Made by a program: the position numbers and the translations under genes. Shown piece by piece: positions 1 to 64,000 of a stretch of DNA of 64,000 nucleotides (positions are counted from its first letter, which is position 1; every line of letters starts with the position of its first letter). Source of the stretch: a virus. The DNA lies in IMG/VR virus record IMGVR_UViG_3300050821_003663, positions 39,678-103,677 of that record. One strand, given 5' to 3'. The notes under the pieces are model-generated. The model had not been told where the DNA came from and ran no database searches. It worked only from the letters and a program-made list of their open reading frames with translations.

Positions 1-2
1 TC

Positions 3-131
3 AATAAGCGCTTCAACGGAGACATCCAGCAGGTGTTGAACTGGATCGCTAGCGAGCATCAGCAGTACAAGGGTGCGGATCCCGAAGTGACAAAGAAGAT
101 GACGGCGTTGAAGGGGAAAGTTATCGGATGA
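3..131 (+). CDS. 3' end of a CDS truncated by the window edge
   Basis: Open frame NKRFNGDIQQVLNWIASEHQQ...KGKVIG*, whose TGA overlaps the next ATG (ATGA coupling). Confidence 0.6.
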   Translation, partial: NKRFNGDIQQVLNWIASEHQQYKGADPEVTKKMTALKGKVIG

Positions 132-739
132 CGGACCAACATTGGATGTGGTACGGAACGGAGACCTTGCAGGTGGTTCCGTACATGGAAGGTACGCCGG
201 TTTACAAAGACGAGACGCTAACGCTGCTTTACCAGCGGACGCGAGATGAAGACAAACTGGAGACGGTGTTCTGTGGGGACAAGATGAGCCACGACGCCTT
301 CGTCTCCTTCTTCCATCAGCGGAAGACGATGCAGGTACTCTGCGAGGTGGAACCAGACAAAGAGAAAAACCTCCACCCGGTAGGGTATTCATGGGTGGAT
401 CTCCCCAAGGGAATCGACGGCGCCAGGTCGGCGCACGCAGGCTTCTGCTTCTTCGACCACGCGGGAAAGCGAGGATCGGCGCGGGCTCTGGGATGTCTTG
501 GAATCGCGTACTGGATCAAGGCGATGAGGATCACCTCGCTCATTGGGGTGCTACTTGAATCTAATGTAGCGGCTAAGAATTTTGCCGAGCATCTGGGATA
601 TGTCGAGTGTGCAGTCATCCCCGAGTACCACTTCCGCAACGGAAAGCTCGAAGGAGCGAGGATTATGCACCTCTCTGCCGAGCGTTTCCTTCCTGTGTTC
701 AATGAGTGGAGAGAGCGGAATCCTGTGGCTGGAAAATAA
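128..739 (+). CDS. GNAT/RimJ-RimL-like acetyltransferase-fold phage protein
   Basis: C-terminal LIGVLLESNVAAKNFAEHLGY..CAVIPEY resembles RimJ/RimL motif B; such genes commonly precede ejection-protein genes in podoviruses. Confidence 0.6.
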   Translation: MTDQHWMWYGTETLQVVPYMEGTPVYKDETLTLLYQRTRDEDKLETVFCGDKMSHDAFVSFFHQRKTMQVLCEVEPDKEKNLHPVGYSWVDLPKGIDGARSAHAGFCFFDHAGKRGSARALGCLGIAYWIKAMRITSLIGVLLESNVAAKNFAEHLGYVECAVIPEYHFRNGKLEGARIMHLSAERFLPVFNEWRERNPVAGK

Positions 740-772
740 CGATTGCGGTACGCTCCTGAGAGGAGCGAACTC

Positions 773-1345
773 GTGTCCAAGCCTACAGGGGAGAATCAGC
801 AACTCCAAACTGCGCAAACCAACCTTGCGAATATCATGGCGAGCACGGGTGAGCAATCAGCTCAGGAAGGCTCGACTCTCTTCAATCTCGCACTTCCCGG
901 ACTACAGCAAGCTGAAGGCTATTACGGCAAGCTGGCGACCGGAGACCCGGCAGCACTCGCACGGGCAAACGCCCCAGCGATCCAGTCGATTACGTCGGCA
1001 AGCAACTCCGCGAAGAAAAACATCACTCAAGATATGCCGCGAGGCGGAGAACGAAACCTTGCGCTCGAAGAGGCGGATCTCAGCAAGGGTGCGCAGATCA
1101 GCGGGCTCACGACGGGATCGTATACGAGCTCTTTCGGTTCACTCGCCGGCCTGGGTGGACAGAACGTATCGCAAGGAACGGCGGCTACAGGCACGGGCCT
1201 GCAGGGGATGAATGCGGCCGCGAATCAATTTGGTCAACTCCAGCAACTCAACAACGAGCAGAAAGCGACTCAGCTCGGATTCTTCGGCTCGCTCGCGGGC
1301 GCGGCGGGAACGGCCGCTGGCGGCGGAGCATTCGGAACGCTATAG
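773..1345 (+). CDS. putative internal virion (DNA ejection/pilot) protein
   Basis: GTG start at 773 after GAGGAG; Gly/Ala/Gln/Ser-rich with hydrophobic Gly-rich C-terminus (LGFFGSLAGAAGTAAGGG); position after GNAT gene. Confidence 0.6.
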   Translation: MSKPTGENQQLQTAQTNLANIMASTGEQSAQEGSTLFNLALPGLQQAEGYYGKLATGDPAALARANAPAIQSITSASNSAKKNITQDMPRGGERNLALEEADLSKGAQISGLTTGSYTSSFGSLAGLGGQNVSQGTAATGTGLQGMNAAANQFGQLQQLNNEQKATQLGFFGSLAGAAGTAAGGGAFGTL

Positions 1346-1359
1346 AGGGGAGATAAGCC

Positions 1360-3219
1360 GTGGCAGTGGACACACCCCAGATCAAGATTGACCCGTACCA
1401 GTCGACAGTGCCGACGGTGCAGATCCCTCCACAGGTGATCGACCAAGAGACGCGGCCGGCAGCTCCATTGCCGGGTCAGTTCGGGCGACCGGGAACGGGT
1501 GCGCTCGCGATTGGGGACTCGCTCATCAAGGGCTTCTTGCTGGGTCACCAGCAGCTTGCAGATCGGAAGGCGAAGCAGGCGCAGGCTACAATCGCGGCGG
1601 CCGACCAAAGCACCGAGGCAGCCTATCAGCAGTATCAGGACTCCATCTCCAGCGGGAAAGATCAGGCGACACAGGAAGCTACCTACAAGAACTACCTCGA
1701 CACCTTCAACAAGGCGAAGGAGACGAAGGCGAAGTTCGTGCTTCCGGAGAAGCCAGCGAAGGGTCAGAAGAAAGACGCGAAGAAGGACGGCCAACAGCAA
1801 CAAGGCCAAGGCGGTCTAGGCGCCAGCATTAAGGACTTCTTCGGCGCAAACCCACACTTGGTTCCGCAGATCGCGCTCGCGACGATGCAGCCCAAGCCCC
1901 CCGGACTGTCACAGGATAATCAGGTTCGCAAGCTTCAAACCGAAGCACTGCAGACCGAGGTTGAGGCGGGCAAGGAGAATCTCACTGCCACAAGAGAAAA
2001 CCGTCAACGCGCTGCGGACGCCGAAGCAAGGGCAGAGAGCCAGCGCCAGGTCGAAGCGAACGGTGGGATCGACGCGGTCCTCAATAACAAGACGGCGGAC
2101 CCGAAGTTGCAGCAAACCGCTCGGATGATGAAGTACGCGCAGCTTGATGCGCAGAGTCCTGAAGCGAAGCTGAAGACCCAGTACGAGCAGCAGCTCCTCA
2201 GTGGCGAGTCCAAAAATTGGACCCCGGAGCAACGGGTGATGGCTGGCCAGATGGGAGTGGTTCCCCTGCCGGTAGCGCAGACGGTCACCGGAAAGAATGG
2301 TCACCAGCAACAGATCTTAGTAGACCCGACGACGAACAAGCCGGTTCCAGGGAGCACCCCGCTGGATCTCGGTCCTCCTGCGTGGGCATCGGAATTCTAC
2401 GCAAAGCGAGCGGCCGACCGCGCCGATCTCCAGAAGGCGGTGCAAGGCAATCCGGAGGCGTACGGTGTAACACCATCATCAGACCCGAAGGCGATGAAGG
2501 CGGCAATCGACGCGAAGGTGTCAGAGCTGGTAGTCGCAACCGAGTTTGGGATCAAAAACGTTGCGGGATCCACCGGAAAGACTGGCTACGAGGTTCAACG
2601 CGACAACACCTACCTGCAGGATGTAGTGAAGGCCGCAGGATTGAACGCCAAGGCAGGAAGCAGCCCGCTGGATACGGGTCAGGCGACGATGTTCTATCCG
2701 GTTGACGCTGGCGGTCAGAAGGCAGGCCAGCCGTTCGCGGTAGGCCGCGAGTACTTCAACAAGATCCTGACCAGCTACACCACGAACCCAGCGGAGGGGA
2801 ACGGAATCCGCGCCTTTCGAACAGACTCTCCGATGCCTGGAGTAAAGAGTCCGACGAATCCCGACGGCAAGCCGGCAGAGGTGCTCGAAGCCGAGCGCCG
2901 GTTCATGTACCAGTGGGTGAAGAACCAGATGATGGATGCCAAGGGCAAGAGCGCCCTGACATCCGATCAGGCCGACCAACTTCTCCGAACGACGGCGTTG
3001 GGCAGGCCGATTGTCTCCGGATCCATGACGCGGCCGCCGGCAGCGCCGGGAGAGCCAGCTCGCGCCGGAGGATCTTCGATGCAGCGGCCACCGAGCGGAC
3101 CAACGAAGCTGTATGCTGTGACGGGAGTCAACGGTCCAGTAGCTTTGACCGATGAAGAGGTTCAGAAGGCTAAGGCCGCTGGCGTCGACGTCCAAGATAT
3201 AAGCTCATTCAATCAGTAA
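1360..3219 (+). CDS. putative internal virion (ejection) protein, 619 aa
   Basis: Gln/Ala/Pro-rich helical protein between the small ejection-like gene and the giant gene; SD GAGGGG. Confidence 0.55.
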   Translation: MAVDTPQIKIDPYQSTVPTVQIPPQVIDQETRPAAPLPGQFGRPGTGALAIGDSLIKGFLLGHQQLADRKAKQAQATIAAADQSTEAAYQQYQDSISSGKDQATQEATYKNYLDTFNKAKETKAKFVLPEKPAKGQKKDAKKDGQQQQGQGGLGASIKDFFGANPHLVPQIALATMQPKPPGLSQDNQVRKLQTEALQTEVEAGKENLTATRENRQRAADAEARAESQRQVEANGGIDAVLNNKTADPKLQQTARMMKYAQLDAQSPEAKLKTQYEQQLLSGESKNWTPEQRVMAGQMGVVPLPVAQTVTGKNGHQQQILVDPTTNKPVPGSTPLDLGPPAWASEFYAKRAADRADLQKAVQGNPEAYGVTPSSDPKAMKAAIDAKVSELVVATEFGIKNVAGSTGKTGYEVQRDNTYLQDVVKAAGLNAKAGSSPLDTGQATMFYPVDAGGQKAGQPFAVGREYFNKILTSYTTNPAEGNGIRAFRTDSPMPGVKSPTNPDGKPAEVLEAERRFMYQWVKNQMMDAKGKSALTSDQADQLLRTTALGRPIVSGSMTRPPAAPGEPARAGGSSMQRPPSGPTKLYAVTGVNGPVALTDEEVQKAKAAGVDVQDISSFNQ

Positions 3220-3227
3220 GGGCCGAC

Positions 3228-6200
3228 ATGGCAGAAGACGTTCTGGAAAAATTGAGTGCCGCGATTGGCCGCAAGATTACGCCCGAGTCGACGGCGAAGA
3301 AGCCGGTCTATGTAGCTGGCGAAAACGTGAAGGGGCTCAAGGAACCGGGCAACATCGACATCACGAATCGTCCCGTGGTTCCAAATCCAGCCGCCGGCAA
3401 GGGTCAGTCAAGCACCGTACTCTCGATGGGGATCGAGGAAGACGGAAAGCATGTTTTGATTCCGATGGTGAGCGACGGCGCAGACGGCAAGCCGCCTCGC
3501 ATAATGAATAAGAAAGAAGCCATCGACTACTACCACAAAACCAAGAAGCATCTAGGGATTTTCGATAGCGATGCCGCTGCCGACGAATACGGAAGAAACG
3601 TTCTACACCCCCAGCAGGCCACCCTGAAGAACGTGAACGGGAGGACTTCGGCCGCCCCGGATCTGTCCTCAATCATCGGCCGAAGGGTGGAGCCCGAGAA
3701 GGTCTCCCCGCTGGCGATGCAGCGGTTCAAGATGTACAGCCAAGCCCGGACGAACGGATTCGACCCGGACGCGGCGATGAAGACGGCGATGTCGACCGCA
3801 GGGACCGTCGAAGGAGCGCCGGGACAGTCGATGTACCAGAAGGCCAAGTCAGCCTTCGCCAACGTTCCGCTGGCGCCGGGAGCAACAAGAACGCTCGGCG
3901 ACGTAGGCAAGGACATCTCGGAAGTCCTGCATCGCGCCTGGGCGAATCCGATGGCGATGTCAGATTCAGAGTGGGCGAGTCATCAGCAGAACATCGACAA
4001 ATTCTTCGACGACTACCTCCAGCAGGCAAAGGCGAAGATCGGAGAGCCGACCACCCCGTTCAAGAAGTTCCAGACAGGAGCGGCTCAGTTTGAAGCTGGG
4101 GCCTTCGCTGGGACGGCCAAGACGGCGGCAGAGTTCACATCTCCCGGCCAGATCGCATTGTTGGTGGGAACCTTCGGTGAAAGCGCGTTGGCGCGTGTAG
4201 CGGCTAAGACTGGAATTGCCGGAGCTGTCCCCGCAGCGAAGACGATAGCGAAGCTGTTGCAGTTGAATTTCACTGCGTCGATGATCGAAGGCACCGCCAC
4301 CGGAGTCGAAGACACCTTCCGCAACGCCATCAAGGGAGACTGGAAGGCAGCCGGCCAGTCAGCGGCCGAAGGTCTAATCAGCGGCGTGATGGCGAAGTCT
4401 GCCATCGACCATGAGACCGCGCAAATCCGAGTAAGGGCGGATCTGGAGAAAGTGGCGCGAGACAAGTACGGAGCCCCGGCGGGCCATCCGGTTACTGCTG
4501 CGATCACCTCCCGGTTCAACCAGCTCGACCCCTTCCGGCAGGCGGCGGTCATTGACGAAGCCGTGAAGCAGTCGAAGGAGTATCAAGACATCCTCAAGGA
4601 CGTCGACGACAAGAACGCCGACGCTAAAGCTGAGACGCGGAAACAGCAGCGAGGGCGACTAAACGATTACTACGGCCGCGCTATGTCGGAAGCATGGGAT
4701 GAGAACGTTGCTAGAAGGACGCTGCAGGGCCTCCAGCGTGGCCGCCAAGCGGTCGGTCGGATGGAAGAGGCGTCACGGCAGGCAGACACCAAGCGAGCGC
4801 AGGAAGAGCACGTACGCGAGCAGCAGAGCATCACGCTAAGGCTGATAGAAGAGCATCGCGAGATGGATCGGCAAGCAGCCGCGAAGCAGCGGATCGAGCG
4901 CGGGCAGGAAGCAGCCTCCGAACGGTCCCAGGTGGGACGGATCTCCGAGGTGCTATCCGACAAGCGGAACGACGTATTCCGTCAGCGCCAGGAATTCGAT
5001 AGTATCGCGCCGGCCGAGACAGCGCCTCGCCGGCAGATCGAGGCAGTGGTCACCCCCGAGGGCCAGGTAGCCTACCCTGCGATGTTCTGGGGAGAAGAGA
5101 ATCATTTTGGAGTTGCCGGCGATCTTGGCGGACACGCGGTCTATCGCCAGACGCCACGCGGAACGGAGTGGCTAGGGACCGACGGCAATTTCAGCGAAGC
5201 TCCGGAGTCGGTCTACATGGCGGCGAAGCCGGAAGAGGCTGACACGATGGCGCGGCTTGGAGCGCTCACAGCAGAGGCAACCTACCGGGCAGAAGAAGAG
5301 GGCGGAGAACACGTAAAGGACGCAGATGAGCTATCGGCAATTCTCAGAGATTATTCGGAAGGTGAAATCGACGCGAAAGAAGCTCGAAAGAGGGCGGGAA
5401 TCGCGGACACAACCAAGCTGCCAGACGAGTACACGGCCGCTCGGGATGGGAGGCTCAATGGACCCTTTTATGATTCATCAGCACGAGGGTATTATGACGG
5501 ACTTGCTGAGGAGGCAAGAACCGCTGGCCTTACTGAAGAAGAAACCAACGAACTCCTCAACGAAGCCGGTATGCTTTCCCGTCAGCAAACCGAAAACAAC
5601 CTCCACCACGTCTCCCGTCCGGGCGACTACGTCGTTTCGGGTAAAGGAATAAAGTGGACGCTCGACAGCAAGGGCGTACTCCACTCTGACGAAGGTGGAG
5701 CAGTACCCCTGTTGAAGCGCGGGCTCTACTCGAATGACGCTCTACAGCTAGCGGGGAGCGGCCGCGTAGGCTACGGTACGCAGACGCGGGACGAGCGCAG
5801 GGCATCCGACGCTCGCCGCCGGCAGACCGAAGCTGACATCCGGCAGAATCAGGAGCAGGTCGACCGCGAGATGCGATTGGCAGTGCAGCGCCAGGACATC
5901 ACACCTGCAGCGGAAACAGAGCCCCGCGCCGATACCATCGACAAAGACGTCCGCAGGCAGAGGTTTATGACGCGGCCGCCACGGGCGGAAGAGAGCCAGG
6001 TCGGAGCCATCGTCCGGATGGTGCTAACGGCGCCCACCGACGCGAAGAGTGTCATCAAGGCCATTGCGGCAAGGAACGGAGTCAGCGAGCAAGAGGTGAT
6101 GCGCCTTCAGATCGCGGCTGACCCAGATCGCCTCAACGCCCCGGAGGCGAAGGTAGCGCGGCTGGAGATCGGCGACACGATCACAGACGACTTCCGCAAG

Positions 6201-9200
6201 GATCGGCCGTGGAAGGTGGAGCAGGGCAAGGATGGCAATCTCTACCTGCGGTCTGGAAACGCCTCACCACTCAAGCTCGACAGACTGAATCCCAGCGACC
6301 GCGTCAAAGACATCGTCAACAAAGGCAAGGTGACGCAGAGCAAGCTCGACTTCACTGAAGCTGAGGTCAGTCAGGCTGCGTTCGACCGGCCACACTACGT
6401 CAGCTATCAAGACCGCTTGACGGATGAGGTGCGCGAGAGGATTGAAGGCACGATTTCAGATCCAGAAGCGCGTACACCCGCACAGGTCGAACAGCAGGCG
6501 GTAGCAGCTATCCGGCGCTCCGACGCTGCCGATGCCGTGGCAACCAGAGCGGTGATCGACTCGGTCAATCCGCCGGCAGATGTGACCAGCGTGGAGCAGG
6601 CTGAAGGCGCCGTCGACGACGCGCAAGAGAAGGTGAAGGTCGCGGAGAAGGCGTACTCTCAGGCTGCCGAGGCAGAGTCGAAATCGACACCTGCGGACCC
6701 GTTCCCAGACCGTGCTCCGGTATCCGTGGGATACGTTGGACCGCATGGCATGATCGTCCAGAACGGTCACGAGATCTCATTCCACTACGAAGTGGTCCCG
6801 ATAGACTCGCTAGTGGCTTCGCACAACTGGAATGGCCCCCTACTTGAGGTGAATCCGGAATTTCCGGAACCGCTACAACCACGGACAATCTCAGAGGCAG
6901 AGTCGAAGCTGAATGATCTTCGAGCGCAGCGCCGTGTCACCAGCGAAAACGGCAAGACGCAGGGGTACGACTTCCGCGAGTACGCCGATAAGACCGTGAA
7001 TGGTTCGATGGGACCGGCAATCATCGACCCGAGAGGGTGGATTGTCGGCGGAAACACGCGAATTTCAATCATGCGCCGTCACCTGGACAATCTCCGGTCG
7101 ATTGGAGACGTGGAAGAGCGCGAGGCTGCACTGCTGGGGTTCCGTTCGGCAATGCGTCAGCTCGCCTCAGAAGATGGAGTTGCGGGCTATCCGGACGATG
7201 GCAGCTTCAATGCCGTGGTGAGGGTGTTAGATAAGCCCATCGCGACGAACAGGGAGGCAGCGGAGCTAGGCAGGCTCTTCAATAAGTCCGTCAGCGTCCA
7301 AATCAGGAAGTCAGCCAAGGGGATCTCCTACGCGAAGTCGCTGGACACGCCGCTCATGGAGGAGATCGGGCGCAGGACTGAAGCCTACGACGGACTGACG
7401 CCGGCGATGCAGGCTGATCCAGAGTTCTTTCGCGACATCGTAAGCGAGAAGTTCAGTGTGACCCCGGAAGAGTACGCGGATTGGTTTGACGATATTCCCG
7501 GCCGTGGCCTGGTATTGAACGATCAGGGCCGCCAGCAGTTCACCAAGGCGATGATGGGCACCGTCATCAAGGATGCAGCCCTGCTGAACCGCATCGAGGG
7601 CAGGACGCCCTACCGGGCTGCAGAGCGGGCGATTACGTACCTCATCAAGATGCAGGCGCTCACCGACCGAGACATCGTCGGCAAGATCACTGAAGCGCTC
7701 AACGCCAGCGCGGAGACGATGAATACCGACCCCGGCCTGTCACTATCAAACGACCGCTGGCTGGCAACCTACCATCCAGATCAACAGCAATTCTTGGGGA
7801 TGGAGACGAGCATCCCGCCGGAGCCTGACCGGATGGTAGAAGCGCTGTGGCGGGCGCTGACAGCTTCAGATGCGGCCGTACCCCGCGTATTCAACGACCG
7901 GCTGAAGAGCTTCATTGGGCAAGAATCTTCGTTAGCGGGTAATATCTTCGAGGAGCAACAGGAGACGCCGGCAGAGGCTTTCAACCGCGCCTTCAAGAAG
8001 GAGCTGAAAGAGGTAGCTTTCAGTCGCAAGGATAAGCAAGAGGCGATCTCGCAGGACGAATACGATGCGGCTCTTCGCAACCGCGAATTGAGCGATGCAG
8101 AGAGGTTCGATGCAGAGAACACACCGGAGACAGAAGGAGGTCGCGGACAATCGCCAGAGCAGGCTGAGGGGGCGCAAGCCCCCGGCAGTCTCAGCGCAGG
8201 AGACCCATTCGCAACGACATCATGGGAGCGTGGCGAGCAGCCGGGAGAGTTGATGTGGGTAGACCACGAGGGGGACTATCCGGTAAGTGCAAGACTTCTG
8301 GCGAGCAAGGAGCGGGCTGAGGTTGCAATCAAAGACGAGCACGGGTTAGTTGGCACCGTGGTCATTGGCCGGGGGGAGTGGCCGAAGGAAGAAGCCGACC
8401 GTGTTTCGCTGATGCGAGAGAAGATGAAGGGGGCCGGAGACTTCAACGATAAACCCGAGCAGGCCCAAGAGAAGATTGCGGAGCGGATGGCTAAACAGGC
8501 AGCCATCGCGTTCAAGCACGGGTCTTCGGGTGGCAGGATGACCCGGCCGCCGGAGGCGCCAACGAAGGCATCCATTGCAGCCCGCGACATGGCCATCACG
8601 AAGGCCGAAAAGGGATACGTCACCCCGGACAAGCTGAAGGAGTTCCTAGCCTCACATCCAGCGACGAAGGGCAACGTCAACGAGTTGATGCGCACAGCGA
8701 GGATGATGTCGGAGTACGTGTTCGACGCCGACCCGCCGGTGGGGGTAGATCGCAAGCAGGCGCTCGATTGGGTGTTGCGCGAGCGGTTGGCAGGGATCGA
8801 AGCGGGAGAGCTCAAGACGAAGCGCGGGCAGTACAGCGACCCATTGATCGAAAAGGGTGTTGGCGATGCGATCATGAAGCTGCATAAGGCAGCGGACCCC
8901 AGCACCTTCATTCACGAGTTCGCGCACGTCATCTTCCCGATGCTGAGTGACGAGGATCTCAAGGCTATCGACACCATCGAGGGACCGCGTGGGAAGGGGC
9001 GCTGGGACGGTGAACGCAAGAATCTAACGAAAGACGTTTACGTTGACCTATCGGAGAAGTTGGCGAGCGGCATGGAGCGCTTCCTGCGAGACGAGAACCC
9101 CACCGGGTTTACCCATGAGGTCAAGGCGGTACTAGCGAAGGTCAAAGAGATGATGCGGAAGGTATACAGCGCCTTCGCAAAAGACCCGCTTTCAGGCTTC

Positions 9201-12200
9201 AACCCGACCGAAGAGGCTCGCGAGGTGTTTTCGAAGATGTTCGGCATCACCACCTTCGACGTGCAGGATAGATGGAGCGAAGAGCTAAAAAAGGCTCGCA
9301 CCGAAGAGAAGCGCATGAAGAAGCCCGACGAAGAGGCTCACCCGCTGCAGAAGATCGCCGCCGATGCAGGCGCCACGGGCATCCGCAACACCATCGCGGG
9401 CAAGGTGGAAGACTCTGCCGGCGAGCGTGTGGACCCGCGCAAGCCGAGCGCAGCGCTGGTGTTCCCAGACGAGGGATCCGCGACGGCTTTCTGGGACCAG
9501 GTTGTTTCCGGCAAGGGCAAGATCTCGAATGCCGAGTTGATTCAGGCTGAGGACGGTAGCTGGGGGGTTCGGTTCAACACGAAGACGAAGGTTCCAAACA
9601 GCGTGCTTTATCAGGATGTGCCCAAAAAGCACCCAGGTTTGGAGTTGGAGGAGAAAAAGAAGAGGCTTGCGGAAACCCCCGCCTCAGCCGCAATGGTGCG
9701 AAAACTCCTCCAGCTCCAAATTCAAAATCTAGAAAACGAGATTCGGTCGAAGTACGGCGCCGAGACGGAGCCGGCGGCGAAACCGGCAGAGGTTGCGTCG
9801 CAGGCACGGCAGGAGGTAAAGAATGTCGCAAACGCCAACGCAGTACGAGAAGCGGCTCATGCAAACGCTCCACTTTCCGACGCTGGAAAGCCTCCAGCAT
9901 TTTCTCAACCTCCCCGTCCTCCCCGGTCTGCGGATGCGGGTGCCGGATCAACTGGACGAGTTCGACCGGATGGAAAGCCAGTGGCAAGAGCGCCAAGGAG
10001 CCTAGCCGAAGTCAGGGAAGTCAACATACAGCCGCTCGCGAGGGAGCGCAGCGCACCGGTTGGAACCGTCGAAGGCGAAGAGTTCAACGAGCAGAAGTGG
10101 AAGTCCACGCTTGCGATGGCTGGACTGCCGGAGAATCTGCCTCCGCCGACATGGGCTCTCAACCGCAAGACGGCGGAGAAGCTCATCTTCCCCGGCCAGA
10201 AAGAAGTTGTGCAGGCAGCGCTCTCGGCCTTTGAGCAGGGAGATGGATTCGCGGCTGCAACCGCCACCGGAACCGGCAAGACCTACACCGGCATGGCAAT
10301 CATCAAGGAATGGCGCGACAAGCATCCGGACGCGAGGATCCTCTACATCACCAAGAACCAGAAGTTGCTCAAGAATGCCCGTGGCGTCTCAGAGGGGACG
10401 TTCGGCTTCGAGATGGAGAAGAAGCTACCCGACCGCGATGCGCCGGCCGGAACGTACGGGATAACCTACATGGGAATGATTGCGGACCCGAAGGCGGAAA
10501 ACACGCACTGGGACATGGTGATTGCAGACGAGTCAGGCGAGGCCCGCAATTGGTTCAAGGAAGACAATCAACAGGGCAAGAAGTTGATGGCCGTGACGGC
10601 GAACGCCGACAAGGTGGGCTACTTTAGCGCTACGCCCTGGCATTCTCCGATGGAATACGGGTACATGACGAAGCTCAATCTATGGCCGAAGAACGGTTTC
10701 GACAGGTGGATCGAGGGTAACTTCGCGCACGAAAAGATCGACGGCAAGGTGATCGGGAAGCTGGATCCCGCAAAGCAGGCGAAACTACGTCAGCAATTGA
10801 TCGAGCGCGGCCAGCTCGTATCGCAGGCGATTTCCTACGATGGATTTACCGCGCACTTCGGCGTGGTTCCGGTGACGGATTCCATGAAGCGCGGCCTAGA
10901 CCGCATTCATGAAGGATTTGCTCGCGCAAAGAAGCAGTTGATTGACACGAAGAAGAAGGGGCTTGCAGAGAAGGTTGCAGCGTTCGAGGCGACCTACACG
11001 AAGGCATTCCTTGAGCGGGAGCGGCTTCCCCAGGCTATCGAACTAGCGCAAAAGGCTCGTAGGAACGGATGGCAGGTAATGCTGTTCTCCGAGACGTCCT
11101 CTGAAGATCTCTTCCGGCGCGGCCAGGAGGAAGGCGAGGAGCCGAGCACCTACCAGCAACTCGATATGGCGATGGGCGGCCAGCTTTCGCGGATCATTCC
11201 GCCATTCCCGAACATCTACGACAGGCTTCAGCAGGCGTTTGGCAGCCAGATTGGCGACTACAGCGGCCGTGGCAATTCGATGGGAGAGCGCGAGAAGGCG
11301 CTCACTGACTATCTGACAGGCGAACGGCCAATGATTTACTCCACCTACGCTGCCGGCGGAATTGGAGTCAGCCTGCATGACGCAGACTTTCCAGAATTGG
11401 GGATCAGCGGAGGAGAGCGGCCGCGTGTGGCTATCTTCCTTGGGCCGCCGTACTCAGGAGTGCTGCTAGAGCAGGCGATGGGGCGCTCATGGCGCTTCGG
11501 TGTGAAGTCGGATACCCACTCTGTCTTTCTCGCCACCGATTCAGAGCCAGATGTAAGGCTAATGCAAGAGAAGGTTGGGCCGCGCATGAGGGCGCTGAGA
11601 GCCTCCGTGCTAGGTGAGCGGGACTCACTGGCGTCGGTCATGGCCACTTACAACGATGAGGAGAAGACGCGGGCGAGGCAGGAGTCGCTGGCTTATCAGG
11701 AAGGCAATGAACCGGAGATCTCGGCGCAGAGCTTCCAGGTACGCAGCAAGTCACGCGACGTTGGCATCAACGATTGGAGCCAGATCAACTTTCCACCGGC
11801 CGATACCGCGAAAAACAAGGGCATGAAATACGGAGAGCATGTACCTGGGGGAGATTGGAGCAACCTCTACCAGTCGAAGTTCGGGATGCTATTCCCAGAC
11901 TCGCCGGAGCAATCGGCCGGGAAGGATTCGGTCGACTCCATCGGCAACGGTCTGGCTACCGGGCAAGGTCTTCCGCCAGACGTGTCAGTCCAAAATTTGG
12001 ACCCCGCAGACCGCGACGTGGTGGTGGGCGCGGCTGCTTCTGTGGCGACGGATGCCGTGGATGCTTCAACCGAGCGCGATGCGAAGGCTGCAGCCCGTCA
12101 GTCGATGCAGTCGCAGATGCAGCTACCCGGCGACAAGGATAAGTGGATCCTGACCTTCCCGAACAGGCGGCAGAAGATCGGCGTCTGGCGGTATACCGGG

Positions 12201-14354
12201 GATCCAGCGGATCTGCCACGGAGGGCGGAAGCCTCCGGAGACGAAGACATCACCAACAGCCGGCCGAAGGACATCCGCACCTGGTACGGAGGCGCTGCAT
12301 TCACGCAGGAGGTTGGAATCAAGTCAATCGCGACTCGCGCAGGCGCGGCCGAGGCGGGAGAGAACATCGTCAGGATGAACCGCTCGTATCAGGCGGACGC
12401 GGACGTGAACTTCGCGGACTTCGCAATGGAGGCCCATGACATCGCCGAGAAGCACAAGCTGGACACTCGCGACCCGAAGACGATGAATGACCTGTGGGAT
12501 GCCGTGGAAGGCAAGCGCGTCATCGACAACCCGGCGATCAATGCTGCGGTGAACGACATCGCCAACCTGCATGAGCGGATCCACTCGGCCGAGGGAACTG
12601 CAGGCGTCAAGCTGAAGACGCCATCCGGCGAGGTGCTTTCGTGGAAGCAGATCTCGAAGGACCGCAACTACATGCCGCATCGGATCGACTGGGATGCCCA
12701 GGTGCAAGATCCAGTTACCGGCGAAACGCACACACTCCGCGACATCATGAAGGAGACCTTCGCGGAAGCCAGCCGCCGGCGGATTATCGACGCTATCGCG
12801 AAGGAGCGGAACTACACCTACGACCAGGTGGTCGACTACCTTCGCGCTTACGCTCCAAACACGCCGGTGTTGAGCCATATCCACCGCGCACGTACCATCG
12901 ACTTTCCGTTCATCAAGAAGGACTGGCGAACGCTGATGAGTTACTACCGTCAGGCCGCTGACGCTATCGCGATTGAGAAGAACTTCGGTTCAGATCGCGG
13001 CAAGCTGGACAAGGAGATTGCGCGGATCCCGAGCGAGAACGGCCGCCGCACGATTCAGAGCATGTTCGACGGATTGTTGGAGCCGCAGGAGTGGCAGGAC
13101 TGGACAGCGAAGGCTTACAACGCCGCCATCGCTTTCGAGGCCGCAACCAAGATGACAATCTCCGTCACCAAGGTGCCGTTCCACCTCGTCCACATCCCGA
13201 TGGGCCTGAAGGGCCGCGTGATGCCGCTGGTGAAGGCTATAGCGAGGGACATCTTCGATCACAAGGACGTGATGGACAACGCGACTTATGTGGGAACCAT
13301 CGCTCGACAGTTGAACGCCGCTGACGTGATCGCCAAGGGTGAAGACTCTCAGGGCATCACACACCAGATCTTCGGCAAGACAGGGTTCAACGCCGCGTAC
13401 AAGCAGGTGAGGGCGATTGCCGGCGAGTCATCTCGCATCTGGATGGAGCAGTACGCGATGAAGGAGCTCCGCAAGGATAACTCCGGGGAGGCTCGCAGAA
13501 TTCTCCGCGACGTGATGCTAGTTGGAGACAAGGCCATCGACCAAGCGATTGCAATCGGCCGGTTCACTCCGGAGGATCTCGCGAAGGGTCAGACGGCCTT
13601 TGCCAACCTGACGACGTGGTCGAACAATCCGCTGCAGATGCCAGGGTGGGCGCGGCTGCATATTGAGCGCAACGATCCTACGACGATGGTGGGGATCAAG
13701 CGGGCAGTGCGCCTGACGTACGCGCTGCAGTCGTTCGCGCTGAAGTCGACATCGCTGCTACGTGAGCAACTCTATGACGAGGTGGTTCACCACAAAAATC
13801 TCAAGCCGCTTGCATACGCTGTCATCGCGTATCCGGTGATCGGCCAGCTACTCGCGGCCACGGGCGCCGGCGCGAAGCACTTCGTCCACAAGGGAATCGA
13901 AGGGTTGGAACACAAGGAGCACGAGAACGACTCATGGGATAAATTCTTCGCCAACCTGGAGGACACCTTCGAGCATCCGGAGGCAGTGAAGTTCCTGAAG
14001 TTCTACATCGACGGCTGGACGCTGGGTGTCGGCTGGGACCGCGTACGCCGCTGGACGGATCCATTCCTAAATGCCGCGATTGGCAAGAACAAAGAGGCTC
14101 AGAGCGGACTAACGTATCTCCTCAAGGACGAGGGCGAGCAGCTCATCGGGCCGGCCTTCAGCGACCTAGTGGAGTTTCTTGGCTTTGGCGTGGATGTGGG
14201 CAAGATCGAGATAGGCCAGAAGCACCCCGAGCAGAAGAAGGAAAAGGTTGAGGCCGCCGCGAAGAAAGAGACCAAGCAGATCGTACCGATTCTCGGTCAG
14301 GTGCCAGGGTTCACGAACCCACCGAAAGCGAAGACCACGAGGCCGCATTACTGA
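3228..14354 (+). CDS. giant polyvalent (DarB-like) internal virion protein, 3708 aa
   Basis: DdrB-like ParB domain (~6780-7300: YEVVPIDSLVASH, PLQPR, GPAIID...GGNTR); zincin motif TFIHEFAH (~8910); strawberry-notch-like SF2 helicase (~10190-11620: ATGTGKT, IADESGE, FSATP, AGGIGVSLH, EQAMGRSWR); helical C-terminus. Confidence 0.8.
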   Translation: MAEDVLEKLSAAIGRKITPESTAKKPVYVAGENVKGLKEPGNIDITNRPVVPNPAAGKGQSSTVLSMGIEEDGKHVLIPMVSDGADGKPPRIMNKKEAIDYYHKTKKHLGIFDSDAAADEYGRNVLHPQQATLKNVNGRTSAAPDLSSIIGRRVEPEKVSPLAMQRFKMYSQARTNGFDPDAAMKTAMSTAGTVEGAPGQSMYQKAKSAFANVPLAPGATRTLGDVGKDISEVLHRAWANPMAMSDSEWASHQQNIDKFFDDYLQQAKAKIGEPTTPFKKFQTGAAQFEAGAFAGTAKTAAEFTSPGQIALLVGTFGESALARVAAKTGIAGAVPAAKTIAKLLQLNFTASMIEGTATGVEDTFRNAIKGDWKAAGQSAAEGLISGVMAKSAIDHETAQIRVRADLEKVARDKYGAPAGHPVTAAITSRFNQLDPFRQAAVIDEAVKQSKEYQDILKDVDDKNADAKAETRKQQRGRLNDYYGRAMSEAWDENVARRTLQGLQRGRQAVGRMEEASRQADTKRAQEEHVREQQSITLRLIEEHREMDRQAAAKQRIERGQEAASERSQVGRISEVLSDKRNDVFRQRQEFDSIAPAETAPRRQIEAVVTPEGQVAYPAMFWGEENHFGVAGDLGGHAVYRQTPRGTEWLGTDGNFSEAPESVYMAAKPEEADTMARLGALTAEATYRAEEEGGEHVKDADELSAILRDYSEGEIDAKEARKRAGIADTTKLPDEYTAARDGRLNGPFYDSSARGYYDGLAEEARTAGLTEEETNELLNEAGMLSRQQTENNLHHVSRPGDYVVSGKGIKWTLDSKGVLHSDEGGAVPLLKRGLYSNDALQLAGSGRVGYGTQTRDERRASDARRRQTEADIRQNQEQVDREMRLAVQRQDITPAAETEPRADTIDKDVRRQRFMTRPPRAEESQVGAIVRMVLTAPTDAKSVIKAIAARNGVSEQEVMRLQIAADPDRLNAPEAKVARLEIGDTITDDFRKDRPWKVEQGKDGNLYLRSGNASPLKLDRLNPSDRVKDIVNKGKVTQSKLDFTEAEVSQAAFDRPHYVSYQDRLTDEVRERIEGTISDPEARTPAQVEQQAVAAIRRSDAADAVATRAVIDSVNPPADVTSVEQAEGAVDDAQEKVKVAEKAYSQAAEAESKSTPADPFPDRAPVSVGYVGPHGMIVQNGHEISFHYEVVPIDSLVASHNWNGPLLEVNPEFPEPLQPRTISEAESKLNDLRAQRRVTSENGKTQGYDFREYADKTVNGSMGPAIIDPRGWIVGGNTRISIMRRHLDNLRSIGDVEEREAALLGFRSAMRQLASEDGVAGYPDDGSFNAVVRVLDKPIATNREAAELGRLFNKSVSVQIRKSAKGISYAKSLDTPLMEEIGRRTEAYDGLTPAMQADPEFFRDIVSEKFSVTPEEYADWFDDIPGRGLVLNDQGRQQFTKAMMGTVIKDAALLNRIEGRTPYRAAERAITYLIKMQALTDRDIVGKITEALNASAETMNTDPGLSLSNDRWLATYHPDQQQFLGMETSIPPEPDRMVEALWRALTASDAAVPRVFNDRLKSFIGQESSLAGNIFEEQQETPAEAFNRAFKKELKEVAFSRKDKQEAISQDEYDAALRNRELSDAERFDAENTPETEGGRGQSPEQAEGAQAPGSLSAGDPFATTSWERGEQPGELMWVDHEGDYPVSARLLASKERAEVAIKDEHGLVGTVVIGRGEWPKEEADRVSLMREKMKGAGDFNDKPEQAQEKIAERMAKQAAIAFKHGSSGGRMTRPPEAPTKASIAARDMAITKAEKGYVTPDKLKEFLASHPATKGNVNELMRTARMMSEYVFDADPPVGVDRKQALDWVLRERLAGIEAGELKTKRGQYSDPLIEKGVGDAIMKLHKAADPSTFIHEFAHVIFPMLSDEDLKAIDTIEGPRGKGRWDGERKNLTKDVYVDLSEKLASGMERFLRDENPTGFTHEVKAVLAKVKEMMRKVYSAFAKDPLSGFNPTEEAREVFSKMFGITTFDVQDRWSEELKKARTEEKRMKKPDEEAHPLQKIAADAGATGIRNTIAGKVEDSAGERVDPRKPSAALVFPDEGSATAFWDQVVSGKGKISNAELIQAEDGSWGVRFNTKTKVPNSVLYQDVPKKHPGLELEEKKKRLAETPASAAMVRKLLQLQIQNLENEIRSKYGAETEPAAKPAEVASQARQEVKNVANANAVREAAHANAPLSDAGKPPAFSQPPRPPRSADAGAGSTGRVRPDGKPVARAPRSLAEVREVNIQPLARERSAPVGTVEGEEFNEQKWKSTLAMAGLPENLPPPTWALNRKTAEKLIFPGQKEVVQAALSAFEQGDGFAAATATGTGKTYTGMAIIKEWRDKHPDARILYITKNQKLLKNARGVSEGTFGFEMEKKLPDRDAPAGTYGITYMGMIADPKAENTHWDMVIADESGEARNWFKEDNQQGKKLMAVTANADKVGYFSATPWHSPMEYGYMTKLNLWPKNGFDRWIEGNFAHEKIDGKVIGKLDPAKQAKLRQQLIERGQLVSQAISYDGFTAHFGVVPVTDSMKRGLDRIHEGFARAKKQLIDTKKKGLAEKVAAFEATYTKAFLERERLPQAIELAQKARRNGWQVMLFSETSSEDLFRRGQEEGEEPSTYQQLDMAMGGQLSRIIPPFPNIYDRLQQAFGSQIGDYSGRGNSMGEREKALTDYLTGERPMIYSTYAAGGIGVSLHDADFPELGISGGERPRVAIFLGPPYSGVLLEQAMGRSWRFGVKSDTHSVFLATDSEPDVRLMQEKVGPRMRALRASVLGERDSLASVMATYNDEEKTRARQESLAYQEGNEPEISAQSFQVRSKSRDVGINDWSQINFPPADTAKNKGMKYGEHVPGGDWSNLYQSKFGMLFPDSPEQSAGKDSVDSIGNGLATGQGLPPDVSVQNLDPADRDVVVGAAASVATDAVDASTERDAKAAARQSMQSQMQLPGDKDKWILTFPNRRQKIGVWRYTGDPADLPRRAEASGDEDITNSRPKDIRTWYGGAAFTQEVGIKSIATRAGAAEAGENIVRMNRSYQADADVNFADFAMEAHDIAEKHKLDTRDPKTMNDLWDAVEGKRVIDNPAINAAVNDIANLHERIHSAEGTAGVKLKTPSGEVLSWKQISKDRNYMPHRIDWDAQVQDPVTGETHTLRDIMKETFAEASRRRIIDAIAKERNYTYDQVVDYLRAYAPNTPVLSHIHRARTIDFPFIKKDWRTLMSYYRQAADAIAIEKNFGSDRGKLDKEIARIPSENGRRTIQSMFDGLLEPQEWQDWTAKAYNAAIAFEAATKMTISVTKVPFHLVHIPMGLKGRVMPLVKAIARDIFDHKDVMDNATYVGTIARQLNAADVIAKGEDSQGITHQIFGKTGFNAAYKQVRAIAGESSRIWMEQYAMKELRKDNSGEARRILRDVMLVGDKAIDQAIAIGRFTPEDLAKGQTAFANLTTWSNNPLQMPGWARLHIERNDPTTMVGIKRAVRLTYALQSFALKSTSLLREQLYDEVVHHKNLKPLAYAVIAYPVIGQLLAATGAGAKHFVHKGIEGLEHKEHENDSWDKFFANLEDTFEHPEAVKFLKFYIDGWTLGVGWDRVRRWTDPFLNAAIGKNKEAQSGLTYLLKDEGEQLIGPAFSDLVEFLGFGVDVGKIEIGQKHPEQKKEKVEAAAKKETKQIVPILGQVPGFTNPPKAKTTRPHY

Positions 14355-14383
14355 GTGTATTATGCCTACATGGAGGTAACACC

Positions 14384-14629
14384 ATGAGGGTAGTTATTGC
14401 AACACCCGAGCAGTGGCAGTCGATATTCCAGAGGCTCATCCCGGCGGAGCGCATCTTGCAAGGGACGGCCCTATTTATCGCATCCGTAAACACTCTCGTT
14501 GTTATGGACGATGAGCTGGTAGTCGGCAAACTACGCGAGAACAACATTCACGAAAGCGAACCACTGTCAAAATGGAAAGAAGAGCTCCGCACGAAGCAGT
14601 TCGAGGTAATCTATCCGTCGAAGGAGTGA
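14384..14629 (+). CDS. hypothetical protein
   Basis: SD GGAGGT, ATG, tight packing. Confidence 0.6.
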   Translation: MRVVIATPEQWQSIFQRLIPAERILQGTALFIASVNTLVVMDDELVVGKLRENNIHESEPLSKWKEELRTKQFEVIYPSKE

Positions 14630-14632
14630 GCG

Positions 14633-14821
14633 ATGCCGATCCGAGCAGGGGCAACGAAAGCTGAAGCCTTCCACGATCTACGTCACGGGAAGGCGTACAA
14701 GAAGACGCGGGCGAAGTTCGGCAAGAAGAAGGCGCAACAGCAGATGGTTGCGCGTTACTTCAAGCACGAGCGCGGCGAGGACCGGCCGAAGGGTAAAAAG
14801 CGCAGATCGACGAAGCGATGA
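14633..14821 (+). CDS. small basic hypothetical protein
   Basis: Lys/Arg-rich 62 aa; SD AAGGAG. Confidence 0.6.
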   Translation: MPIRAGATKAEAFHDLRHGKAYKKTRAKFGKKKAQQQMVARYFKHERGEDRPKGKKRRSTKR

Positions 14822-15078
14822 CAGAGCCAATCATGTGCGGTTGGACTGAAGGCCGACAAGGTGACCCTTCCTGCGAACATTCATGGGACTATGAGGAAGG
14901 CGTGATTATCACGTCCCCACCCAGAGAGCACCGGGAGTGTTCGAAGTGCCATCGCCGCGAGTGTGTTATAGCGCGAGAGCACGAAGGGAACGAACTGGAT
15001 GAACAAATATTTTTTGGTGGCAACCTGGTGATCGTGTCGCCGAGGGTCAACTTCAAACTGGTGGGGCTCAAGGGCTAG
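14818..15078 (+). CDS. hypothetical protein with possible Zn ligands
   Basis: CEHSW...CSKC pattern; ATGA overlap with upstream gene. Confidence 0.5.
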   Translation: MTEPIMCGWTEGRQGDPSCEHSWDYEEGVIITSPPREHRECSKCHRRECVIAREHEGNELDEQIFFGGNLVIVSPRVNFKLVGLKG

Positions 15079-15120
15079 GTGATAGGATGTAGGCTAATTT
15101 CCTTGGAGGGAGATGAGCTT

Positions 15121-15372
15121 ATGTTCGGAGCGAGGGTAGTCGGCCTGGAAGCCTCTGTCGTGTTGAAGAACCCGAAGACCGGGGAAACCGTCACGTTCGA
15201 CATGACGGAAGCGGAGTTCGAGCCTATCGGCATGGGAGTGAACGGCGCTGGTCGTGGCTGGCAAATCTTCCAAATTGAAGGGCGGGTGGATCGCAAGCGC
15301 AACGGAAGCCCCGGCGTGAAGGTCACGACGGCCCCATCGAAGTATCTTCCCCGAAGAGTGCGAGGTAGATAG
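15121..15372 (+). CDS. hypothetical protein
   Basis: SD GGAGGG upstream; start uncertain (15079 or 15121). Confidence 0.5.
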   Translation: MFGARVVGLEASVVLKNPKTGETVTFDMTEAEFEPIGMGVNGAGRGWQIFQIEGRVDRKRNGSPGVKVTTAPSKYLPRRVRGR

Positions 15373-15373
15373 C

Positions 15374-15772
15374 GTGAAGGCAGGAATCCTACTCCGCTGG
15401 CACTCATTCTGGATCGGCGTCCACTACTCGCCGGCCAACCGCCGATTCTGCATCAACCTCATCCCGTTCGTGACGGTGTGGATCACCCTTGAGGATGGAG
15501 TGCAGCCGCAACGGTCTTTGCCAAAGCAACCTTCTGATAAAACTCCCGCATCGCGACCTCTCGTTCCGCGTGGGGCATTCGGGCCAGCCTTTCCAGCTTC
15601 TTTTGAAGAAGATCATCTCCGGCAAACTCAACATCCAGAGGAACACCTTCGGCTGCTTCGGCAGATCGAGCAAGAAAGAAGTCAATCAACTCCTGAATCA
15701 AAAACGGTGCCCTTTGTTTGGCCATCTTCCGGCCGCGTCGGCGCCACAGCAGATCCCGGACAACTGAAGTAG
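15374..15772 (+). CDS. hypothetical protein; only the N-terminal ~45 aa look protein-like
   Basis: WHSFWIGVHYSPANRRFCINLIPFVTVWI segment; remainder is antisense to the 15483-16121 gene. Confidence 0.4.
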   Translation: MKAGILLRWHSFWIGVHYSPANRRFCINLIPFVTVWITLEDGVQPQRSLPKQPSDKTPASRPLVPRGAFGPAFPASFEEDHLRQTQHPEEHLRLLRQIEQERSQSTPESKTVPFVWPSSGRVGATADPGQLK

Positions 15773-16121
15773 GGTAGAGGATGTAGGCGCCCACTCTGAC
15801 ACCACCCTTTATCCGGCCCGTAGCAGCCCGCGTACGGGTTCCGTGGAGCGTCCACCCCATAATCTCTGCAATCTCCCTCAGCGAGAGCAGGGGGGCCATG
15901 TCTAGCTCGATTGGCAGGGGGTGTGTGCGGCCGTAGAAAGCCTCACAGCGCTTCAGCTTCTCTTTGTACTCGGGGGTGGGGTCCAAATACCGCGCTTCAG
16001 CCCTAGTACGGCCGGGGAGGAAGGCCAGGTGCCCATTCTTAGCCAGCCACAGGGCGTGCTTCCGGGTGATATTGAGCACACCGCAGATTCCTTCAAGCGA
16101 TAGCCAGTGCTGATCGGTCAT
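15483..16121 (-). CDS. DNA-binding protein with two excisionase/MerR-like HTH segments
   Basis: WLSLEGICGVLNITRKHALWLAKNGHL and LLSLREIAEIMGWTLHGTRTRAATGRI. Confidence 0.6.
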   Translation of the reverse strand: MTDQHWLSLEGICGVLNITRKHALWLAKNGHLAFLPGRTRAEARYLDPTPEYKEKLKRCEAFYGRTHPLPIELDMAPLLSLREIAEIMGWTLHGTRTRAATGRIKGGVRVGAYILYPTSVVRDLLWRRRGRKMAKQRAPFLIQELIDFFLARSAEAAEGVPLDVEFAGDDLLQKKLERLARMPHAEREVAMREFYQKVALAKTVAAALHPQG

Positions 16122-16387
16122 GCCGTCTTTTTCTTAGGAGGCCGGCCGCCGCGATAGGACGACTTCGGACGGTTTTCGTGGCTCTTGCGGGCCATCTCGG
16201 AGAAGGTCTCCGAGGAGATCTGACGCTTTTCGGCTGAGATTGCACCGATTTTAGAGTAGTAATCGGGATCACTTTTCGATAGCGTCTGCCGGCGGCGAGG
16301 CTTGGAAGCCTTCTTTACTGCGGAACCTAGCTCGACTGTACGTGGCTTTTTAGGGAGGATGCGTTTGATCGTCGCCATGTAAGTCAT
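16118..16387 (-). CDS. small basic protein, possibly DNA-binding
   Basis: Basic; DYYSKIGAIS...FSEMARKS short repeats; C-terminal RGGRPPK; coupled to the downstream minus-strand gene. Confidence 0.5.
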   Translation of the reverse strand: MTYMATIKRILPKKPRTVELGSAVKKASKPRRRQTLSKSDPDYYSKIGAISAEKRQISSETFSEMARKSHENRPKSSYRGGRPPKKKTA

Positions 16388-16435
16388 TATCAGCCAACAT
16401 GAAAAATCGCGCCATAAAAAAGCCTACATGAACGC

Positions 16436-16464
16436 TTGACACGGAAACGAACAAGTGCAACACT
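16436..16464 (+). promoter_or_regulatory. sigma70-type rightward promoter in the divergent intergenic region
   Basis: TTGACA-17 bp-(TGC)AACACT, overlapped by inverted repeat TGCAACA-N10-TGTTGCA (16456-16479). Confidence 0.55.
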
Positions 16465-16499
16465 CGTCTTGCTGTTGCAACGAGGGAGAATCTGGGGAA

Positions 16500-16886
16500 A
16501 TGGCGAGACATAACAACGGAAAGAGCTACTTCGCTATTGACGGAGAACGGCTTACAGCCGCCAGAATATCCGCAGGGATGTCGTTACAAGACGTTGCCAA
16601 TAGGATAAAGTGCAACAAGTCCAGCGTATCGCGATGGGAGCAGGGAACGCTTTGCCCGTCGGACGAACGAATCTTCATCTTGATGGAAATGTTTGAAGGC
16701 GGAGACTTTCTAAGGGAAGGACACGCAGCACGGCTGACCTGGAAAGAGGTTGACCGCATTCGCGAGCTCCTCGAAGAGAAGAAACCGCAGGACAGGATCG
16801 CAAAGATGTTTGGATTGCCGCTGGCCACGATCAGCGCTATCGCACGGAACGAAATCTGGAAGAGAGACGAGGTAACCGCCCAATGA
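16500..16886 (+). CDS. XRE/Cro-family HTH regulator with a second C-terminal HTH
   Basis: LTAARISAGMSLQDVANRIKCNKSSVSRWEQG; C-terminal QDRIAKMFGLPLATISAI. Confidence 0.8.
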   Translation: MARHNNGKSYFAIDGERLTAARISAGMSLQDVANRIKCNKSSVSRWEQGTLCPSDERIFILMEMFEGGDFLREGHAARLTWKEVDRIRELLEEKKPQDRIAKMFGLPLATISAIARNEIWKRDEVTAQ

Positions 16887-18193
16887 GCTCAACATCACTT
16901 ACCTACAACCCGGAGCAAATGAATCAATCATTGATGCGGGAGCCGACCGAGGTGCTTGCCGAGGCCCGCAAGGCCGCAGTGGCGCTGCAGGACGTCATCA
17001 GCAAGAAGAAGAAGCCTGTGATGTTCAACGGCGAGCAGTACATCGAACGCGAGGACTGGGGGACTGTGGCCCGGTTCTACGGGTGTACCGCGAAGGTCGA
17101 GGAGACGCGCTACATTTCGATTGGCGAGGTCCACGGTTACGAGGCGGTGGCGGTATGCCTTGACCGCAACCAGAACATCATCAGCCGAGCCGAGTCGATG
17201 TGTCTGTCCGATGAAGACAACTGGGGCATGGTGGCCGAGTATGAGTGGAAGGACAAGGTCGGCGAAGACGGAAAGAAGGTCTGGGACGAAAAGGGCGGCA
17301 AGGGCGGGAAGGGAGCCTATATTCGCGAGCGGGTGAAGGTCGGAGAGAAGGCAAAGCCGCTCTTCCAGCTCCGTTCGATGGCTCAGACTCGCGCTGAGGC
17401 TAAGGTACTCAAGAGCGTCTTCGGCTTCGTAGTGGTACTGGCAGGCTATCAGCCGTCTGTAGCGGAAGAGATGACCGGAAACGAGCAGCCGCGCAACGAC
17501 GCGGAGGAGCCAAGGGCTGCAGTGCAGAAGCCTCAGCGGGCAAGTGAGGTAGTCATAGAGCAAGTCAGCGGCACTATCCAGGACGCTAAGTTCAACTCCA
17601 AGGGTGAGCTCTGGATGTACCTGGGGGACAAGCTGACTAAGGTTCCCGAGCCTCTTATTAGCGACGACATGGTCAACGGCAACGTCATGACGATCAACGC
17701 GAAGAAAGGGAAGGCTGAAAAGGTTGGGGAGTTCTGGCTGACGGTCGAAGTCGTGAAGTGCGAGAAGGTTACGGAAGGCGTCGTGGTGGAGGACCAGACT
17801 GCGGTAGTCAGCGCCGAAGACGAAGTGCAGGAGCACCCGGCTGACGTGCCCGAGTCTACGCCTCAGACCGAAGAGCTGAAGACGATGTTCGACAACGGCG
17901 ATCTGAAGACCGGCCGCGAGGTCGCAGTGAAGAAGGAAGAGACGGACAAGAAGAAGGAGCAGTCGTGGAGAGCGCACGCCGGCCACGATCCAATGAAGCA
18001 CATGAGCTTCAAGCAGTTCAACCTGCTGATGATGATTATCAGCAAGCGGAAACTGAAGGATGAGGACGTGAAGGCGCTGCTTTTGGAGGATTTCGGTGTG
18101 GAGCACCGCTACCTTTTCCCGAAGGACAGGTTTGCGGATCTGCTGGACATGCTTGACCCCAACTTCGAATACCACGACAAGCCGAAGGACTAG
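16883..18193 (+). CDS. putative ssDNA-annealing/recombination protein
   Basis: SMAQTRAEAKVL...AEEM motif resembles phage SSAP families; an exonuclease gene lies just downstream. Confidence 0.55.
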   Translation: MSSTSLTYNPEQMNQSLMREPTEVLAEARKAAVALQDVISKKKKPVMFNGEQYIEREDWGTVARFYGCTAKVEETRYISIGEVHGYEAVAVCLDRNQNIISRAESMCLSDEDNWGMVAEYEWKDKVGEDGKKVWDEKGGKGGKGAYIRERVKVGEKAKPLFQLRSMAQTRAEAKVLKSVFGFVVVLAGYQPSVAEEMTGNEQPRNDAEEPRAAVQKPQRASEVVIEQVSGTIQDAKFNSKGELWMYLGDKLTKVPEPLISDDMVNGNVMTINAKKGKAEKVGEFWLTVEVVKCEKVTEGVVVEDQTAVVSAEDEVQEHPADVPESTPQTEELKTMFDNGDLKTGREVAVKKEETDKKKEQSWRAHAGHDPMKHMSFKQFNLLMMIISKRKLKDEDVKALLLEDFGVEHRYLFPKDRFADLLDMLDPNFEYHDKPKD

Positions 18194-18202
18194 GAGGAGG
18201 CC

Positions 18203-18406
18203 ATGAAGACGATAAAGCGCTGGATACGTAACTGGCTGGGGGTCAACGGAGACTCATCGTATCCGCACCGCTTCGTCTGCCTCCTGAACTGGAGGGACAT
18301 AGTTATCGGCGTCGACGGTAACGGCGACATGTACGAGCTACGGCAACACAGCTACGACGGGGAGATGGTTGTGCAGTTGATGATGAAGAATCCACTGGAG
18401 AGGTGA
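18203..18406 (+). CDS. hypothetical protein
   Basis: SD AGGAGG, ATG. Confidence 0.6.
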   Translation: MKTIKRWIRNWLGVNGDSSYPHRFVCLLNWRDIVIGVDGNGDMYELRQHSYDGEMVVQLMMKNPLER

Positions 18407-18643
18407 GTGATGGCAGACGAGCAGGAAGATTTCGACATGCAGGAAGTGGTGAGCGGCCGCGTCAGCGCTCTGGGGTACGACGCTCCGACGAAGCGGATGC
18501 GGGCTCAGTTCCCCAACGGCCGCGTGGCTGAATACGAGGGCGTTCCGGAAGAGGTTTATGGGGCGGTGATGGCGTCACCCAGCATCGGCCAAGCTTTCGG
18601 GTCCATGATCGTCAACGGCGGATTTCCGTTCAAGTACGTATGA
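18407..18643 (+). CDS. KTSC domain protein
   Basis: VSGRVSALGYD...AQFPNGRVAEYEGVPEEVY...SPSIGQAF matches the KTSC pattern. Confidence 0.8.
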   Translation: MMADEQEDFDMQEVVSGRVSALGYDAPTKRMRAQFPNGRVAEYEGVPEEVYGAVMASPSIGQAFGSMIVNGGFPFKYV

Positions 18644-19290
18644 GCCGAGACTGGGGAATCGAGATACCGGGAGGCTTCTTCGATGAAGAGCGCCATCGCT
18701 ACCGTGACGAGAGAGGAGTGATCGTACCCTCAAGCACCCAGGTATTCACCATCCACGGCATGAACGATTTCAGCGCGGCGAATCAGGAAGACGTGGAGTG
18801 GAAGAGGCTTTACGGGGACGCGGTTCACGAAGCTGTCAGGTTCTTAGTCGAGGGCGATTTAGACACGGACACCTTAGATTCGGAAGTTGAGCCGGCGGTA
18901 ACCGGGATCGGCGGCCGCTTGAAGGATATAGATTTTCAGCTTGAAGCTGTAGAAGAGAGAATGATCGCAAACTGCTGTGGCATGAAGTACGGGATGACCC
19001 TAGATTTACGTGGAACCTGCGAGCATCTCGGAAAGCGTCGGAGCGTCGTGATCGACGAAAAAACGGGTTCTAAGTTTTCGCAGACGTGGATGTGGCAGGT
19101 AGGCTCATATCTCATCCCTCAGCCGCGAGTTCCGCTGGGATGGCTCGGAATGGTGCTTCAGGTAGAGCCGAGGGGTAAGGTAGCACCGCATTTTGTTCCG
19201 GATGTGGGGCGAGCAAAGATGGAGTTTCAGGCGTTATTGGCGTCGGCGATCTTGAAACTAAACTACGGGTACGCCAACCTTGGAGGGTAA
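18640..19290 (+). CDS. PD-(D/E)XK (Cas4/RecB-like) exonuclease
   Basis: FDEERHRY...VPSSTQV, G.AVH, E...GMTLD...IDEKTG, Q..SY motifs. Confidence 0.75.
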   Translation: MSRDWGIEIPGGFFDEERHRYRDERGVIVPSSTQVFTIHGMNDFSAANQEDVEWKRLYGDAVHEAVRFLVEGDLDTDTLDSEVEPAVTGIGGRLKDIDFQLEAVEERMIANCCGMKYGMTLDLRGTCEHLGKRRSVVIDEKTGSKFSQTWMWQVGSYLIPQPRVPLGWLGMVLQVEPRGKVAPHFVPDVGRAKMEFQALLASAILKLNYGYANLGG

Positions 19291-19292
19291 CG

Positions 19293-20054
19293 ATGACAGA
19301 AGCAACATTGGAGAAGGCAAAGTCGACAGCAATCATTTTGGCAAACGCCGGGGAGCTTCTGGGGCCGGATTCGCCATACGATCAGGGGCGCAGGGCGCTC
19401 AAGAAAGAGTACGGCTCGGTCCTCACGAACGCGAAGGAGTTCAAGGAGATTACGTCGCACGAAGACGCGGAAAAGGCGGCACAGTTTGGTCGACTCCTGC
19501 AGGTGGCAAGCCAAGAGACGGAGAGCTACTTCAAGCGTGTCAAGGTGCAGATCGACAATATCAAGAAGCCGGTATTGGAGGCCGAAAAGCAGGACATCGG
19601 CGCCTACGCCGAAGAGAAGATGCGCATCAGCCGGCTGCAGGTCGCATGGGATCAGCAGGTTCGTCGCGAGCGGGAAGAGAGCGACCGTATCGCCCGCGAA
19701 GCGGCCGAACGTCAGGCGCGTGAAGACCGGCTGAATGAGGCTGTAGCGCTGGAGTCGATGGGAGAGGCGGAGCAAGCCGAGGCTGTCTTGGACGAACCCA
19801 TCTACACCCCCCCTGTGGTGACCCAGGTGGCGTCGGCGCCACGTATCCAGGGTAAGGTAGCCAAGGTCAGCTACTCGGCCAAGGTGACGAACCTGATGGA
19901 CTTGGTGAGGGCTGTGGCGGCCGGGAAGGCCCCGATACAGTCCCTCGTGGCAAACGAATCGTTTATCAACGCGCAGGCGCGAGCATTCAAGGACGGATTT
20001 TCTCTGCCGGGGTGTGAGCTGCAGCGAGAAGAGTCGGTACACTATCGGGGATAG
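19293..20054 (+). CDS. coiled-coil phage protein of the recombination module
   Basis: Long E/R/A-rich helices; C-terminal FSLPGCEL. Confidence 0.6.
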   Translation: MTEATLEKAKSTAIILANAGELLGPDSPYDQGRRALKKEYGSVLTNAKEFKEITSHEDAEKAAQFGRLLQVASQETESYFKRVKVQIDNIKKPVLEAEKQDIGAYAEEKMRISRLQVAWDQQVRREREESDRIAREAAERQAREDRLNEAVALESMGEAEQAEAVLDEPIYTPPVVTQVASAPRIQGKVAKVSYSAKVTNLMDLVRAVAAGKAPIQSLVANESFINAQARAFKDGFSLPGCELQREESVHYRG

Positions 20055-20087
20055 AAACTACCCCCAAAATCGTAAGGGAGAAGACCA

Positions 20088-20588
20088 TTGAAAATAGCGA
20101 ATTATTTCTTGACCGCCTGCATCCTGTTGTCCACAGCAGGGTACGCCCAACAACCGGCCGCTTCATCGTCGGCGATAACAATCAAGCCAACCCCTGCCTC
20201 TGACGCCCTAAACGCAACGGCGAAAGATATGACCGAAACAGCCAAGAGCCTTGACACGGCCACACAGCAAGCGCGCAGCGCTTTCGACATGAGCGTGAAG
20301 TCACTCAACGACTCACTCTCAGCCAAGACGAAAGATCTGATGGATGAGTTGAAGTCCGACAAGAAGTACGCGCCGAAGCTGAAAGAGATCGAGACCATTC
20401 AGCAGCAGCAGAAAGATGCTATAAGCGAGGCGCAAAAGAAGTTCAACGCGAGCGCAGGACCGCTACAGCAGAAGGTTGCCACAGACCAAGCGCTCATCGA
20501 CGGATTGGTGCCAGTAGTGCGCAAAGAAAGCGGCCTTCCGCCCACAGCTAAGTTCGACGCGAAAACGCAAGAGTGGTCGACAAAATAA
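20088..20588 (+). CDS. secreted coiled-coil protein
   Basis: Signal peptide MKIANYFLTACILLSTAGYA/QQ followed by an amphipathic helical body. Confidence 0.6.
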   Translation: MKIANYFLTACILLSTAGYAQQPAASSSAITIKPTPASDALNATAKDMTETAKSLDTATQQARSAFDMSVKSLNDSLSAKTKDLMDELKSDKKYAPKLKEIETIQQQQKDAISEAQKKFNASAGPLQQKVATDQALIDGLVPVVRKESGLPPTAKFDAKTQEWSTK

Positions 20589-20591
20589 GCC

Positions 20592-20978
20592 GTGAGCGTA
20601 AACGTCCAGATCATCAACGAGAAGTCGCGGGCGCTGTATGACAAGCTGCCGCGTCCGCTGCTTTCTCAGCTTGCCGAGATCCATAGAATCTCCGTAAGAG
20701 ACTTTGCGAGCATCTTCCAGATCTCGAAGTCCCACGCGGAAGAGGTGTTGAACCACAAGACGATGCCTTCGTTGGAACTGGGGATCCGGATAGCCCGCTA
20801 CTTCGACGTAACGACGGACGAGCTCTTGGCGTGGCGGGTAGACGATGACGGATCGCGGAGGCCGCTGGTGATTGCGATTCCTGGGGGAGGGACGGTTCGG
20901 CTCAACAATAAGAACCCGGATTCAGACCCGATGGAGGTTGTCAGGGAGTTGGCGAGGTACTTCAAGGAGGGCAAGTGA
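20592..20978 (+). CDS. XRE-family HTH regulator
   Basis: ISVRDFASIFQISKSHAEEVLNHKTMPSLELGIRIARYFDVTTDELL. Confidence 0.75.
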   Translation: MSVNVQIINEKSRALYDKLPRPLLSQLAEIHRISVRDFASIFQISKSHAEEVLNHKTMPSLELGIRIARYFDVTTDELLAWRVDDDGSRRPLVIAIPGGGTVRLNNKNPDSDPMEVVRELARYFKEGK

Positions 20979-21559
20979 TATTCATTGGCATAGATCCGGG
21001 GAGCAGTGGGGCAATAGCCGTCATTGACGGCAAGAGGATCGAGTTCTACGACACGCCGACGCTCGCCATCAAGGTCGGAAAGACCATCAAGAATAAGCAG
21101 GACGCCGCGCAGTGCGCTCTCATGCTCCGGCAGATCACGGCGGTCCACCAGGGTGACGTGAAGGTCACTATCGAGCGCGTGGCGCCGATGCCGAGCTTCA
21201 AAGGCCCAGACGGCGAGGATAAGCCGCAGGCGATGGGCGTGACGTCCGCCTTCACCTTCGGAGAGGGGTTCGGAATCTGGCAGGGAGTGTGTGCTGGCCT
21301 CCTCTTGCCGTACCAGTTCGTTCACCCGGCCACATGGAAGAAAGCGATGATGCCGGGGATGACGAAGGACAAGGATTCCAGCCGCGCCAGGGTGATGCAG
21401 CTCTACCCGCAATGCACCCCGGACATCGCGAGGAAGAAGGATCATGCGCGGGCAGACGCGCTCCTCATCGCGGTGTGGGCTCAACGGGAGTACGACTTCG
21501 GCGAACCACCGATACCGAAGAAGCAGGAAACCGTAATACACGGGCTATTTGAAGACTGA
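20975..21559 (+). CDS. RuvC-like Holliday junction resolvase
   Basis: IGIDPGSSGAIA, IERV, SAFTFG, PATWKK, ADALLIA motifs. Confidence 0.85.
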   Translation: MIFIGIDPGSSGAIAVIDGKRIEFYDTPTLAIKVGKTIKNKQDAAQCALMLRQITAVHQGDVKVTIERVAPMPSFKGPDGEDKPQAMGVTSAFTFGEGFGIWQGVCAGLLLPYQFVHPATWKKAMMPGMTKDKDSSRARVMQLYPQCTPDIARKKDHARADALLIAVWAQREYDFGEPPIPKKQETVIHGLFED

Positions 21560-21576
21560 AAGCGAGGGAGCGCAGA

Positions 21577-22113
21577 ATGGCGAAGCAAAAAACGAAGCTA
21601 GGCGATTTTTTCGAGGGCAAGCGGCGACAGTGCCGACTGGCGGATTACCACACACTGAAAGACGAGAAAGACCATCTGCGGTTGAAGTTGATGGTAGAGA
21701 TGCCGCTGACCGGACAGCCGCAGCACGGCATCCATGACCAGTTTGCAGAGCCATTCCTCATCATGGTGAAGAAGAATAGCGCCTGCAATCAGTCAAAGGT
21801 GAATGCGCTGATCGACTCTGCAGAGGTTGGGATCTTCACCACCGGCGACATAAAGAACGCGGTTACACGGACGAACGGCGCCAGCCTTCAGGACTTCCAG
21901 TTGGTAGCCAAAGGCCACGAAGAGAAGCGCTCAGTCGCGCTCCACTTCACGACCTACATCCCCTTCACCGAGCCGCTGAAGCAGTGGGTGCTGGACCTCC
22001 TCCACAAGGACTTCTTCATGGAGGTAGTGCCCGCACAGATGAAGCTGGAAGACCCGAAGGATCCTCCGGTGAACAAGAAGAAGAAACCGGAGCAAGTTGG
22101 ACTGCTGAACTAG
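21577..22113 (+). CDS. hypothetical protein
   Basis: SD GAGGGAG, ATG, in operon. Confidence 0.6.
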   Translation: MAKQKTKLGDFFEGKRRQCRLADYHTLKDEKDHLRLKLMVEMPLTGQPQHGIHDQFAEPFLIMVKKNSACNQSKVNALIDSAEVGIFTTGDIKNAVTRTNGASLQDFQLVAKGHEEKRSVALHFTTYIPFTEPLKQWVLDLLHKDFFMEVVPAQMKLEDPKDPPVNKKKKPEQVGLLN

Positions 22114-22272
22114 ACTGCGGTATTCTAGCTTCGCCTTGAGCGGTGGCTGGGGAGCTATCACTCTCGGAAGTACGGACGTGAATGATGGCATGTCTGTGCG
22201 ACCCTCCAAGGGCCGGTGCGCTCCCCCAGAGCTGCCGGCCCCCTCCACCCCATCTATCATTGGGAGGAACCC

Positions 22273-22767
22273 TTGAAAGTAACGCTCGATTCGGCAGTGC
22301 TGGAAAAGCTGTCCCCACGGGGGATGCTGGCCTACATCGCCTACTCACTCAACAAGAAAAAGGCCGCATCTCCGGCAAAGTTTGCCGCACTTGTCCGCAT
22401 CAAGGAAGAGGTGATGGCGGAGGGGCTGCAGAATCTATGGGCCAACCTTCCTGAAGTCCAAAATTTGGACCCCAAGCCAGCCGCGAAGAAAGAGTTTGTG
22501 CTGCCCGCATGGGTTCCGCCTACCACGTGGAACGCATACGTGCAGATGCGAAGAGGGATCGGCAAGCCCATGACAGAGCAGGCTATGGCAATCGCCGTAA
22601 ACAAGCTGGCCAAGCTCAAAGACGAAGGGTACAAGCCCACCGAAGTACTGGATCAGTCAATCTTCAACTCATGGCAAGGACTCTTCCCGGTAAAAACTGA
22701 TGGATTCAGCGTCACGGCAAACGGAGCGGCACCGGTGAAGCTTCGTGAGACGGAGTTCAAGCTATGA
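22273..22767 (+). CDS. phage replication initiator/helicase-loader-like protein
   Basis: TTG start after GGGAGG; LPAWVP..WNAYVQMR...VLDQSIFNSWQGLF is typical of phage initiator C-termini; directly upstream of DnaB. Confidence 0.65.
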   Translation: MKVTLDSAVLEKLSPRGMLAYIAYSLNKKKAASPAKFAALVRIKEEVMAEGLQNLWANLPEVQNLDPKPAAKKEFVLPAWVPPTTWNAYVQMRRGIGKPMTEQAMAIAVNKLAKLKDEGYKPTEVLDQSIFNSWQGLFPVKTDGFSVTANGAAPVKLRETEFKL

Positions 22768-24098
22768 AAGAGGAGATCCCGTACGAAGAGGGTTATAACT
22801 ACATCGAACACGCTGAATGTACCGTGCTGGGGGGGATGCTGGTCGACGAGGTCGCGGTGCAAGATGCGGCTAAACTCCTATCGACCGAGGACTTCAACGT
22901 CAGTTCCCATCGGACCATCTACCGGGCTATGAACAACCTAATTGATGAAGGCGAGAAGGTTGACATAATGACCGTCTCCAGTGAGCTTGACCGGATGAAG
23001 CAGATAGGGTCAATTGGCGGTCGCGCCTACCTCGCCTCTCTCAGCGAGGGCCTACCCCGCAGACTCAGCATTGAAAGCTACGTCCGCATCGTCAAATCAG
23101 CCGCGCTGGCGAGAAACTGCTGGAGGATATGTGACAAGGGGATCACCCGGATCCAAGACCGCTCGGAAGATCCACGCATCATCATGCTGGACATCGAGAA
23201 GCAACTTGAAGCCGCGAGGCACGACTACACCGAAGATGTGACACTGCAAGATCAGGGAGAGGCCGAGCTGGAGTCGATACGCCGTCAACGTGTTGACGAG
23301 GAGCAAGTGTTTGTTCCCAGCGGGCTCGACGTGTACGACGTCTCGCAGGGCGGCTACGCCATCAAGGAAGTGACGGTGATCGGAGCTCGCCCCGGTATAG
23401 GCAAGAGCACGTTGTTGAGGCAGGGCGTGGTGAAGAATTGCCTCAAGGCCAACTTCGTTCACCTGTTTACCCCGGAAATGCCATCGGGACAGGTTATCCG
23501 CTACATGGCCTCGTATATGGCGAAGGTTCCGTTCCGCCGGCTGCGTCACGCGAAGCGACTAGACGACGCCCAGATGGCCGACGTGGAGGCAGCCATCATC
23601 GACATCATGGCATGGCCGCTCAAGATAGAAGACGAGAGTCCGCTGACGCTGGATGAGCTCATTGCAAAAGCACGGTCTATCAAAAGGAAGCAGAATACCA
23701 AACTCCTTGGGGTTGACTACCTTCAAAAACTGAAGTATCACGGCAAGGTGGAACACCGACACATTCAGGTGACGGACGCAATGGTTGAGCTGACATCGCT
23801 GTGCAAGAACGAGAACATCGCGGGCGTCGTTCTGAGTTCAATTACCGAAGCAACCGGGAAGGATCGCAACCGGCCGCCAACGAAAGCCGACCTTCGGCAG
23901 TCAGGCGACATCCAGTTCGAGGCGAACACGGTAATCCTCATGCACCGGGAGATCGACGCGGAGACGCATCAGCCACAGCCGAAGTGCTCCATCATCATCG
24001 ACAAGGCCCGCTCCGACCAGTCCGGGATCAAAGAGGTGTTTTTCAACGGTGAGTACATCTACTTCGAGGAAGCGCAAACGTACCTGAAGGGGTTCTAA
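22764..24098 (+). CDS. dnaB: replicative DNA helicase, DnaB family
   Basis: N-domain AE..VLGGML/EDF...HR.IY; Walker A GARPGIGKS; PEM; VDYLQ; DLRQSGDIQFEAN; KAR. Confidence 0.92.
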   Translation: MKEEIPYEEGYNYIEHAECTVLGGMLVDEVAVQDAAKLLSTEDFNVSSHRTIYRAMNNLIDEGEKVDIMTVSSELDRMKQIGSIGGRAYLASLSEGLPRRLSIESYVRIVKSAALARNCWRICDKGITRIQDRSEDPRIIMLDIEKQLEAARHDYTEDVTLQDQGEAELESIRRQRVDEEQVFVPSGLDVYDVSQGGYAIKEVTVIGARPGIGKSTLLRQGVVKNCLKANFVHLFTPEMPSGQVIRYMASYMAKVPFRRLRHAKRLDDAQMADVEAAIIDIMAWPLKIEDESPLTLDELIAKARSIKRKQNTKLLGVDYLQKLKYHGKVEHRHIQVTDAMVELTSLCKNENIAGVVLSSITEATGKDRNRPPTKADLRQSGDIQFEANTVILMHREIDAETHQPQPKCSIIIDKARSDQSGIKEVFFNGEYIYFEEAQTYLKGF

Positions 24099-24117
24099 AA
24101 GAGGGGAGATCCACGCG

Positions 24118-24885
24118 ATGGTTTCAGAAGCGGAGCAAATCAAGAAGATCAAGGCAGAGGCGAAAGAGCACTTCGAGGCCATCAGGTTAGCCCAAGAGTC
24201 CAACTCCCGAAGCTCAATGGTGATCGGCTTCCACGCCTATCGGATGAAGATCAACAAACTCTTCCAAGTGATCGGCTTCGAGACGGAGGATGACGCACGT
24301 AAGGCCGCCGGCGTCGGAGAGTCCACCTGGTATGCGAACATCCGGCTGGCGGAACAATTCAAGGAACTTCCGGAGAAGCAGTTCGTATCCATGAAGCAGG
24401 CGAACGCGAAGGCGCTCGCGGATCTGCCAGAGTCGAAGCGGCTGTCGACCGAGTGGATACGGATGGCGGCCGTGGAGAAGATCGAGATCTTCGCGGAGAA
24501 GTGCGACCACGAGATGAACGGCAAGGCAAGGGCTTCGGACACGAAGGAGCGCTCGACCACGCTGAAGGAAGTCTCGGTTCCTGCCAGCCGGAAGACGGTG
24601 ATCGTGCAGAAGGCAAAGCTCTACGCGGAGCAGCACGGGATCGAGCCAGACACCGGCAAGGCTATCGAGATGGCACTCATCGAAGCGACGGACGGCATGA
24701 CCCTCATCAACGCCATCACCAACGCTCTCAAGCGGGTGAAGACGTGCAAGGACATCATCTTCGGTGAGTACAGTGCGGCGGAGGCGCTGACGAAGGTGGA
24801 CGAGGAGCTGGATGCGATGGTGCTTGACTTCGACGCGGCACTACTCAACAAGGAGAACGAAGTAGTAGAGGAGGTTCCAGGATGA
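24118..24885 (+). CDS. hypothetical protein, weakly DUF3102-like
   Basis: IG..AYRMK...GFET...STWYANIRLAEQF pattern. Confidence 0.45.
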   Translation: MVSEAEQIKKIKAEAKEHFEAIRLAQESNSRSSMVIGFHAYRMKINKLFQVIGFETEDDARKAAGVGESTWYANIRLAEQFKELPEKQFVSMKQANAKALADLPESKRLSTEWIRMAAVEKIEIFAEKCDHEMNGKARASDTKERSTTLKEVSVPASRKTVIVQKAKLYAEQHGIEPDTGKAIEMALIEATDGMTLINAITNALKRVKTCKDIIFGEYSAAEALTKVDEELDAMVLDFDAALLNKENEVVEEVPG

Positions 24886-25226
24886 GAGCATGGTTTTCGG
24901 CAGCGGCCATAGTGGTGTTTCTCCTTGCGGTGACGGCGCTCTTTTTGGTGCATGAGTTCCCGCCAACTCCGCGAACGATTGGGCAGGTTTGCACGCTGCG
25001 GAAGGTTCCCGGAGGCCCACCGTTCGGAGACATGTACTACTGGCAAGACACCAGCGGAAAAGTCCCGGACGGGATCTGCGCTGATATGTATCCAGCGGGA
25101 ATCAACGGGTGGGGCGTAGATCTTCCACGGCCGCATCAGGCCACACTGACTCAGGAGTTTCCCACTTACGACGCTGCGGTAGCCTGGGTAGAGAGTCAGC
25201 CGTATCTGAAGAGGCACACGCGATGA
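24882..25226 (+). CDS. membrane-anchored hypothetical protein
   Basis: N-terminal hydrophobic helix. Confidence 0.5.
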   Translation: MRAWFSAAAIVVFLLAVTALFLVHEFPPTPRTIGQVCTLRKVPGGPPFGDMYYWQDTSGKVPDGICADMYPAGINGWGVDLPRPHQATLTQEFPTYDAAVAWVESQPYLKRHTR

Positions 25227-25540
25227 TTCAGCGCTACACCCCGCTCAAGCGAACGCCGATCAGGAAGAGGCGCAACAAGCCACGTCCCGGTCGAATCGAG
25301 GGCGAGGAGCTTCAAGCGCAGCGATGGAGGATATTCCAGCGTGACAAGGGTATCTGCGTGAAGTGCGGCCGCAAGGTCATATTCAATGCACCTGACGAGT
25401 GGCCAAACAGCTTCCACCGTGCTCACAGGAGAAACAAACGGATGTGGGGAGATGACGACAGCAACGTAGAGAGCAACTGTGGCGACTGCCATCGCGAGCA
25501 TCACACCGGCGGCAAGGTCGTACCGCCAAAGGCGACGTAA
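25223..25540 (+). CDS. HNH endonuclease
   Basis: RDKGICVKCG...H.AH...N....CGDCHREHH. Confidence 0.8.
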   Translation: MIQRYTPLKRTPIRKRRNKPRPGRIEGEELQAQRWRIFQRDKGICVKCGRKVIFNAPDEWPNSFHRAHRRNKRMWGDDDSNVESNCGDCHREHHTGGKVVPPKAT

Positions 25541-25588
25541 AGCATATTCTTGTAGCGAGAAAAACTTCTCATTGCTACGCTCTAAGGC

Positions 25589-26902
25589 GTGAGGACCACG
25601 CTCAAGCTGCTTCTTGTGGCCATACTCTGCTGTGTCCCAGCAGCAGCTCAGACGGCTGTTATCTCCGGTCAGGCAGTCAATCAGTATGGGCAACCCGTTC
25701 CATTCGCACAGGTTAGAGTATGTAACGTAACTCTATCGGGGAACCCCTGCGACACAACCGGCGTTACCCTCTATCAGGATTACACTCGGCTCACACCCAT
25801 CGGGAATCCCGCCAGCGCAGATCAGTACGGCAACTATCTCATCTACGTCGGAGCGCTCGCATCGCCGAATCTCTACCTCGTGCAGCTCTCACCGGCAGCG
25901 GGGATTACATTCAACTACGGGTTCAACGGACCATTCTTGAGCGCATCGGGCGGAACGATCACGGGGAACCTCGTCGTCACGGGGATCTTTACAGCCGGAA
26001 CGATCAATACGCTATCGACCTACGAGGTGAACGGTTCGCAGATCGCGAGCTCTAATCTGGCCGACGGTAGCAACCTGGCCAAGCTAAACGCTTCGAACAT
26101 CTTCACCGGAGCAACGCAGACCGCGCCAATCTTCAACGCGACGACGCAATTTCAGGTGAACGGCATCCAGATCGCCAGCGCCAACCTCTCGGACGGAAGC
26201 AATCTCGCCAAGCTAAACGCAGCGAACGTATTCACCGGGTCACCTCAGACCGTGAACGTACTGAATGCGACAACCGTCAACAGTGCTGGCTACCTCGTTG
26301 GCAGCTCGGGAGGGAGTGCTGGCCAAGTACTATGCTCGAACGGCTCATCTCTCAACTCTCTTTGCACGGTCTACTCTCCGTCGAACACGCCCTTCTACCA
26401 AACCGTAAAGAGCCTATCGACGAGCATGACACAGCGCCTAGCGCTGGAGTTCACAGGGAGATTTGCTCTGACCGACTCAGCCTCACCGTCCCAGACCGGC
26501 GTGGATCTCAACGGCACGGGAACGGGAGGCAAGGCCGTCACAGCCACGGCCGCAGGGGCGGCGGGCAACTGTGGCTTCTGGACAGGCGCCGGAGACATCG
26601 GGGACAGCGGGGTTCCTTGTGCGCCTCAGATCGAGACCATCAGCGTGCCGGCAGGGTCAACCTGTACGACATCCGGTGCGAGTGACGCGGTTTGCACATT
26701 CCTTGTCACCTGGCCGGCGGCGTTCCCGAATACGAATTACACCGTGACCTGTACCGCAGGAGCGCTTACGGCGGGAACTGTGCTTATTGGGCCACGATGG
26801 TCAAACAAGACGACCACTGGAGTGACGATAACGATTCAGAACGGGACCAACGACGGAGCACTGGCAACGAATGCCCCAGTGGATTGCACGGGCATTGCCT
26901 GA
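25589..26902 (+). CDS. tail-fibre-like protein with signal peptide
   Basis: Signal peptide ...CCVPAAA/Q; head-binding-like N-domain (GQPVPFAQVRV...LYQD...NPASADQYGNY); two ~43-aa shaft repeats; gp53/H-lectin-like tip (VTWPAAFPNTNYTV, NKTTTGVTI). Confidence 0.7.
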   Translation: MRTTLKLLLVAILCCVPAAAQTAVISGQAVNQYGQPVPFAQVRVCNVTLSGNPCDTTGVTLYQDYTRLTPIGNPASADQYGNYLIYVGALASPNLYLVQLSPAAGITFNYGFNGPFLSASGGTITGNLVVTGIFTAGTINTLSTYEVNGSQIASSNLADGSNLAKLNASNIFTGATQTAPIFNATTQFQVNGIQIASANLSDGSNLAKLNAANVFTGSPQTVNVLNATTVNSAGYLVGSSGGSAGQVLCSNGSSLNSLCTVYSPSNTPFYQTVKSLSTSMTQRLALEFTGRFALTDSASPSQTGVDLNGTGTGGKAVTATAAGAAGNCGFWTGAGDIGDSGVPCAPQIETISVPAGSTCTTSGASDAVCTFLVTWPAAFPNTNYTVTCTAGALTAGTVLIGPRWSNKTTTGVTITIQNGTNDGALATNAPVDCTGIA

Positions 26903-26921
26903 GAAGTACTGGGAGGAATAG

Positions 26922-29900
26922 ATGTGGCGTCTAGCAAAAGCGTTACTGGTTGGGATTCTTGCAGCGGCCGCGCCCCTGCTGGCCCAGCCAACAATTAGCA
27001 ACGTCTATGTTTCGGCCGCCACGAGCACCACCGCCACGTTCACATGGACGACCAACACCCCATCGACTTCCCAGGTCCGGTACGGCTTCGACATCAGCTT
27101 GCCGTTCAACAACAACCCTGATTCGAATCTGGTGACAACGCACACGATGACGCTGACGTTTCTTCAGCCGTCGACGTTCTACTACTTCGCGGTCGTGTCG
27201 GCAGATTCCGGAGGGAATTCTTCGCAGTCGGCTACATCAAGCTTTTCGCTATGCTCCCCTGGAGAATCGGGAATTGTGCCAGTGCAAGGCACGGCCAACA
27301 ACTTCTACATGTATGGAACGTTCACGCTGACGTGGGTTCCGCCAGCGGGATCGAGCGGAACGCCAATGATTTGCGGACAGCCGATGGCTACGACGGCGAC
27401 GGGATCCTTGGACGGAGGGGCATCGCTATCATCATCCGTGGCGGACTCCTACAAGGCGATTCCAGGACCGGGAACGTGGCACGTCGCGGTGACCGACTAC
27501 GGGAACATTGCTCCAGTCGGCTTCAACTTTCCGATCTCTACGCAGAGCAACAACGTTTCCACGCCACTCAAGGCGGCCGCTAATGCATCAGGGCTAAAGT
27601 TCTGCCTGTCTACAGGGAGCGCGTTATTTCCATCGGACTGCGGTGGTGGCGGAGGATCTCCGCTGGTTGTGGAGATCAACGGCACACCGATATCCCCATC
27701 TAGCCCGGCCGATTTCGTAGATACCTCATCGGTGCATTGGACATTCTCCGGCGGGACAATTCAGGCCGCAGCTTCGGGAGGGAGTGGAGCGCTACCAGCA
27801 GCGCCGGCATACAGCGGTCAGTTTGCAAACGCAACCGTAACCGCGTTTCAGGCCGATCAGGTTCCAGCTTATGGCGTGAATTCGGCCTATAACTATAACC
27901 CCCTGACGCACGTGCTCGGGGTGAACGCCGTCAACGGTCTCGGTTTCATTAGTCCGTCTCAGACAAGCGGCGGCGACGGGCAGGCGGCATTCTTCAGCGG
28001 CAAGACGAACGCATTTGGGATAATCGACAATCTTGAGCTTGTCACGGGACAAGTAAGCGGCGTGACCGGCACCGGCGGTACTGGCATGACGCCGGGAACG
28101 TACTCGCTATCCTTCTCTGGTGGTGGTGGAGGATCAGGTGCGGCCGGCCTCATCGACGTGCTCACAGCGACGACATACGTTATTTCGGTGTCGAACCCAG
28201 GGACAGGCTATACGAGCGCTCCCACGGTCACCGCAGCTACCGGAGGAACCCCTCCAGCGCTGACAGCCACGATTGCGTCTGCATCCGATCCTGCGCAACC
28301 GCCGGGTAGCGGGAATATGATTTTCGATTTCCGCACCATTACTGGAACCTTTGGAGTGCGGTCGACGAATTGTGTGGCTAACAACACTATCGAGTCCTCT
28401 TTAGGCCAGCCTGACTCTCCCTGCCTTCAATCTGTCGTTTACGACAATGATCCCACGGCGACACGCGACCCCTTGTTTCTCGGCCTTCTAACGTATGGCC
28501 AAGGTCGGGACGTAGGCAACCAAGGAGCACTGGCGAATAGCGATCAAGGGTGGACTAACTCAGGAGCGCTCAATCTCGGCTTCGTTGTCTTTCGTCCGGG
28601 GATCAAGGGCGGCCTGACACTCGTAAACAACTGCCCATCCCAGGGTGATTGCAACGATTTCTCTGCATATAACCCCAACATAGGCTGGGCGCTCGCCGCC
28701 TCCGATGAAGGGCAAAATGGGTTTAGAAATAACAGTTCAGACTCTTCTAACGGAAGGGGCTATGTAACGGCCACAGTCAATACCGTGCCGAGTCCCGGTC
28801 AGCCAACCTACTCTAACGTATCCGGAGACTTCTTTAAGCCGGGGGGCATTTTGGTAGACACGACCCAGCCTTCGTTAGCGTTCTCGATCACCTCTCAATC
28901 GACGTCTTGGAACGCCCCGGCTGTGCTGTCGATGAATATCGGTCCACCCAACGGGCAAGGGTCAGGGCAGACTCCCAGCCTCGAATACACCGTAAGCTCC
29001 GTGGCAACCTCCAGCGGAGGCACGACAACCTACACGGGTACTTTTCCGGGCTGCACCGCAAATAATTTTGCGGGCCAGTACTGGTCATTCCAGAACTTCA
29101 ACGGCAACTTCGCTATCGGCGGGCCAAACAACGGAATCTATCTGGTTGCATCTTGCACCACGACCACTATGGTCGCGAATAATCCGCACGCTGTAGCGGC
29201 CACTTCCGCGTTCGGTGTTGCCATCCAAAACTATCAAATTGCCTGTTCTGGTGGAGGTGGCACAGGGCTGGTCGCAGTAGCCTCCGTTGGGCCTGGTGGA
29301 AATATCGGAGTTCAACCTGCAATCGTTGATCCGGGTTCGGGGTACACCTCTGCTCCTACGGGATGCGCCGTAACCGGAACAGGTGGGACACCCGCCACCT
29401 TTGGCGCTTCTCTGCAATCTCCGATGGGGCTTATCCCTATTACTGGGATCACCTTGACTCCGTCTACAGGGCAAGCAGTAACGCTGGACTATATTTCGGC
29501 AGCTCAACTCCCCACGCCAATGACGAATGTCTCAAGCGTAGTTCGCGTTCGAGTGGAGAATTCGCTACCTATCACCACCGGCTACGCATGGTTTATTGAC
29601 CCCACCGCACCTGAGTTGTGCGCTGTCACTAATGCGCCCGCAGCAGTGAGTGGGATCCAAACCTTGACGGTCTCGTGCCATCAGGCTCACGCGAACCCTA
29701 ACTACGTTACCCAGGGTTCAACTCCCGCTTGCCTGTGGCCGGATGCGAACTATACACAATACGGCTTCCCTGAGTGCTACGACTTGTTTGGAGCGCCTGA
29801 CTCATCCCACCTGTGGGGCGGCTTCACGGTCAAGGGAGCTCTAGTCGGCAACGGCATCCCCCGAGTAGGCAATGAATGGGCCGACGTAACTACAGGAAGA

Positions 29901-32900
29901 AACCCAGCTAACGCCACTTACCACGCATATCAGGCAACCCACATTCTCTATGATTCCGCCGGAACCGGATTCAATCCCGTTCTGAATGTCAGCGGGATCA
30001 ACTTCACTTCCGCAGATGCGATTTTCGGCATAGGCAATCCGTCTGTCACCTACAAGGGAATCAGTATGTCGGCGGTTCTAAACACTCCGATCAATGGAGG
30101 AGGATCGCAAACTGCCGTCTGGGGGGCTCAGGGGCAGCATGTTAGCCAAGGGTTCATCTTCACCGACACCATCAACGGCAACAATTTTGGGTACTATCAG
30201 GGCTGTGGATCTGGGTCGACTCAGTTCGTCTGCGTTCTTGCGACTCCTGGGGGACCGCTGATTGGCCCGATAGACCACAACGTCGTCGGCGCCTTTCAAA
30301 TCGGAAACCACTGGGCGCAACCTCCGATCCCCGGAGGTTCCCTGATCGACATAGGGGCATCACCCACGCCTTACACCTACGGAATCGTTAGTCCGGAGCT
30401 TGGCAACGTCGGAAATTTCAACGTATGTCCTTCCTGCAATGCGTTCCAATTCACGAACAATCTTGAGATCGGCAACAACACCAATACCCTCACCCTCACC
30501 CTTAGAGATTCTTTTGGGTCAGGAACGAACACCACATTTCTCGCGGTGAACCTCCCTCCGGAGGTGGTCTTCCTCGATTCAGTGTCTAACTTCGACAACA
30601 TGGCCGAGATGTCAGGGCTGGCATTTATCGGCTCTTCGATTTACGCCGGAGGGCAGCAGTCGGGCGCACTGATTGTCTCGCCTAATACCGGCGGGTCTAC
30701 AACGTGGTGTTATACGGTGACCTCTGTTACGCCTGTCGGAGAAAGCAAGGGCCTGTCACCTATCTGCACCAACGCTGGCGCGGTCACACCGAATAATTCT
30801 GTCAACTTCTCTGCCGCTACCCCCGGAGTCCACGCTTACAACGTCTACCGCGTTGCCAACGGTGCGGGATGTACTGGATGTGGAGGCACGGGGCCTGCTG
30901 GAGCATTAGCCCGAAATACGACTGCGAATCAGGTAGATACCGGGACGCTCGTCGATAGTGGGCTGCCTCCTACGGCTGACACTTCGGGAATCATGTACAC
31001 CCCGCAGTGGAATCAGGCATCGAAGACGTTCGGAATCTCTGGTGCGGGTCACGGCATCGGTCTTGTGCCGGATCCAGGGTCAACTTCGGGCGCGACTCGG
31101 TTCCTTCGTGAAGACGGAACATGGGATGTCCCAGGCGGCGGCGGAGGAGGAGGGTGCGGTCCTCTTGCCGGCGATGCGACATCAACGAATTGCGGAAATG
31201 GAAACCTCGGCACACCTCCGGGCGGAGCAAACAACCTGCAGGCATTCGGAACGAACAACCTCAACACCGACACTCCTGCTGAAGTGGTAGCGTTTGGTTC
31301 AAGTAACGCCAACACGAACCACGCCTCAGAGCTTGTGGCTATCGGTGATACGAACGCGACGGCGATTGCGACATCGTCAGCGGACGTCATCGGCATTGGG
31401 AACAACAACGTTGCTACCGTAACAGGGTCAATTCCAGATCTGATCTGTATCGGCGACGGGAATTGTCAGACCATCTCATGGTTGCAGGATTCCGTGGGAA
31501 TCGGCAACGCCAACTTCCAGAACAATGTAGGGGTAAGCAGCTCAACCTTCCTGTCTGAAGCTGTGGCTATCGGGCTCGGAAACGTGGGGTTCATCAATAA
31601 CGGAGCTACCGTCATCGGGATTGGCCAGTCGGCGGCTGGCGGATGCGGGCCGTCGCAGGGGGACTTTTGTACGGGCCAGCACGGCAGCAACAATATCAAC
31701 GACGTGATCTCAATAGGAGACTCCTCCGGCAATACCATCGGGAGCAACGTAGACGACGTCATCCTGATTGGGGATGGGGTGATGGACAGCGTGGCTCCAA
31801 GTTCGTCCGACATCATCGGAATCGGAGACGCCGCGCTTCAGGAGTGCGAGATTTCGGGGAGCTCTTCCTGTGCTTCCTTGTCCATACCAACCCCCACCGC
31901 CATGTCCCAAGTAATCGGGATCGGCACTCTCGCGGGCGCCTTCGACCAGGGGAGCAACATCATCGCGATTGGTCTCAGGACGGTTGGCGGTGGTGGATCC
32001 GCCTCGCCAATCACCGGCAATTCGGGGACTTTCAATATCGGTATCGGGGACAACGCACTAGCTAAAAACACCACAGGAAGTAATAACGTAGCTCTAGGAC
32101 CGTATGCAGGCGCAGACGGGTATGTCTTTCCGTCGACCTTTGGCAATTCCAATAAGACCGGTTCGAATAACACGTGGATCGGTTACGATTCTGGGCCGAA
32201 CACGACCACGCAACTGTCGAACACGATTGCGCTGGGCTACACAGCGCACAACACAGCGTCTAACCAAATCGTTATTGGTAACTCGTCGATCACGCAGTCG
32301 ATCATGTTCGGATCGCCGCAGTTCCCAACCATCGCGCCTGGAAGCGTCTCTTGCCTGCAGATAGATGCCAGCGGAAACGTGACGCCTACCGGATCTGGTT
32401 GCGGCGGCGGCGGCGGCTCGGGCACGGTGACCAACTTCATCGCATCGTCGGGTTCATGGCCTTCGTGGTTGACGCCAAGCGTTGCGACATCGACGACGAC
32501 GCCTACGCTGTCGGTTACTGCCAGCGCGATTCCGAATTCAGCTCTGGCGAATGCTTCGACCACGGTGAACGGCGTGACTTGCACGCTCGGATCAACTTGC
32601 ACAATTTCAGCTTCGGTCGTATGGAGCTCAATTGGCAATCCCACGGGCAATCTATCGCTCACGATGGGTGCGAATACGAGTACGTTCGCCTTCGGAGCGA
32701 CGAGCGGATCGGCCGACTTATTCAACATTCATGATGCCGCCAGCGACACCGGCACCGGCATCATGTTCCACATCACGACTGGGTCGGGCTCGACAGAAAT
32801 CCCGTGGCAGGTTGACGCCAACGGAGTTGGATTCAAGATAACCCCCACCGGCATCCTGCAAGGGGTTGGTTCTGCTACCACCCACGCGCTTATCTTCGCT

Positions 32901-33353
32901 TCGAGTTCGGTAGCGGCAACGCCATCTTCCGGCGAGGCTATCTACACGTCGGACAGTTCGGGTAATGCAGTCGGATCCAGCAACGGCTCAGCGCTGCAAC
33001 CGTTCCTGATGGGAACCTTCCCGTGGTCTTGCCAGCCTGGACTAGGGGACGGAAGCAACGCTATCACGGGCGCCACCTATCCCCAGACCAACTGCTACAA
33101 CGACACGGGTAAAACCGTTACGCTCACCGGCATCAAGTGCTTCACGGATAACAATGGCTCCTCAACGCTCAACGCGACCAACGGCGGAGGCACAGGGCTT
33201 CTCACGGGAGCGATCACCTGCACCACCTCCTTCGCGGCGGGAAGCCAGAGCGGAACGACAACCATTGCTGCCGGCGATTACATTAAGTTCAGCTTTGTGG
33301 CGGACGGCACTAGCAAGCAAGCGACGTTTGTCGTTACGGGGACGCATCCATGA
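26922..33353 (+). CDS. large fibre/adhesin-like protein with signal peptide, 2143 aa
   Basis: Signal peptide ...APLLA/Q; FN3 domain; two G[TS]GYTSAP repeats; YadA-head-like V[IA][GA]IG repeats; CGGGGG linkers; C-terminal beta-sandwich. Confidence 0.7.
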   Translation: MWRLAKALLVGILAAAAPLLAQPTISNVYVSAATSTTATFTWTTNTPSTSQVRYGFDISLPFNNNPDSNLVTTHTMTLTFLQPSTFYYFAVVSADSGGNSSQSATSSFSLCSPGESGIVPVQGTANNFYMYGTFTLTWVPPAGSSGTPMICGQPMATTATGSLDGGASLSSSVADSYKAIPGPGTWHVAVTDYGNIAPVGFNFPISTQSNNVSTPLKAAANASGLKFCLSTGSALFPSDCGGGGGSPLVVEINGTPISPSSPADFVDTSSVHWTFSGGTIQAAASGGSGALPAAPAYSGQFANATVTAFQADQVPAYGVNSAYNYNPLTHVLGVNAVNGLGFISPSQTSGGDGQAAFFSGKTNAFGIIDNLELVTGQVSGVTGTGGTGMTPGTYSLSFSGGGGGSGAAGLIDVLTATTYVISVSNPGTGYTSAPTVTAATGGTPPALTATIASASDPAQPPGSGNMIFDFRTITGTFGVRSTNCVANNTIESSLGQPDSPCLQSVVYDNDPTATRDPLFLGLLTYGQGRDVGNQGALANSDQGWTNSGALNLGFVVFRPGIKGGLTLVNNCPSQGDCNDFSAYNPNIGWALAASDEGQNGFRNNSSDSSNGRGYVTATVNTVPSPGQPTYSNVSGDFFKPGGILVDTTQPSLAFSITSQSTSWNAPAVLSMNIGPPNGQGSGQTPSLEYTVSSVATSSGGTTTYTGTFPGCTANNFAGQYWSFQNFNGNFAIGGPNNGIYLVASCTTTTMVANNPHAVAATSAFGVAIQNYQIACSGGGGTGLVAVASVGPGGNIGVQPAIVDPGSGYTSAPTGCAVTGTGGTPATFGASLQSPMGLIPITGITLTPSTGQAVTLDYISAAQLPTPMTNVSSVVRVRVENSLPITTGYAWFIDPTAPELCAVTNAPAAVSGIQTLTVSCHQAHANPNYVTQGSTPACLWPDANYTQYGFPECYDLFGAPDSSHLWGGFTVKGALVGNGIPRVGNEWADVTTGRNPANATYHAYQATHILYDSAGTGFNPVLNVSGINFTSADAIFGIGNPSVTYKGISMSAVLNTPINGGGSQTAVWGAQGQHVSQGFIFTDTINGNNFGYYQGCGSGSTQFVCVLATPGGPLIGPIDHNVVGAFQIGNHWAQPPIPGGSLIDIGASPTPYTYGIVSPELGNVGNFNVCPSCNAFQFTNNLEIGNNTNTLTLTLRDSFGSGTNTTFLAVNLPPEVVFLDSVSNFDNMAEMSGLAFIGSSIYAGGQQSGALIVSPNTGGSTTWCYTVTSVTPVGESKGLSPICTNAGAVTPNNSVNFSAATPGVHAYNVYRVANGAGCTGCGGTGPAGALARNTTANQVDTGTLVDSGLPPTADTSGIMYTPQWNQASKTFGISGAGHGIGLVPDPGSTSGATRFLREDGTWDVPGGGGGGGCGPLAGDATSTNCGNGNLGTPPGGANNLQAFGTNNLNTDTPAEVVAFGSSNANTNHASELVAIGDTNATAIATSSADVIGIGNNNVATVTGSIPDLICIGDGNCQTISWLQDSVGIGNANFQNNVGVSSSTFLSEAVAIGLGNVGFINNGATVIGIGQSAAGGCGPSQGDFCTGQHGSNNINDVISIGDSSGNTIGSNVDDVILIGDGVMDSVAPSSSDIIGIGDAALQECEISGSSSCASLSIPTPTAMSQVIGIGTLAGAFDQGSNIIAIGLRTVGGGGSASPITGNSGTFNIGIGDNALAKNTTGSNNVALGPYAGADGYVFPSTFGNSNKTGSNNTWIGYDSGPNTTTQLSNTIALGYTAHNTASNQIVIGNSSITQSIMFGSPQFPTIAPGSVSCLQIDASGNVTPTGSGCGGGGGSGTVTNFIASSGSWPSWLTPSVATSTTTPTLSVTASAIPNSALANASTTVNGVTCTLGSTCTISASVVWSSIGNPTGNLSLTMGANTSTFAFGATSGSADLFNIHDAASDTGTGIMFHITTGSGSTEIPWQVDANGVGFKITPTGILQGVGSATTHALIFASSSVAATPSSGEAIYTSDSSGNAVGSSNGSALQPFLMGTFPWSCQPGLGDGSNAITGATYPQTNCYNDTGKTVTLTGIKCFTDNNGSSTLNATNGGGTGLLTGAITCTTSFAAGSQSGTTTIAAGDYIKFSFVADGTSKQATFVVTGTHP

Positions 33354-34270
33354 TGAAGCTATTGGTTGCATTAGTCCTATCTAGCCAGATCGTTGCCGGC
33401 GGAGGGCATCGCAAGATCTTCTCCTCCAGCGCCCCTCTGTCGTTGCTCGACTACACGCCAAACGGTACTTCTGACGTCAAGCTGGCTTGCAGCTTCTCTC
33501 ACGCGCTGAAGCAGAGCTGGACCGCGCATCTTATTCAGATCACCAGAGCCAGCGACTCGACTACGTCGGATGTGACGCCTCTATCGACCGGAGCGATCAA
33601 TCAGACGACGATCACCACCTTCTGCTCGGGGACAACCTGTACCGTCTCGAAGTGCTATGACGAATCAGGCAACACGAACGACATAACCTTCTCGCCTGGG
33701 CCAATCATTTACCAGAGTGGCGCTGTTATCACGAACGGGCCGAACAGTCGTGTAGCGGCATCCTTCACGGGATCTCAGTCTGGTACAGCTACGGTCACCC
33801 TGACGGGGAGCACAGTCGAAGGAATGATGGTGGGGAATTTCAATAACCCCTTGTCTACCTACCAAGGCTTGCTTGAGGTAAGCAACGGATCGAGTAGCTG
33901 CAGCGGGAGCGTGACCTACGTCTGCATCTTTCTCAACTCCGGAGGAACAAACGCGGTAGGCGCGTATTACACGGGCACCGGCGGAGCAACGCAGGCGATC
34001 ACCTGGGGCACAGCGTTCTACGCCGACATGTTCGCCACTCTATCTGGCGGATCCCCTGAGATTGCTATGGCACTCAACGGAGGCTCATTCAACACCACGG
34101 CTGCTTCGGCAAACAACCTGTCTGCCACAACTGCGATAATCGGAACAGATATCGGCGGCAGCAACCTGAATGGCTACGCGCAGGACATAGTTCTCTTCGT
34201 CACGCAATCGAATTCGACCCAGCGCACCAACGCGCACACCGTTGAATCCACCTTTTTTGGGACGCCATGA
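33350..34270 (+). CDS. secreted lectin-like (AbfB/LamG-type) protein
   Basis: Signal-peptide-like N-terminus; IQITRASDS...FCSGTTCTVSKCYDESGNTND resembles arabinofuranosidase-B/ConA-like domains. Confidence 0.6.
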   Translation: MMKLLVALVLSSQIVAGGGHRKIFSSSAPLSLLDYTPNGTSDVKLACSFSHALKQSWTAHLIQITRASDSTTSDVTPLSTGAINQTTITTFCSGTTCTVSKCYDESGNTNDITFSPGPIIYQSGAVITNGPNSRVAASFTGSQSGTATVTLTGSTVEGMMVGNFNNPLSTYQGLLEVSNGSSSCSGSVTYVCIFLNSGGTNAVGAYYTGTGGATQAITWGTAFYADMFATLSGGSPEIAMALNGGSFNTTAASANNLSATTAIIGTDIGGSNLNGYAQDIVLFVTQSNSTQRTNAHTVESTFFGTP

Positions 34271-37200
34271 AGCGATACCTCTTACTTGCCGCGATGTTCC
34301 TGCTGGCCGCTGTTGGCCACAGCACTACCTGGTACGTCACCACCGGGGGCAGCGACTCCAACCCATGTACCCTTGCGAGCCCTTGCGCTACGCCGACCCA
34401 TGCTTTCAATTCTGTCGCAGCTCCGGGGGATACGGTGAACGTCGGACCCGGCGTCTACAGCTACGGTTCCAGCGCGGCCATCTTCAGCACGGCGGGGACA
34501 GCGGGCAATCCGATCACGGTTACCTGCGCCACTCGCGGCACCTGCCGCATCACCAATACCGTCACGGGCAACGCAACCGTGGTGGAGATGAACAACAACT
34601 ACCAGATATTCGATGGCTTCGAAGTTACCAACACCGGAGCGGGAAACAATCTCGGCATCTATGTCACCGGCCACGACGTCAGCCTGACGCGGAATACGAT
34701 TCACGACATCCAGACTGACTGCTCATCTTCTGGTGGAGGCGGAGTTCAAATCGCTGTTTCCAACCTGACCAACATCGTCATCGACTCGAATCAGGTTTAC
34801 AACATCTCATGGGTCTCGGGTGCTCCGAAATGCGCGTCGACCGTAGTGCAAACGGACGGCATCCTCGCCGAACAGACCGGCTTCACCACGACGACGACGA
34901 TCACCAATAACCTCATCTACAACACCTCTGGCGGGTGGGGAATCGCAACCTCAACCAACGCGCTGATCGCGCACAACACCATCTTCAACACAGTGAATGG
35001 CGGCGTCGTCGTCAATAACGCTCCCTCCGGCGCGGCGGTTGAGGACAACATCATCGTCTACACCGGCCTCCTGGCGAGCGACTCGAACTTCTATGGTGGC
35101 GCGTGCGCGATCCAGAACGGCACTGCCTCGACTACCACCTACGGCCATAACGAGCTCTCCAATAATCATGGTGGAAACTACGGCACCGGATTCGGATGCT
35201 CTGGCTCCGGCCTCAACACGGGGGACATCGCAGTCGATCCTGCCGGCGGAACTGTCTTCGTCAACTGGCAGCAAAATGGCTCAGGGAACTACCACGAGCT
35301 GTCCAGCTCGCCGACCGTCAGCGCTGGAACCAACGTCGGCGTCACGCATGACTTCGATGGCCACGTTCGTCCGACCGCTGGGTACGACATGGGAGCATTT
35401 CAGTACGGCGTTGTGACGGGAATCGCACTCTCTCCGAATGGCGGGGTGGTGATCGCGAACGGAAGCCCTGGAATCACCTTCCTTCCGACTTGCACCTTCA
35501 CTATCGGGCCTCCCGCTCCATGTCCTGCTCCTGTGTGGGACACTCCTACTGACGCGCTTCTGACCGCGAATGGCGGCTCGGTAGCGGGAGGTGTCTTGAC
35601 GTGGTCCAACGGCTACCAGCCAAACGACACATCCCTCTTCCCGTTCGGAGCTCAAACCGCGATTGGTGTCATCCACGGCTGCGACTCATCGAGCGGAACG
35701 AAGTATTGCGATTTCGCTCAGGTACTCGCTCTCGAATCTCCAAGCGGGACGATCAACATCTATCCCACCCCTTCTCCGGGGTTCTATCAAAACATCCAAC
35801 TCTCCAGCTCTTACTACACGGCGGATCTAGTGGTTGGATCGACCGCTGCGATAGGGACAGGATTCCAGTGGGCCGGCTCGGGCTACTACAACCCAATCCA
35901 GTTCGCGTGTACATGGTCTTCGTCGAATAACGCTATCGCCACGATTACTCGCTATGGGCTGGTCACAGGCGTTTCACCGGGAACGGTGACCGTCTCTTGC
36001 AATATAGCGCTAGGCCCTGGCGTGACTATCGACAATACAGTGTCGAATGCTGGGCAGACCTGGACGTTCAACGTCATCAGCCCAACGCCGTCGAACCAGA
36101 TATGGTATATCCGGCCTGACGGCGGAACGCCCTATTACTCCGCCGGCCAGACTCCATCCGGCCAATGCGACGGCAAGCATGACGCCTCGTACGCCAGCAC
36201 GGGAGGCACCGGAGTCAATCAGCCCTGCGCCTTCGACAACTTCAGGGACGGATGGGCAGATGAGGTTACGGCAAACTCTTATGGTCTGGCGGGGAGTCAG
36301 AACATGCTCTACGGCGCTGGCGATACCGTTATCATTCGCCAGAAGACAGGAGGCTACAATCTCGGCCTCGATCAGCTCGCCCCCGCCTACGGCGGATCCG
36401 CTACGGTCCCTATCAACTGCGGGAACCCAGACTGCTTCATGCCGACGATTCCATCCGGCGCTCCGATTGCAACCGCGACGGGATACTCGATCAACCTGGG
36501 TGTAGCGACAATCTCAGCTACCAACACCCTGTCTGCTGGCAATGTGGTGAAGCTTGGATTCGCCTCGGCGCCTTTCGGTGGAGCTAACTACACCGTTATG
36601 TCGGCTGGACTCAGCAGCTCTCAATTCGAGGTTCTAATCACCGCGCCCAACGTGAGCTTCACCTCGGCCGCCGGCGTGGTCGTAAGGCCAACGAGGATCC
36701 TCGGAGAGAACTATGCGGCTTGCTCGGCCGACTCCTCGAAGACTCAGCTCAATCTCTCATGGGCAACTCTCAACGGCATCAGCATCCTCGACTCCCAGTT
36801 CGTCGACGTAGAGTGCGTCTATATCACGCAGGCAGCATCATGCGGCACAGGTGGAGGCGGGTTCGCCCCAAACAATTGCAAGAACAGCAACCTCAACTAT
36901 GGCTGGTCAGGAGTGAGAGAATCAGCCTTCAGTTCCAATGACACGCTAACCAACATTTTCATTGACGGCGTTGGATTCGAAGGGGTCAGCGGTGCGACTG
37001 GGGCAGGGCTAGTTTTCGATCACCTCCACATACGAGGCGCACCTTTCACGGGAATTGATATGGACGATACGCCCTACGGTGGGATCTCAAACATCTCCGT
37101 CGCGGGCGGATTAACGATGACGAACTCCATCATCGAATTCACCGGATGCACGGAAGAGAAGCCGATTGTCCACAACTACCCATTCATTCAATGCATCGGG

Positions 37201-38499
37201 CAGAACGGCGGCGGGCAGGGCGATGGGTTCGGCACAGCCTCCACCACCGGAACGTGGGTCTTCGACCACGATATCTTCCGCTTCAATCTCCAGGATGGTC
37301 TCGATCTCCTTCACTCGGGGATGCAGAACCTCTCCGTTACTAACTCGCAGGGTTACGGGAGTATCGGCAACCAGTTCAAGCTGGGTTCGAATACCGGCAA
37401 CGGAAACTTCACCAACAACTACGGGCTGTCAAACTGCCAGCGCAGCGCCTTCACGATTGGAGATGAGCCGTCCTCGGGAGTCAACACCACGGACATCTGC
37501 CGCGCTAGCGCCACCGGCCCGCTTCTGTGGCTCTGGTTTGCCTATGGCACCTACACCGCGTACAACAACACCTTCCTCGGCTACGCTCCTACGGCGGTCA
37601 CCTACGAGTGCGACTACGGCAGCGACAACTGCTCGGGTGCGAACACGGCTTTTGTCAATAACGTCATCAACGGCTGGGCCACAGCCAGCGGCTACAACGG
37701 CGGTGCGAATATGGGGGCGTTGTGTGCGCTGAATATCTTTGCTCGCAACAACTGCAACGGCACCCTCACCCGCTACCCAGCCAACCAAGGATTCGCCGCT
37801 CGCTCGAACAACGTCTACAACGGCATGGGAAGCTGCCCGCTGACCACTCTGAGCACGGAGACCTGCAACAATAGCCCAACCTCAAGCTTGCCGGGATTCA
37901 GCTACAACCAGTCCACCAACACTCTCCCCTATACGCTGGCGGGGGAATCGCTGATGGATCCCTTCAACTTCCCCTCGAATTACAACGGGACATATCTAGT
38001 CGGGACAGCGCAGGGTGTGTATCCGGCGTCAGGGTCGAGCCTGATCTCAGCTTTTGGTGTAGCCGTTTCCGGCTTGCTGGTTGATTCTATCGGCTACACC
38101 TACGCAAACCCACCCAGCATCGGCTACCTCCAGTTCCAATCGGGCACACCGACGGCATCGCAGCCAACGGCATCGCCAACACCTGGCACGTACGGCAGCA
38201 CGCAATCGGTGACATTGTCGACGACGACATCGGGCGGGGTGATCTGCTACACCATCACCGGAGCAACGCCGACCGCGACGACTGCTGGAACCTGCGACGG
38301 CTCTCCGACGCAGACGTATACCGGGGCGATCACCGTTTCGACGACGACTACGATCAAGGCCATCACGACGGCAGTCGGATTCCTGAATTCATCTGTGGGC
38401 AGCTTCACGTACACCATCGGTGTAGCAGCGCCCACGGGGTTGACAGGAGGAATCGGGACCACCCTACTAGGTGGAGCGGGAGTGACCTTGCAGCGATGA
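34267..38499 (+). CDS. secreted beta-helix (pectate-lyase-like) depolymerase/adhesin, 1410 aa
   Basis: Signal peptide; WYVTTGGSDSNPCT (DUF1565-like); beta-helix repeats; DFDGHVRP..YDMGAFQ; Big_2-like WSSSNNAIATI; second beta-helix; chitobiase-C/Fn3-assoc PTPGTYGSTQSVTLS. Confidence 0.75.
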   Translation: MKRYLLLAAMFLLAAVGHSTTWYVTTGGSDSNPCTLASPCATPTHAFNSVAAPGDTVNVGPGVYSYGSSAAIFSTAGTAGNPITVTCATRGTCRITNTVTGNATVVEMNNNYQIFDGFEVTNTGAGNNLGIYVTGHDVSLTRNTIHDIQTDCSSSGGGGVQIAVSNLTNIVIDSNQVYNISWVSGAPKCASTVVQTDGILAEQTGFTTTTTITNNLIYNTSGGWGIATSTNALIAHNTIFNTVNGGVVVNNAPSGAAVEDNIIVYTGLLASDSNFYGGACAIQNGTASTTTYGHNELSNNHGGNYGTGFGCSGSGLNTGDIAVDPAGGTVFVNWQQNGSGNYHELSSSPTVSAGTNVGVTHDFDGHVRPTAGYDMGAFQYGVVTGIALSPNGGVVIANGSPGITFLPTCTFTIGPPAPCPAPVWDTPTDALLTANGGSVAGGVLTWSNGYQPNDTSLFPFGAQTAIGVIHGCDSSSGTKYCDFAQVLALESPSGTINIYPTPSPGFYQNIQLSSSYYTADLVVGSTAAIGTGFQWAGSGYYNPIQFACTWSSSNNAIATITRYGLVTGVSPGTVTVSCNIALGPGVTIDNTVSNAGQTWTFNVISPTPSNQIWYIRPDGGTPYYSAGQTPSGQCDGKHDASYASTGGTGVNQPCAFDNFRDGWADEVTANSYGLAGSQNMLYGAGDTVIIRQKTGGYNLGLDQLAPAYGGSATVPINCGNPDCFMPTIPSGAPIATATGYSINLGVATISATNTLSAGNVVKLGFASAPFGGANYTVMSAGLSSSQFEVLITAPNVSFTSAAGVVVRPTRILGENYAACSADSSKTQLNLSWATLNGISILDSQFVDVECVYITQAASCGTGGGGFAPNNCKNSNLNYGWSGVRESAFSSNDTLTNIFIDGVGFEGVSGATGAGLVFDHLHIRGAPFTGIDMDDTPYGGISNISVAGGLTMTNSIIEFTGCTEEKPIVHNYPFIQCIGQNGGGQGDGFGTASTTGTWVFDHDIFRFNLQDGLDLLHSGMQNLSVTNSQGYGSIGNQFKLGSNTGNGNFTNNYGLSNCQRSAFTIGDEPSSGVNTTDICRASATGPLLWLWFAYGTYTAYNNTFLGYAPTAVTYECDYGSDNCSGANTAFVNNVINGWATASGYNGGANMGALCALNIFARNNCNGTLTRYPANQGFAARSNNVYNGMGSCPLTTLSTETCNNSPTSSLPGFSYNQSTNTLPYTLAGESLMDPFNFPSNYNGTYLVGTAQGVYPASGSSLISAFGVAVSGLLVDSIGYTYANPPSIGYLQFQSGTPTASQPTASPTPGTYGSTQSVTLSTTTSGGVICYTITGATPTATTAGTCDGSPTQTYTGAITVSTTTTIKAITTAVGFLNSSVGSFTYTIGVAAPTGLTGGIGTTLLGGAGVTLQR

Positions 38500-38510
38500 G
38501 AGGAGATACC

Positions 38511-38975
38511 GTGATCGGCAAACTTATTCTGATGCTCTGCATTGCGGCTCCGCTGGCCGCACAGCCCGCCAACTTGGGTTGGACGGCCTCCACCACCCCT
38601 GGAACGTCGGTAGACCTGTACAGGGCCACAGGGACGTGCCCTGGCACCGCCTACGCGCTCCTGCAGGCCAACCTGCCAGCCGGCGGACCTGCGACGGACG
38701 CCACGGTAACCGTGGGGAACACATACTGCTGGTATGTGACGGCGGTTCTTGGCGGAATTCAGTCGCCCCCTTCTAATACTTTGCAGTTGTCCGTGGCGCC
38801 AACAGCACCCAGCAACCTGACTGGATCGGTATCGAGAAACGTCACCAAAACGATCACCTACCAGATGGCCCCTCTGAAATGTTCGGGCGGAAGGACGGTT
38901 ACTCCGCCAAAGCTCACTTGCACAGCGGTTTATACTCCTAGCACTAATTCGATTGCGCTGAGTTGTCACACGTAA
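38511..38975 (+). CDS. secreted FN3-like protein
   Basis: GTG after GAGGAG; signal peptide ...APLAA/Q; LGWTAS...LYRA...D.TV..GNTYCWYVTAV...SPPSN. Confidence 0.7.
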   Translation: MIGKLILMLCIAAPLAAQPANLGWTASTTPGTSVDLYRATGTCPGTAYALLQANLPAGGPATDATVTVGNTYCWYVTAVLGGIQSPPSNTLQLSVAPTAPSNLTGSVSRNVTKTITYQMAPLKCSGGRTVTPPKLTCTAVYTPSTNSIALSCHT

Positions 38976-38992
38976 GCTCGAAGGACAACTTC

Positions 38993-40057
38993 ATGAAGTT
39001 CGCACGATACATCGCCGCGCTACTATTCACGGTTCCGCTGATGGCGCAGAGCCCACCGCTCATTCCCGTTGCCGGATACGTGTCTTCCGATTCCGGCGCT
39101 ACCTGGGAACCGCTGACGGGTGGAACCGGTACACCGGTATCCGTCGCTCCTCCGGGAAGCGCGATCTATGCTTCGTGCGGCACGAACCTGTGGTGCCCGT
39201 GGAATGGAGGTGGTGGCGGTGGTGGATCGGTTTCAATCACCTCGCCTAGCGGTAGCCTCACGGTTTCTCCGTCCCCCCTCACTGGCACCGGCACAATCGA
39301 CCTCAATGCAGCCCACAACGCAGCGTGGACAGTCAACCAGTCGATCACTTCGGCACAAGGCTCTGGAGCGGGCGCGACTCTTGCACTTTCGAATACGAGC
39401 GGATCTGCCCTGGCGAAGCTAACCTTCCAGTCTCTTAGTGGAACGGGGTTTGAGATCTACGACGGGAGTCCAACATTTGCCAATGGTTTTATCGGAATCG
39501 CCAACATTGCCGAGAACGATTTTCCGGTAATGATAAAAGCGCAGTCGATGTTCCTTGAAGTCGGATCGGTGATCGGAATTTCAAGTTCGAGTGTTCCTAC
39601 GAGTGTCGATACTGGACTTAGCCGGGACTCTGCGGGCGTATGGGATGTGGGCAATGGAACGCAGGGAGACAAGTCGGGAACCCTCAAAGCCGCCAACATA
39701 GTACTGACCGGAACCTGTACTGGATGCACCCCGCTCTATCTCAATTGGACCTTCAACTCCGGTATCGCGGCAACCGATGCAGCGCCTCGATTCCTCGCGT
39801 CTCACGCAGCCACGATTTCAGCCTGCTATGCGCTGACAACGGCGTCCGACGCTTCTACGGCGCTAACGTTCAACATCTTCGACAACGGGTCGTCGATATT
39901 TTCTGGCGGAGCGCAGACAATCGCAGCGGGAACCGCAGCGGGAACACTTACGACGCTTGGAGCGCTGGGGACGACCGCGATTGCCAACAATGATAAATTT
40001 TCCATCAACATCACCAGCGGAACTTCGAGCTGGATCTTTACGGTGCAATGCAAATGA
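38993..40057 (+). CDS. short fibre-like protein with signal peptide
   Basis: Signal peptide ...VPLMA/Q; poly-Gly linker; DTGLSR.SAGV..VGNGT fibre-type segment; C-terminal domain similar to that of 26922-33353. Confidence 0.65.
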   Translation: MKFARYIAALLFTVPLMAQSPPLIPVAGYVSSDSGATWEPLTGGTGTPVSVAPPGSAIYASCGTNLWCPWNGGGGGGGSVSITSPSGSLTVSPSPLTGTGTIDLNAAHNAAWTVNQSITSAQGSGAGATLALSNTSGSALAKLTFQSLSGTGFEIYDGSPTFANGFIGIANIAENDFPVMIKAQSMFLEVGSVIGISSSSVPTSVDTGLSRDSAGVWDVGNGTQGDKSGTLKAANIVLTGTCTGCTPLYLNWTFNSGIAATDAAPRFLASHAATISACYALTTASDASTALTFNIFDNGSSIFSGGAQTIAAGTAAGTLTTLGALGTTAIANNDKFSINITSGTSSWIFTVQCK

Positions 40058-41481
40058 AAAATCTGATCTTCATTCTCACATTGCTTGTCCCTATACCGGC
40101 GTTCGCCACCTTTGGTGCGGCGACCGCGTGGGATGTCAAGACGACTGGGGCAAATACGAATGGTGGCGGGTTTGACTCGGGCGTGGGTGCTCCCGGCACG
40201 GACGAAAGCCAAGGTTCAGGTACGGCAATCACATGCACCCTGACTGGAACCACAACCGCGACATGCTCTCCGGCGATCTCCGCAACGACGCACGGGCCGG
40301 GGAACTTTATCAACATCGCCAGCGGCTCCGGATGCACCACCGGATGGTACGAGATCCTTTCGCAATCAAGTGGCACCGCGACCTTCGATCACGCGATGGG
40401 AACTGCGACCGATGCATGTGTAGGGGTGGTGGGCGGCTCTTTGTCCACGATCCAACAGGCGAACACTAACTCCGTTGCCAGTAACGCTATCTGGTGCTCG
40501 GGAACCTACACCTTCACGACTACCCTTGCCGTCGCTCAATCAACGGTCAGCTTCATCGGCTATGGCTCGACTCACGGCGATGGAACACTCTGTTCATGGA
40601 CGACTGCTACCAACTCGACCGTAATCATCAACACGGGAAGCTCAAACGGCGGAACCCAGACGTTCCAAAACCTTAATCTGAGCAACACCGCTACGACGAA
40701 GGCAAGTGGCATTTACCAATTGAACGCTCACGGTACGACACAGGGCTGGAACTTTGTGAATGACACCTTCAACGGGTTCGCTGTGGCTATTGATTCCAGT
40801 GATGGCACTCCGGACGATGTGGCGTTCATCACAGTAGTCAACTCGCTCATCGAAAACAGCACAATCGCAGGCATATCAATGGGAGGGACCGATTTCGGCG
40901 TCCTCCGCATCTTCGGCAGTTCGTTCATCAGTAATGCTCAACACATCAGCATCAGCGACAACTCTCCGGTGACGATTGCTAGAACCATCTTCGCTGGATC
41001 GACGGCGGCTTTTGGGTTGAACATGGACTCGATTGATAGCACGACATTCGACAACTGTACGTTTGCCAACAACGTGAACAGCAGCGCGACGGTTGGCTTC
41101 ACGAGTAACAATGCGTTTTTCGCTTTGACGAACAACATCTTCTACGGGAATACGGGTCTCGGGCTAGCAGTTATAACGTCAACAGGAAATGGCGCAATCC
41201 GTGGTTTGGCAAGCAGCCACAGCAACGCTTTTGGAAATAATACTGGCGGAACAGGATGGCCGGGAAGCGTAGGAGATGTGGCACTGACCGCTAATCCGTT
41301 CACAAATGCCGGCTCAGGCGATTACTCGCTCAACTCGACGGCTGGCGGCGGGGCCGCACTGAAAGGTGCGGGATTCCCCGGCATCTTCCCCGGCGGAACA
41401 TCCACGGGACATGTTGACATCGGCGCAGTACAGAGTGCCGGATCTTCAACGACGGGGAATAATTTCGGAGTTTCTCAGTAG
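40054..41481 (+). CDS. secreted beta-helix protein
   Basis: Signal peptide ...IPAFA/T; beta-helix repeats; NPFTNAGSGDYSL...DIGAVQ C-terminal motif. Confidence 0.7.
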   Translation: MKNLIFILTLLVPIPAFATFGAATAWDVKTTGANTNGGGFDSGVGAPGTDESQGSGTAITCTLTGTTTATCSPAISATTHGPGNFINIASGSGCTTGWYEILSQSSGTATFDHAMGTATDACVGVVGGSLSTIQQANTNSVASNAIWCSGTYTFTTTLAVAQSTVSFIGYGSTHGDGTLCSWTTATNSTVIINTGSSNGGTQTFQNLNLSNTATTKASGIYQLNAHGTTQGWNFVNDTFNGFAVAIDSSDGTPDDVAFITVVNSLIENSTIAGISMGGTDFGVLRIFGSSFISNAQHISISDNSPVTIARTIFAGSTAAFGLNMDSIDSTTFDNCTFANNVNSSATVGFTSNNAFFALTNNIFYGNTGLGLAVITSTGNGAIRGLASSHSNAFGNNTGGTGWPGSVGDVALTANPFTNAGSGDYSLNSTAGGGAALKGAGFPGIFPGGTSTGHVDIGAVQSAGSSTTGNNFGVSQ

Positions 41482-41559
41482 TGTTAACCGTTCGGGCCAG
41501 TAATGGGCCAGCCGCGAGGTGACGGGGTAGCATCCAAACTAAGGGAGAGATAGATTGAC

Positions 41560-41778
41560 GTGACCCCAATGCGAGAGTGGCTGACGAGGGAGGAGACTCG
41601 ATCCTTGATAAAAGATGAATTGCAGCCGTACCACAACGACAATCTCCTGAAATTTGACAAGCTCTTTGAGGTAGTCAACCAGCTCAGAGGGGTTCTGAAG
41701 GCGCTGGGATTCCTTATCGGGGTTCCTGCTACCATAGTTGCGATTATCGAGATCATCAAGTTTTCTCGGGGGAACTGA
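41560..41778 (+). CDS. holin-like single-TM membrane protein
   Basis: Coiled N-terminus plus one C-terminal TM, immediately upstream of the endolysin. Confidence 0.5.
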   Translation: MTPMREWLTREETRSLIKDELQPYHNDNLLKFDKLFEVVNQLRGVLKALGFLIGVPATIVAIIEIIKFSRGN

Positions 41779-41783
41779 AGGGT

Positions 41784-42266
41784 ATGGCCTCGCCGCAACA
41801 GATCGCCGCCAGGTTGGCCGTTGTTCCGGCCGCTCAGGCCGCAATGAGCCAATATGGAGTACCTGCCTCGGTAACTCTCGCTCAATGGGAATTGGAGTCG
41901 GGCTGGGGAACAAGTAAACTCGCTACCGAAGCCAACAACTTCTTTGGTATAAAGGCGGAGCATCTGAACGACCCGAATACCTACGAGGAGTTCCCAACGT
42001 GGGAGTATGAGAACGGCCAGCGCGTCTTGGTTGAAGCGGACTTCGAGAGGTATCCGGATGCGGCTTCTAGCTTCGCAGATCACGGAAGACTGTTATCTCA
42101 AGCTACTCGCTATGCGCCCGCGATGGCTGTCAAGGATGATCCTTACGCTTTTGCCAACGAGCTTCAAGCCTGCGGTTACTCGTCGTCGCCGGATTACGGA
42201 ACCAGCTTGGGAAATATCATCCGGGGAGCGAATCTCACGCAGTACGATCTACCCCAAGGAGGGTGA
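41784..42266 (+). CDS. endolysin, GH73 (FlgJ-like glucosaminidase)
   Basis: GVPASVTLAQWELESGWG, NNFFGIKA, GYSSSPDY motifs. Confidence 0.9.
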   Translation: MASPQQIAARLAVVPAAQAAMSQYGVPASVTLAQWELESGWGTSKLATEANNFFGIKAEHLNDPNTYEEFPTWEYENGQRVLVEADFERYPDAASSFADHGRLLSQATRYAPAMAVKDDPYAFANELQACGYSSSPDYGTSLGNIIRGANLTQYDLPQGG

Positions 42267-42269
42267 CTC

Positions 42270-42677
42270 ATGCACACACTCGCACTGATCCTCACGGCAG
42301 TAACGCTCACGATCCCGCCGGCAGCGAAGACCCTTGCAGTGGTGGTCGCGGTCTACGGTGTATTGCAGGGCCTCAAGAAGATCCCAGCGCTAACAGCATT
42401 CCTGACGGGATGGAAAGCCGTGGCTTTCAACGTGGTCTTCTCCGTCGTAGGACAGCTTGCCGTGATTCCGGCCGGCCAGCTTTACACAACTGACACACTC
42501 AACTCGATCATCCAGACGATAATCATGGTGTTGAGCGCTGCAGGAATTCACGGAACCGTTCGTTCGTTCAGTGCGCCAACAATGCAGGCAACAACGCCGC
42601 CTGACACGAAGGTGAAGGAAGTACCCGCAGAGCTCGTGCCGAAAGACCCTGCGGACATCCCAGTAAAGAAGGAATAG
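42270..42677 (+). CDS. holin-like multi-TM protein
   Basis: Several hydrophobic segments, charged C-tail, adjacent to endolysin. Confidence 0.6.
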   Translation: MHTLALILTAVTLTIPPAAKTLAVVVAVYGVLQGLKKIPALTAFLTGWKAVAFNVVFSVVGQLAVIPAGQLYTTDTLNSIIQTIIMVLSAAGIHGTVRSFSAPTMQATTPPDTKVKEVPAELVPKDPADIPVKKE

Positions 42678-42682
42678 CAACC

Positions 42683-43468
42683 ATGATGAGCACAATGTTC
42701 AACGAGCACGGGCTACTCCGTGACCTGAAACTAGGCCGCAGGGCTATCAAGACCGACTCGCGCACCTTGCGGCTGGCGAAATACTTCACCCCCGGACTCC
42801 CCGCGCCTCCGTCGTACCGGAACTGGTCGAAAGGCATCCAGCAGTGGGGCATGATGCTCAACGACAACCTTGGGGACTGTACCATCGCTGCGGTTGGCCA
42901 TGCAGTGCAAGGGCTGACGGCGAACGCATCGAAGGAAGTTACCGTGCCCGATTCCGTGGTGCTAGGCGCCTACGAAAAGTGGTGCGGGTACAACCCAGCC
43001 GATCCGAATTCCGATCAGGGCGGCATCTGCCTCGACGTGTTGAATGATTGGCGTCAGCAGGGATTCGGCGGTCACAAGCTTCTGGCGTACGCCTCCGTCC
43101 TGCCGGCGAATCAGTCTCACATCAAGCAGGCGATCAACCTCTTCGGTGGAACCTACATCGGAGTTGGGTTGCCGATCTCAGCGCAGAATCAGGTTGGCGG
43201 ACTGTGGGACGTTGTCCCGCAGAATGCCGCAGGAGACTCGACGGCGGGCTCGTGGGGAGGCCACTGCGTCTGGGTGCTGGCCTACAACGCTGTCAGCCTC
43301 ATCTGCGTCACCTGGGGCCAGCTACAGCGCATGACGTGGCGATTCTGGAACGCCTACGTCGATGAATCGTACGTGCCTATTTCTCCGGACTGGATTGCTG
43401 CTTCCGGCAAGGCGCCCAACGGATTCAACCTGGCTGCACTCCAGTCAGACCTTGTACAGGTAACGTAA
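42683..43468 (+). CDS. papain-like (C1-type) cysteine peptidase
   Basis: NDNLGDCTIAA (catalytic Cys), GGHCV (His), TWG. Confidence 0.75.
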   Translation: MMSTMFNEHGLLRDLKLGRRAIKTDSRTLRLAKYFTPGLPAPPSYRNWSKGIQQWGMMLNDNLGDCTIAAVGHAVQGLTANASKEVTVPDSVVLGAYEKWCGYNPADPNSDQGGICLDVLNDWRQQGFGGHKLLAYASVLPANQSHIKQAINLFGGTYIGVGLPISAQNQVGGLWDVVPQNAAGDSTAGSWGGHCVWVLAYNAVSLICVTWGQLQRMTWRFWNAYVDESYVPISPDWIAASGKAPNGFNLAALQSDLVQVT

Positions 43469-43487
43469 CTAGGAGGGGGAAGCTAAA

Positions 43488-43814
43488 ATGAAAAGTCACG
43501 CGGGGATTCTCTTGTTGTTCACTTTGGCGATGCCGTCTCTCGCCCAGGTTGCTCTTCCAACCGCGCTACCTAAAACCTCTACTGAGGCTGCCCAGCGGAC
43601 TATCGCAATGGACGACCAGATTCGAACGCTGGAGGAGCAACTCAAGCTGAACCCCACCTTCAAGGCGTGGCAGCGCTTGAAGGAAGAGCGGCAACAAATG
43701 AGTAACCTTGCAGACACGATGCGCGTCAGCGAGGACGAAGCGGCCAGCCGTGCTGCCCATCAAGCTGCAATAGACGCTGCATTGAAGAAAGCCCAGCAGA
43801 ATCCACCAAAGTAG
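43488..43814 (+). CDS. secreted coiled-coil protein
   Basis: Signal peptide ...MPSLA/Q; helical body. Confidence 0.6.
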   Translation: MKSHAGILLLFTLAMPSLAQVALPTALPKTSTEAAQRTIAMDDQIRTLEEQLKLNPTFKAWQRLKEERQQMSNLADTMRVSEDEAASRAAHQAAIDAALKKAQQNPPK

Positions 43815-43827
43815 GGAGATCACCATC

Positions 43828-44082
43828 ATGGAAATCAAGCGTTTTATCGTTACATCCAAAGAGACCGGAGCAGTCGTAGCCGCTGTCTACGCCGAAACGA
43901 TTCAGGACCAAGGGACGGACGGGGTCAATTTTATGATCGGCGAAATACCCGTGGCCTGGGCGGATACGAATCTGTCCAACGTCAGCGAATCGGGTAAGGC
44001 GAAAGACTGGCCTACACATCTAGTTTCGAGTGCTGAGGTAGTTCCTTACACTTGCATGATGTCCGGCCGCAATCAACTCTGA
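43828..44082 (+). CDS. hypothetical protein
   Basis: SD GGGAG; coupled to next gene. Confidence 0.5.
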   Translation: MEIKRFIVTSKETGAVVAAVYAETIQDQGTDGVNFMIGEIPVAWADTNLSNVSESGKAKDWPTHLVSSAEVVPYTCMMSGRNQL

Positions 44083-44525
44083 TGCTCATAGCTCAATTCT
44101 CGACCGACAACGATCCCGAGTCCGCGACAATCCGTTGGGCTACGAACGGCTCGTACTCCCACGTAGACCTAGTGCTACCGGAGGGCCTGCTGGGAGCAAG
44201 GGCAAAGGGCGGAGTGCAGCTTCGGCCGTTTGGCTACAAAACCTTCACCATGACCGAGAAGGTAGCGTGTACGGTTACGAACGAAGCGGCCGCGATTGAC
44301 TTCGCCAAGGCGCAGATCGGCAAGCACTATAACTTCGAAGCGATTCTGGATATGGTGCTCCACCGGGAGCGCAGCTTCACGTTCGATCAGCCGACGTGGT
44401 ACTGCGATGAACTTCTTTACGCGGCCGTCTTGGCCGGCGGTCTACAATTGCTCAACACAGACAACCCCATCGGGCTTACCCCGTGGGAAGTCTTTCTTAG
44501 CCCCTTCTGGAAACCCATCACGTAA
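44082..44525 (+). CDS. permuted papain-like NlpC/P60 enzyme (YiiX/YaeF-like)
   Basis: YSHVDL (His first), AQIGKHYN, WYCDEL (Cys last). Confidence 0.8.
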   Translation: MLIAQFSTDNDPESATIRWATNGSYSHVDLVLPEGLLGARAKGGVQLRPFGYKTFTMTEKVACTVTNEAAAIDFAKAQIGKHYNFEAILDMVLHRERSFTFDQPTWYCDELLYAAVLAGGLQLLNTDNPIGLTPWEVFLSPFWKPIT

Positions 44526-44542
44526 AAAAGGAGAAACACACA

Positions 44543-45151
44543 ATGAAAAGGCTTCTCATCAAATACCACCGTCAGCTAACCATGCTGGCTTGCGTTTTAT
44601 TTATCGGGATCTGCGCGATGGCGATGGCCGGCTGCGGAGTTCCCACCTGGCTGTCGGACGCCTCACAGATCATTGGCATGGTAGGAACCAGCGTCACGGC
44701 TATCGGTGCGTTCATCGCTGGCCTGACAGGCAACGCTGCTTTGGCGGCCGCGCTCGCAACAATCAGTGCATGGATCACGAAAGTCGAAACCGGAATCGCC
44801 GATCTCGAAGAGCTCGTGAGCCAGTACAACGCCGCGCCCACTCCGGGGCTGCTTGCGAATATCGAAGCCGCTCTGGCCGATGTCAGTGCAAACCTCGCAA
44901 CAGACTTCAGCAATCTTGGATTACCGAGCGGCATCCTGAATGTCATCGCGGGGATCGCAGCGCTCGCGCTCTCTCAACTGGAAGCATGGGGCAGCTTGAT
45001 CCCTGCGCTGCAGGCTAAGCCGATGGCCTCGTTCACCATCAAGACGCCGTACACGAAGGCTGAGTACAAGGCGCTGGTGAATAAGATCCTGACGACACCA
45101 ACCGGCGACAAGATGGTCGACGCCGCGCTGGCAAAAGTAAAGAAGATGTAG
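44543..45151 (+). CDS. lipoprotein with long hydrophobic helices
   Basis: Lipobox MAGC; Ala/Leu-rich amphipathic helices; last gene before terminator. Confidence 0.7.
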   Translation: MKRLLIKYHRQLTMLACVLFIGICAMAMAGCGVPTWLSDASQIIGMVGTSVTAIGAFIAGLTGNAALAAALATISAWITKVETGIADLEELVSQYNAAPTPGLLANIEAALADVSANLATDFSNLGLPSGILNVIAGIAALALSQLEAWGSLIPALQAKPMASFTIKTPYTKAEYKALVNKILTTPTGDKMVDAALAKVKKM

Positions 45152-45183
45152 AATCGGGGAAGCCGACCCGCAGCATCAAGAGA

Positions 45184-45212
45184 GCCTCTCCTTCGGGGGA
45201 GGTTTTCTTTTT
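45184..45212 (+). terminator. intrinsic terminator
   Basis: GCCTCTCC-TTCG-GGGGAGGT followed by T-tract. Confidence 0.8.
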
Positions 45213-45282
45213 AGCCTACATGGGCTATGCTGGATCCACCTGTCCCGCTACGGCGGACGATTTTGATGCAAGAGGAGCGTAC

Positions 45283-45936
45283 ATGACAAAGAAAAACAGG
45301 AAGGGTCCGAAGGTGGGTCAGGGCATGAAACCACGATTTCCGTCCGCAACAGCGGTACAGCAGGAAGAGGCAAAACAGCCGGCGGAAGGGGTGTCGGAAC
45401 CGGTCGAAAGTATTGGTAGCCTAGAAGGGGAAAAAGTCCAAAATTTGGACCAAGTGCCCGTTGCAGCAGACCCCCCTCTAAACGCGGAAGAAATCGCCGA
45501 TTCGACAGCGGAATCTGAAGCCGTCACGACCGCCCGCAAGAACCTCGAAGATCTGATGCGAGACACGACGACGGCGGTCGGAGGGGCGGCTGGTGGGGAG
45601 ATGACGACGGAGGAGAAAGAAGCGTTCAAGCAACAAAGGACAAGCGCCCCCCGCATCATCGTTCCCCGCGACAAGATGCCATCCATTGCGGATATCGAAG
45701 CAGCGATGGACAAGGGCAGCCGGATCCAGCTTGAGCCGGATGGCGCAGTTTTCATCGGTCCCGGCCTGGGGCTGCAGAAAGACGGAACCTTCGGCATAGT
45801 CCTCACGCTTCCGGAGGGATTGATCGACCCCATCCGAGAGCAAGCGGAGTCCGACAAGATCTCACCGGAGGAGTGGTGCCGGATGCGGTTCCTGGAGTAC
45901 ATCGAGAGCTGGTGGTCGGCGCCAAAGGGTAGGTAG
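45283..45936 (+). CDS. hypothetical protein
   Basis: ATG after AGAGGAG; disordered N-half. Confidence 0.6.
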   Translation: MTKKNRKGPKVGQGMKPRFPSATAVQQEEAKQPAEGVSEPVESIGSLEGEKVQNLDQVPVAADPPLNAEEIADSTAESEAVTTARKNLEDLMRDTTTAVGGAAGGEMTTEEKEAFKQQRTSAPRIIVPRDKMPSIADIEAAMDKGSRIQLEPDGAVFIGPGLGLQKDGTFGIVLTLPEGLIDPIREQAESDKISPEEWCRMRFLEYIESWWSAPKGR

Positions 45937-46230
45937 ATGCCGGTCTACGTAGCGGTTGTGAGAATCGCGCAGTGCTGCATTTGTACCCAGCAGTGGGGGC
46001 TGGCTGCGGGGGAGCCGTACCCGGACGCCTGTAAGGTATGCGGTTCGACGGAGTGGATGTGGGGTCCGGAGTCGAAGGACACGCGGCTTATCCGGCAGGG
46101 GATCAGCAGGCTGAGGCGAAGGCTGAATCCTGGGGTAGCTTCCAAGAAGCGGCAGGATCGAGCGAAGGCTCAGTGGCAGGGGTTCAAGCCGAAACCGGAG
46201 GTGCAGGATGCCAGCGAGAAAGCTGACTGA
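45937..46230 (+). CDS. Zn-ribbon protein
   Basis: CCIC.QQW...PDACKVCGSTEW. Confidence 0.6.
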   Translation: MPVYVAVVRIAQCCICTQQWGLAAGEPYPDACKVCGSTEWMWGPESKDTRLIRQGISRLRRRLNPGVASKKRQDRAKAQWQGFKPKPEVQDASEKAD

Positions 46231-46420
46231 CGAGCAGGTGGCCGACATTCGGTCTTACCTCGCCGCGCACCGTTGGAAAGGGGCGAAGAAGGCGATTGCC
46301 GCGAAGTATCGCGTCGACATCAGGACGGTCCTCTCGATAGAGAAGAGGGATTATCTCTTCGCGCACCCTGAAGAGCGAGCGCGAGAAAAAGCGGGTGCAG
46401 TGATGATGGGATTGGCATAG
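46208..46420 (+). CDS. small HTH protein
   Basis: KLTDEQVADIR...AIAAKYRVDIRTVLSI. Confidence 0.65.
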   Translation: MPARKLTDEQVADIRSYLAAHRWKGAKKAIAAKYRVDIRTVLSIEKRDYLFAHPEERAREKAGAVMMGLA

Positions 46421-46429
46421 GATTGGCGC

Positions 46430-46795
46430 ATGGCACAGCCGGGGCAGCTACAAGTCGGCCAACTGTATCTGGGGTTCAACCGGAACGGGTTGCCAGTGTG
46501 GAGCCAGCCAGGGGGGATCGGTACACCGGTGTTCCCGCAGCTTCCGACGATCTTCCCGTGGAACGGCCAGCGCGAAGACACCCATGACCAGTACGAGTGG
46601 CCGGCGGCCTACTCAAGCCTGTACGTGCTGGGGTGCGGTCACCCGAGCAACTGTCTGGAGATCTACTCCTACTTCGACAAGTACGCGGACGAGATCATGG
46701 CGCTGATCTGCTGTGGGCAGTGCAGCTACATCAACGAGATCATGCCGTACACGCAGTATCAGAGCTACCTCGAAACGCCGCTGGTGGTGACGTAG
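46430..46795 (+). CDS. hypothetical Cys-containing protein
   Basis: GCGH...CCGQC. Confidence 0.55.
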   Translation: MAQPGQLQVGQLYLGFNRNGLPVWSQPGGIGTPVFPQLPTIFPWNGQREDTHDQYEWPAAYSSLYVLGCGHPSNCLEIYSYFDKYADEIMALICCGQCSYINEIMPYTQYQSYLETPLVVT

Positions 46796-46972
46796 CGCGA
46801 TGCGACACTGGGATGCTCCGAGACCGAGTAGCTTTCGCGTGGCCATCCCACACTCTCGCTCCTTTCTCTCCGGAAACGATGACGTCTTGCTAGGCCAAGA
46901 CCTGTGGAGGTGGAGCACCGAAGAAGAGGAGTTCCTTTCTCGGCTGTCAGGCGCCTACGAGGTAATCCCTAC

Positions 46973-47299
46973 GTGATAGTCGAAGCCATCATCAAGTGCC
47001 CCACGTGCAAGCTGATGTTCGTGCAGGGGACGGAGTCACGGCTGGGGTTCTGTCCGAGCTGCTTACGGCTGCATGGGGTTCCGAAGGATCCGGTGGTGAT
47101 CGCCGGCCGCAAGTTGGAGCTTCGAGTGCTGCTACCGGCCGGGGAGGGCATCCTGAACGCAGAGGTAAGGCGCGGCCTGGACGTGTTGGTACTGGGGGAC
47201 ATGTGCCCGCATGGATGGCTGACCGGGATTTTATGCGAAATATGTGGACCCTCCTGCAACGAGGTGCTTGACAATGATTGCGAGGAAGCGCATATTTAG
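46973..47299 (+). CDS. Zn-finger hypothetical protein
   Basis: GTG after GAGGT; CPTC, CPSC, CEIC motifs. Confidence 0.5.
   Translation: MIVEAIIKCPTCKLMFVQGTESRLGFCPSCLRLHGVPKDPVVIAGRKLELRVLLPAGEGILNAEVRRGLDVLVLGDMCPHGWLTGILCEICGPSCNEVLDNDCEEAHI
47268..47296 (+). promoter_or_regulatory. sigma70-type promoter
   Basis: TTGACA-17 bp-CATATT upstream of the accessory gene block. Confidence 0.65.
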
Positions 47300-47357
47300 C
47301 AGACTGACGGCTGGGGAACCACAAAAACCGTCAAATTGATAGTGCAACGGAGGGTCA

Positions 47358-47516
47358 ATGACCTGGAGAGATAAAACAGTAATCCGCATTTTGATGCTAG
47401 TGGCGACTTTGATTGCCCGCGAGGAGTGGAAGAAGGAGGTCTCGGGGCTTGCGGCCCACCTGACATTCATTCCGGAAGAGCGCGTCGAGCCAGCGGCAAC
47501 CAAAACCCAAAACTAG
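47358..47516 (+). CDS. small protein, 52 aa (not in ORF track)
   Basis: GGAGGG then ATG; MTWRDKTVIRILMLVATLIAREEW... Confidence 0.55.
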   Translation: MTWRDKTVIRILMLVATLIAREEWKKEVSGLAAHLTFIPEERVEPAATKTQN

Positions 47517-47532
47517 GACGGCAGGTGTCCTG

Positions 47533-47634
47533 CCGCCTGTACAGCGGTCCTTGGGGTTCGAGGCCCCCTGCGGTATTGGAGATGGACTCGGGATGTAGGA
47601 CCACGGCGCCGGCACTGTGGGGCTGTACAGGCGG
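47533..47634 (+). ncRNA. candidate structured RNA or cis-element
   Basis: Perfect 13-bp closing inverted repeat enclosing further hairpins, intergenic. Confidence 0.4.
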
Positions 47635-47643
47635 GAGGGCATC

Positions 47644-47784
47644 ATGGAGAAGCAGCAACAGCGATGGTTTGACAGGTTCAAGGGACCGCACGTCTTTGAG
47701 TTCTCCTACTGGCGTTGCCAGAAAGGTAAGTGCTTCTGCGGCCAGCCGAAGGATAGCCCGGTCCACATCGAGGAGCCAGCTTGA
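47644..47784 (+). CDS. small protein, 46 aa (not in ORF track)
   Basis: GGGAGGG SD; H...C....C.C.......H possible Zn site. Confidence 0.5.
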   Translation: MEKQQQRWFDRFKGPHVFEFSYWRCQKGKCFCGQPKDSPVHIEEPA

Positions 47785-48008
47785 AACCCAAGGGGACAAG
47801 GGAAGTACGGGGGATGGTGACCGTGGCGGAATTCAAGCTACTGCGGCAGGCGCTCCGGTCGGCAAAGCTCGAAGAATGCAGTTGGAGTAAAGATCAGAAG
47901 GAGGCGGCCAGCGTGTACCTGAACTCGTGGGTAGTTTCGCCGCTGCAGCGAGTTATCGAGGCTATCGAGGTTAGGCACAAGAGGCGAGTGGAGAAGGAAT
48001 CCACATGA
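47781..48008 (+). CDS. hypothetical protein
   Basis: Overlapping starts/stops with neighbours. Confidence 0.45.
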   Translation: MKPKGTREVRGMVTVAEFKLLRQALRSAKLEECSWSKDQKEAASVYLNSWVVSPLQRVIEAIEVRHKRRVEKEST

Positions 48009-48271
48009 GCTTCATCAACAAGATCAAGTGCAACTTCTGTGCGACGGAGTCGCTTGAGTATCGAGGCTGGAGGGTCGTGAGGACGGCCGACAACGTGTTT
48101 ACTCTGAGGGCGTCCACATCGCTCTCGGACGCACACGTGAACGGTGGAGAGGATTGCTGCTCTGAGGGGTGTGCAATCAAGGCTTTACAGCAGTGGTTAG
48201 GAACAGGGGAGGGGACGAATGGGAGACGAGGGGCTACACCCACAAATCCGACACAACATCGCCCAGAGTGA
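48005..48271 (+). CDS. hypothetical Zn-binding protein
   Basis: CNFC...CCSEGC. Confidence 0.55.
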   Translation: MSFINKIKCNFCATESLEYRGWRVVRTADNVFTLRASTSLSDAHVNGGEDCCSEGCAIKALQQWLGTGEGTNGRRGATPTNPTQHRPE

Positions 48272-48566
48272 GATCGAGGGCGGAGTCTGGCTGAAGGACG
48301 TTCCGGTGGGGAAGGTTCTACTGGTACAGACGAACAACACCCTCTACCGGTTGGAACATCGTGAGGATGGGTGGTGGATTCAGGGTCACGCGAAGTATTG
48401 CCCGGAGCCCACGAAGACTACCATCGCGGGGTCGACTTGGGGCGGATCAATGTTGAAAATCGGCTGGGTTGGGCGAGAGATGCATTTGGAATTTCACGTC
48501 GACGCATTCCCGTTTTCGATCACGACATCGACAATTCAGGACGTAAAAGAGGAAACGCATGGTTAG
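48219..48566 (+). CDS. hypothetical protein
   Basis: SD GGAGGGG; globular-looking sequence. Confidence 0.6.
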   Translation: MGDEGLHPQIRHNIAQSEIEGGVWLKDVPVGKVLLVQTNNTLYRLEHREDGWWIQGHAKYCPEPTKTTIAGSTWGGSMLKIGWVGREMHLEFHVDAFPFSITTSTIQDVKEETHG

Positions 48567-48831
48567 CCGCCGGATGACAAAGAAGTACCTCCTCACTGTC
48601 TTGATGGAAGAAGGCGGCGAAGTTGTTCAGGCGGCCGCGAAGTGCCAGCGATTCGGCTGGTCGCGCCATGAGCCGGGGTACGGCGTCAACCATGAAGTTT
48701 TGGCGAAGGAGATCGGGGATCTGCTGGGAGTTGCCGATGCGCTCGGGCTCGACCGCACCCTGGTAAGGCGCAACAGGGCTTCAAAGATGGAGCGAGTGTA
48801 TAAAGCCGCGAAAGAGAGGAATAAACGCTAA
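48559..48831 (+). CDS. MazG-like NTP pyrophosphohydrolase
   Basis: LMEEGGEVVQA..K..RFG...LAKEIGDL. Confidence 0.75.
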   Translation: MVSRRMTKKYLLTVLMEEGGEVVQAAAKCQRFGWSRHEPGYGVNHEVLAKEIGDLLGVADALGLDRTLVRRNRASKMERVYKAAKERNKR

Positions 48832-49649
48832 TGGCGAGACTCAACGATTTGTCACACGGGAAGCTAGACGCTCCCAAGCTGGACCCACGGGACATCATCA
48901 TCCGCAAGGGGTTCAATTACCGCGACACCACCAGTCCGGAAGCTATTGCACATATGCATTGGCTGAAGGACTCAATCAAAGAGGTTGGCGTCCAGAAGCC
49001 GCTGCAGGTGGAGTACGACGACGGCAAGGTGTACCTGGTTGACGGGGAATGCCGTCTGCTGGCCGCCAGGCAGCTCTGGAAGGAGGGTATCGAGGTGTAC
49101 GTCCCGGTGATGCAGATTCGCGGGGACGAGGCGGAGATCCGCGCCAAGAGCATGATCGCCAACGGCGCCCTACCGCCAACAATGATTGAGTTCGGCAAGG
49201 CGGCCGCTCAGCTCCGCGACTGGGGCTGGAGTGAGGGGAGGATCTCCCAGTTCACCCCACCGCACGTCAGGGCGACCAAGAAGGCCGGCCAATACGTCAG
49301 GGATGCCCTAGAACTCAACGATGCGCCCCTGGACGTGAAACAGGCTGTCCGGGAGGGTATCGACGGCGTGAAGATCACGCCAGCGCTTGCAGTGGCCGTT
49401 TCCAAGGGCAACCGGATCAACGCCGGGGAGATCTTGCGGAATGAGGCTGCCAAGGCGAAGGCCAAGGGCAAGAAGGTAGCTCACCGGCCGAAGGGCGAGG
49501 GGAAGGCGACAAAGGCTGCAAAGGCTGCCGTTGCTAAGACGGTGGATCTGATGGAGATTGGCGACAGAATGGCGAGCAACGTTCTGGCCAACACCTCGTA
49601 TCCGGCGATTTGCCAACTGGCCCGCCAGTGGCAGAAGGCGAGGGGATAA
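48831..49649 (+). CDS. ParB-like protein (ParB N-domain plus HTH)
   Basis: GFNYR...LKDSIKEVGVQKPL...LVDGECRLLAA; GWSEGRIS...QYVRDAL HTH-like segment. Confidence 0.8.
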   Translation: MARLNDLSHGKLDAPKLDPRDIIIRKGFNYRDTTSPEAIAHMHWLKDSIKEVGVQKPLQVEYDDGKVYLVDGECRLLAARQLWKEGIEVYVPVMQIRGDEAEIRAKSMIANGALPPTMIEFGKAAAQLRDWGWSEGRISQFTPPHVRATKKAGQYVRDALELNDAPLDVKQAVREGIDGVKITPALAVAVSKGNRINAGEILRNEAAKAKAKGKKVAHRPKGEGKATKAAKAAVAKTVDLMEIGDRMASNVLANTSYPAICQLARQWQKARG

Positions 49650-49654
49650 ATCAA

Positions 49655-49975
49655 ATGAGAGTGATAGCCCACACCCCAGACGGGGTACTACTCAGCGCAA
49701 CGCACACCGAGATCAATCAGCTTGCGGGTAGGGACCTAAGCCATTGGATCGCGTACCCGAAGAGCGAGTGGAAAGCGCCCCTCGTCGGTACGACGTTCGA
49801 TGTGGACGCCGCGTTCAAGCAGATCCACCGCAATGCCCAGCGCGTCAAGGACATCGAGAATATAAAGACCAACCTTCAGGGCGTCATTGCCCATCTTGAG
49901 CTCGTCAACCCCTTCCTGCAGGAGCCCCCTGTTCAAGCGTCCGGTGAGGATGTACAAACCACACATGAGCCCTAA
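49655..49975 (+). CDS. hypothetical protein
   Basis: ATG after GAGGGG. Confidence 0.5.
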   Translation: MRVIAHTPDGVLLSATHTEINQLAGRDLSHWIAYPKSEWKAPLVGTTFDVDAAFKQIHRNAQRVKDIENIKTNLQGVIAHLELVNPFLQEPPVQASGEDVQTTHEP

Positions 49976-50275
49976 GCTAGCCACTATCGCCGCACTCTTC
50001 CTACTCACATCACTCCCCGGACGCGAACATGCGCCATGTCCGAAGGTTCGCGCTATTGAGCTTGGCCAGGACACTTGGCGGATCCATCTGGAGTGTCCTC
50101 CGGGCTGGCAGGGGTTTGCCGTGTGGCACACCACCGGCGGTTGGAGCGTAGCGCGGCAAATGGCTGGCTACATCGAGGACGCTGCAAAGGGTGTCTGCGA
50201 GAGGCCGGGAACGAAGCATCCGGAGTACGACAACCTCCAAGACGACGGCCCGGAACTCCATCCAAGAGGTGTTTT

Positions 50276-50815
50276 ATGAATCGGTTAGCCATCGCCGTCT
50301 GCGGTATCAGCATTTGCCTTGGTGCGGAGGTACTCACCCATGATGGCCCCCGCTGTCTTGTGCTGGTGAAGAAGGCCGCGAGTCACCACCACAGCGCGGA
50401 GACACTCCGCAAGTGGAAGGAGTGGGGGAAGGCTCATCCGAACTGGAAGCCGAAGAGGACCACCGAAGAGACTCTAGCCGCCTTCGACGTGGCCTGTGGA
50501 CCGCTGGAGACGGTAGGCCAGACGCTAACCGAGCTACTTCCGGAGGAGCCGGAGTGGGGAATTGGGACCGGGATGGACATGGACGATGTTTCCACGATGC
50601 CTCCCGGCGGCCTAGATTTGACCCAGGTGGCGTCGATACCCACGGAGGAGCCTAGCGGCTACCCTCTCGGCTTCGTCGGCTTCCTGCCCGTGATTCCGCC
50701 AACGGCCGCCCCATTGCCGCCGGCGCCCGTACCCGAGCCAGCAACCATCTGGCTTGTTGGCGGGGGGATCGCATTGATTTTGCAAAGGAGCCAAATCAAA
50801 ATGAAAGGAGGATAA
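50276..50815 (+). CDS. PEP-CTERM sorting-domain protein
   Basis: N-terminal hydrophobic signal; C-terminal VPEPATIWLVGGGIALIL plus basic tail. Confidence 0.75.
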   Translation: MNRLAIAVCGISICLGAEVLTHDGPRCLVLVKKAASHHHSAETLRKWKEWGKAHPNWKPKRTTEETLAAFDVACGPLETVGQTLTELLPEEPEWGIGTGMDMDDVSTMPPGGLDLTQVASIPTEEPSGYPLGFVGFLPVIPPTAAPLPPAPVPEPATIWLVGGGIALILQRSQIKMKGG

Positions 50816-51252
50816 ACCAATGGACCCATCACCCGCAGGCGTAGGCGCAACAGCGGCATCGTTCGCGAACTGGCTGTTCTCTTTACAGTTCGGCTGGTAA
50901 ATCACAAAACGGAAAGGAATTACGACTATGAACACTCCATCGAAAGATCCTAGTGCCCTTTGGTCTATCGGCGTAGCCTTGCTGATAGCGAGCGCTCAGA
51001 GTTTCACGGTCTGGTGCATCGTAAAATTCGGGGGATATTGAGGAGAATCCATGTGGATTATCGCGATTTTGCCAGCAATCTACGTGGCCGTGTTCATGCC
51101 GTGCATGTACTTCCTGAAAAAATGGGTTGACCGCAGGATTGAGCGTGCCTTTGCTCAAGCAGGAATAGTTCAGATGCGTGCTCTCGACCAAGGGCCAAAA
51201 GCCGAGAGCATCAATGTGAACTAGGGAGAAGAGACAAGGGGAGCAGAGCAAG

Positions 51253-51885
51253 ATGGAGATGAAGATGGCTACAGAGAAAGCGTGCGATAGGCATTGTTTT
51301 CATTACAACCCGACCACCGAACAAGATGAGTGCATATTTTGTTCCGCCATCCCCGAACCCAGCCCCCCTTCCGGGGACCAACCGATGAAGCCAACAGGCG
51401 TGATGTGTCTCTGCTGTGGCTATGAGAGCTTCAAAACCGGGGGCTACTGTGATTACTGCTTCCTCGCGAAATTGCAAAACTCGAAACATCAGTGCAAGCC
51501 CAACGTTGCCTCCCCTCCTGCCCCCTCAGTGTCATCCGATGTGCAGGCGATTATCGACAGAGTGAAGGCTGCTGGGGAAAAGGATGTTGAGTCTGGGTAC
51601 GCGGGTTACTGGGTTCGAAGGGAAATATCGGCTAAGGATGTTCTGACGCTCATCGCGGCTATCGAAACACCCCCAGCGGCACCCTCAGTCACGCCAACAG
51701 GCCAGACTTGGGAGCATTGTTTCAAGAACTTCCACCGAAATCTGTGCGAGCGATTCGGCTACAGCCACGATGAGGTTGATTGGTTCCGCGACCAGATTTC
51801 ACTGGAGGAGTTCATCGCGGCCAAGGTGGCGGCCCCCTACGCCCCGCCTGTGGCCGATCAAGCCGGAGAGGGAGGGGACAACTAA
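51253..51885 (+). CDS. hypothetical multi-Zn-finger protein
   Basis: Several CxxC motifs joined by Pro-rich linkers. Confidence 0.55.
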   Translation: MEMKMATEKACDRHCFHYNPTTEQDECIFCSAIPEPSPPSGDQPMKPTGVMCLCCGYESFKTGGYCDYCFLAKLQNSKHQCKPNVASPPAPSVSSDVQAIIDRVKAAGEKDVESGYAGYWVRREISAKDVLTLIAAIETPPAAPSVTPTGQTWEHCFKNFHRNLCERFGYSHDEVDWFRDQISLEEFIAAKVAAPYAPPVADQAGEGGDN

Positions 51886-52077
51886 ATGGCGATTGAGACG
51901 ATTGAGGACGTTGTTGAGGAAATCATGAACGGCCTCGGAATCTATGGGGCGCATGAGGATGAGAGATGCGACCGAAGGGTATGTCGCTGTTGCGCTACCT
52001 CGTCCCTAACTACTCGGCTTCGGGCGGCATTCAATGTTGAAAAGAAACTAGCCGCCCCACAGGAAGAGAGGACATAG
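51886..52077 (+). CDS. hypothetical protein
   Basis: SD GGAGGGG; CRCC. Confidence 0.55.
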   Translation: MAIETIEDVVEEIMNGLGIYGAHEDERCDRRVCRCCATSSLTTRLRAAFNVEKKLAAPQEERT

Positions 52078-52184
52078 ATGAAGTGTAAGTGTGGGCACGG
52101 GAAGGAACACCACGAGCCAATCTGCTGTCGATGGTGGAAATGCGAATGCACGAAGTTTGCGCCGGCGCAGGAAGAGAGGAAGTC

Positions 52185-53045
52185 GTGAGCCAGCCAATGA
52201 CGGATGAAGAGGTAGTGCGGCAGAAATGGCCGGAGTCTCATGCCGCCCCTTACGCTAATCCCAATTATCCACAGTTCTACTGTATCCGAGGAACTCGTAA
52301 GGAATGGGCACTGACAATTGGCGAGGGAGCCACTCCAGAGAAAGCGTGGGCTGATGCTCGTGCTCGTATCGAAGCTGAACCAAAGGAAGAGATCCAACCC
52401 TCTCCACAAGCTGTGGTGAACACGACCGATACCACAGTTAGGCGATACATAAAGCCCTGCCAGCATGTGCGAATCGATGGCGGGTATGCTAAGTGCCGTA
52501 TCTGCGAATTCAGCGACGAACCCTCTCCATTGCCCGTATCGACCGCAGAACCCCAAATCTACAGCGGCATGGGGCCGGAAGGATCGCCCACTGAGTATAT
52601 ATCCAAAGAGGACCACAACGCCCGTGTCGCAGTGTTGATTAGCCGGCTTCTTACGGCTGAAGCTAGGCTGTCCATCATTGAACGTAACCAAGCATTGCCC
52701 GTATCGGGGGGAGAGAAGGGGCAAGAGTTGCCGCGAAAGGATGAAGTTTATGCTCTGATTGCCGAAGTTGTTCCGCCGCCTTTATGTGTTTCAGAGACTG
52801 CGGTCAGGCAACTATGGCCATTGCTGGAGGAGTTGGTTAGTTTTAGAGCCAAATCCCCGGCAGCCGGAGCGGAGACAGTACACCCACAGCATTTTCTGTA
52901 TTCATCGGCGAAGAAGGTTCTTGAGATGTTTCATGGTGGGCACAATCCCACCGAGACGCAATTAGGCAGGCTTGAGGCGGCCATCATGCAATTCGAACAC
53001 AATGTTGCCCCACCGCCCAAACCGCCCCAGAAGGAGAAGGAATGA
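52185..53045 (+). CDS. hypothetical multidomain protein
   Basis: GTG after GAGGA; start uncertain. Confidence 0.5.
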   Translation: MSQPMTDEEVVRQKWPESHAAPYANPNYPQFYCIRGTRKEWALTIGEGATPEKAWADARARIEAEPKEEIQPSPQAVVNTTDTTVRRYIKPCQHVRIDGGYAKCRICEFSDEPSPLPVSTAEPQIYSGMGPEGSPTEYISKEDHNARVAVLISRLLTAEARLSIIERNQALPVSGGEKGQELPRKDEVYALIAEVVPPPLCVSETAVRQLWPLLEELVSFRAKSPAAGAETVHPQHFLYSSAKKVLEMFHGGHNPTETQLGRLEAAIMQFEHNVAPPPKPPQKEKE

Positions 53046-53341
53046 GCACAATCGCTAATGATTATTTCCGTGTTGAAGAAGTCCTTCAGCACAGACGAGA
53101 ACAGAGTGCCAGCGTGAAGGGGAAATATTGTCCCTTCCGTGTTGAATTCCGGTATCGCGGTGGAACCAGGCACTATCAGTATTTCCCAGATATCGCGTCT
53201 GCTGAGACTGCGACAGATCATATGGCCGGATACAGCCCGATGGGGAGGGCGAGGATTGAGCGCCCACTGTCCCAAGTGGTTCAGCAACGTGGTACCCGTG
53301 GCGGGTGGTCGCGGCCCAAACCGCCAAAGGAGAAAGTGTGA
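53042..53341 (+). CDS. hypothetical protein
   Basis: ATGA coupling, SD. Confidence 0.55.
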   Translation: MSTIANDYFRVEEVLQHRREQSASVKGKYCPFRVEFRYRGGTRHYQYFPDIASAETATDHMAGYSPMGRARIERPLSQVVQQRGTRGGWSRPKPPKEKV

Positions 53342-53550
53342 CCGATAGAGGTTTTGTGTTGCAAATAATGCCGCAGGCCCGATACATGAACCTTGCGGGA
53401 CACCACTGCATTGACGACCACCACAACGACCGCTATTTGGCCTATGCAGCATCGAGTCGGGCGGCGGCATGGCGTGAAGCCAAGAAGTTCTTAGAACGCC
53501 GCATAGCTGAAGGAAAGCTGAAGGTCAAACCGCAGGAGGAACCTAAGTGA
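53338..53550 (+). CDS. hypothetical protein
   Basis: GTGA coupling, SD AGGAG. Confidence 0.5.
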   Translation: MTDRGFVLQIMPQARYMNLAGHHCIDDHHNDRYLAYAASSRAAAWREAKKFLERRIAEGKLKVKPQEEPK

Positions 53551-53972
53551 ACCGATCAATACCGCTAATCCTTCTCCTGGCACTGCTCGTCGGCTGCCGA
53601 AATGAAAAACCGGTGACGCCCGCGCAGTCTACCGCGAACGTGAAGGTGGCTATCGTTACAGAGATTTCATGCAAGGCAACCGTCCCCTGCGTCTGCGAGT
53701 ACTGGGTTAAGGGAGAGCGTCAATCCTGCGGACTGATGAAGCCTGGGGAGGTGCGCGAGATTATCAGCCCTTTCCCCTTCCAGTTCTATCCGGGGTGCGC
53801 GGACTCGCTCTCTGGTTCAGACGAGGGCTGCCCACCGTTCGGGGCGAATTACAAAGAGGGCAAGGGGTTCACTCCTGGTAACGTCATCCAGCAGACAACC
53901 AACGGCAGTTGCGGTGCGAATATCGTGGGAGCTGGCGGTTCGGTCTCAATCAACTGCGGAGGCAAAAAGTGA
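53547..53972 (+). CDS. Cys-rich lipoprotein
   Basis: Lipobox LVGC; multiple Cys. Confidence 0.7.
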   Translation: MNRSIPLILLLALLVGCRNEKPVTPAQSTANVKVAIVTEISCKATVPCVCEYWVKGERQSCGLMKPGEVREIISPFPFQFYPGCADSLSGSDEGCPPFGANYKEGKGFTPGNVIQQTTNGSCGANIVGAGGSVSINCGGKK

Positions 53973-54745
53973 AGAAATTCCTATCAAGTCCCGATGTCTG
54001 TATCATCGCCGGATTTCACATGGGGATGCTTGCCCTGGCGTTGCTTCTTGGCTGCAACAGCTTCCACCTTCCTGACGCCACGGGTCCAGCTAAGCCCGCG
54101 ATAGCACCAGATTGTGGCTGGTGTATTTACGGTGGCGCCTGCGGTTACTGCGATAGTGACATGAAGAAATGCGCGGATGGTTCCGTTGTCCTGAAAACAG
54201 GTTCTTGCCCCCTCGATGAGGATAAGCCACCGGTAGTTGATTCGAAGGGATGGGCGGAGTGGCATATTGACCCACCGCTACCGGGTGGAACGCCGATTAT
54301 CGAGTCTAAGGGTAGCCCTGCTGGCAAAGAGCTGTGGAACGAGGGCGATACCATCTCCACGGGAGGCGAGCAAACTCCGCCAGTGAAGCCATCAGAGCAG
54401 GGATTCTCCAAGGGAACCGATACTCCACCGAAGGGGTGGGCATTGCTTTTAGGTGACTATCACGAAGACCCAACCAAGCCCGCACCCGATTCCGCGAGTA
54501 TCGAGAACGAGACGCAGAAGGTGGTCATGCTCGGCTACGAAGAATACTCCCACCTTCGATCACTCCGTCAGGCCGTGGTGGATGAGGAGAAGAGGCTGGC
54601 GGTGAAGTACGGGGCAAATCCCGGTCACCAGATTTGCGATATGACCTGCGTTGCTATACAGCTTCCCGACCACTACGAGTTCCACGGGCAATTCCTGCTG
54701 ATCGACAAGGTTGCACCGGAGCAAACTAAGGGAGAACCGAAATGA
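53969..54745 (+). CDS. Cys-rich lipoprotein
   Basis: Lipobox LLGC; CGWCIYGGACGYC..CADGS..CP. Confidence 0.6.
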   Translation: MKKFLSSPDVCIIAGFHMGMLALALLLGCNSFHLPDATGPAKPAIAPDCGWCIYGGACGYCDSDMKKCADGSVVLKTGSCPLDEDKPPVVDSKGWAEWHIDPPLPGGTPIIESKGSPAGKELWNEGDTISTGGEQTPPVKPSEQGFSKGTDTPPKGWALLLGDYHEDPTKPAPDSASIENETQKVVMLGYEEYSHLRSLRQAVVDEEKRLAVKYGANPGHQICDMTCVAIQLPDHYEFHGQFLLIDKVAPEQTKGEPK

Positions 54746-54907
54746 TTAGATTGATTGCGTGGGCGGTGAGGATTGGGGTGGTTGCGATGCTGGCATGGGG
54801 GTATGCGCATGGTCGATAAGATCGCCAAGCTGGTACTGGGGGCGCTGCTGACGGTCATGGTCGTGGTGAGCGCGTGGTGTATCTACGTAGACTGGAGGTA
54901 ACGGGCG

Positions 54908-55144
54908 ATGAGTGTTGAGGATAGAGTGCGAGCGCTGGTAGCGGAGAGGGTTCCGGATCCGGCCGCTGTTACGCGGGAGAGCGATCTGGAACGCGATCTG
55001 GGTGCGATCTGGCTGGATAAGCTCGGGATCGTGATGGCGGTTGAGGATGCCTTCGGCGTCGACATCGCCGATGAAGACGTCGACGGGCTGAAAACAGTTG
55101 GTCAAATCATTGACTACGTTGAAAAAAAGCTGGTGGTGAACTAG
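54908..55144 (+). CDS. acyl carrier protein homologue lacking the phosphopantetheine Ser
   Basis: Full-length ACP-like sequence (DLGA-IW-LD..IVMAVEDAFGVDIADED...KTVGQIIDYV); SD GGAGGT. Confidence 0.8.
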   Translation: MSVEDRVRALVAERVPDPAAVTRESDLERDLGAIWLDKLGIVMAVEDAFGVDIADEDVDGLKTVGQIIDYVEKKLVVN

Positions 55145-55390
55145 TGGCGGGCGCGATAGCCAAACCGCGAGTGACGAGGATCATCCTGTCCAGGCGGAGG
55201 GTGCGATGGGTTATCTTGCATCAGGGTGGGATCGTCGGCTTCAAGAAGCAAACCCAATTCTCCTCATTCCAAACGGCTTGCTTCATCGCTGGACTGGTAA
55301 GTAATCCTCCGCTGGGGTGACCCCTTGCAAGTGCAACGATCTCGTGAGATGTTGTGAGAGTCCAAATTTTGGACTTGGAGGGTTACACAC

Positions 55391-56485
55391 ATGTCACTAT
55401 CAAACGAAGGTCGTTCTAACGCGATTGCCAAGCTGGAAGGCATCATCACCAAAGGCCGCGAGTCGGCTCTCACCGTCATCAACCACGTAATGACCAACCA
55501 ACCACAGGATGCCCTGGCTAAAGCCTCGGCACTGGGGTTTACCGCTGACCACACAGCAAAGGCTGTCCGGATGCAGTTCCCGACGGTCGACCAGCGCCAC
55601 GATGTTCGCATCCACCGCCACGCTCTCGGGCAGGTAGCACAGTTCGTCGATATGCCAATGAAGTTTGTTGACTCCCTGCAGGATGAGAAGTCGGACTGGG
55701 GACGCGAACTGCTAGCCCACAACCTCAACACGATCTTCCACGAACGCGGAGGCAAGGATCGCCGTCTGGTGCGCACCATCAACGGCGAGGTTCGCGGATT
55801 CCTGTCGGACACTTACCGCCGCCTGGACTCACGCCCCATTGTGGAAGCCTTCGCAATGGCTGTGCAAGCGAAGGGCGCCCAACCCTACGCGGGCCACGTC
55901 ACCGACACCAAGATTGCAATTCAGGCAATCTTTCCCCACGTGTTTGAGCCTGTCCCTGGCGAGATGGCAGCCTACGGCCTGAGCCTCGAAAACTCAGACT
56001 TTGGCAACGGAGCCCTGAGCGTTCGCGCATACCTCCTGCGGATCTGGTGCAATAACATGGCCCTGACCGAAGAGACGATGCGCCAAATCCACTTGGGCAA
56101 GCGTCTCGAAGACAACCTGATCTACTCGCAGCGTACGTACCAGCTCGACTCCGACACCACCGTGAGCGCGTTGAAGGACGTCATCAACCTTCAGCTCGAT
56201 CACAAGGCACTGGAGACGCGGATCGACCAGTTGAAGGTAGCGGCCGGTACGGCTGTGACCATCGAAGCCGCTCGCACACAGCTCAAGAAGGTGCTGAACA
56301 AGGGCGAGGCGGAAGAGGCGATTCGCGTGTTCGAGTCGAACGACGAGTACAACCTCCCGGCCGGCAACACGGCTTGGCGGATGTCGAACGCGATCTCCTG
56401 GATTGCGAATGCGAGCGATGTTTCGACAGAGCGAAAGCTGGAACTGAACCGCATCGCAGGCGACGTTTTACCGAAGGCAGCGTGA
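55391..56485 (+). CDS. DUF932-like phage protein
   Basis: HALGQ, LVRT...VRGFLSDTYRRLD, LENSDFG.GALSV..YLLRIWCNN. Confidence 0.65.
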   Translation: MSLSNEGRSNAIAKLEGIITKGRESALTVINHVMTNQPQDALAKASALGFTADHTAKAVRMQFPTVDQRHDVRIHRHALGQVAQFVDMPMKFVDSLQDEKSDWGRELLAHNLNTIFHERGGKDRRLVRTINGEVRGFLSDTYRRLDSRPIVEAFAMAVQAKGAQPYAGHVTDTKIAIQAIFPHVFEPVPGEMAAYGLSLENSDFGNGALSVRAYLLRIWCNNMALTEETMRQIHLGKRLEDNLIYSQRTYQLDSDTTVSALKDVINLQLDHKALETRIDQLKVAAGTAVTIEAARTQLKKVLNKGEAEEAIRVFESNDEYNLPAGNTAWRMSNAISWIANASDVSTERKLELNRIAGDVLPKAA

Positions 56486-56520
56486 CCCTCCCAAGTCTCT
56501 AAATCCTTCGGTAACAAGGA

Positions 56521-56555
56521 AGGCCCCGGCACAAACCGCTGGGGTCTTTTCTTTT
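56521..56555 (+). terminator. intrinsic terminator
   Basis: AGGCCCCGGC...GCTGGGGTCT plus T-tract. Confidence 0.75.
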
Positions 56556-56596
56556 GCCCTACGAAGTGCAACGATAGCGAGCATGGAGGGAAACGC

Positions 56597-56785
56597 ATGG
56601 CAATAGAAAAACTAACCGAAGCTGAGAGGCACGAAGCAATCGTGCAGCTCTTGTGGGAGAGCCTCAAACGCGACCCCGAGCACAAGGACCGGAGGCAGAC
56701 GGGATGGGGAACTAAGACCAAGCAGGGTTTAGTTGCCTGTCTCGACCGCATCTACCTCGCACCAATGGGAGGCGAAATCAAATGA
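56597..56785 (+). CDS. hypothetical protein
   Basis: SD GGAGGG. Confidence 0.6.
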   Translation: MAIEKLTEAERHEAIVQLLWESLKRDPEHKDRRQTGWGTKTKQGLVACLDRIYLAPMGGEIK

Positions 56786-56976
56786 CCAGCGCCGAACAGA
56801 GACGGAAATACCACGAGGGTCACTGCATGGATTGTGGCAGGGTCAAGCGGGTGACCGTGATTTTCTTTTGGGCAACGGGTATGAGGTACGTTGTCTGCGC
56901 CGAGTGCATCAAGCCATACCGAAAAGTAATCCTTGCACCTTGCACGAAGGAGTGCATCCACAACCACGCGGCCTAG
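56782..56976 (+). CDS. small Zn-finger protein
   Basis: CMDC...CAEC. Confidence 0.55.
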   Translation: MTSAEQRRKYHEGHCMDCGRVKRVTVIFFWATGMRYVVCAECIKPYRKVILAPCTKECIHNHAA

Positions 56977-56998
56977 CCGCCAAACCTGGGAGGGTTCA

Positions 56999-57793
56999 AT
57001 GTCACAACCTATTCTGAAAAACCTCGGAAGCCTCATCACCTACGAGCTCAACAACGTCGAATACGCCTTGGGCTATCTATTCGACTTCACCGGGCGTGGG
57101 GTGTACGACGCCAATTACGGCAAGGTCGAAGTCTCACCCGAGCACGCGAAGGCCCACAACACCGCGTTGGACGAGGCGCAACTTGAAGGACTAGACAAGA
57201 ACTGCGAGGTAGGACAGCGCGGGACGTTCTACTACGTCAACCGTGAAAAAGGGGTGACGACCTGGATGGGCACGGTGGTTGCCGAACCCCGCCGCGTCGA
57301 AGTCAACGGCAATTCGCTCACCTTCCGCCGGAACGGTAAGACCTACCGTGGCCGACTCCAGAAGGACGCGGATTGCTTCAACTTCAAGCGGGTGGCGATT
57401 CTGCTGGTATTCATATCGCTGGCTATGGCTGGGGGGGCTCAGGAGCTCCCCAGCGCCCCCACACCGCACAATCATCCTATCGGACGGCTGGAAGCCTCAC
57501 TTCTGGCCGCCGACGCTGCTGTGAGGCTGGGAGACGGTGTAACAACCTACCGCTTTCTGTCCGATCCATGCCGCTGCTATCACGAGATCGACCCGATAGC
57601 GCCACACAGCGCGAACGCTGCGAAGATCGCCGCGTTTCAGGTTGCGAGCTGGGGAGGCGTGGCAGTGGGCGAGCGATGGCTACGCCGGAGGGGTCACAGC
57701 CGTTTAGCCCTGGCGCTGCAGGTTGGCGACATCGCAATGGAGGGCTACTGGGTCCAGAGCAACGCACGATTGGTGCAACACGCCCCCAAGTAG
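56999..57793 (+). CDS. chimeric protein: cytoplasmic-type domain, internal signal peptide, secreted-type domain
   Basis: SD GGGAGGG; internal KRVAILLVFISLAMAGGA/QELPSAP. Confidence 0.55.
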   Translation: MSQPILKNLGSLITYELNNVEYALGYLFDFTGRGVYDANYGKVEVSPEHAKAHNTALDEAQLEGLDKNCEVGQRGTFYYVNREKGVTTWMGTVVAEPRRVEVNGNSLTFRRNGKTYRGRLQKDADCFNFKRVAILLVFISLAMAGGAQELPSAPTPHNHPIGRLEASLLAADAAVRLGDGVTTYRFLSDPCRCYHEIDPIAPHSANAAKIAAFQVASWGGVAVGERWLRRRGHSRLALALQVGDIAMEGYWVQSNARLVQHAPK

Positions 57794-57875
57794 TAACCCG
57801 TGTGGGGGATTCCCAACCGCTGTACAAAGTGCAACGATGTGTCAGTCACAAACGTGACTGAGGAGGGTTTATCAA

Positions 57876-58160
57876 ATGAGCAGATTCGACACGGTTGGAA
57901 AGGCAGCAACGAAGGTAGACAAAGACGGCGACCGCATTCGGGTCACCTACCATTCGACGACGGTAGTCGATGTAAATGCAAAGACGATCCGCTTAAACAC
58001 TGGGGGATATTTCACCAACACCACCAAGGTTCGTATGAACCAAGCCTCCAAGCAGTTTAGCCTTGGATTCCGCGTCTACTCGATGAACTGGAGCTGGTTC
58101 GTTGACTACAAGGGGAAGACTATCAATTTTGAAGGTAATGTCTTAGAACTCCGGCGCTAA
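57876..58160 (+). CDS. hypothetical protein
   Basis: SD GGAGGG. Confidence 0.65.
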   Translation: MSRFDTVGKAATKVDKDGDRIRVTYHSTTVVDVNAKTIRLNTGGYFTNTTKVRMNQASKQFSLGFRVYSMNWSWFVDYKGKTINFEGNVLELRR

Positions 58161-58221
58161 ACGCTGGCAACCGGCAATCCAAACCGCGAAGCCAGCGCGA
58201 TATCTGGCTGGGAGGGTTTTT

Positions 58222-58581
58222 ATGCAGATGGAAACAGTTGTAGTGAACACATGCCGCTGCGGTTTTATCGCTGTGGCTGGAACCTTTGACGAAGCTTTAG
58301 AGCTTCACAGGGAACACTGGGACCAGGAGCCGAAAGGCGACCACAAAGGCTACTCGATGGCCGTCTCCGCGCCAATGGGCAATGACCTTGTGGCCTACCT
58401 CATGCGTAAGGCGAGCGTCTACCGCGACGAGTGGAACGCGCTGAACTTCGTAGCAAAGTGGAAGGCCCCCGAGCAGCCGCGATTTATCGCCAAGCCCGCC
58501 CACCGATGGAACATCGTCGGGCGCTTCCTCGACTGGTTTTGCGGTTCAATCGCCGAAATCCACTACGGTAACGAGCGATGA
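58222..58581 (+). CDS. hypothetical protein
   Basis: SD GGGAGGG; CRCG...H. Confidence 0.55.
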   Translation: MQMETVVVNTCRCGFIAVAGTFDEALELHREHWDQEPKGDHKGYSMAVSAPMGNDLVAYLMRKASVYRDEWNALNFVAKWKAPEQPRFIAKPAHRWNIVGRFLDWFCGSIAEIHYGNER

Positions 58582-58871
58582 AAGCCTACCTTTGCCTTGG
58601 TTGCCAGACGAAACAGGTTCACGTCACCGAGCCGAAACGCTGCATGAACCCGAGGTGCAAGGCTGGAGCCGCGTACCTCAAGGAAGAGCTTGCGTTACCA
58701 GGGTTCGAGGGTTCAACCGCAGAGCGAGAGCGCGAGCGAGCGAAGACCGAGCGCGAGGCGATGGAGCGAACGATGCGCGAGCGAGCGGGCGACGTGAGTG
58801 CGAAGGCTGGCAACATCGAACGGGACTCGCCGCTTTTTCGTGGAACTGGGGAGAATCCACTGCTATTCTAG
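58578..58871 (+). CDS. hypothetical Zn-ribbon protein
   Basis: CLGC...CMNPRC. Confidence 0.55.
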   Translation: MKAYLCLGCQTKQVHVTEPKRCMNPRCKAGAAYLKEELALPGFEGSTAERERERAKTEREAMERTMRERAGDVSAKAGNIERDSPLFRGTGENPLLF

Positions 58872-58897
58872 GCGTACCTGTTTTCTCCTGGCCTCAC

Positions 58898-58933
58898 CCC
58901 CCACCGGTTAGTTTTGGTGGGGGCTTTTCTTTT
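58898..58933 (+). terminator. intrinsic terminator
   Basis: CCCCCACC...GGTGGGGG plus CTTTTCTTTT. Confidence 0.7.
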
Positions 58934-58971
58934 GCGGTAAAGGTGGGATTATTGGACAGGAGGGTCACTAA

Positions 58972-59163
58972 ATGGCACGAAACACACACGTAGTCTTCAC
59001 CAGCCGAACCGCAACCGCCCCCAAGCGGAGAGTAACCTTTGGCGTCTACATCGACCTAGACGAACTCGCCCGCCTTGCACTGCGCATCAGCCACAACAAA
59101 GGGCGTAAAGGCAAGGACGGCCCGATACACGTGGAAATTCACAGCATCGAGCCCATCAGCTAA
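58972..59163 (+). CDS. hypothetical protein
   Basis: SD AGGAGGG. Confidence 0.6.
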   Translation: MARNTHVVFTSRTATAPKRRVTFGVYIDLDELARLALRISHNKGRKGKDGPIHVEIHSIEPIS

Positions 59164-59222
59164 CCATCAAACCGCCCGCCGCGAGCGTATCGCGGCAACG
59201 TAAGACCGGGAGGGTCTACCAA

Positions 59223-60071
59223 ATGACAGAAACAACCATCACCGAACAATCGACACTGACCAAACGGCAAGTTAAATTCTATGGTCCTAAGCTCATCACC
59301 TATTGCGACGTAAAAGCCTCCATCGTCGCGGAGGTTCGCTACGATGACGAATGCGGCAACGGGCACAACTCTTTCGCCATCACTGGAACAATCAACGAGA
59401 GCGGAAAGCCGCGCAGCAAGGCTTTCTTAGCGGGTGGATGCTTACACGAGGAGATCGCCAAGCACTTCCCCGAACTCGCCTCGTTCATCAAGTGGCATCT
59501 GTGCAGCTCTGATGGGCCTATGCACTACGTTGGCAATACTGTCTTCTTGGCAGGGGATAAAGACTGTTGGGGACGCAGAAAAGGCGAGGCTAGCCGCTTC
59601 GACTACGGCCTTCGTTTTGGTGGCGTGCCAATCACCCACCGCGTTCGCAGTGATAAATTCTGGGACTTCCTCAAACAGGAGACGCTTTTAGCCAAAGGCA
59701 ACGGACAACGGCCAGCGTTCCATATCACGGAGTTCACCCACAAAGACAGCGACGGGAGAGTTTACAGCCCGCATTACAGCTTTATGGGATATGCAAAAGA
59801 TTGGGCCAGCGCCCCGTTTAGGGATTTCGTAGAAGCCGAGGAGGTTCGCGCAGCCTTCACTAACTGCGATGTGGACTTTGTTGCTGTCCCTGTAGATTTC
59901 AGCGAAGGCAAGGAACGCGAGCTAGACGCGGCCCGCCGCTCTGCTGTGTGGCCTGATGCGACAGACGAGGAGCTGACCGCGCCCGACCTGAAAGAGAAAC
60001 TCTCGGCTCGACTCCCCGCCCTGTTAGCCGAGATGCGCCGAGACGTTGAGAGTCTCGGGCTTGTCTGGTAG
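59223..60071 (+). CDS. hypothetical phage protein
   Basis: YDDECGNGHNSFAITG...GGCLHEEI...KWHL...GPMHY; SD GGGAGGG. Confidence 0.65.
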   Translation: MTETTITEQSTLTKRQVKFYGPKLITYCDVKASIVAEVRYDDECGNGHNSFAITGTINESGKPRSKAFLAGGCLHEEIAKHFPELASFIKWHLCSSDGPMHYVGNTVFLAGDKDCWGRRKGEASRFDYGLRFGGVPITHRVRSDKFWDFLKQETLLAKGNGQRPAFHITEFTHKDSDGRVYSPHYSFMGYAKDWASAPFRDFVEAEEVRAAFTNCDVDFVAVPVDFSEGKERELDAARRSAVWPDATDEELTAPDLKEKLSARLPALLAEMRRDVESLGLVW

Positions 60072-60137
60072 TCCATCAAACTGCAACGATGACCAACCGC
60101 GACGGCCACCGCGTAAAGTGGCCGGGAGGGTCACACC

Positions 60138-61481
60138 ATGAAATTTACGCTTGAAATAGATCTAGGCGAGGGAATTAAGACTTATCGAGATGTCTACTCC
60201 TCTGTGCTGGATTGTGGCGCAACCATCAGCGATTGCGACGAGCCACTGACCGAGGGCATGAAGGCTAATCTATGGGATAACCACGGGGACACCGTCGGCA
60301 AATGGGAAGTAACCGACACGCCTGCTGATCCAATCGAACTCATGTACGTTCAAGCCTTCGAAGGTGAGACGGAGAACGAAAGAGCAAAACGATTAGCCGC
60401 CGAGCCAGCAGAGAAGTGGGGAGGCTACGCCAACGACATCATCAAGAACCCTGACGACTACGACGGTCTAGAGATTCATGGGGTCCGTGACTTGTTCGAC
60501 GGCGACGACAAGAATGGAACTTGTTGCGAGCCTGTCACGGGCACCGACCTACAGCCGCAATTTTTCAGCGTCTACGCTCATTTGAAGGAGGGAGGTGTCG
60601 AGTGTATTGGAGACTTTGAAACCGCAGACGCCGCCCGCAGCTACGCTCTAATCGTATCCCTGCAACACTCCTCCACCACCGCGCCCGCCAACCCCGAGCC
60701 GTGGCCAATCGCAGACCACACCGACAACAAGCCCGAGCCGACAGGCGAAGACATGACGCTTTGCCGGGACTGTGGAACGCAGAACCCAGAGCGCAACCTG
60801 TTAGAGCCTCACCTTGAGAAGCTGGAAAACGGCGCACCGCTCCCCGTCGGATCGTGCCCGCATTGTCTCGGCCCCTGCTACCCAGTAGGCAAGGACCGAG
60901 CCGGATACGTGCCAGCCCCGCGTCCTTACGCGCTGGTGACGGTCTCTGGTGGAGTCGCAGAGATGGCCATCTGCGACGGCGACATTGCCTACGACATCCT
61001 TGACTATGACAACCTCAAGGAGAGCATAGGCCACCGCGAGCAGATCATCCTGTCAGCCCGCGAGTTAGCCTATATCCGCGCCAACGATGACGCCGACTTT
61101 ATCGCGCAGGTAGAAGAGGCGTTGAAGCCCGCAGGCGAGCGGCAGAAACGCTATCAAGCGGAGGAACTCTTCGAGACGCTCAAAGACAGTCAGACCGCGA
61201 TGTGGGACGCAGCGAAGGAGCTGGAGACCCTGTTGGGCGTGGAGATCGACACCACCGACGATTTTAGCGACACCACCCTAGAGAGCCTGACAGCCGAAGA
61301 CGAAGACGAGGAAGACGACGACGGCGACACCGAAGAGTGCAACGGATGGGACTGTCAGACGAGAGTGACGCAGGATGATCCGTATTACGCCACGCCTTGC
61401 GGGACGTTCTGCTCAGCCTGCATGGTTCAACACGTGAAGGACTGCGGAATCTGCCGCAATGAATTCGGGAGCCTCGCCTAG
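60138..61481 (+). CDS. acidic multidomain protein with Zn fingers
   Basis: Asp/Glu-rich, several Cys clusters; SD GGGAGGG. Confidence 0.65.
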   Translation: MKFTLEIDLGEGIKTYRDVYSSVLDCGATISDCDEPLTEGMKANLWDNHGDTVGKWEVTDTPADPIELMYVQAFEGETENERAKRLAAEPAEKWGGYANDIIKNPDDYDGLEIHGVRDLFDGDDKNGTCCEPVTGTDLQPQFFSVYAHLKEGGVECIGDFETADAARSYALIVSLQHSSTTAPANPEPWPIADHTDNKPEPTGEDMTLCRDCGTQNPERNLLEPHLEKLENGAPLPVGSCPHCLGPCYPVGKDRAGYVPAPRPYALVTVSGGVAEMAICDGDIAYDILDYDNLKESIGHREQIILSARELAYIRANDDADFIAQVEEALKPAGERQKRYQAEELFETLKDSQTAMWDAAKELETLLGVEIDTTDDFSDTTLESLTAEDEDEEDDDGDTEECNGWDCQTRVTQDDPYYATPCGTFCSACMVQHVKDCGICRNEFGSLA

Positions 61482-61537
61482 TCCAAATTTTGGACTCACC
61501 ACCACAGCCACCAACCGCAACGAAGGAGGGTACACAA

Positions 61538-61966
61538 ATGCAAGACACAACCATCACTGCCCCACAGACCGCCACCATGACACCACTAGTTATCAACCGC
61601 CCGAACTGGTACAGAGGCCAAGGCGGAAAAGGTTCACGCTTGGTCGTACCCGGCCAAGAGCTTCAGATGTGCTGCTTAGGCTTCTACTGCCGAAGCCGAG
61701 GTGCAACGATTGAGGAGATGGAAGACGAAGCGTTTCCGTCAGACTTGAGAATGGACACACTATGGAGATGGTTAGTTAACCCGCTCCCCGTCAACCCCAG
61801 AAACTACAACTCCACGCTAAAGCCCGACCCCAAAGACGCGGAAACCGAAATAGGCGAAATCAACGACGCCCCAGACATTGACGACGCTACCCGCGAGACG
61901 GAGATCGCCGCCCGCTTTGCTCAGGTGGGAATCGCTGTGGTCTTCGTCGACGAGCCCCTATACTAA
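61538..61966 (+). CDS. hypothetical protein
   Basis: ATG after AGGAGGG; W.RG...MCCLG...ND pattern. Confidence 0.6.
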   Translation: MQDTTITAPQTATMTPLVINRPNWYRGQGGKGSRLVVPGQELQMCCLGFYCRSRGATIEEMEDEAFPSDLRMDTLWRWLVNPLPVNPRNYNSTLKPDPKDAETEIGEINDAPDIDDATRETEIAARFAQVGIAVVFVDEPLY

Positions 61967-62010
61967 GCCACCCCCCACAACCGCAAGAGGAAAGAGGAGG
62001 ATCAGCCACC

Positions 62011-62373
62011 ATGCCAAAGGTAAAAGCCATCAAGGGAGGGTTTCAGATATCCCACACCACCCGTGAAGTCTGGGGAGTCGACGACAACGACGCACCCGCG
62101 AAACGCATGAGACCCGCAGGGTTCTCCGTCGACGTGCCAATCACTCTAACCGTAGCCGTTCGAGGCGAAGACCTCACCGAGGAGCAAGCCTTCGAGATTG
62201 CCCGCGACTACGCCCACAGCCTACAACCGTCGCAGCACGAAACAGACGGTTACAACAGCGCAGCCTTCGGCAGCTCGCCGCGCCACTACATCACGGAGGT
62301 ATCGCTTGAATCATCTACGGAGGAGTCCTGCGAGGTAATCGAGGAGCTGGAGCCGGAGCCCGAAGACAGCTAA
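62011..62373 (+). CDS. hypothetical protein
   Basis: SD GAGGAGG. Confidence 0.6.
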   Translation: MPKVKAIKGGFQISHTTREVWGVDDNDAPAKRMRPAGFSVDVPITLTVAVRGEDLTEEQAFEIARDYAHSLQPSQHETDGYNSAAFGSSPRHYITEVSLESSTEESCEVIEELEPEPEDS

Positions 62374-62403
62374 AAACCGCAGAGACAGAAGGCATCCTCA
62401 CTA

Positions 62404-62433
62404 ACCCTGCAACCCATCGCAGGGTTTCTCTTT
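62404..62433 (+). terminator. probable intrinsic terminator
   Basis: ACCCTGC...GCAGGGT plus TTCTCTTT. Confidence 0.55.
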
Positions 62434-62724
62434 GCCTGTACCTCTACCTATCCCACTCCCCCACCGACGCCACCTAGAGCCACCCACAAAGCCATTTTCA
62501 CCCATTGCACCCACCTCAACCCCACTTTCCACAGTTGCACACTCAACCACCCAGCCCCAGCACTCCGCACAACTTACAGCAAAAGTGAGTCTTCAAAACG
62601 CACCCACGCAGCGCATCCTATAGGGCGTGTTAGTGGGCGTGAGGAATGGAGGCAAGACGGGGAGAGTGAGCGGAGGCAAGGCGGAAGAGATGGCGAGTAC
62701 ATTAGCCTCAAAGGCGAGTACACT

Positions 62725-63045
62725 GTGCTCATGATAGCGATGCGTGAGTGTTGTGTGTGTGAGGTATGCGGGCATGTTTGGGTGTGGGAGAACGAGACGT
62801 TACCGGAGCAGTGTCCAAGCCGGAAGTGTCGCAGTAGGCGATGGAATAGCGGAAGCGTTCGAGTACTCACGGCCAGCGCGAAGCCCGAGAGCGAGCGAGC
62901 GAGCGAACCACCAAAGCAGCCGACAGGCGCCGAGCTTGCAGCCGCCCAGGTGGACCCGCTGCCGGCCGAACGGTCAAGCCATGATCCAGCGGCCTGCCGT
63001 CTCTACAGTTGCCTGATGTGTAAATCGTTGGGGGCTTCCAAGTAG
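62725..63045 (+). CDS. Zn-ribbon protein
   Basis: CEVCGHVW...PEQCPSRKCRSRRWN; C-terminal H...C....C..C. Confidence 0.55.
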   Translation: MLMIAMRECCVCEVCGHVWVWENETLPEQCPSRKCRSRRWNSGSVRVLTASAKPESERASEPPKQPTGAELAAAQVDPLPAERSSHDPAACRLYSCLMCKSLGASK

Positions 63046-63155
63046 GCCGGAACAGTGGGAGTATTGCGGTCAGTACGGAGGGCCTCACGATGCACTGGCA
63101 CTTATTAGCAGACATCCCGACCAACCCACAACCGCAACCCCAAGGAGACACCATC

Positions 63156-63476
63156 ATGTCAGCCGCCACTAAATACACCGACTCCACCCTAGATCGAGCC
63201 CTGCAAGCCTTCCAAGACGGACAGACAGCAGGACGTCACGACATACAGCCCGGCAACGTCTTCCGCTCCGCCACCGTCGCAGCCGACGAGCTTGCCTACT
63301 ACCTCCGCTCTGGCTACGCCAACACCTACCCCGAGAACGTTGCCCGCAACATGTTCATTCAGGGTTACACGTCAGTGCTCCCCACCTTCGTACAGGTGGA
63401 CCGAGATCGCCGCGTCACACAGGATCGCAACGCCGCCGCCTTCACCTTGGTAGGCGTCGGCCTCATCAGCTACTAG
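63156..63476 (+). CDS. hypothetical protein
   Basis: ATG after AAGGAG. Confidence 0.55.
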   Translation: MSAATKYTDSTLDRALQAFQDGQTAGRHDIQPGNVFRSATVAADELAYYLRSGYANTYPENVARNMFIQGYTSVLPTFVQVDRDRRVTQDRNAAAFTLVGVGLISY

Positions 63477-63498
63477 CAGCCGCAACCCTGTCAGACTC

Positions 63499-63526
63499 GC
63501 CCTAGCTACGGCTAGGGCATTCTTTT
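63499..63526 (+). terminator. intrinsic terminator
   Basis: GCCCTAGC-TACG-GCTAGGGC plus ATTCTTTT. Confidence 0.75.
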
Positions 63527-64000
63527 GCCTCTGTGGCGAGCCCTACAACGCGCCGATGGAGATCGGCTGGACCCGTAGCACCACCCAAAACACCCCCACA
63601 GCCGCTCACAGCCGCAGAGAAGACAGAGGGTCTTCACATAGGGGGAGAGAGACATCTACCACCAAGGCACTCTCCCCCCGCCTGCCTTCTCCCCCCTCTG
63701 CCCACCCTGCTACCGCGCCCTCTCCCCTGCCGCCTGCCAGCCACGCCCCGCCGCCTACGGCCTGCCCCGTTACCCCCTCCTCCGCTACTCTCCCGGTCTA
63801 AGGGGTGGGCGGGGGTCTCGCCTGCGGCGAGACTAGCCCCACCAGAGTGAGCACGATATTGAAACTGTGGGATGTTGGCTATTTATTTTTGGAGGGGTAT
63901 GGACAAGGGGGTGGGATGTGGTAGTTTGTTGATGTTGGCTAAATTGTCAGAAAAAAAATTCGACTTTTTATAATGCGTGTTGATAGGGGGAGTGGGCGGG

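Follow-up and report, generated by a model that had tools for sequence, protein, structure and literature searches.

The window, the whole 64,000-nucleotide stretch of DNA analysed here, is part of a 103,677-bp phage genome from soil and carries seven plus-strand genes at positions 25589-41481, all of them open reading frames with the boundaries given in a preliminary description of this DNA. These are gene 1 (25589..26902; 437 aa, GTG start), gene 2 (26922..33353; 2143 aa), gene 3 (33350..34270; 306 aa), gene 4 (34267..38499; 1410 aa), gene 5 (38496..38975; 154-159 aa, with a likelier GTG start at 38511 behind AGGAG), gene 6 (38963..40057; 354-364 aa, with a likelier ATG start at 38993), and gene 7 (40048..41481; 475-477 aa). 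Because neighbouring genes overlap by at least 4 nt (by coordinates, gene 1 ends at 26902 and gene 2 starts at 26922), the block reads as one operon. It is flanked directly upstream by an HNH endonuclease gene (25109..25540, plus strand), with DnaB on the same side, and directly downstream by the lysis genes (41784..42677, plus strand). The latter comprise a leaderless endolysin (41784-42266), which matched endolysin PHROGs down to E 4e-42, and a predicted multi-pass membrane protein (42270-42677) that looks like a holin. As had been described, the block thus immediately precedes the lysis genes and is remote from the head genes, with terminase, portal, and capsid genes 50-60 kb distant in the genome. 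In the relatives G001 and G002, too, DnaB is followed by one further gene, HNH, and then a leader-bearing fibre gene.

Inspection together with a hydropathy rule revealed a basic n-region, a hydrophobic core of 7-15 residues, and a small-x-small site at each of the seven N-termini. The predicted leaders are all of the Sec/signal-peptidase-I type with small residues at -3 and -1, and the +1 residue is Gln in five of them; the leader of the 306-aa protein, the weakest of the seven, is borderline with a core of only 7-8 residues. Neither a lipobox Cys (SPase II) nor a twin-arginine (Tat) motif was found in any of the seven proteins, and no segments with KD19 >= 1.6 were found in their mature parts, except for one marginal stretch in the 1410-aa protein. 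Apart from this stretch, these results agree with the preliminary description, which had quoted the N-termini correctly and had reported Sec-type leaders on all seven genes without a lipobox or transmembrane anchor in the mature parts. Its concern that the true starts might lie downstream of the leaders falls away, since a downstream start cannot remove them. Among ~103 plus-strand ORFs genome-wide, a similar leader was seen in only two outside the block (window 20088-20588 and 43488-43814), and leader-bearing ORFs are clustered in a run of seven among nine (chance < 2e-7). The pattern is also kept in homologous loci, namely in the gene-1 family, in G001 genes 128 and 129, G002 gene 21, G004 genes 33-37, and the homologue of gene 7 in phage L107. 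Alignment of the gene-1 family showed that the leader sequence drifts freely while its physicochemical pattern is retained, that the Gln following the predicted cleavage site is at least 90% conserved, and that the anchor domain starts at residue ~20-25, right after this site, in almost every one of the 150 best family members. Predicted export of the seven proteins is well supported by these data.

The mature block proteins contain 1.5-3.8% Cys, arranged in tight consecutive pairs. In the 2143-aa protein, 40 Cys form 20 consecutive pairs (permutation p < 1e-5), and the 34 Cys of the 1410-aa protein form 17 (p 8e-5), with median Cys gaps in these two proteins of 12-13.5 residues inside pairs versus 62-77 between pairs. 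The many close Cys pairs noted before are therefore real and, for genes 2 and 4, statistically significant. Presumed cytoplasm-built virion proteins of the same phage contain 0-0.9% Cys, with a count of zero in the 3708-aa, 619-aa, and 312-aa proteins. Paired Cys on one side and Cys-free virion proteins on the other argue for oxidative folding outside the cytoplasm. From the leaders, their conservation, and the Cys-pair pattern we infer actual export, leader cleavage, and disulfide formation. Very probably, all seven host-recognition-type proteins reach their fold in the periplasm instead of the cytoplasm, as would those of a large group of uncultured relatives.

The gene 1 protein consists of a leader (1-20), a beta-sandwich anchor with an invariant Cys pair (21-125), fibre-shaft repeats (about 130-300), and a variable lectin-like tip (346-437) with a match to Gp53-like_C (E 0.004) that lies under the Pfam cut-off. 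Its AF2 model reached a pLDDT of 84-96 over residues 21-120. Using the anchor domain alone as a HMMER query against 1.84 billion representatives retrieved 283 clusters, 95 of them at E <= 1e-10, and both the family and the anchor domain are located on phage-sized contigs. In this family (240-2037 aa, 1.1-3.4% Cys), the anchor nearly always occupies residues ~20-125 behind a classic leader, C45 and C54 are invariant, and the C-terminus varies. Family cargo domains include Pect-lyase_RHGA_epim, Gp53-like_C, K1-lyase_C, GDSL esterase, and Beta_helix; the window's own matches to fibre and depolymerase domains are weaker than those across the family. Between genomes, anchor identity (42/44/71/32%) tracks that of the adaptor and other tail proteins (47/47/79/38%), while the remainder of the gene-1 protein is exchanged.

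BFVD matches of the gene 1 anchor were tail spikes and EPS depolymerases. Fold comparison matched it to the Pam1 tail-machine chain (7eeq_A; Z 7.6, rmsd 6.1, 94 residues aligned), to the P22 gp9 N-domain in situ (8eb7_0; Z 6.7, rmsd 3.0, 87 aligned; 8tvr_A, Z 6.5), and to Sf6 gp14N (7sg7, Z 5.3), and at similar Z to unrelated transthyretin-like domains of carboxypeptidase D (Z 6.9) and the SusC NTE (Z 5.8). The modelled anchor may weakly resemble P22-type tailspike head-binding domains. The transthyretin-like sandwich is common among secreted bacterial proteins, and all anchor fold matches are middling (Z < 8). Of the fibre-like parts previously assigned to gene 1, i.e. a head-binding-like N-domain, shaft repeats, and a Gp53-like or H-lectin-like tip, what stands is weak fold matches.

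The gene 2 protein has an fn3-like N-domain behind its leader and a long unique body. The N-domain is conserved in G001 (58% over residues 4-227), and matches were limited to an fn3/purple-acid-phosphatase-N domain and a weak tail-spike PHROG. YadA-head-like repeats, previously ascribed to this protein, were not recovered, with neither such a Pfam match nor an internal repeat detected by BLAST. Gene 3 matched PF09206 (E 2e-16; 60.4 bits versus a curated cut-off of 25), partially, with residues 44-258 on profile positions 13-217 of 315; this catalytic-domain match above cut-off marks it as a putative GH54-type alpha-L-arabinofuranosidase (arabinofuranosidase B). Gene 4 carries Big_2 and CHB_HEX_C/Fn3-associated domains, and its C-terminal 580 aa are homologous to the leader-bearing gp17 of phage Tunturi_2 (32% identity, 638 columns, E 5e-32). 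The gene 5 product is small and Cys-rich. Gene 6 encodes a Gly/Ser/Thr-rich body, and its C-terminal domain recurs in a leader-bearing protein of 904 aa from the ~108-kb phage L107 (38%/91 aa, E 2e-4). The beta-helix-like body of gene 7 bears N-x-I-F-x-G-N repeats and a weak DUF5123 match; its full-length homologue in L107 (33%, E 6e-53) has its own leader and adjoins fibre-like genes. No paralogues were found within the genome. Judged from these domain assignments, the predicted architecture of the block proteins is that of receptor-binding proteins, with a conserved N-terminal anchor and swappable fibre, beta-helix, and lectin-like cargo.

A search for a conventional fibre gene elsewhere, as suggested in the preliminary description, found no other variable fibre or spike gene in this genome (G000) or in the complete relative G001. 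The 619-aa protein looks like an ejection protein, which we give as a lead only. Receptor binding could in truth be the task of the 312-aa protein, which is conserved over its full length, or of parts of the 1087-aa tail protein. In G002, a comparable leader-bearing gene (gene 93) is found between two tail-gene homologues.

The arrangement of a small, predicted beta-sandwich anchor at the N-terminus, followed by a fibre or beta-helix and ending in a variable tip, is that of P22 gp9, Sf6 gp14, and tail-complex chains of the cyanophages Pam1/Pan3. As in podovirus tailspikes, the anchor is conserved and the rest exchanged, and the genes lie apart from other virion genes, like P22 gene 9. In contrast to these tailspikes, with which they share no sequence similarity, the block proteins all carry a leader, along with paired Cys. 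To our knowledge, all members of the P22/Sf6/Pam1 type lack a signal peptide and are assembled in the cytoplasm.

Leaders also occur in Tunturi_1/2, cultured podoviruses of Tunturiibacter (Acidobacteriota; PP885685; PMC11924767), in which gp12-gp17 include five large proteins with Sec-type leaders before the endolysin. In Tunturi_2, these have mostly even Cys counts (20, 10, 21, 2, 34), and TerL, portal, capsid, and a ~1100-aa tail protein are distant homologues of those of the phage described here. Tunturi_2 differs in its 63-kb genome and in that the block directly follows the tail protein gp11, and no homologue of the gene-1 anchor was found in it. The Tunturi leaders are not mentioned in the published description, which reports no virion proteomics (PMC11924767). 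Since Tunturi_3, another Acidobacteriota podovirus, has ordinary leaderless fibres, the trait is not required by the host. Cellulophaga phage phi18:3 (NC_021794, Pachyviridae), an unrelated cultured podovirus, likewise encodes three consecutive leader-bearing proteins with Gln at +1 (gp085-gp087), located between recombination genes and endolysin/lysis genes and apart from the head genes, and its record annotates them as virion/tail proteins 'based on experimental MS/MS proteomics analysis'. Here, the host belongs to the Bacteroidota, Cys are few (0, 1, 3), and there is no detectable sequence relation to our block. Apart from the homology of gp17 to gene 4, the likeness of the phi18:3 and Tunturi_2 blocks to ours is one of analogy. 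Sticky contaminants can be picked up by MS/MS on purified particles.

The best reading of the block is that it represents the phage's receptor-binding and polysaccharide-degrading module, with every protein made as a Sec pre-protein. That these are exported, disulfide-bonded receptor-binding proteins which join particles at lysis is, in our estimation, evenly balanced between true and false. Late in infection, the seven proteins would be exported across the inner membrane, signal peptidase I would cut the leader and mostly expose an N-terminal Gln, and consecutive Cys pairs would be oxidised in the periplasm, while DNA-filled, fibre-less particles would build up in the cytoplasm. Once the holin breaches the inner membrane, periplasmic and cytoplasmic pools would meet, and the gene 1 anchor, probably together with the fn3-like N-domain of gene 2, would dock fibres and spikes on the short tail. 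Attachment to particles is suggested indirectly by the receptor-binding architecture, the co-divergence of anchor and tail proteins, the tail-module placement in relatives and Tunturi_2, and the phi18:3 MS/MS annotation. A precedent in principle for late docking is P22, whose tailspikes can join as the final component and can also be attached in vitro. Up to lysis, the inner membrane would separate capsids from exported fibres, leaving only a short interval for assembly, which speaks against docking at this stage, and we know of no tailed phage that assembles fibres around lysis.

All evidence for export would equally support secreted fibre-shaped adhesins or glycanases that never enter the virion and act, from the periplasm or the cell surface, on the capsule, EPS, or LPS of the infected cell; this is the main rival account, which we consider possible yet rather unlikely. 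Such proteins might release progeny from the surrounding matrix, might remove or cover the receptor (for superinfection exclusion or to shield progeny from debris), or might serve as free depolymerase, with the conserved N-domain anchored to a conserved structure of the host envelope, as proposed for the MAT fibres of Bdellovibrio bacteriovorus. The latter combine a signal peptide, a conserved beta-rich N-domain of ~130 aa, a phage-like trimeric fibre, and interchangeable tips (PMC10769870), parts that follow one another as they do in gene 1 and its family; the likeness is one of architecture only, and MAT fibres are encoded by chromosomal genes of a predatory bacterium and displayed on its own surface. 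A model for non-virion enzymes is the exported WceF of Pantoea stewartii, a tailspike-like trimeric beta-helix that cuts its producer's own exopolysaccharide (PMC7949094), although WceF differs in having a Tat and not a Sec signal and is encoded by one bacterial gene within a cluster for EPS biosynthesis. Besides these bacterial precedents, the adjoining lysis cassette, the GH54-type catalytic domain, and the beta-helix-like bodies fit a secreted role, as do leader-bearing proteins of Porphyromonas phages that were read as host-envelope modifiers (PMC10367356) and the ~5% of prophage CAZymes that carry signal peptides (PMC13507307). However, secretion without attachment would leave the phage without any recognisable variable receptor-binding protein, and a receptor-destroying set should share binding domains with the virion's binder, yet the genome lacks paralogues. 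It also leaves aside that the anchor diverges in step with tail proteins and may weakly resemble the head-binding domains of tailspikes, that comparable genes occur inside tail modules, and that the phi18:3 counterparts are annotated as found in particles.

Virion fibres whose hydrophobic N-terminus is no cleaved export signal, but an uncleaved signal-anchor that parks them at the membrane until lysis or a tail-buried helix, or a pool of which one part is exported while the rest assembles conventionally in the cytoplasm, would avoid the topological problem, and the hydrophobic segment, modelled as a helix by AF2, is the only membrane-type feature. We regard this as improbable: the conserved small-x-small motif and nearly invariant Gln just before the folded domain have the look of a cleavage site, the leader drifts in sequence but keeps its physicochemical pattern as true signal peptides do, and the paired, even-numbered mature Cys argue for oxidative folding. 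Least credible, and in our view very unlikely, is cargo recently acquired from an Acidobacteriota host, i.e. carbohydrate-active 'auxiliary metabolic genes' unrelated to infection mechanics. While the domains are typical of secreted bacterial glycanases and the GC and AT skew of the block is unlike the rest of the genome, this skew is explained by composition (Gly/Ser/Thr/Asn-rich, 1% each of Glu, Lys, and Arg), the gene-1 family and anchor reside on phage-sized contigs, and relatives, too, have the block behind DnaB and HNH. Moreover, scanning GTDB contigs (one genome per species) with a motif limited to the fibre repeat returned a single 1.5-kb MAG contig. This result and the free ~104-kb phage genome also give no support to the prophage origin that the preliminary description had offered as an alternative.

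For the exported receptor-binding module, we found no paper describing tailed-phage fibres that bear secretion signals and fold in the periplasm. We give slightly less than an even chance to the proposal that, throughout a lineage of podovirus-like soil phages with genomes of ~100 kb, probably infecting Acidobacteriota, the parts for host recognition are completed outside the cytoplasm and attached to finished, fibre-less particles at holin opening. Comparable cases in Bacteroidota phages suggest that an extracytoplasmic route may have arisen more than once. Even if the proteins never enter the virion, the block would still encode a large and unusual set of secreted, fibre-shaped phage enzymes directed at the host envelope. 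In textbook accounts, tailed phages are assembled entirely in the cytoplasm, and attachment at lysis, if true, would establish a second, extracytoplasmic branch, in which disulfides and, in other hosts, periplasmic glycosylation could stabilise fibres, plausibly serving long survival in acid soils. It would also affect the annotation of soil-virome glycanases with signal peptides, which at present count as 'auxiliary metabolic genes', and biotechnology, where the periplasm and not the cytoplasm would be the place to express such fibres. Cultured relatives with the trait, Tunturi_1/2 on Tunturiibacter and phi18:3 on Cellulophaga, make the question accessible to ordinary bench methods, and its answer would bear on how lysis timing and particle maturation are coupled.

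Seven consecutive plus-strand genes (genes 1 to 7) fill positions 25589-41481 of the window, with neighbours overlapping by a few bases, and all seven encode an N-terminal leader of the Sec/signal peptidase I type with a basic n-region, a hydrophobic core and a small-x-small site, in line with the preliminary description. Glutamine occupies position +1 in five of the seven proteins, a lipobox or twin arginine is present in none of the seven, and no membrane segment was seen in their mature parts. Two of the genes probably start a few codons downstream of the longest-ORF start, still upstream of the leader. A similar start was found in only two other open reading frames of the genome, and a run of seven would arise by chance with a probability below 2e-7.

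The leaders also proved to be kept in homologous phage loci, as 28 homologues of gene 1 hold the pattern while the leader sequence itself drifts. A capsid search gave 71 related IMG/VR loci, and five relatives of 79-108 kb (G001-G005), three of them rated complete, were studied whole; scans of IMG/VR with genes 1 and 4 found no close relative. The endolysin gave no match as a synteny marker in the relatives, and DnaB was the marker that worked. Leader-bearing homologues or analogues lie in the equivalent slot behind DnaB and HNH in G001, G002 and G004, the last with four such genes consecutively, encoding up to 3155 aa, and a gene-7 homologue in an unrelated 108-kb phage (locus L107) retains its leader. 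In G002, a 360-aa leader-bearing protein with 2.2% cysteine is encoded between homologues of two small tail genes (L088 6030-7112, minus strand; G002 66030-67112), which places a leader-bearing gene within the tail module of this relative.

Gene 1 is composed of the leader, a beta-sandwich, shaft repeats and a variable tip. Using only its 105-residue N-terminal domain (the anchor) as query, a HMMER search of 1.84 billion representatives retrieved 283 clusters, with proteins of 240-2037 aa, in nearly all of which the anchor begins at residue 20-25, preceded by a classic leader that ends in a small residue followed by glutamine; this +1 glutamine is found in at least 90% of the family (anchor alignment A3). 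The +1 glutamine of block and anchor family resembles the 'Q-rule' described for Bacteroidota, and the phage studied here has relatives that infect Acidobacteriota. Searching 50,697 phage records with gene 1 by tblastn gave no match, and thus no cultured phage among them carries the anchor at BLAST level. The anchor sandwich was modelled confidently (pLDDT 84-96) and partly upheld the fibre-like character earlier ascribed to gene 1: it matched a Pam1 tail-machine chain (7eeq_A, Z 7.6), the P22 tailspike N-domain in situ (Z 6.7/6.5) and Sf6 gp14N (Z 5.3), but these matches are middling and generic transthyretin-like domains score about equally. In BFVD, the sandwich matched domains from tail spikes and from EPS depolymerases. 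The tip shows a weak resemblance to H-type lectins and to the tip of a pyocin fibre, with Gp53-like_C below threshold. Between genomes, divergence of the sandwich keeps pace with that of the adaptor and other tail proteins, whereas everything behind it is exchanged, the cargo across the family including pectate-lyase-like, K1-lyase, GDSL-esterase and Gp53-like domains.

Comparison of gene 2 with G001 showed conservation of only an fn3-like N-domain, gene 3 has a predicted GH54-type catalytic domain, gene 4 carries Big_2 and CHB_HEX_C domains, and gene 7 is beta-helix-like. The YadA-like repeats of the preliminary description were not confirmed; PDB sequence searches with genes 2 and 4 gave no match, and PHROGs returned one weak tail-spike match for the entire block. 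Gene 6 (38993-40057) and a 904-aa leader-bearing protein of L107 (L107 3296-6010) have in common about 90 aa of C-terminal domain with the motif IFS-G-x-TIAAGTA-GT, and both terminate with a cysteine and then a basic residue. A similar TIAAG motif occurs in the tail of gene 2, and the domain shared by gene 6 and the L107 protein could be a common module for the tip or for docking. Taken together, the features of the block proteins are the signature of receptor-binding proteins.

Cysteine content sets the block apart (2.1% versus 1.4% elsewhere). In the mature block proteins cysteines are mostly even in number and lie as consecutive close pairs, with 20 pairs in gene 2 (p < 1e-5) and 17 in gene 4 (p 8e-5), and the anchor contains one pair that does not vary within the family. 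In contrast, capsid, adaptor and tail proteins contain 0-0.9% cysteine, and the 312-, 619- and 3708-aa proteins discussed below contain none, a difference to be expected were the block proteins to fold in an oxidising compartment and the others in the cytoplasm. Leader conservation, family-wide architecture and cysteines are three lines that support export well, and we consider it highly probable that the block proteins would be exported and fold in the periplasm.

The virus record is a single sequence of 103,677 bp with 57% GC, of which the window covers bases 39678-103677. Its genes include those for the large terminase, portal, Mx8-like major capsid protein, SU10-type adaptor and a conserved 1087-aa tail or internal protein, recombination and replication genes, and the block, behind which lie an endolysin and a holin-like gene. 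With neither a tape measure nor a sheath seen in the genome, the phage is podovirus-like. Upstream of the window (locus L002), three clusters at L002 9461-16838 (genome 29.4-36.8 kb) account for its 28 tRNAs, and a Ro60/TROVE-like RNA-binding protein is encoded in the same region (PHROG 850, E 5e-52). Amid the structural module lie genes for a PLOD-type glycosyltransferase and a B12-binding radical SAM enzyme, along with one more conserved gene (L002 2241-5484; genome 22241-25484), and a second, GT2-like glycosyltransferase (L002 17608-18552) adjoins the gene of the 312-aa tail protein. The virion may thus be glycosylated or otherwise modified.

The preliminary description had raised the question of a conventional fibre gene elsewhere in the genome, and none was found. 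In the complete relative G001, just two genes are fibre-like, and both encode leaders. The 619-aa protein (1360-3219, plus strand) was considered as a conventional tailspike, since its N-terminal 200 aa are conserved while the remainder is variable, but was set aside: its Atlas model is poor and its feature matches point to injection/ejection proteins (a lead only). A PDB sequence search with it gave no match. It also directly precedes the 3708-aa protein (3228-14354, plus strand), which has a central ResIII/DEAD helicase-like stretch, and both are probably ejected internal proteins. The avoidance of cysteine over all 3708 residues is striking by itself, and homologues in relatives (3614-3810 aa) contain 0-0.1%. 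Across 95 clusters the 312-aa protein (L002 18576-19514) is conserved over its entire length, and its fold yields no more than a generic beta-barrel, weakly linked with endosialidase and with parts of tails. It is most likely one of the core tail proteins; a role as receptor binder is possible. G003 is without large leader-bearing proteins and encodes a cysteine-free 1303-aa protein in its tail module, for which neither Pfam nor PHROGs supported a conventional fibre.

Two small coiled-coil proteins outside the block also carry leaders. The first (166 aa; 20088-20588, plus strand) lies amid the recombination/replication region; its OmpH/Skp-like match is weak (E 0.017) and nothing was found in Atlas, leaving a periplasmic chaperone for exported fibres unsupported. 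The second (108 aa; 43488-43814, plus strand), two genes past the holin-like gene, may be a periplasmic spanin-like protein or lysis accessory.

Among cultured phages, a parallel is offered by Tunturi_2, a 63-kb podovirus of Tunturiibacter psychrotolerans (PMC11924767). Its gp12, 13, 14, 16 and 17 carry leaders and 20, 10, 21, 2 and 34 cysteines, respectively, and are encoded directly behind a tail protein and before the endolysin. Gene 4 has a homologue in gp17 (E 5e-32), and distant homology links the terminase, portal, capsid and large tail protein of Tunturi_2 to those of the clade studied here. Because of these homologies, an Acidobacteriota host is suggested for our phage. The Tunturi paper makes no mention of leaders (PMC11924767). 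In contrast, Tunturi_3, an Acidobacteriota podovirus of similar size (97.6 kb), has ordinary leaderless fibres and was rejected as a close relative. Literature searches brought up no account of tailed-phage fibres with signal peptides; the nearest reports concern uncharacterised proteins with leaders in Porphyromonas phages (PMC10367356) and prophage CAZymes with a 5% signal-peptide rate (PMC13507307).

Cellulophaga phage phi18:3 encodes three leader-bearing proteins with +1 glutamine in the corresponding slot: recombination genes precede them, the endolysin follows, and the head genes lie far away. Its record cites MS/MS as the ground for labelling all three as virion or tail proteins. By analogy rather than homology, this is the sole experimental hint that such proteins may travel with particles. 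The main rival reading, for which WceF and the Bdellovibrio MAT fibres are precedents and to which we assign a smaller though appreciable probability, is that the block encodes fibre-shaped enzymes which are secreted, work on the host envelope and at no point enter the virion. An uncleaved anchor or a split pool appears improbable, and host-derived metabolic cargo more improbable still. Docking of exported proteins would be mechanically feasible, since addition of the P22-type tailspike is a last step that works in vitro. The full model, in which we infer attachment to the particle, draws on the family-wide architecture, the cysteine contrast, the failure to find another fibre gene and the phi18:3 record, and has about an even chance of being correct: receptor-binding proteins would be exported and then dock on particles when the holin opens the membrane.

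Follow-up and report, generated by a model that had tools for sequence, protein, structure and literature searches.

A phage genome of 103,677 bases carries a small gene whose product resembles AcpP, the acyl carrier protein (ACP) of bacterial type II fatty acid synthesis, except that the serine that takes 4′-phosphopantetheine is replaced by tryptophan. The locus therefore raises the question of whether this product, here called P0001, comes from a genuine and maintained gene and, if so, what an ACP that carries nothing would do for a phage. The window analyzed here is a stretch of 64,000 nucleotides, bases 39678 to 103677 of the virus record, which has direct terminal repeats and is rated complete. 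Positions refer to this window unless stated otherwise, and the features of the locus are given in Table 1.

Table 1. Features in and around the ACP-like gene, with positions in the window.
Feature	Position	Strand	Remarks
Predicted Cys-rich lipoprotein	53547..53972	+	Lipobox L-V-G-C; no family match
Predicted lipoprotein	53969..54745	+	Lipobox L-L-G-C; no Pfam, PHROG or PADLOC match
25-aa hydrophobic peptide	54742..54819	+	ATGA overlap with the preceding lipoprotein gene; no family
30-aa single-pass membrane peptide	54809..54901	+	Start overlaps stop of the 25-aa ORF; hydrophobic core by eye
Shine-Dalgarno sequence GGAGG	54894..54898	+	9 nt 5′ of the ATG; overlaps TAA of the upstream 30-aa ORF
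ACP-like ORF	54908..55144	+	78 aa, ATG start, TAG stop, intact; encodes P0001, a Ser-less ACP-fold protein
GCGATCTGG, three copies	54981, 54993, 55004 (54981..55012)	+	9-mer; third copy is codons 33-35
Codons ATC TGG (Ile34-Trp35)	55007..55012	+	At the AcpP Asp35-Ser36 columns, first turn of helix II
Doubtful 58-aa basic ORF	55144..55320	+	GTG overlaps the ACP-like stop (TAGTG)

The gene and its product

The preliminary description of this DNA had reported an intact ORF with a good Shine-Dalgarno sequence, whose product could be aligned with AcpP from end to end by eye. Both observations hold: the frame runs from ATG to TAG over 78 aa behind a GGAGG sequence (Table 1), and HMMER comparisons with ACPs of the PDB align residues 2 to 75 of P0001 with residues 1 to 75 of 2ehs (E 5e-13) and the protein end to end with E. 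coli AcpP (1l0h/1acp; E 6e-9). The product is acidic (pI 4.2). It scores 26.6 bits against the Pfam PP-binding model (PF00550; cut-off 20.8), with the whole domain covered, and matches PHROG 5934 'acyl carrier protein' at E 2e-14. The NCBIfam ACP models gave 54 to 66 bits, slightly below their curated cut-offs (59.3 bits against 70.45 for TIGR00517 and 66 bits against 71 for NF002148, with the score also under the cut-off for PRK00982), which is expected since the best-conserved motif is absent. By these alignments, P0001 is a true ACP homologue. Codon log-likelihood at the gene is above zero in the 54908..55144 frame only, and the codon score is 0.13 versus 0.28 +/- 0.10 for the long genes of the phage.

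In the alignments with PDB ACPs, 'lgaIWLD' of P0001 stands opposite 'lgaDSLD', in agreement with the earlier reading of GADSLD as GAIWLD, and the Trp codon (TGG) occupies positions 55010-55012. Among 105 canonical ACPs, the same two columns hold Asp in 103 sequences and Ser in all 105. Ser likewise fills its column throughout an alignment set of 150 canonical ACPs that had been chosen for having Ser, and is kept in 80 of 80 cellular ACP loci recovered by a genome scan. These comparisons support the view that P0001 is an ACP homologue that would be unable to receive 4′-phosphopantetheine. The altered codons do fall, as the preliminary description had pointed out, in the third copy of the 9-mer GCGATCTGG. 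This 9-mer is present in six copies in the window versus 1.04 expected, a count reached in none of 100 shuffles. Copies 1 and 2 at the locus read xGC-GAT-CTG-G (S/R-D-L), and copy 3, in another frame, coincides exactly with codons A33-I34-W35.

An AF2 model of P0001 (pLDDT 91.9) contains four helices, at residues 3-12, 35-49, 55-60 and 64-77, and because helix II begins at residue 35, Trp35 is predicted to be its first residue, like Ser36 of AcpP. The top Foldseek matches to this model were all ACPs (TM 0.8-0.9). The best among them were AcpP chains in enzyme complexes (TM 0.85-0.9, rmsd 1.0-1.5 Å), the TM value for E. coli AcpP was about 0.88, and identity to solved ACPs was 34-40%. Complex I and MmpL5-AcpM, in both of which ACP is a structural subunit, were also represented among the fold matches of solved structure. 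Note that the alignment supplied to AF2 consisted mostly of canonical ACPs, which biases it toward an ACP-like model. Nonetheless, the single-sequence model of the ESM Atlas (pTM 0.80) has the same fold, and both models place P0001 in the four-helix ACP fold.

Relatives without the serine and the residues they retain

A phmmer search of 1.84 billion representatives returned 6,951 ACP homologues, and the single score better than E 1e-30 was that of the query itself. The only close relatives of P0001 are three metagenomic proteins with 45-54% identity, all of which lack the Ser. The nearest single-domain relative, P0008 (77 aa, 51% identity), has V-V-W-L-G in the same register, and two proteins recovered by word-index searches, P0154 (80 aa, 53-54% identity) and P0169 (78 aa, 45% identity), have C-I-W-L-V and C-G-G-I-E-W, the latter with Gly at the Ser column and Trp one helical turn further on. 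The four motifs are thus AIWLD, VVWLG, CIWLV and CGGIEW, and the D-L-E-R-D-L repeat that precedes the motif in P0001 is missing from P0008 and P0154. When motif columns 33-40 were removed from an alignment of 101 ACP-domain sequences, the four members were monophyletic (SH-aLRT 89), and the Ser was therefore lost before they diverged to about 50% identity. Scans of IMG/VR with P0154 and with P0169 gave no matches, a scan of IMG/VR with an alignment of P0001 and P0008 gave distant ACPs only, and one metagenome scan and one genome scan gave canonical ACPs only, at identities of at most about 50%.

To describe what the clade has kept, we use AcpP numbering (P0001 numbering plus one) and compare its members with 105-150 canonical ACPs from the same searches. 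All four members share the replacement of D35 by I, V or G, of S36 by W or G, and of E41 by G or A, and three of them also have a changed D38 (G, V or E). When the 27 columns with conservation of at least 60% across 150 canonical ACPs are considered, clade members keep 13-19 residues, against a canonical mean of 22.5. Non-conservative losses lie nearly all at columns 30-40 (AcpP 31-41), and changes outside these columns are mostly conservative (L/V/I, D/E, T/S). The hydrophobic core, the acidic pair E47/E48 and the helix III residues are retained: E47, E48 (as E or D; E46 and D47 of P0001, at the end of helix II), F50 and Y71 are present in all four members, position 56 is D or E, and T64 is either kept or replaced by Ser. 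The proteins are full-length at 77-80 aa, and three computed pI values are 4.05-4.27. Judged informally, this pattern is what would be expected if selection had maintained the fold while the cofactor site was changed.

The losses are clustered at residues that contact AcpS, namely D35, S36, E41 and in part D38, and two of these positions bear directly on loading. A recent report places D35 and E41 on the ACP surface that contacts AcpS and states that either D35N or E41A by itself keeps AcpS from modifying E. coli ACP in vivo (10.1101/2025.01.28.635281). Among the acidic AcpS contact residues, D35 and E41 are lost throughout the clade and E47/E48 are kept. Because the Ser has become Trp and the AcpS contacts D35 and E41 have been neutralized, P0001 should not be open to phosphopantetheinylation.

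Several other sequences with unusual motifs were encountered. Three IMG/VR phage ACP homologues lack the Ser (L008:265-585, L040:5968-6228 and L043:5989-6240), with the motifs G-A-D-D-Q-D, D-M-D-D-L-D and G-F-D-L-L-D, respectively, and are unrelated to the P0001 clade. Another locus, L045, at first resembled a Trp variant ('GWLD' in tblastn) and was rejected, as its ORF carries a normal DSLD after an insertion. The counts of W (12) and Y (5) in the top 150 phmmer matches are inflated by the Trp of the query itself and give no estimate of frequency. A separate clade of six D-W-L-D ACP-like proteins (P0062, P0063, P0086, P0107, P0142 and P0153) comes from soil-type metagenomes; its members carry Trp at the Ser column, mostly in the context 'DLGADWLDRLEL' (slightly different in P0062 and P0063), and have N-terminal extensions. 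Four bacterial ACP homologues, P0032, P0046, P0133 and P0037 (WP_211324014.1, Chitinophaga dinghuensis), have D-W-L-D or D-Y-L-D in place of D-S-L-D behind an N-terminal signal peptide or lipoprotein signal, and would be exported, unmodifiable ACP-fold proteins.

Two further observations concern ACPs more broadly. Of 80 cellular ACPs with the same helix II/III and helix IV word patterns as the clade, about half belong to Armatimonadota (Fimbriimonadales) metagenome-assembled genomes, which is a weak hint as to where the gene arose or which host the phage infects. Metagenomic sequences at L082:2103-2909, L088:5941-6696 and L094:191-892 encode proteins of about 235-265 aa in which ACP helices II-IV ('MGLDGVEIVMAVEDAF...') come first, a membrane-like segment follows, and ACP helix I with its loop as far as '...DLGLS' stands last; this order resembles that of an ACP circularly permuted with the break at the phosphopantetheine Ser.

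Genomic setting and comparable proteins

Its assignment as a phage is supported by genes for an SU10-type portal and adaptor, a PNKP-type phosphatase, a B12-binding radical SAM enzyme, glycosyltransferases, a Ro60/TROVE protein, an HNH endonuclease, a DnaB-like helicase, an exonuclease and a ParB-like protein (gene at 48831-49649). Four IMG/VR fragments of 5-15 kb encode relatives of its portal (58-71% identity) but carry no ACP-like gene, and the sole cultured match of the portal is that of Bacillus phage PK1 at 23.5% identity. IMG/VR relatives of the neighboring gene for a phrog_1362 protein and of a 447-aa gene were not found.

A tightly packed series of same-strand genes, for two lipoproteins and two tiny membrane peptides, ends with the ACP-like gene (Table 1). 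The start codon of the second lipoprotein could be ATG 54020 or a GTG at 53969 that overlaps the stop of the preceding gene, and the 30-aa membrane peptide has no family match better than E 0.005. The overlap of GGAGG with the end of the upstream 30-aa ORF is an arrangement that predicts translational coupling of the ACP-like gene. The 58-aa ORF that follows has a codon score of -0.10, versus 0.28 +/- 0.10 for the long genes of the phage, and no family match; it is possibly a partner of the ACP-like gene, or possibly not a gene. Further downstream lies the gene for the phrog_1362 protein (55391-56485), and neither this protein nor the upstream neighbors have a function recognizable by Pfam, PHROG or PADLOC. 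Between the ACP-like gene and the Shine-Dalgarno sequence of the phrog_1362 gene is a 17-bp perfect inverted repeat around GTCCAAATTTTGGAC (55359-55375).

Enzymes that would load or use an ACP are missing from what was searched. The complete 103.7-kb phage has one PP-binding domain and no ACPS-family PPTase (PF01648), and Pfam and PHROG scans of about 60 phage ORFs revealed no Fab, Lpx or Pls-type enzyme. PADLOC returned no defense or anti-defense matches. The endolysin families Phage_lysozyme, SLT and Amidase_2 were not found in the phage, and no spanin, holin or endolysin family was detected near the ACP-like gene or anywhere tested in the phage.

Elsewhere in the window, positions 57876-58160 encode a 94-aa protein that matches a family without assigned function, Kyanoviridae Gp96 (PF23790, E 2.5e-12; phrog_554). 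The B12-binding radical SAM enzyme adjoins a PLOD-type glycosyltransferase (genome 22241-25484; L101:3241-6484), and a polysaccharide pyruvyl transferase is found with a GT2-type transferase (genome 36866-39514; L101:17866-19552). These two gene sets, which are distant from the ACP-like gene, look like surface-glycan modification genes.

The closest cellular counterpart of P0001 is AcpP of bacterial type II fatty acid synthesis (PF00550, TIGR00517), especially in its apo form, to which P0001 is equal in length and four-helix fold, and P0001 is likewise acidic. The two also share L-G-A before the motif, E47/E48, F50, D56 and Y71. However, P0001 has I-W for D35-S36, G for E41 and A for E49, should be unable to become holo, and is encoded by a phage with no PPTase and, among about 60 scanned ORFs, no Fab genes. 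Canonical phage ACPs (PHROG 5934), such as those of Ralstonia phage phiRSL1, Burkholderia phage BCSR5 and Brevundimonas phage Bajun, are likewise products of small stand-alone genes in large phages and are 36-42% identical to P0001 in these three records, but they mostly retain D-S-L (49 of 53 IMG/VR alignments, from 52 loci), which the P0001 clade lacks.

A full-text literature search returned no paper on Ser-less phage ACPs, and the nearest described case is the mitochondrial ACP (mACP) of Plasmodium falciparum, in which the Ser is replaced by Phe113 and for which no PPTase exists (PMC8547962). This mACP binds Isd11-Nfs1 without a prosthetic group, and Phe113 lies in the Isd11 interface, where F113A abolishes binding (PMC8547962). 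P0001 similarly has an aromatic residue (Trp35) for Ser within a preserved fold. The Plasmodium protein, in contrast, is eukaryotic and organellar and has a known LYR-protein partner, whereas no LYR-like partner was seen for P0001. The resemblance is best described, from this comparison, as a functional analogy with independent origins.

A second comparison is provided by gp510 of Escherichia phage 121Q (AIT14400.1), a 139-aa protein annotated as hypothetical that has F-D-W-L-D at the motif. An ACP profile matches gp510 at E 6e-7, and P0001 matches the gp510 family, phrog_18343, at E 3e-6. In 121Q (KM507819 244865-246017; L189:2866-4018), gp510 is followed directly by the Rz-like i-spanin gp511 (phrog_1152, E 7e-29) and then by the lipoprotein gp512, which carries the lipobox I-S-G-C and is probably an o-spanin. 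Like P0001, gp510 has Trp at the Ser position, an ACP fold and a location near predicted envelope genes, but it differs in having an extra N-terminal part and in keeping the Asp. Pairwise BLAST of P0001 against gp510 gave no similarity, and we therefore regard the two as separate lineages. Because no spanin, holin or endolysin family was detected anywhere tested in the phage of P0001, the parallel with 121Q is restricted to co-transcription with envelope proteins.

Possible roles of an ACP that would carry nothing

We favor, with confidence slightly better than even, the reading in which the ORF is a real and maintained phage gene and its product is an apo-locked ACP that docks on a partner normally served by ACP. 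Since P0001 appears unmodifiable and would carry nothing, it could act only by binding. Its target would be a protein to which ACP or acyl-ACP is normally delivered, most likely a membrane-associated ACP client of the host, and we lean toward such a client because the operon contains lipoproteins and membrane peptides. Ile34-Trp35 would form a hydrophobic knob at the site where the prosthetic arm would leave helix II and could take the place of that arm in the interface, in the manner of Phe113 of Plasmodium mACP. Docking would bring the acidic end of helix II and helix III, which are retained, onto a basic patch of the partner, which would thereby be trapped in a complex inaccessible to AcpS and AcpH. 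We infer these three elements, namely partner binding, the role of the Trp and the identity of the partner as a host ACP client. The Trp is probably not indispensable, because one clade member has Gly at the Ser column. The proposed link to the membrane or to lysis comes from gene context, given that the neighbors are without recognizable function and that endolysin and spanin families were not detected.

The preliminary description had proposed a non-modifiable ACP decoy that might block lipid or lipid A synthesis, change ppGpp signaling or sequester ACP-dependent defense factors, and had named Fab enzymes, LpxA/LpxD, PlsB, SpoT and MukB as proteins that ACP binds. The non-modifiable character is strengthened by the absence of Ser across the clade, whereas a decoy action on any of these proteins is conjectural and the target could equally be a phage product. 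However, a plain AcpP look-alike titrating every ACP client is too simple, because the clade has also lost D35 and E41, the residues that contact AcpS, and this loss may weaken docking on classical Fab enzymes. Over-produced apo-ACP is reportedly toxic in E. coli through inhibition of PlsB, a finding attributed to Keating, Carey and Cronan in 1995, and on that ground a decoy is plausible.

The main rival to a host-directed docking protein is a subunit or adaptor of a phage-encoded complex, in which phage proteins would use the ACP fold as a small acidic docking module, comparable to the ACP subunit of complex I or MmpL5. Its partners could be the co-transcribed lipoproteins, the membrane peptides, or a lysis or envelope module. 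Translational coupling of the gene to those of two lipoproteins and two tiny membrane peptides argues for this role, as do the placement of 121Q gp510 directly 5′ of an Rz-like spanin and a lipoprotein, the match of P0001 to the gp510 family, and the ACP subunits of complex I and MmpL5-AcpM among the fold matches. We nevertheless hold it only tentatively and well short of even, because the upstream lipoproteins are unlike spanins and the spanin, holin and endolysin searches were negative both near the gene and anywhere tested in the phage. A host-captured ACP gene that lost its Ser and persists without function is improbable. A neighborhood without functional annotation, a codon score below the phage mean and NCBIfam ACP scores under the cut-offs would suit such a relic, but four lineages at about 50% identity after the loss of Ser keep the 77-80-aa frame, the core and most of the conserved residues. 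Moreover, non-conservative change is concentrated at the motif, and a strong Shine-Dalgarno sequence, operon coupling and a confidently predicted fold also speak against decay.

The remaining two explanations are less probable still. PPTases act on a Ser at the N-terminus of helix II, and a protein that is still a carrier would have to be loaded at another residue or by other chemistry. Ser25, which is conserved in the clade, could be proposed for this purpose, but ordinary ACPs also have A, S or T at column 25 and the phage lacks a PPTase, so we consider this very doubtful. Least probable of all is that an error of sequencing or assembly, or a recent mutation templated by the repeat, produced the change at the third GCGATCTGG copy, the caveat raised in the preliminary description on the basis of the exact coincidence of codons 33-35 with that local copy. 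This caveat no longer stands. Three relatives at 45-54% identity were examined for D-S-L and none has it, and because all three nearest relatives share the absence of Ser, with (V/I)-W-L in two of them, the loss is neither an artefact nor a recent accident of the repeat. In those two, V-V-W-L and C-I-W-L come from other samples, occupy the same register and occur without the D-L-E-R-D-L repeat, and the change at E41 is inexplicable by a local slip.

Returning to the favored reading of an apo-locked, partner-docking ACP, the P0001 clade is, as judged from its alignments, a new independent lineage within the known ACP family, of a kind that is unpublished as far as we found. A broader proposal, which we regard as speculative and unlikely to hold in full, is that Ser-less ACP look-alikes, with Trp or another residue for Ser, would be general, convergent phage effectors whose docking face and knob plug the acyl-ACP tunnel of envelope-lipid enzymes such as lipid A or phospholipid acyltransferases, thereby weakening the host envelope or timing its breakdown together with co-transcribed lysis or envelope genes. 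The exported D-W-L-D and D-Y-L-D ACP-like proteins of Bacteroidota would then be the bacterial counterpart.

ACP is among the best-connected small proteins of bacteria, and a viral copy that can only dock is therefore a natural candidate for a host-takeover tool or regulator. The P0001 clade represents an independent and conserved Ser-to-Trp lineage from an environmental phage of roughly 104 kb, and it reveals both the joint loss of D35, S36 and E41 and which residues stay. Together with gp510 of the culturable coliphage 121Q, it makes the binding targets of non-carrying phage ACPs directly testable.
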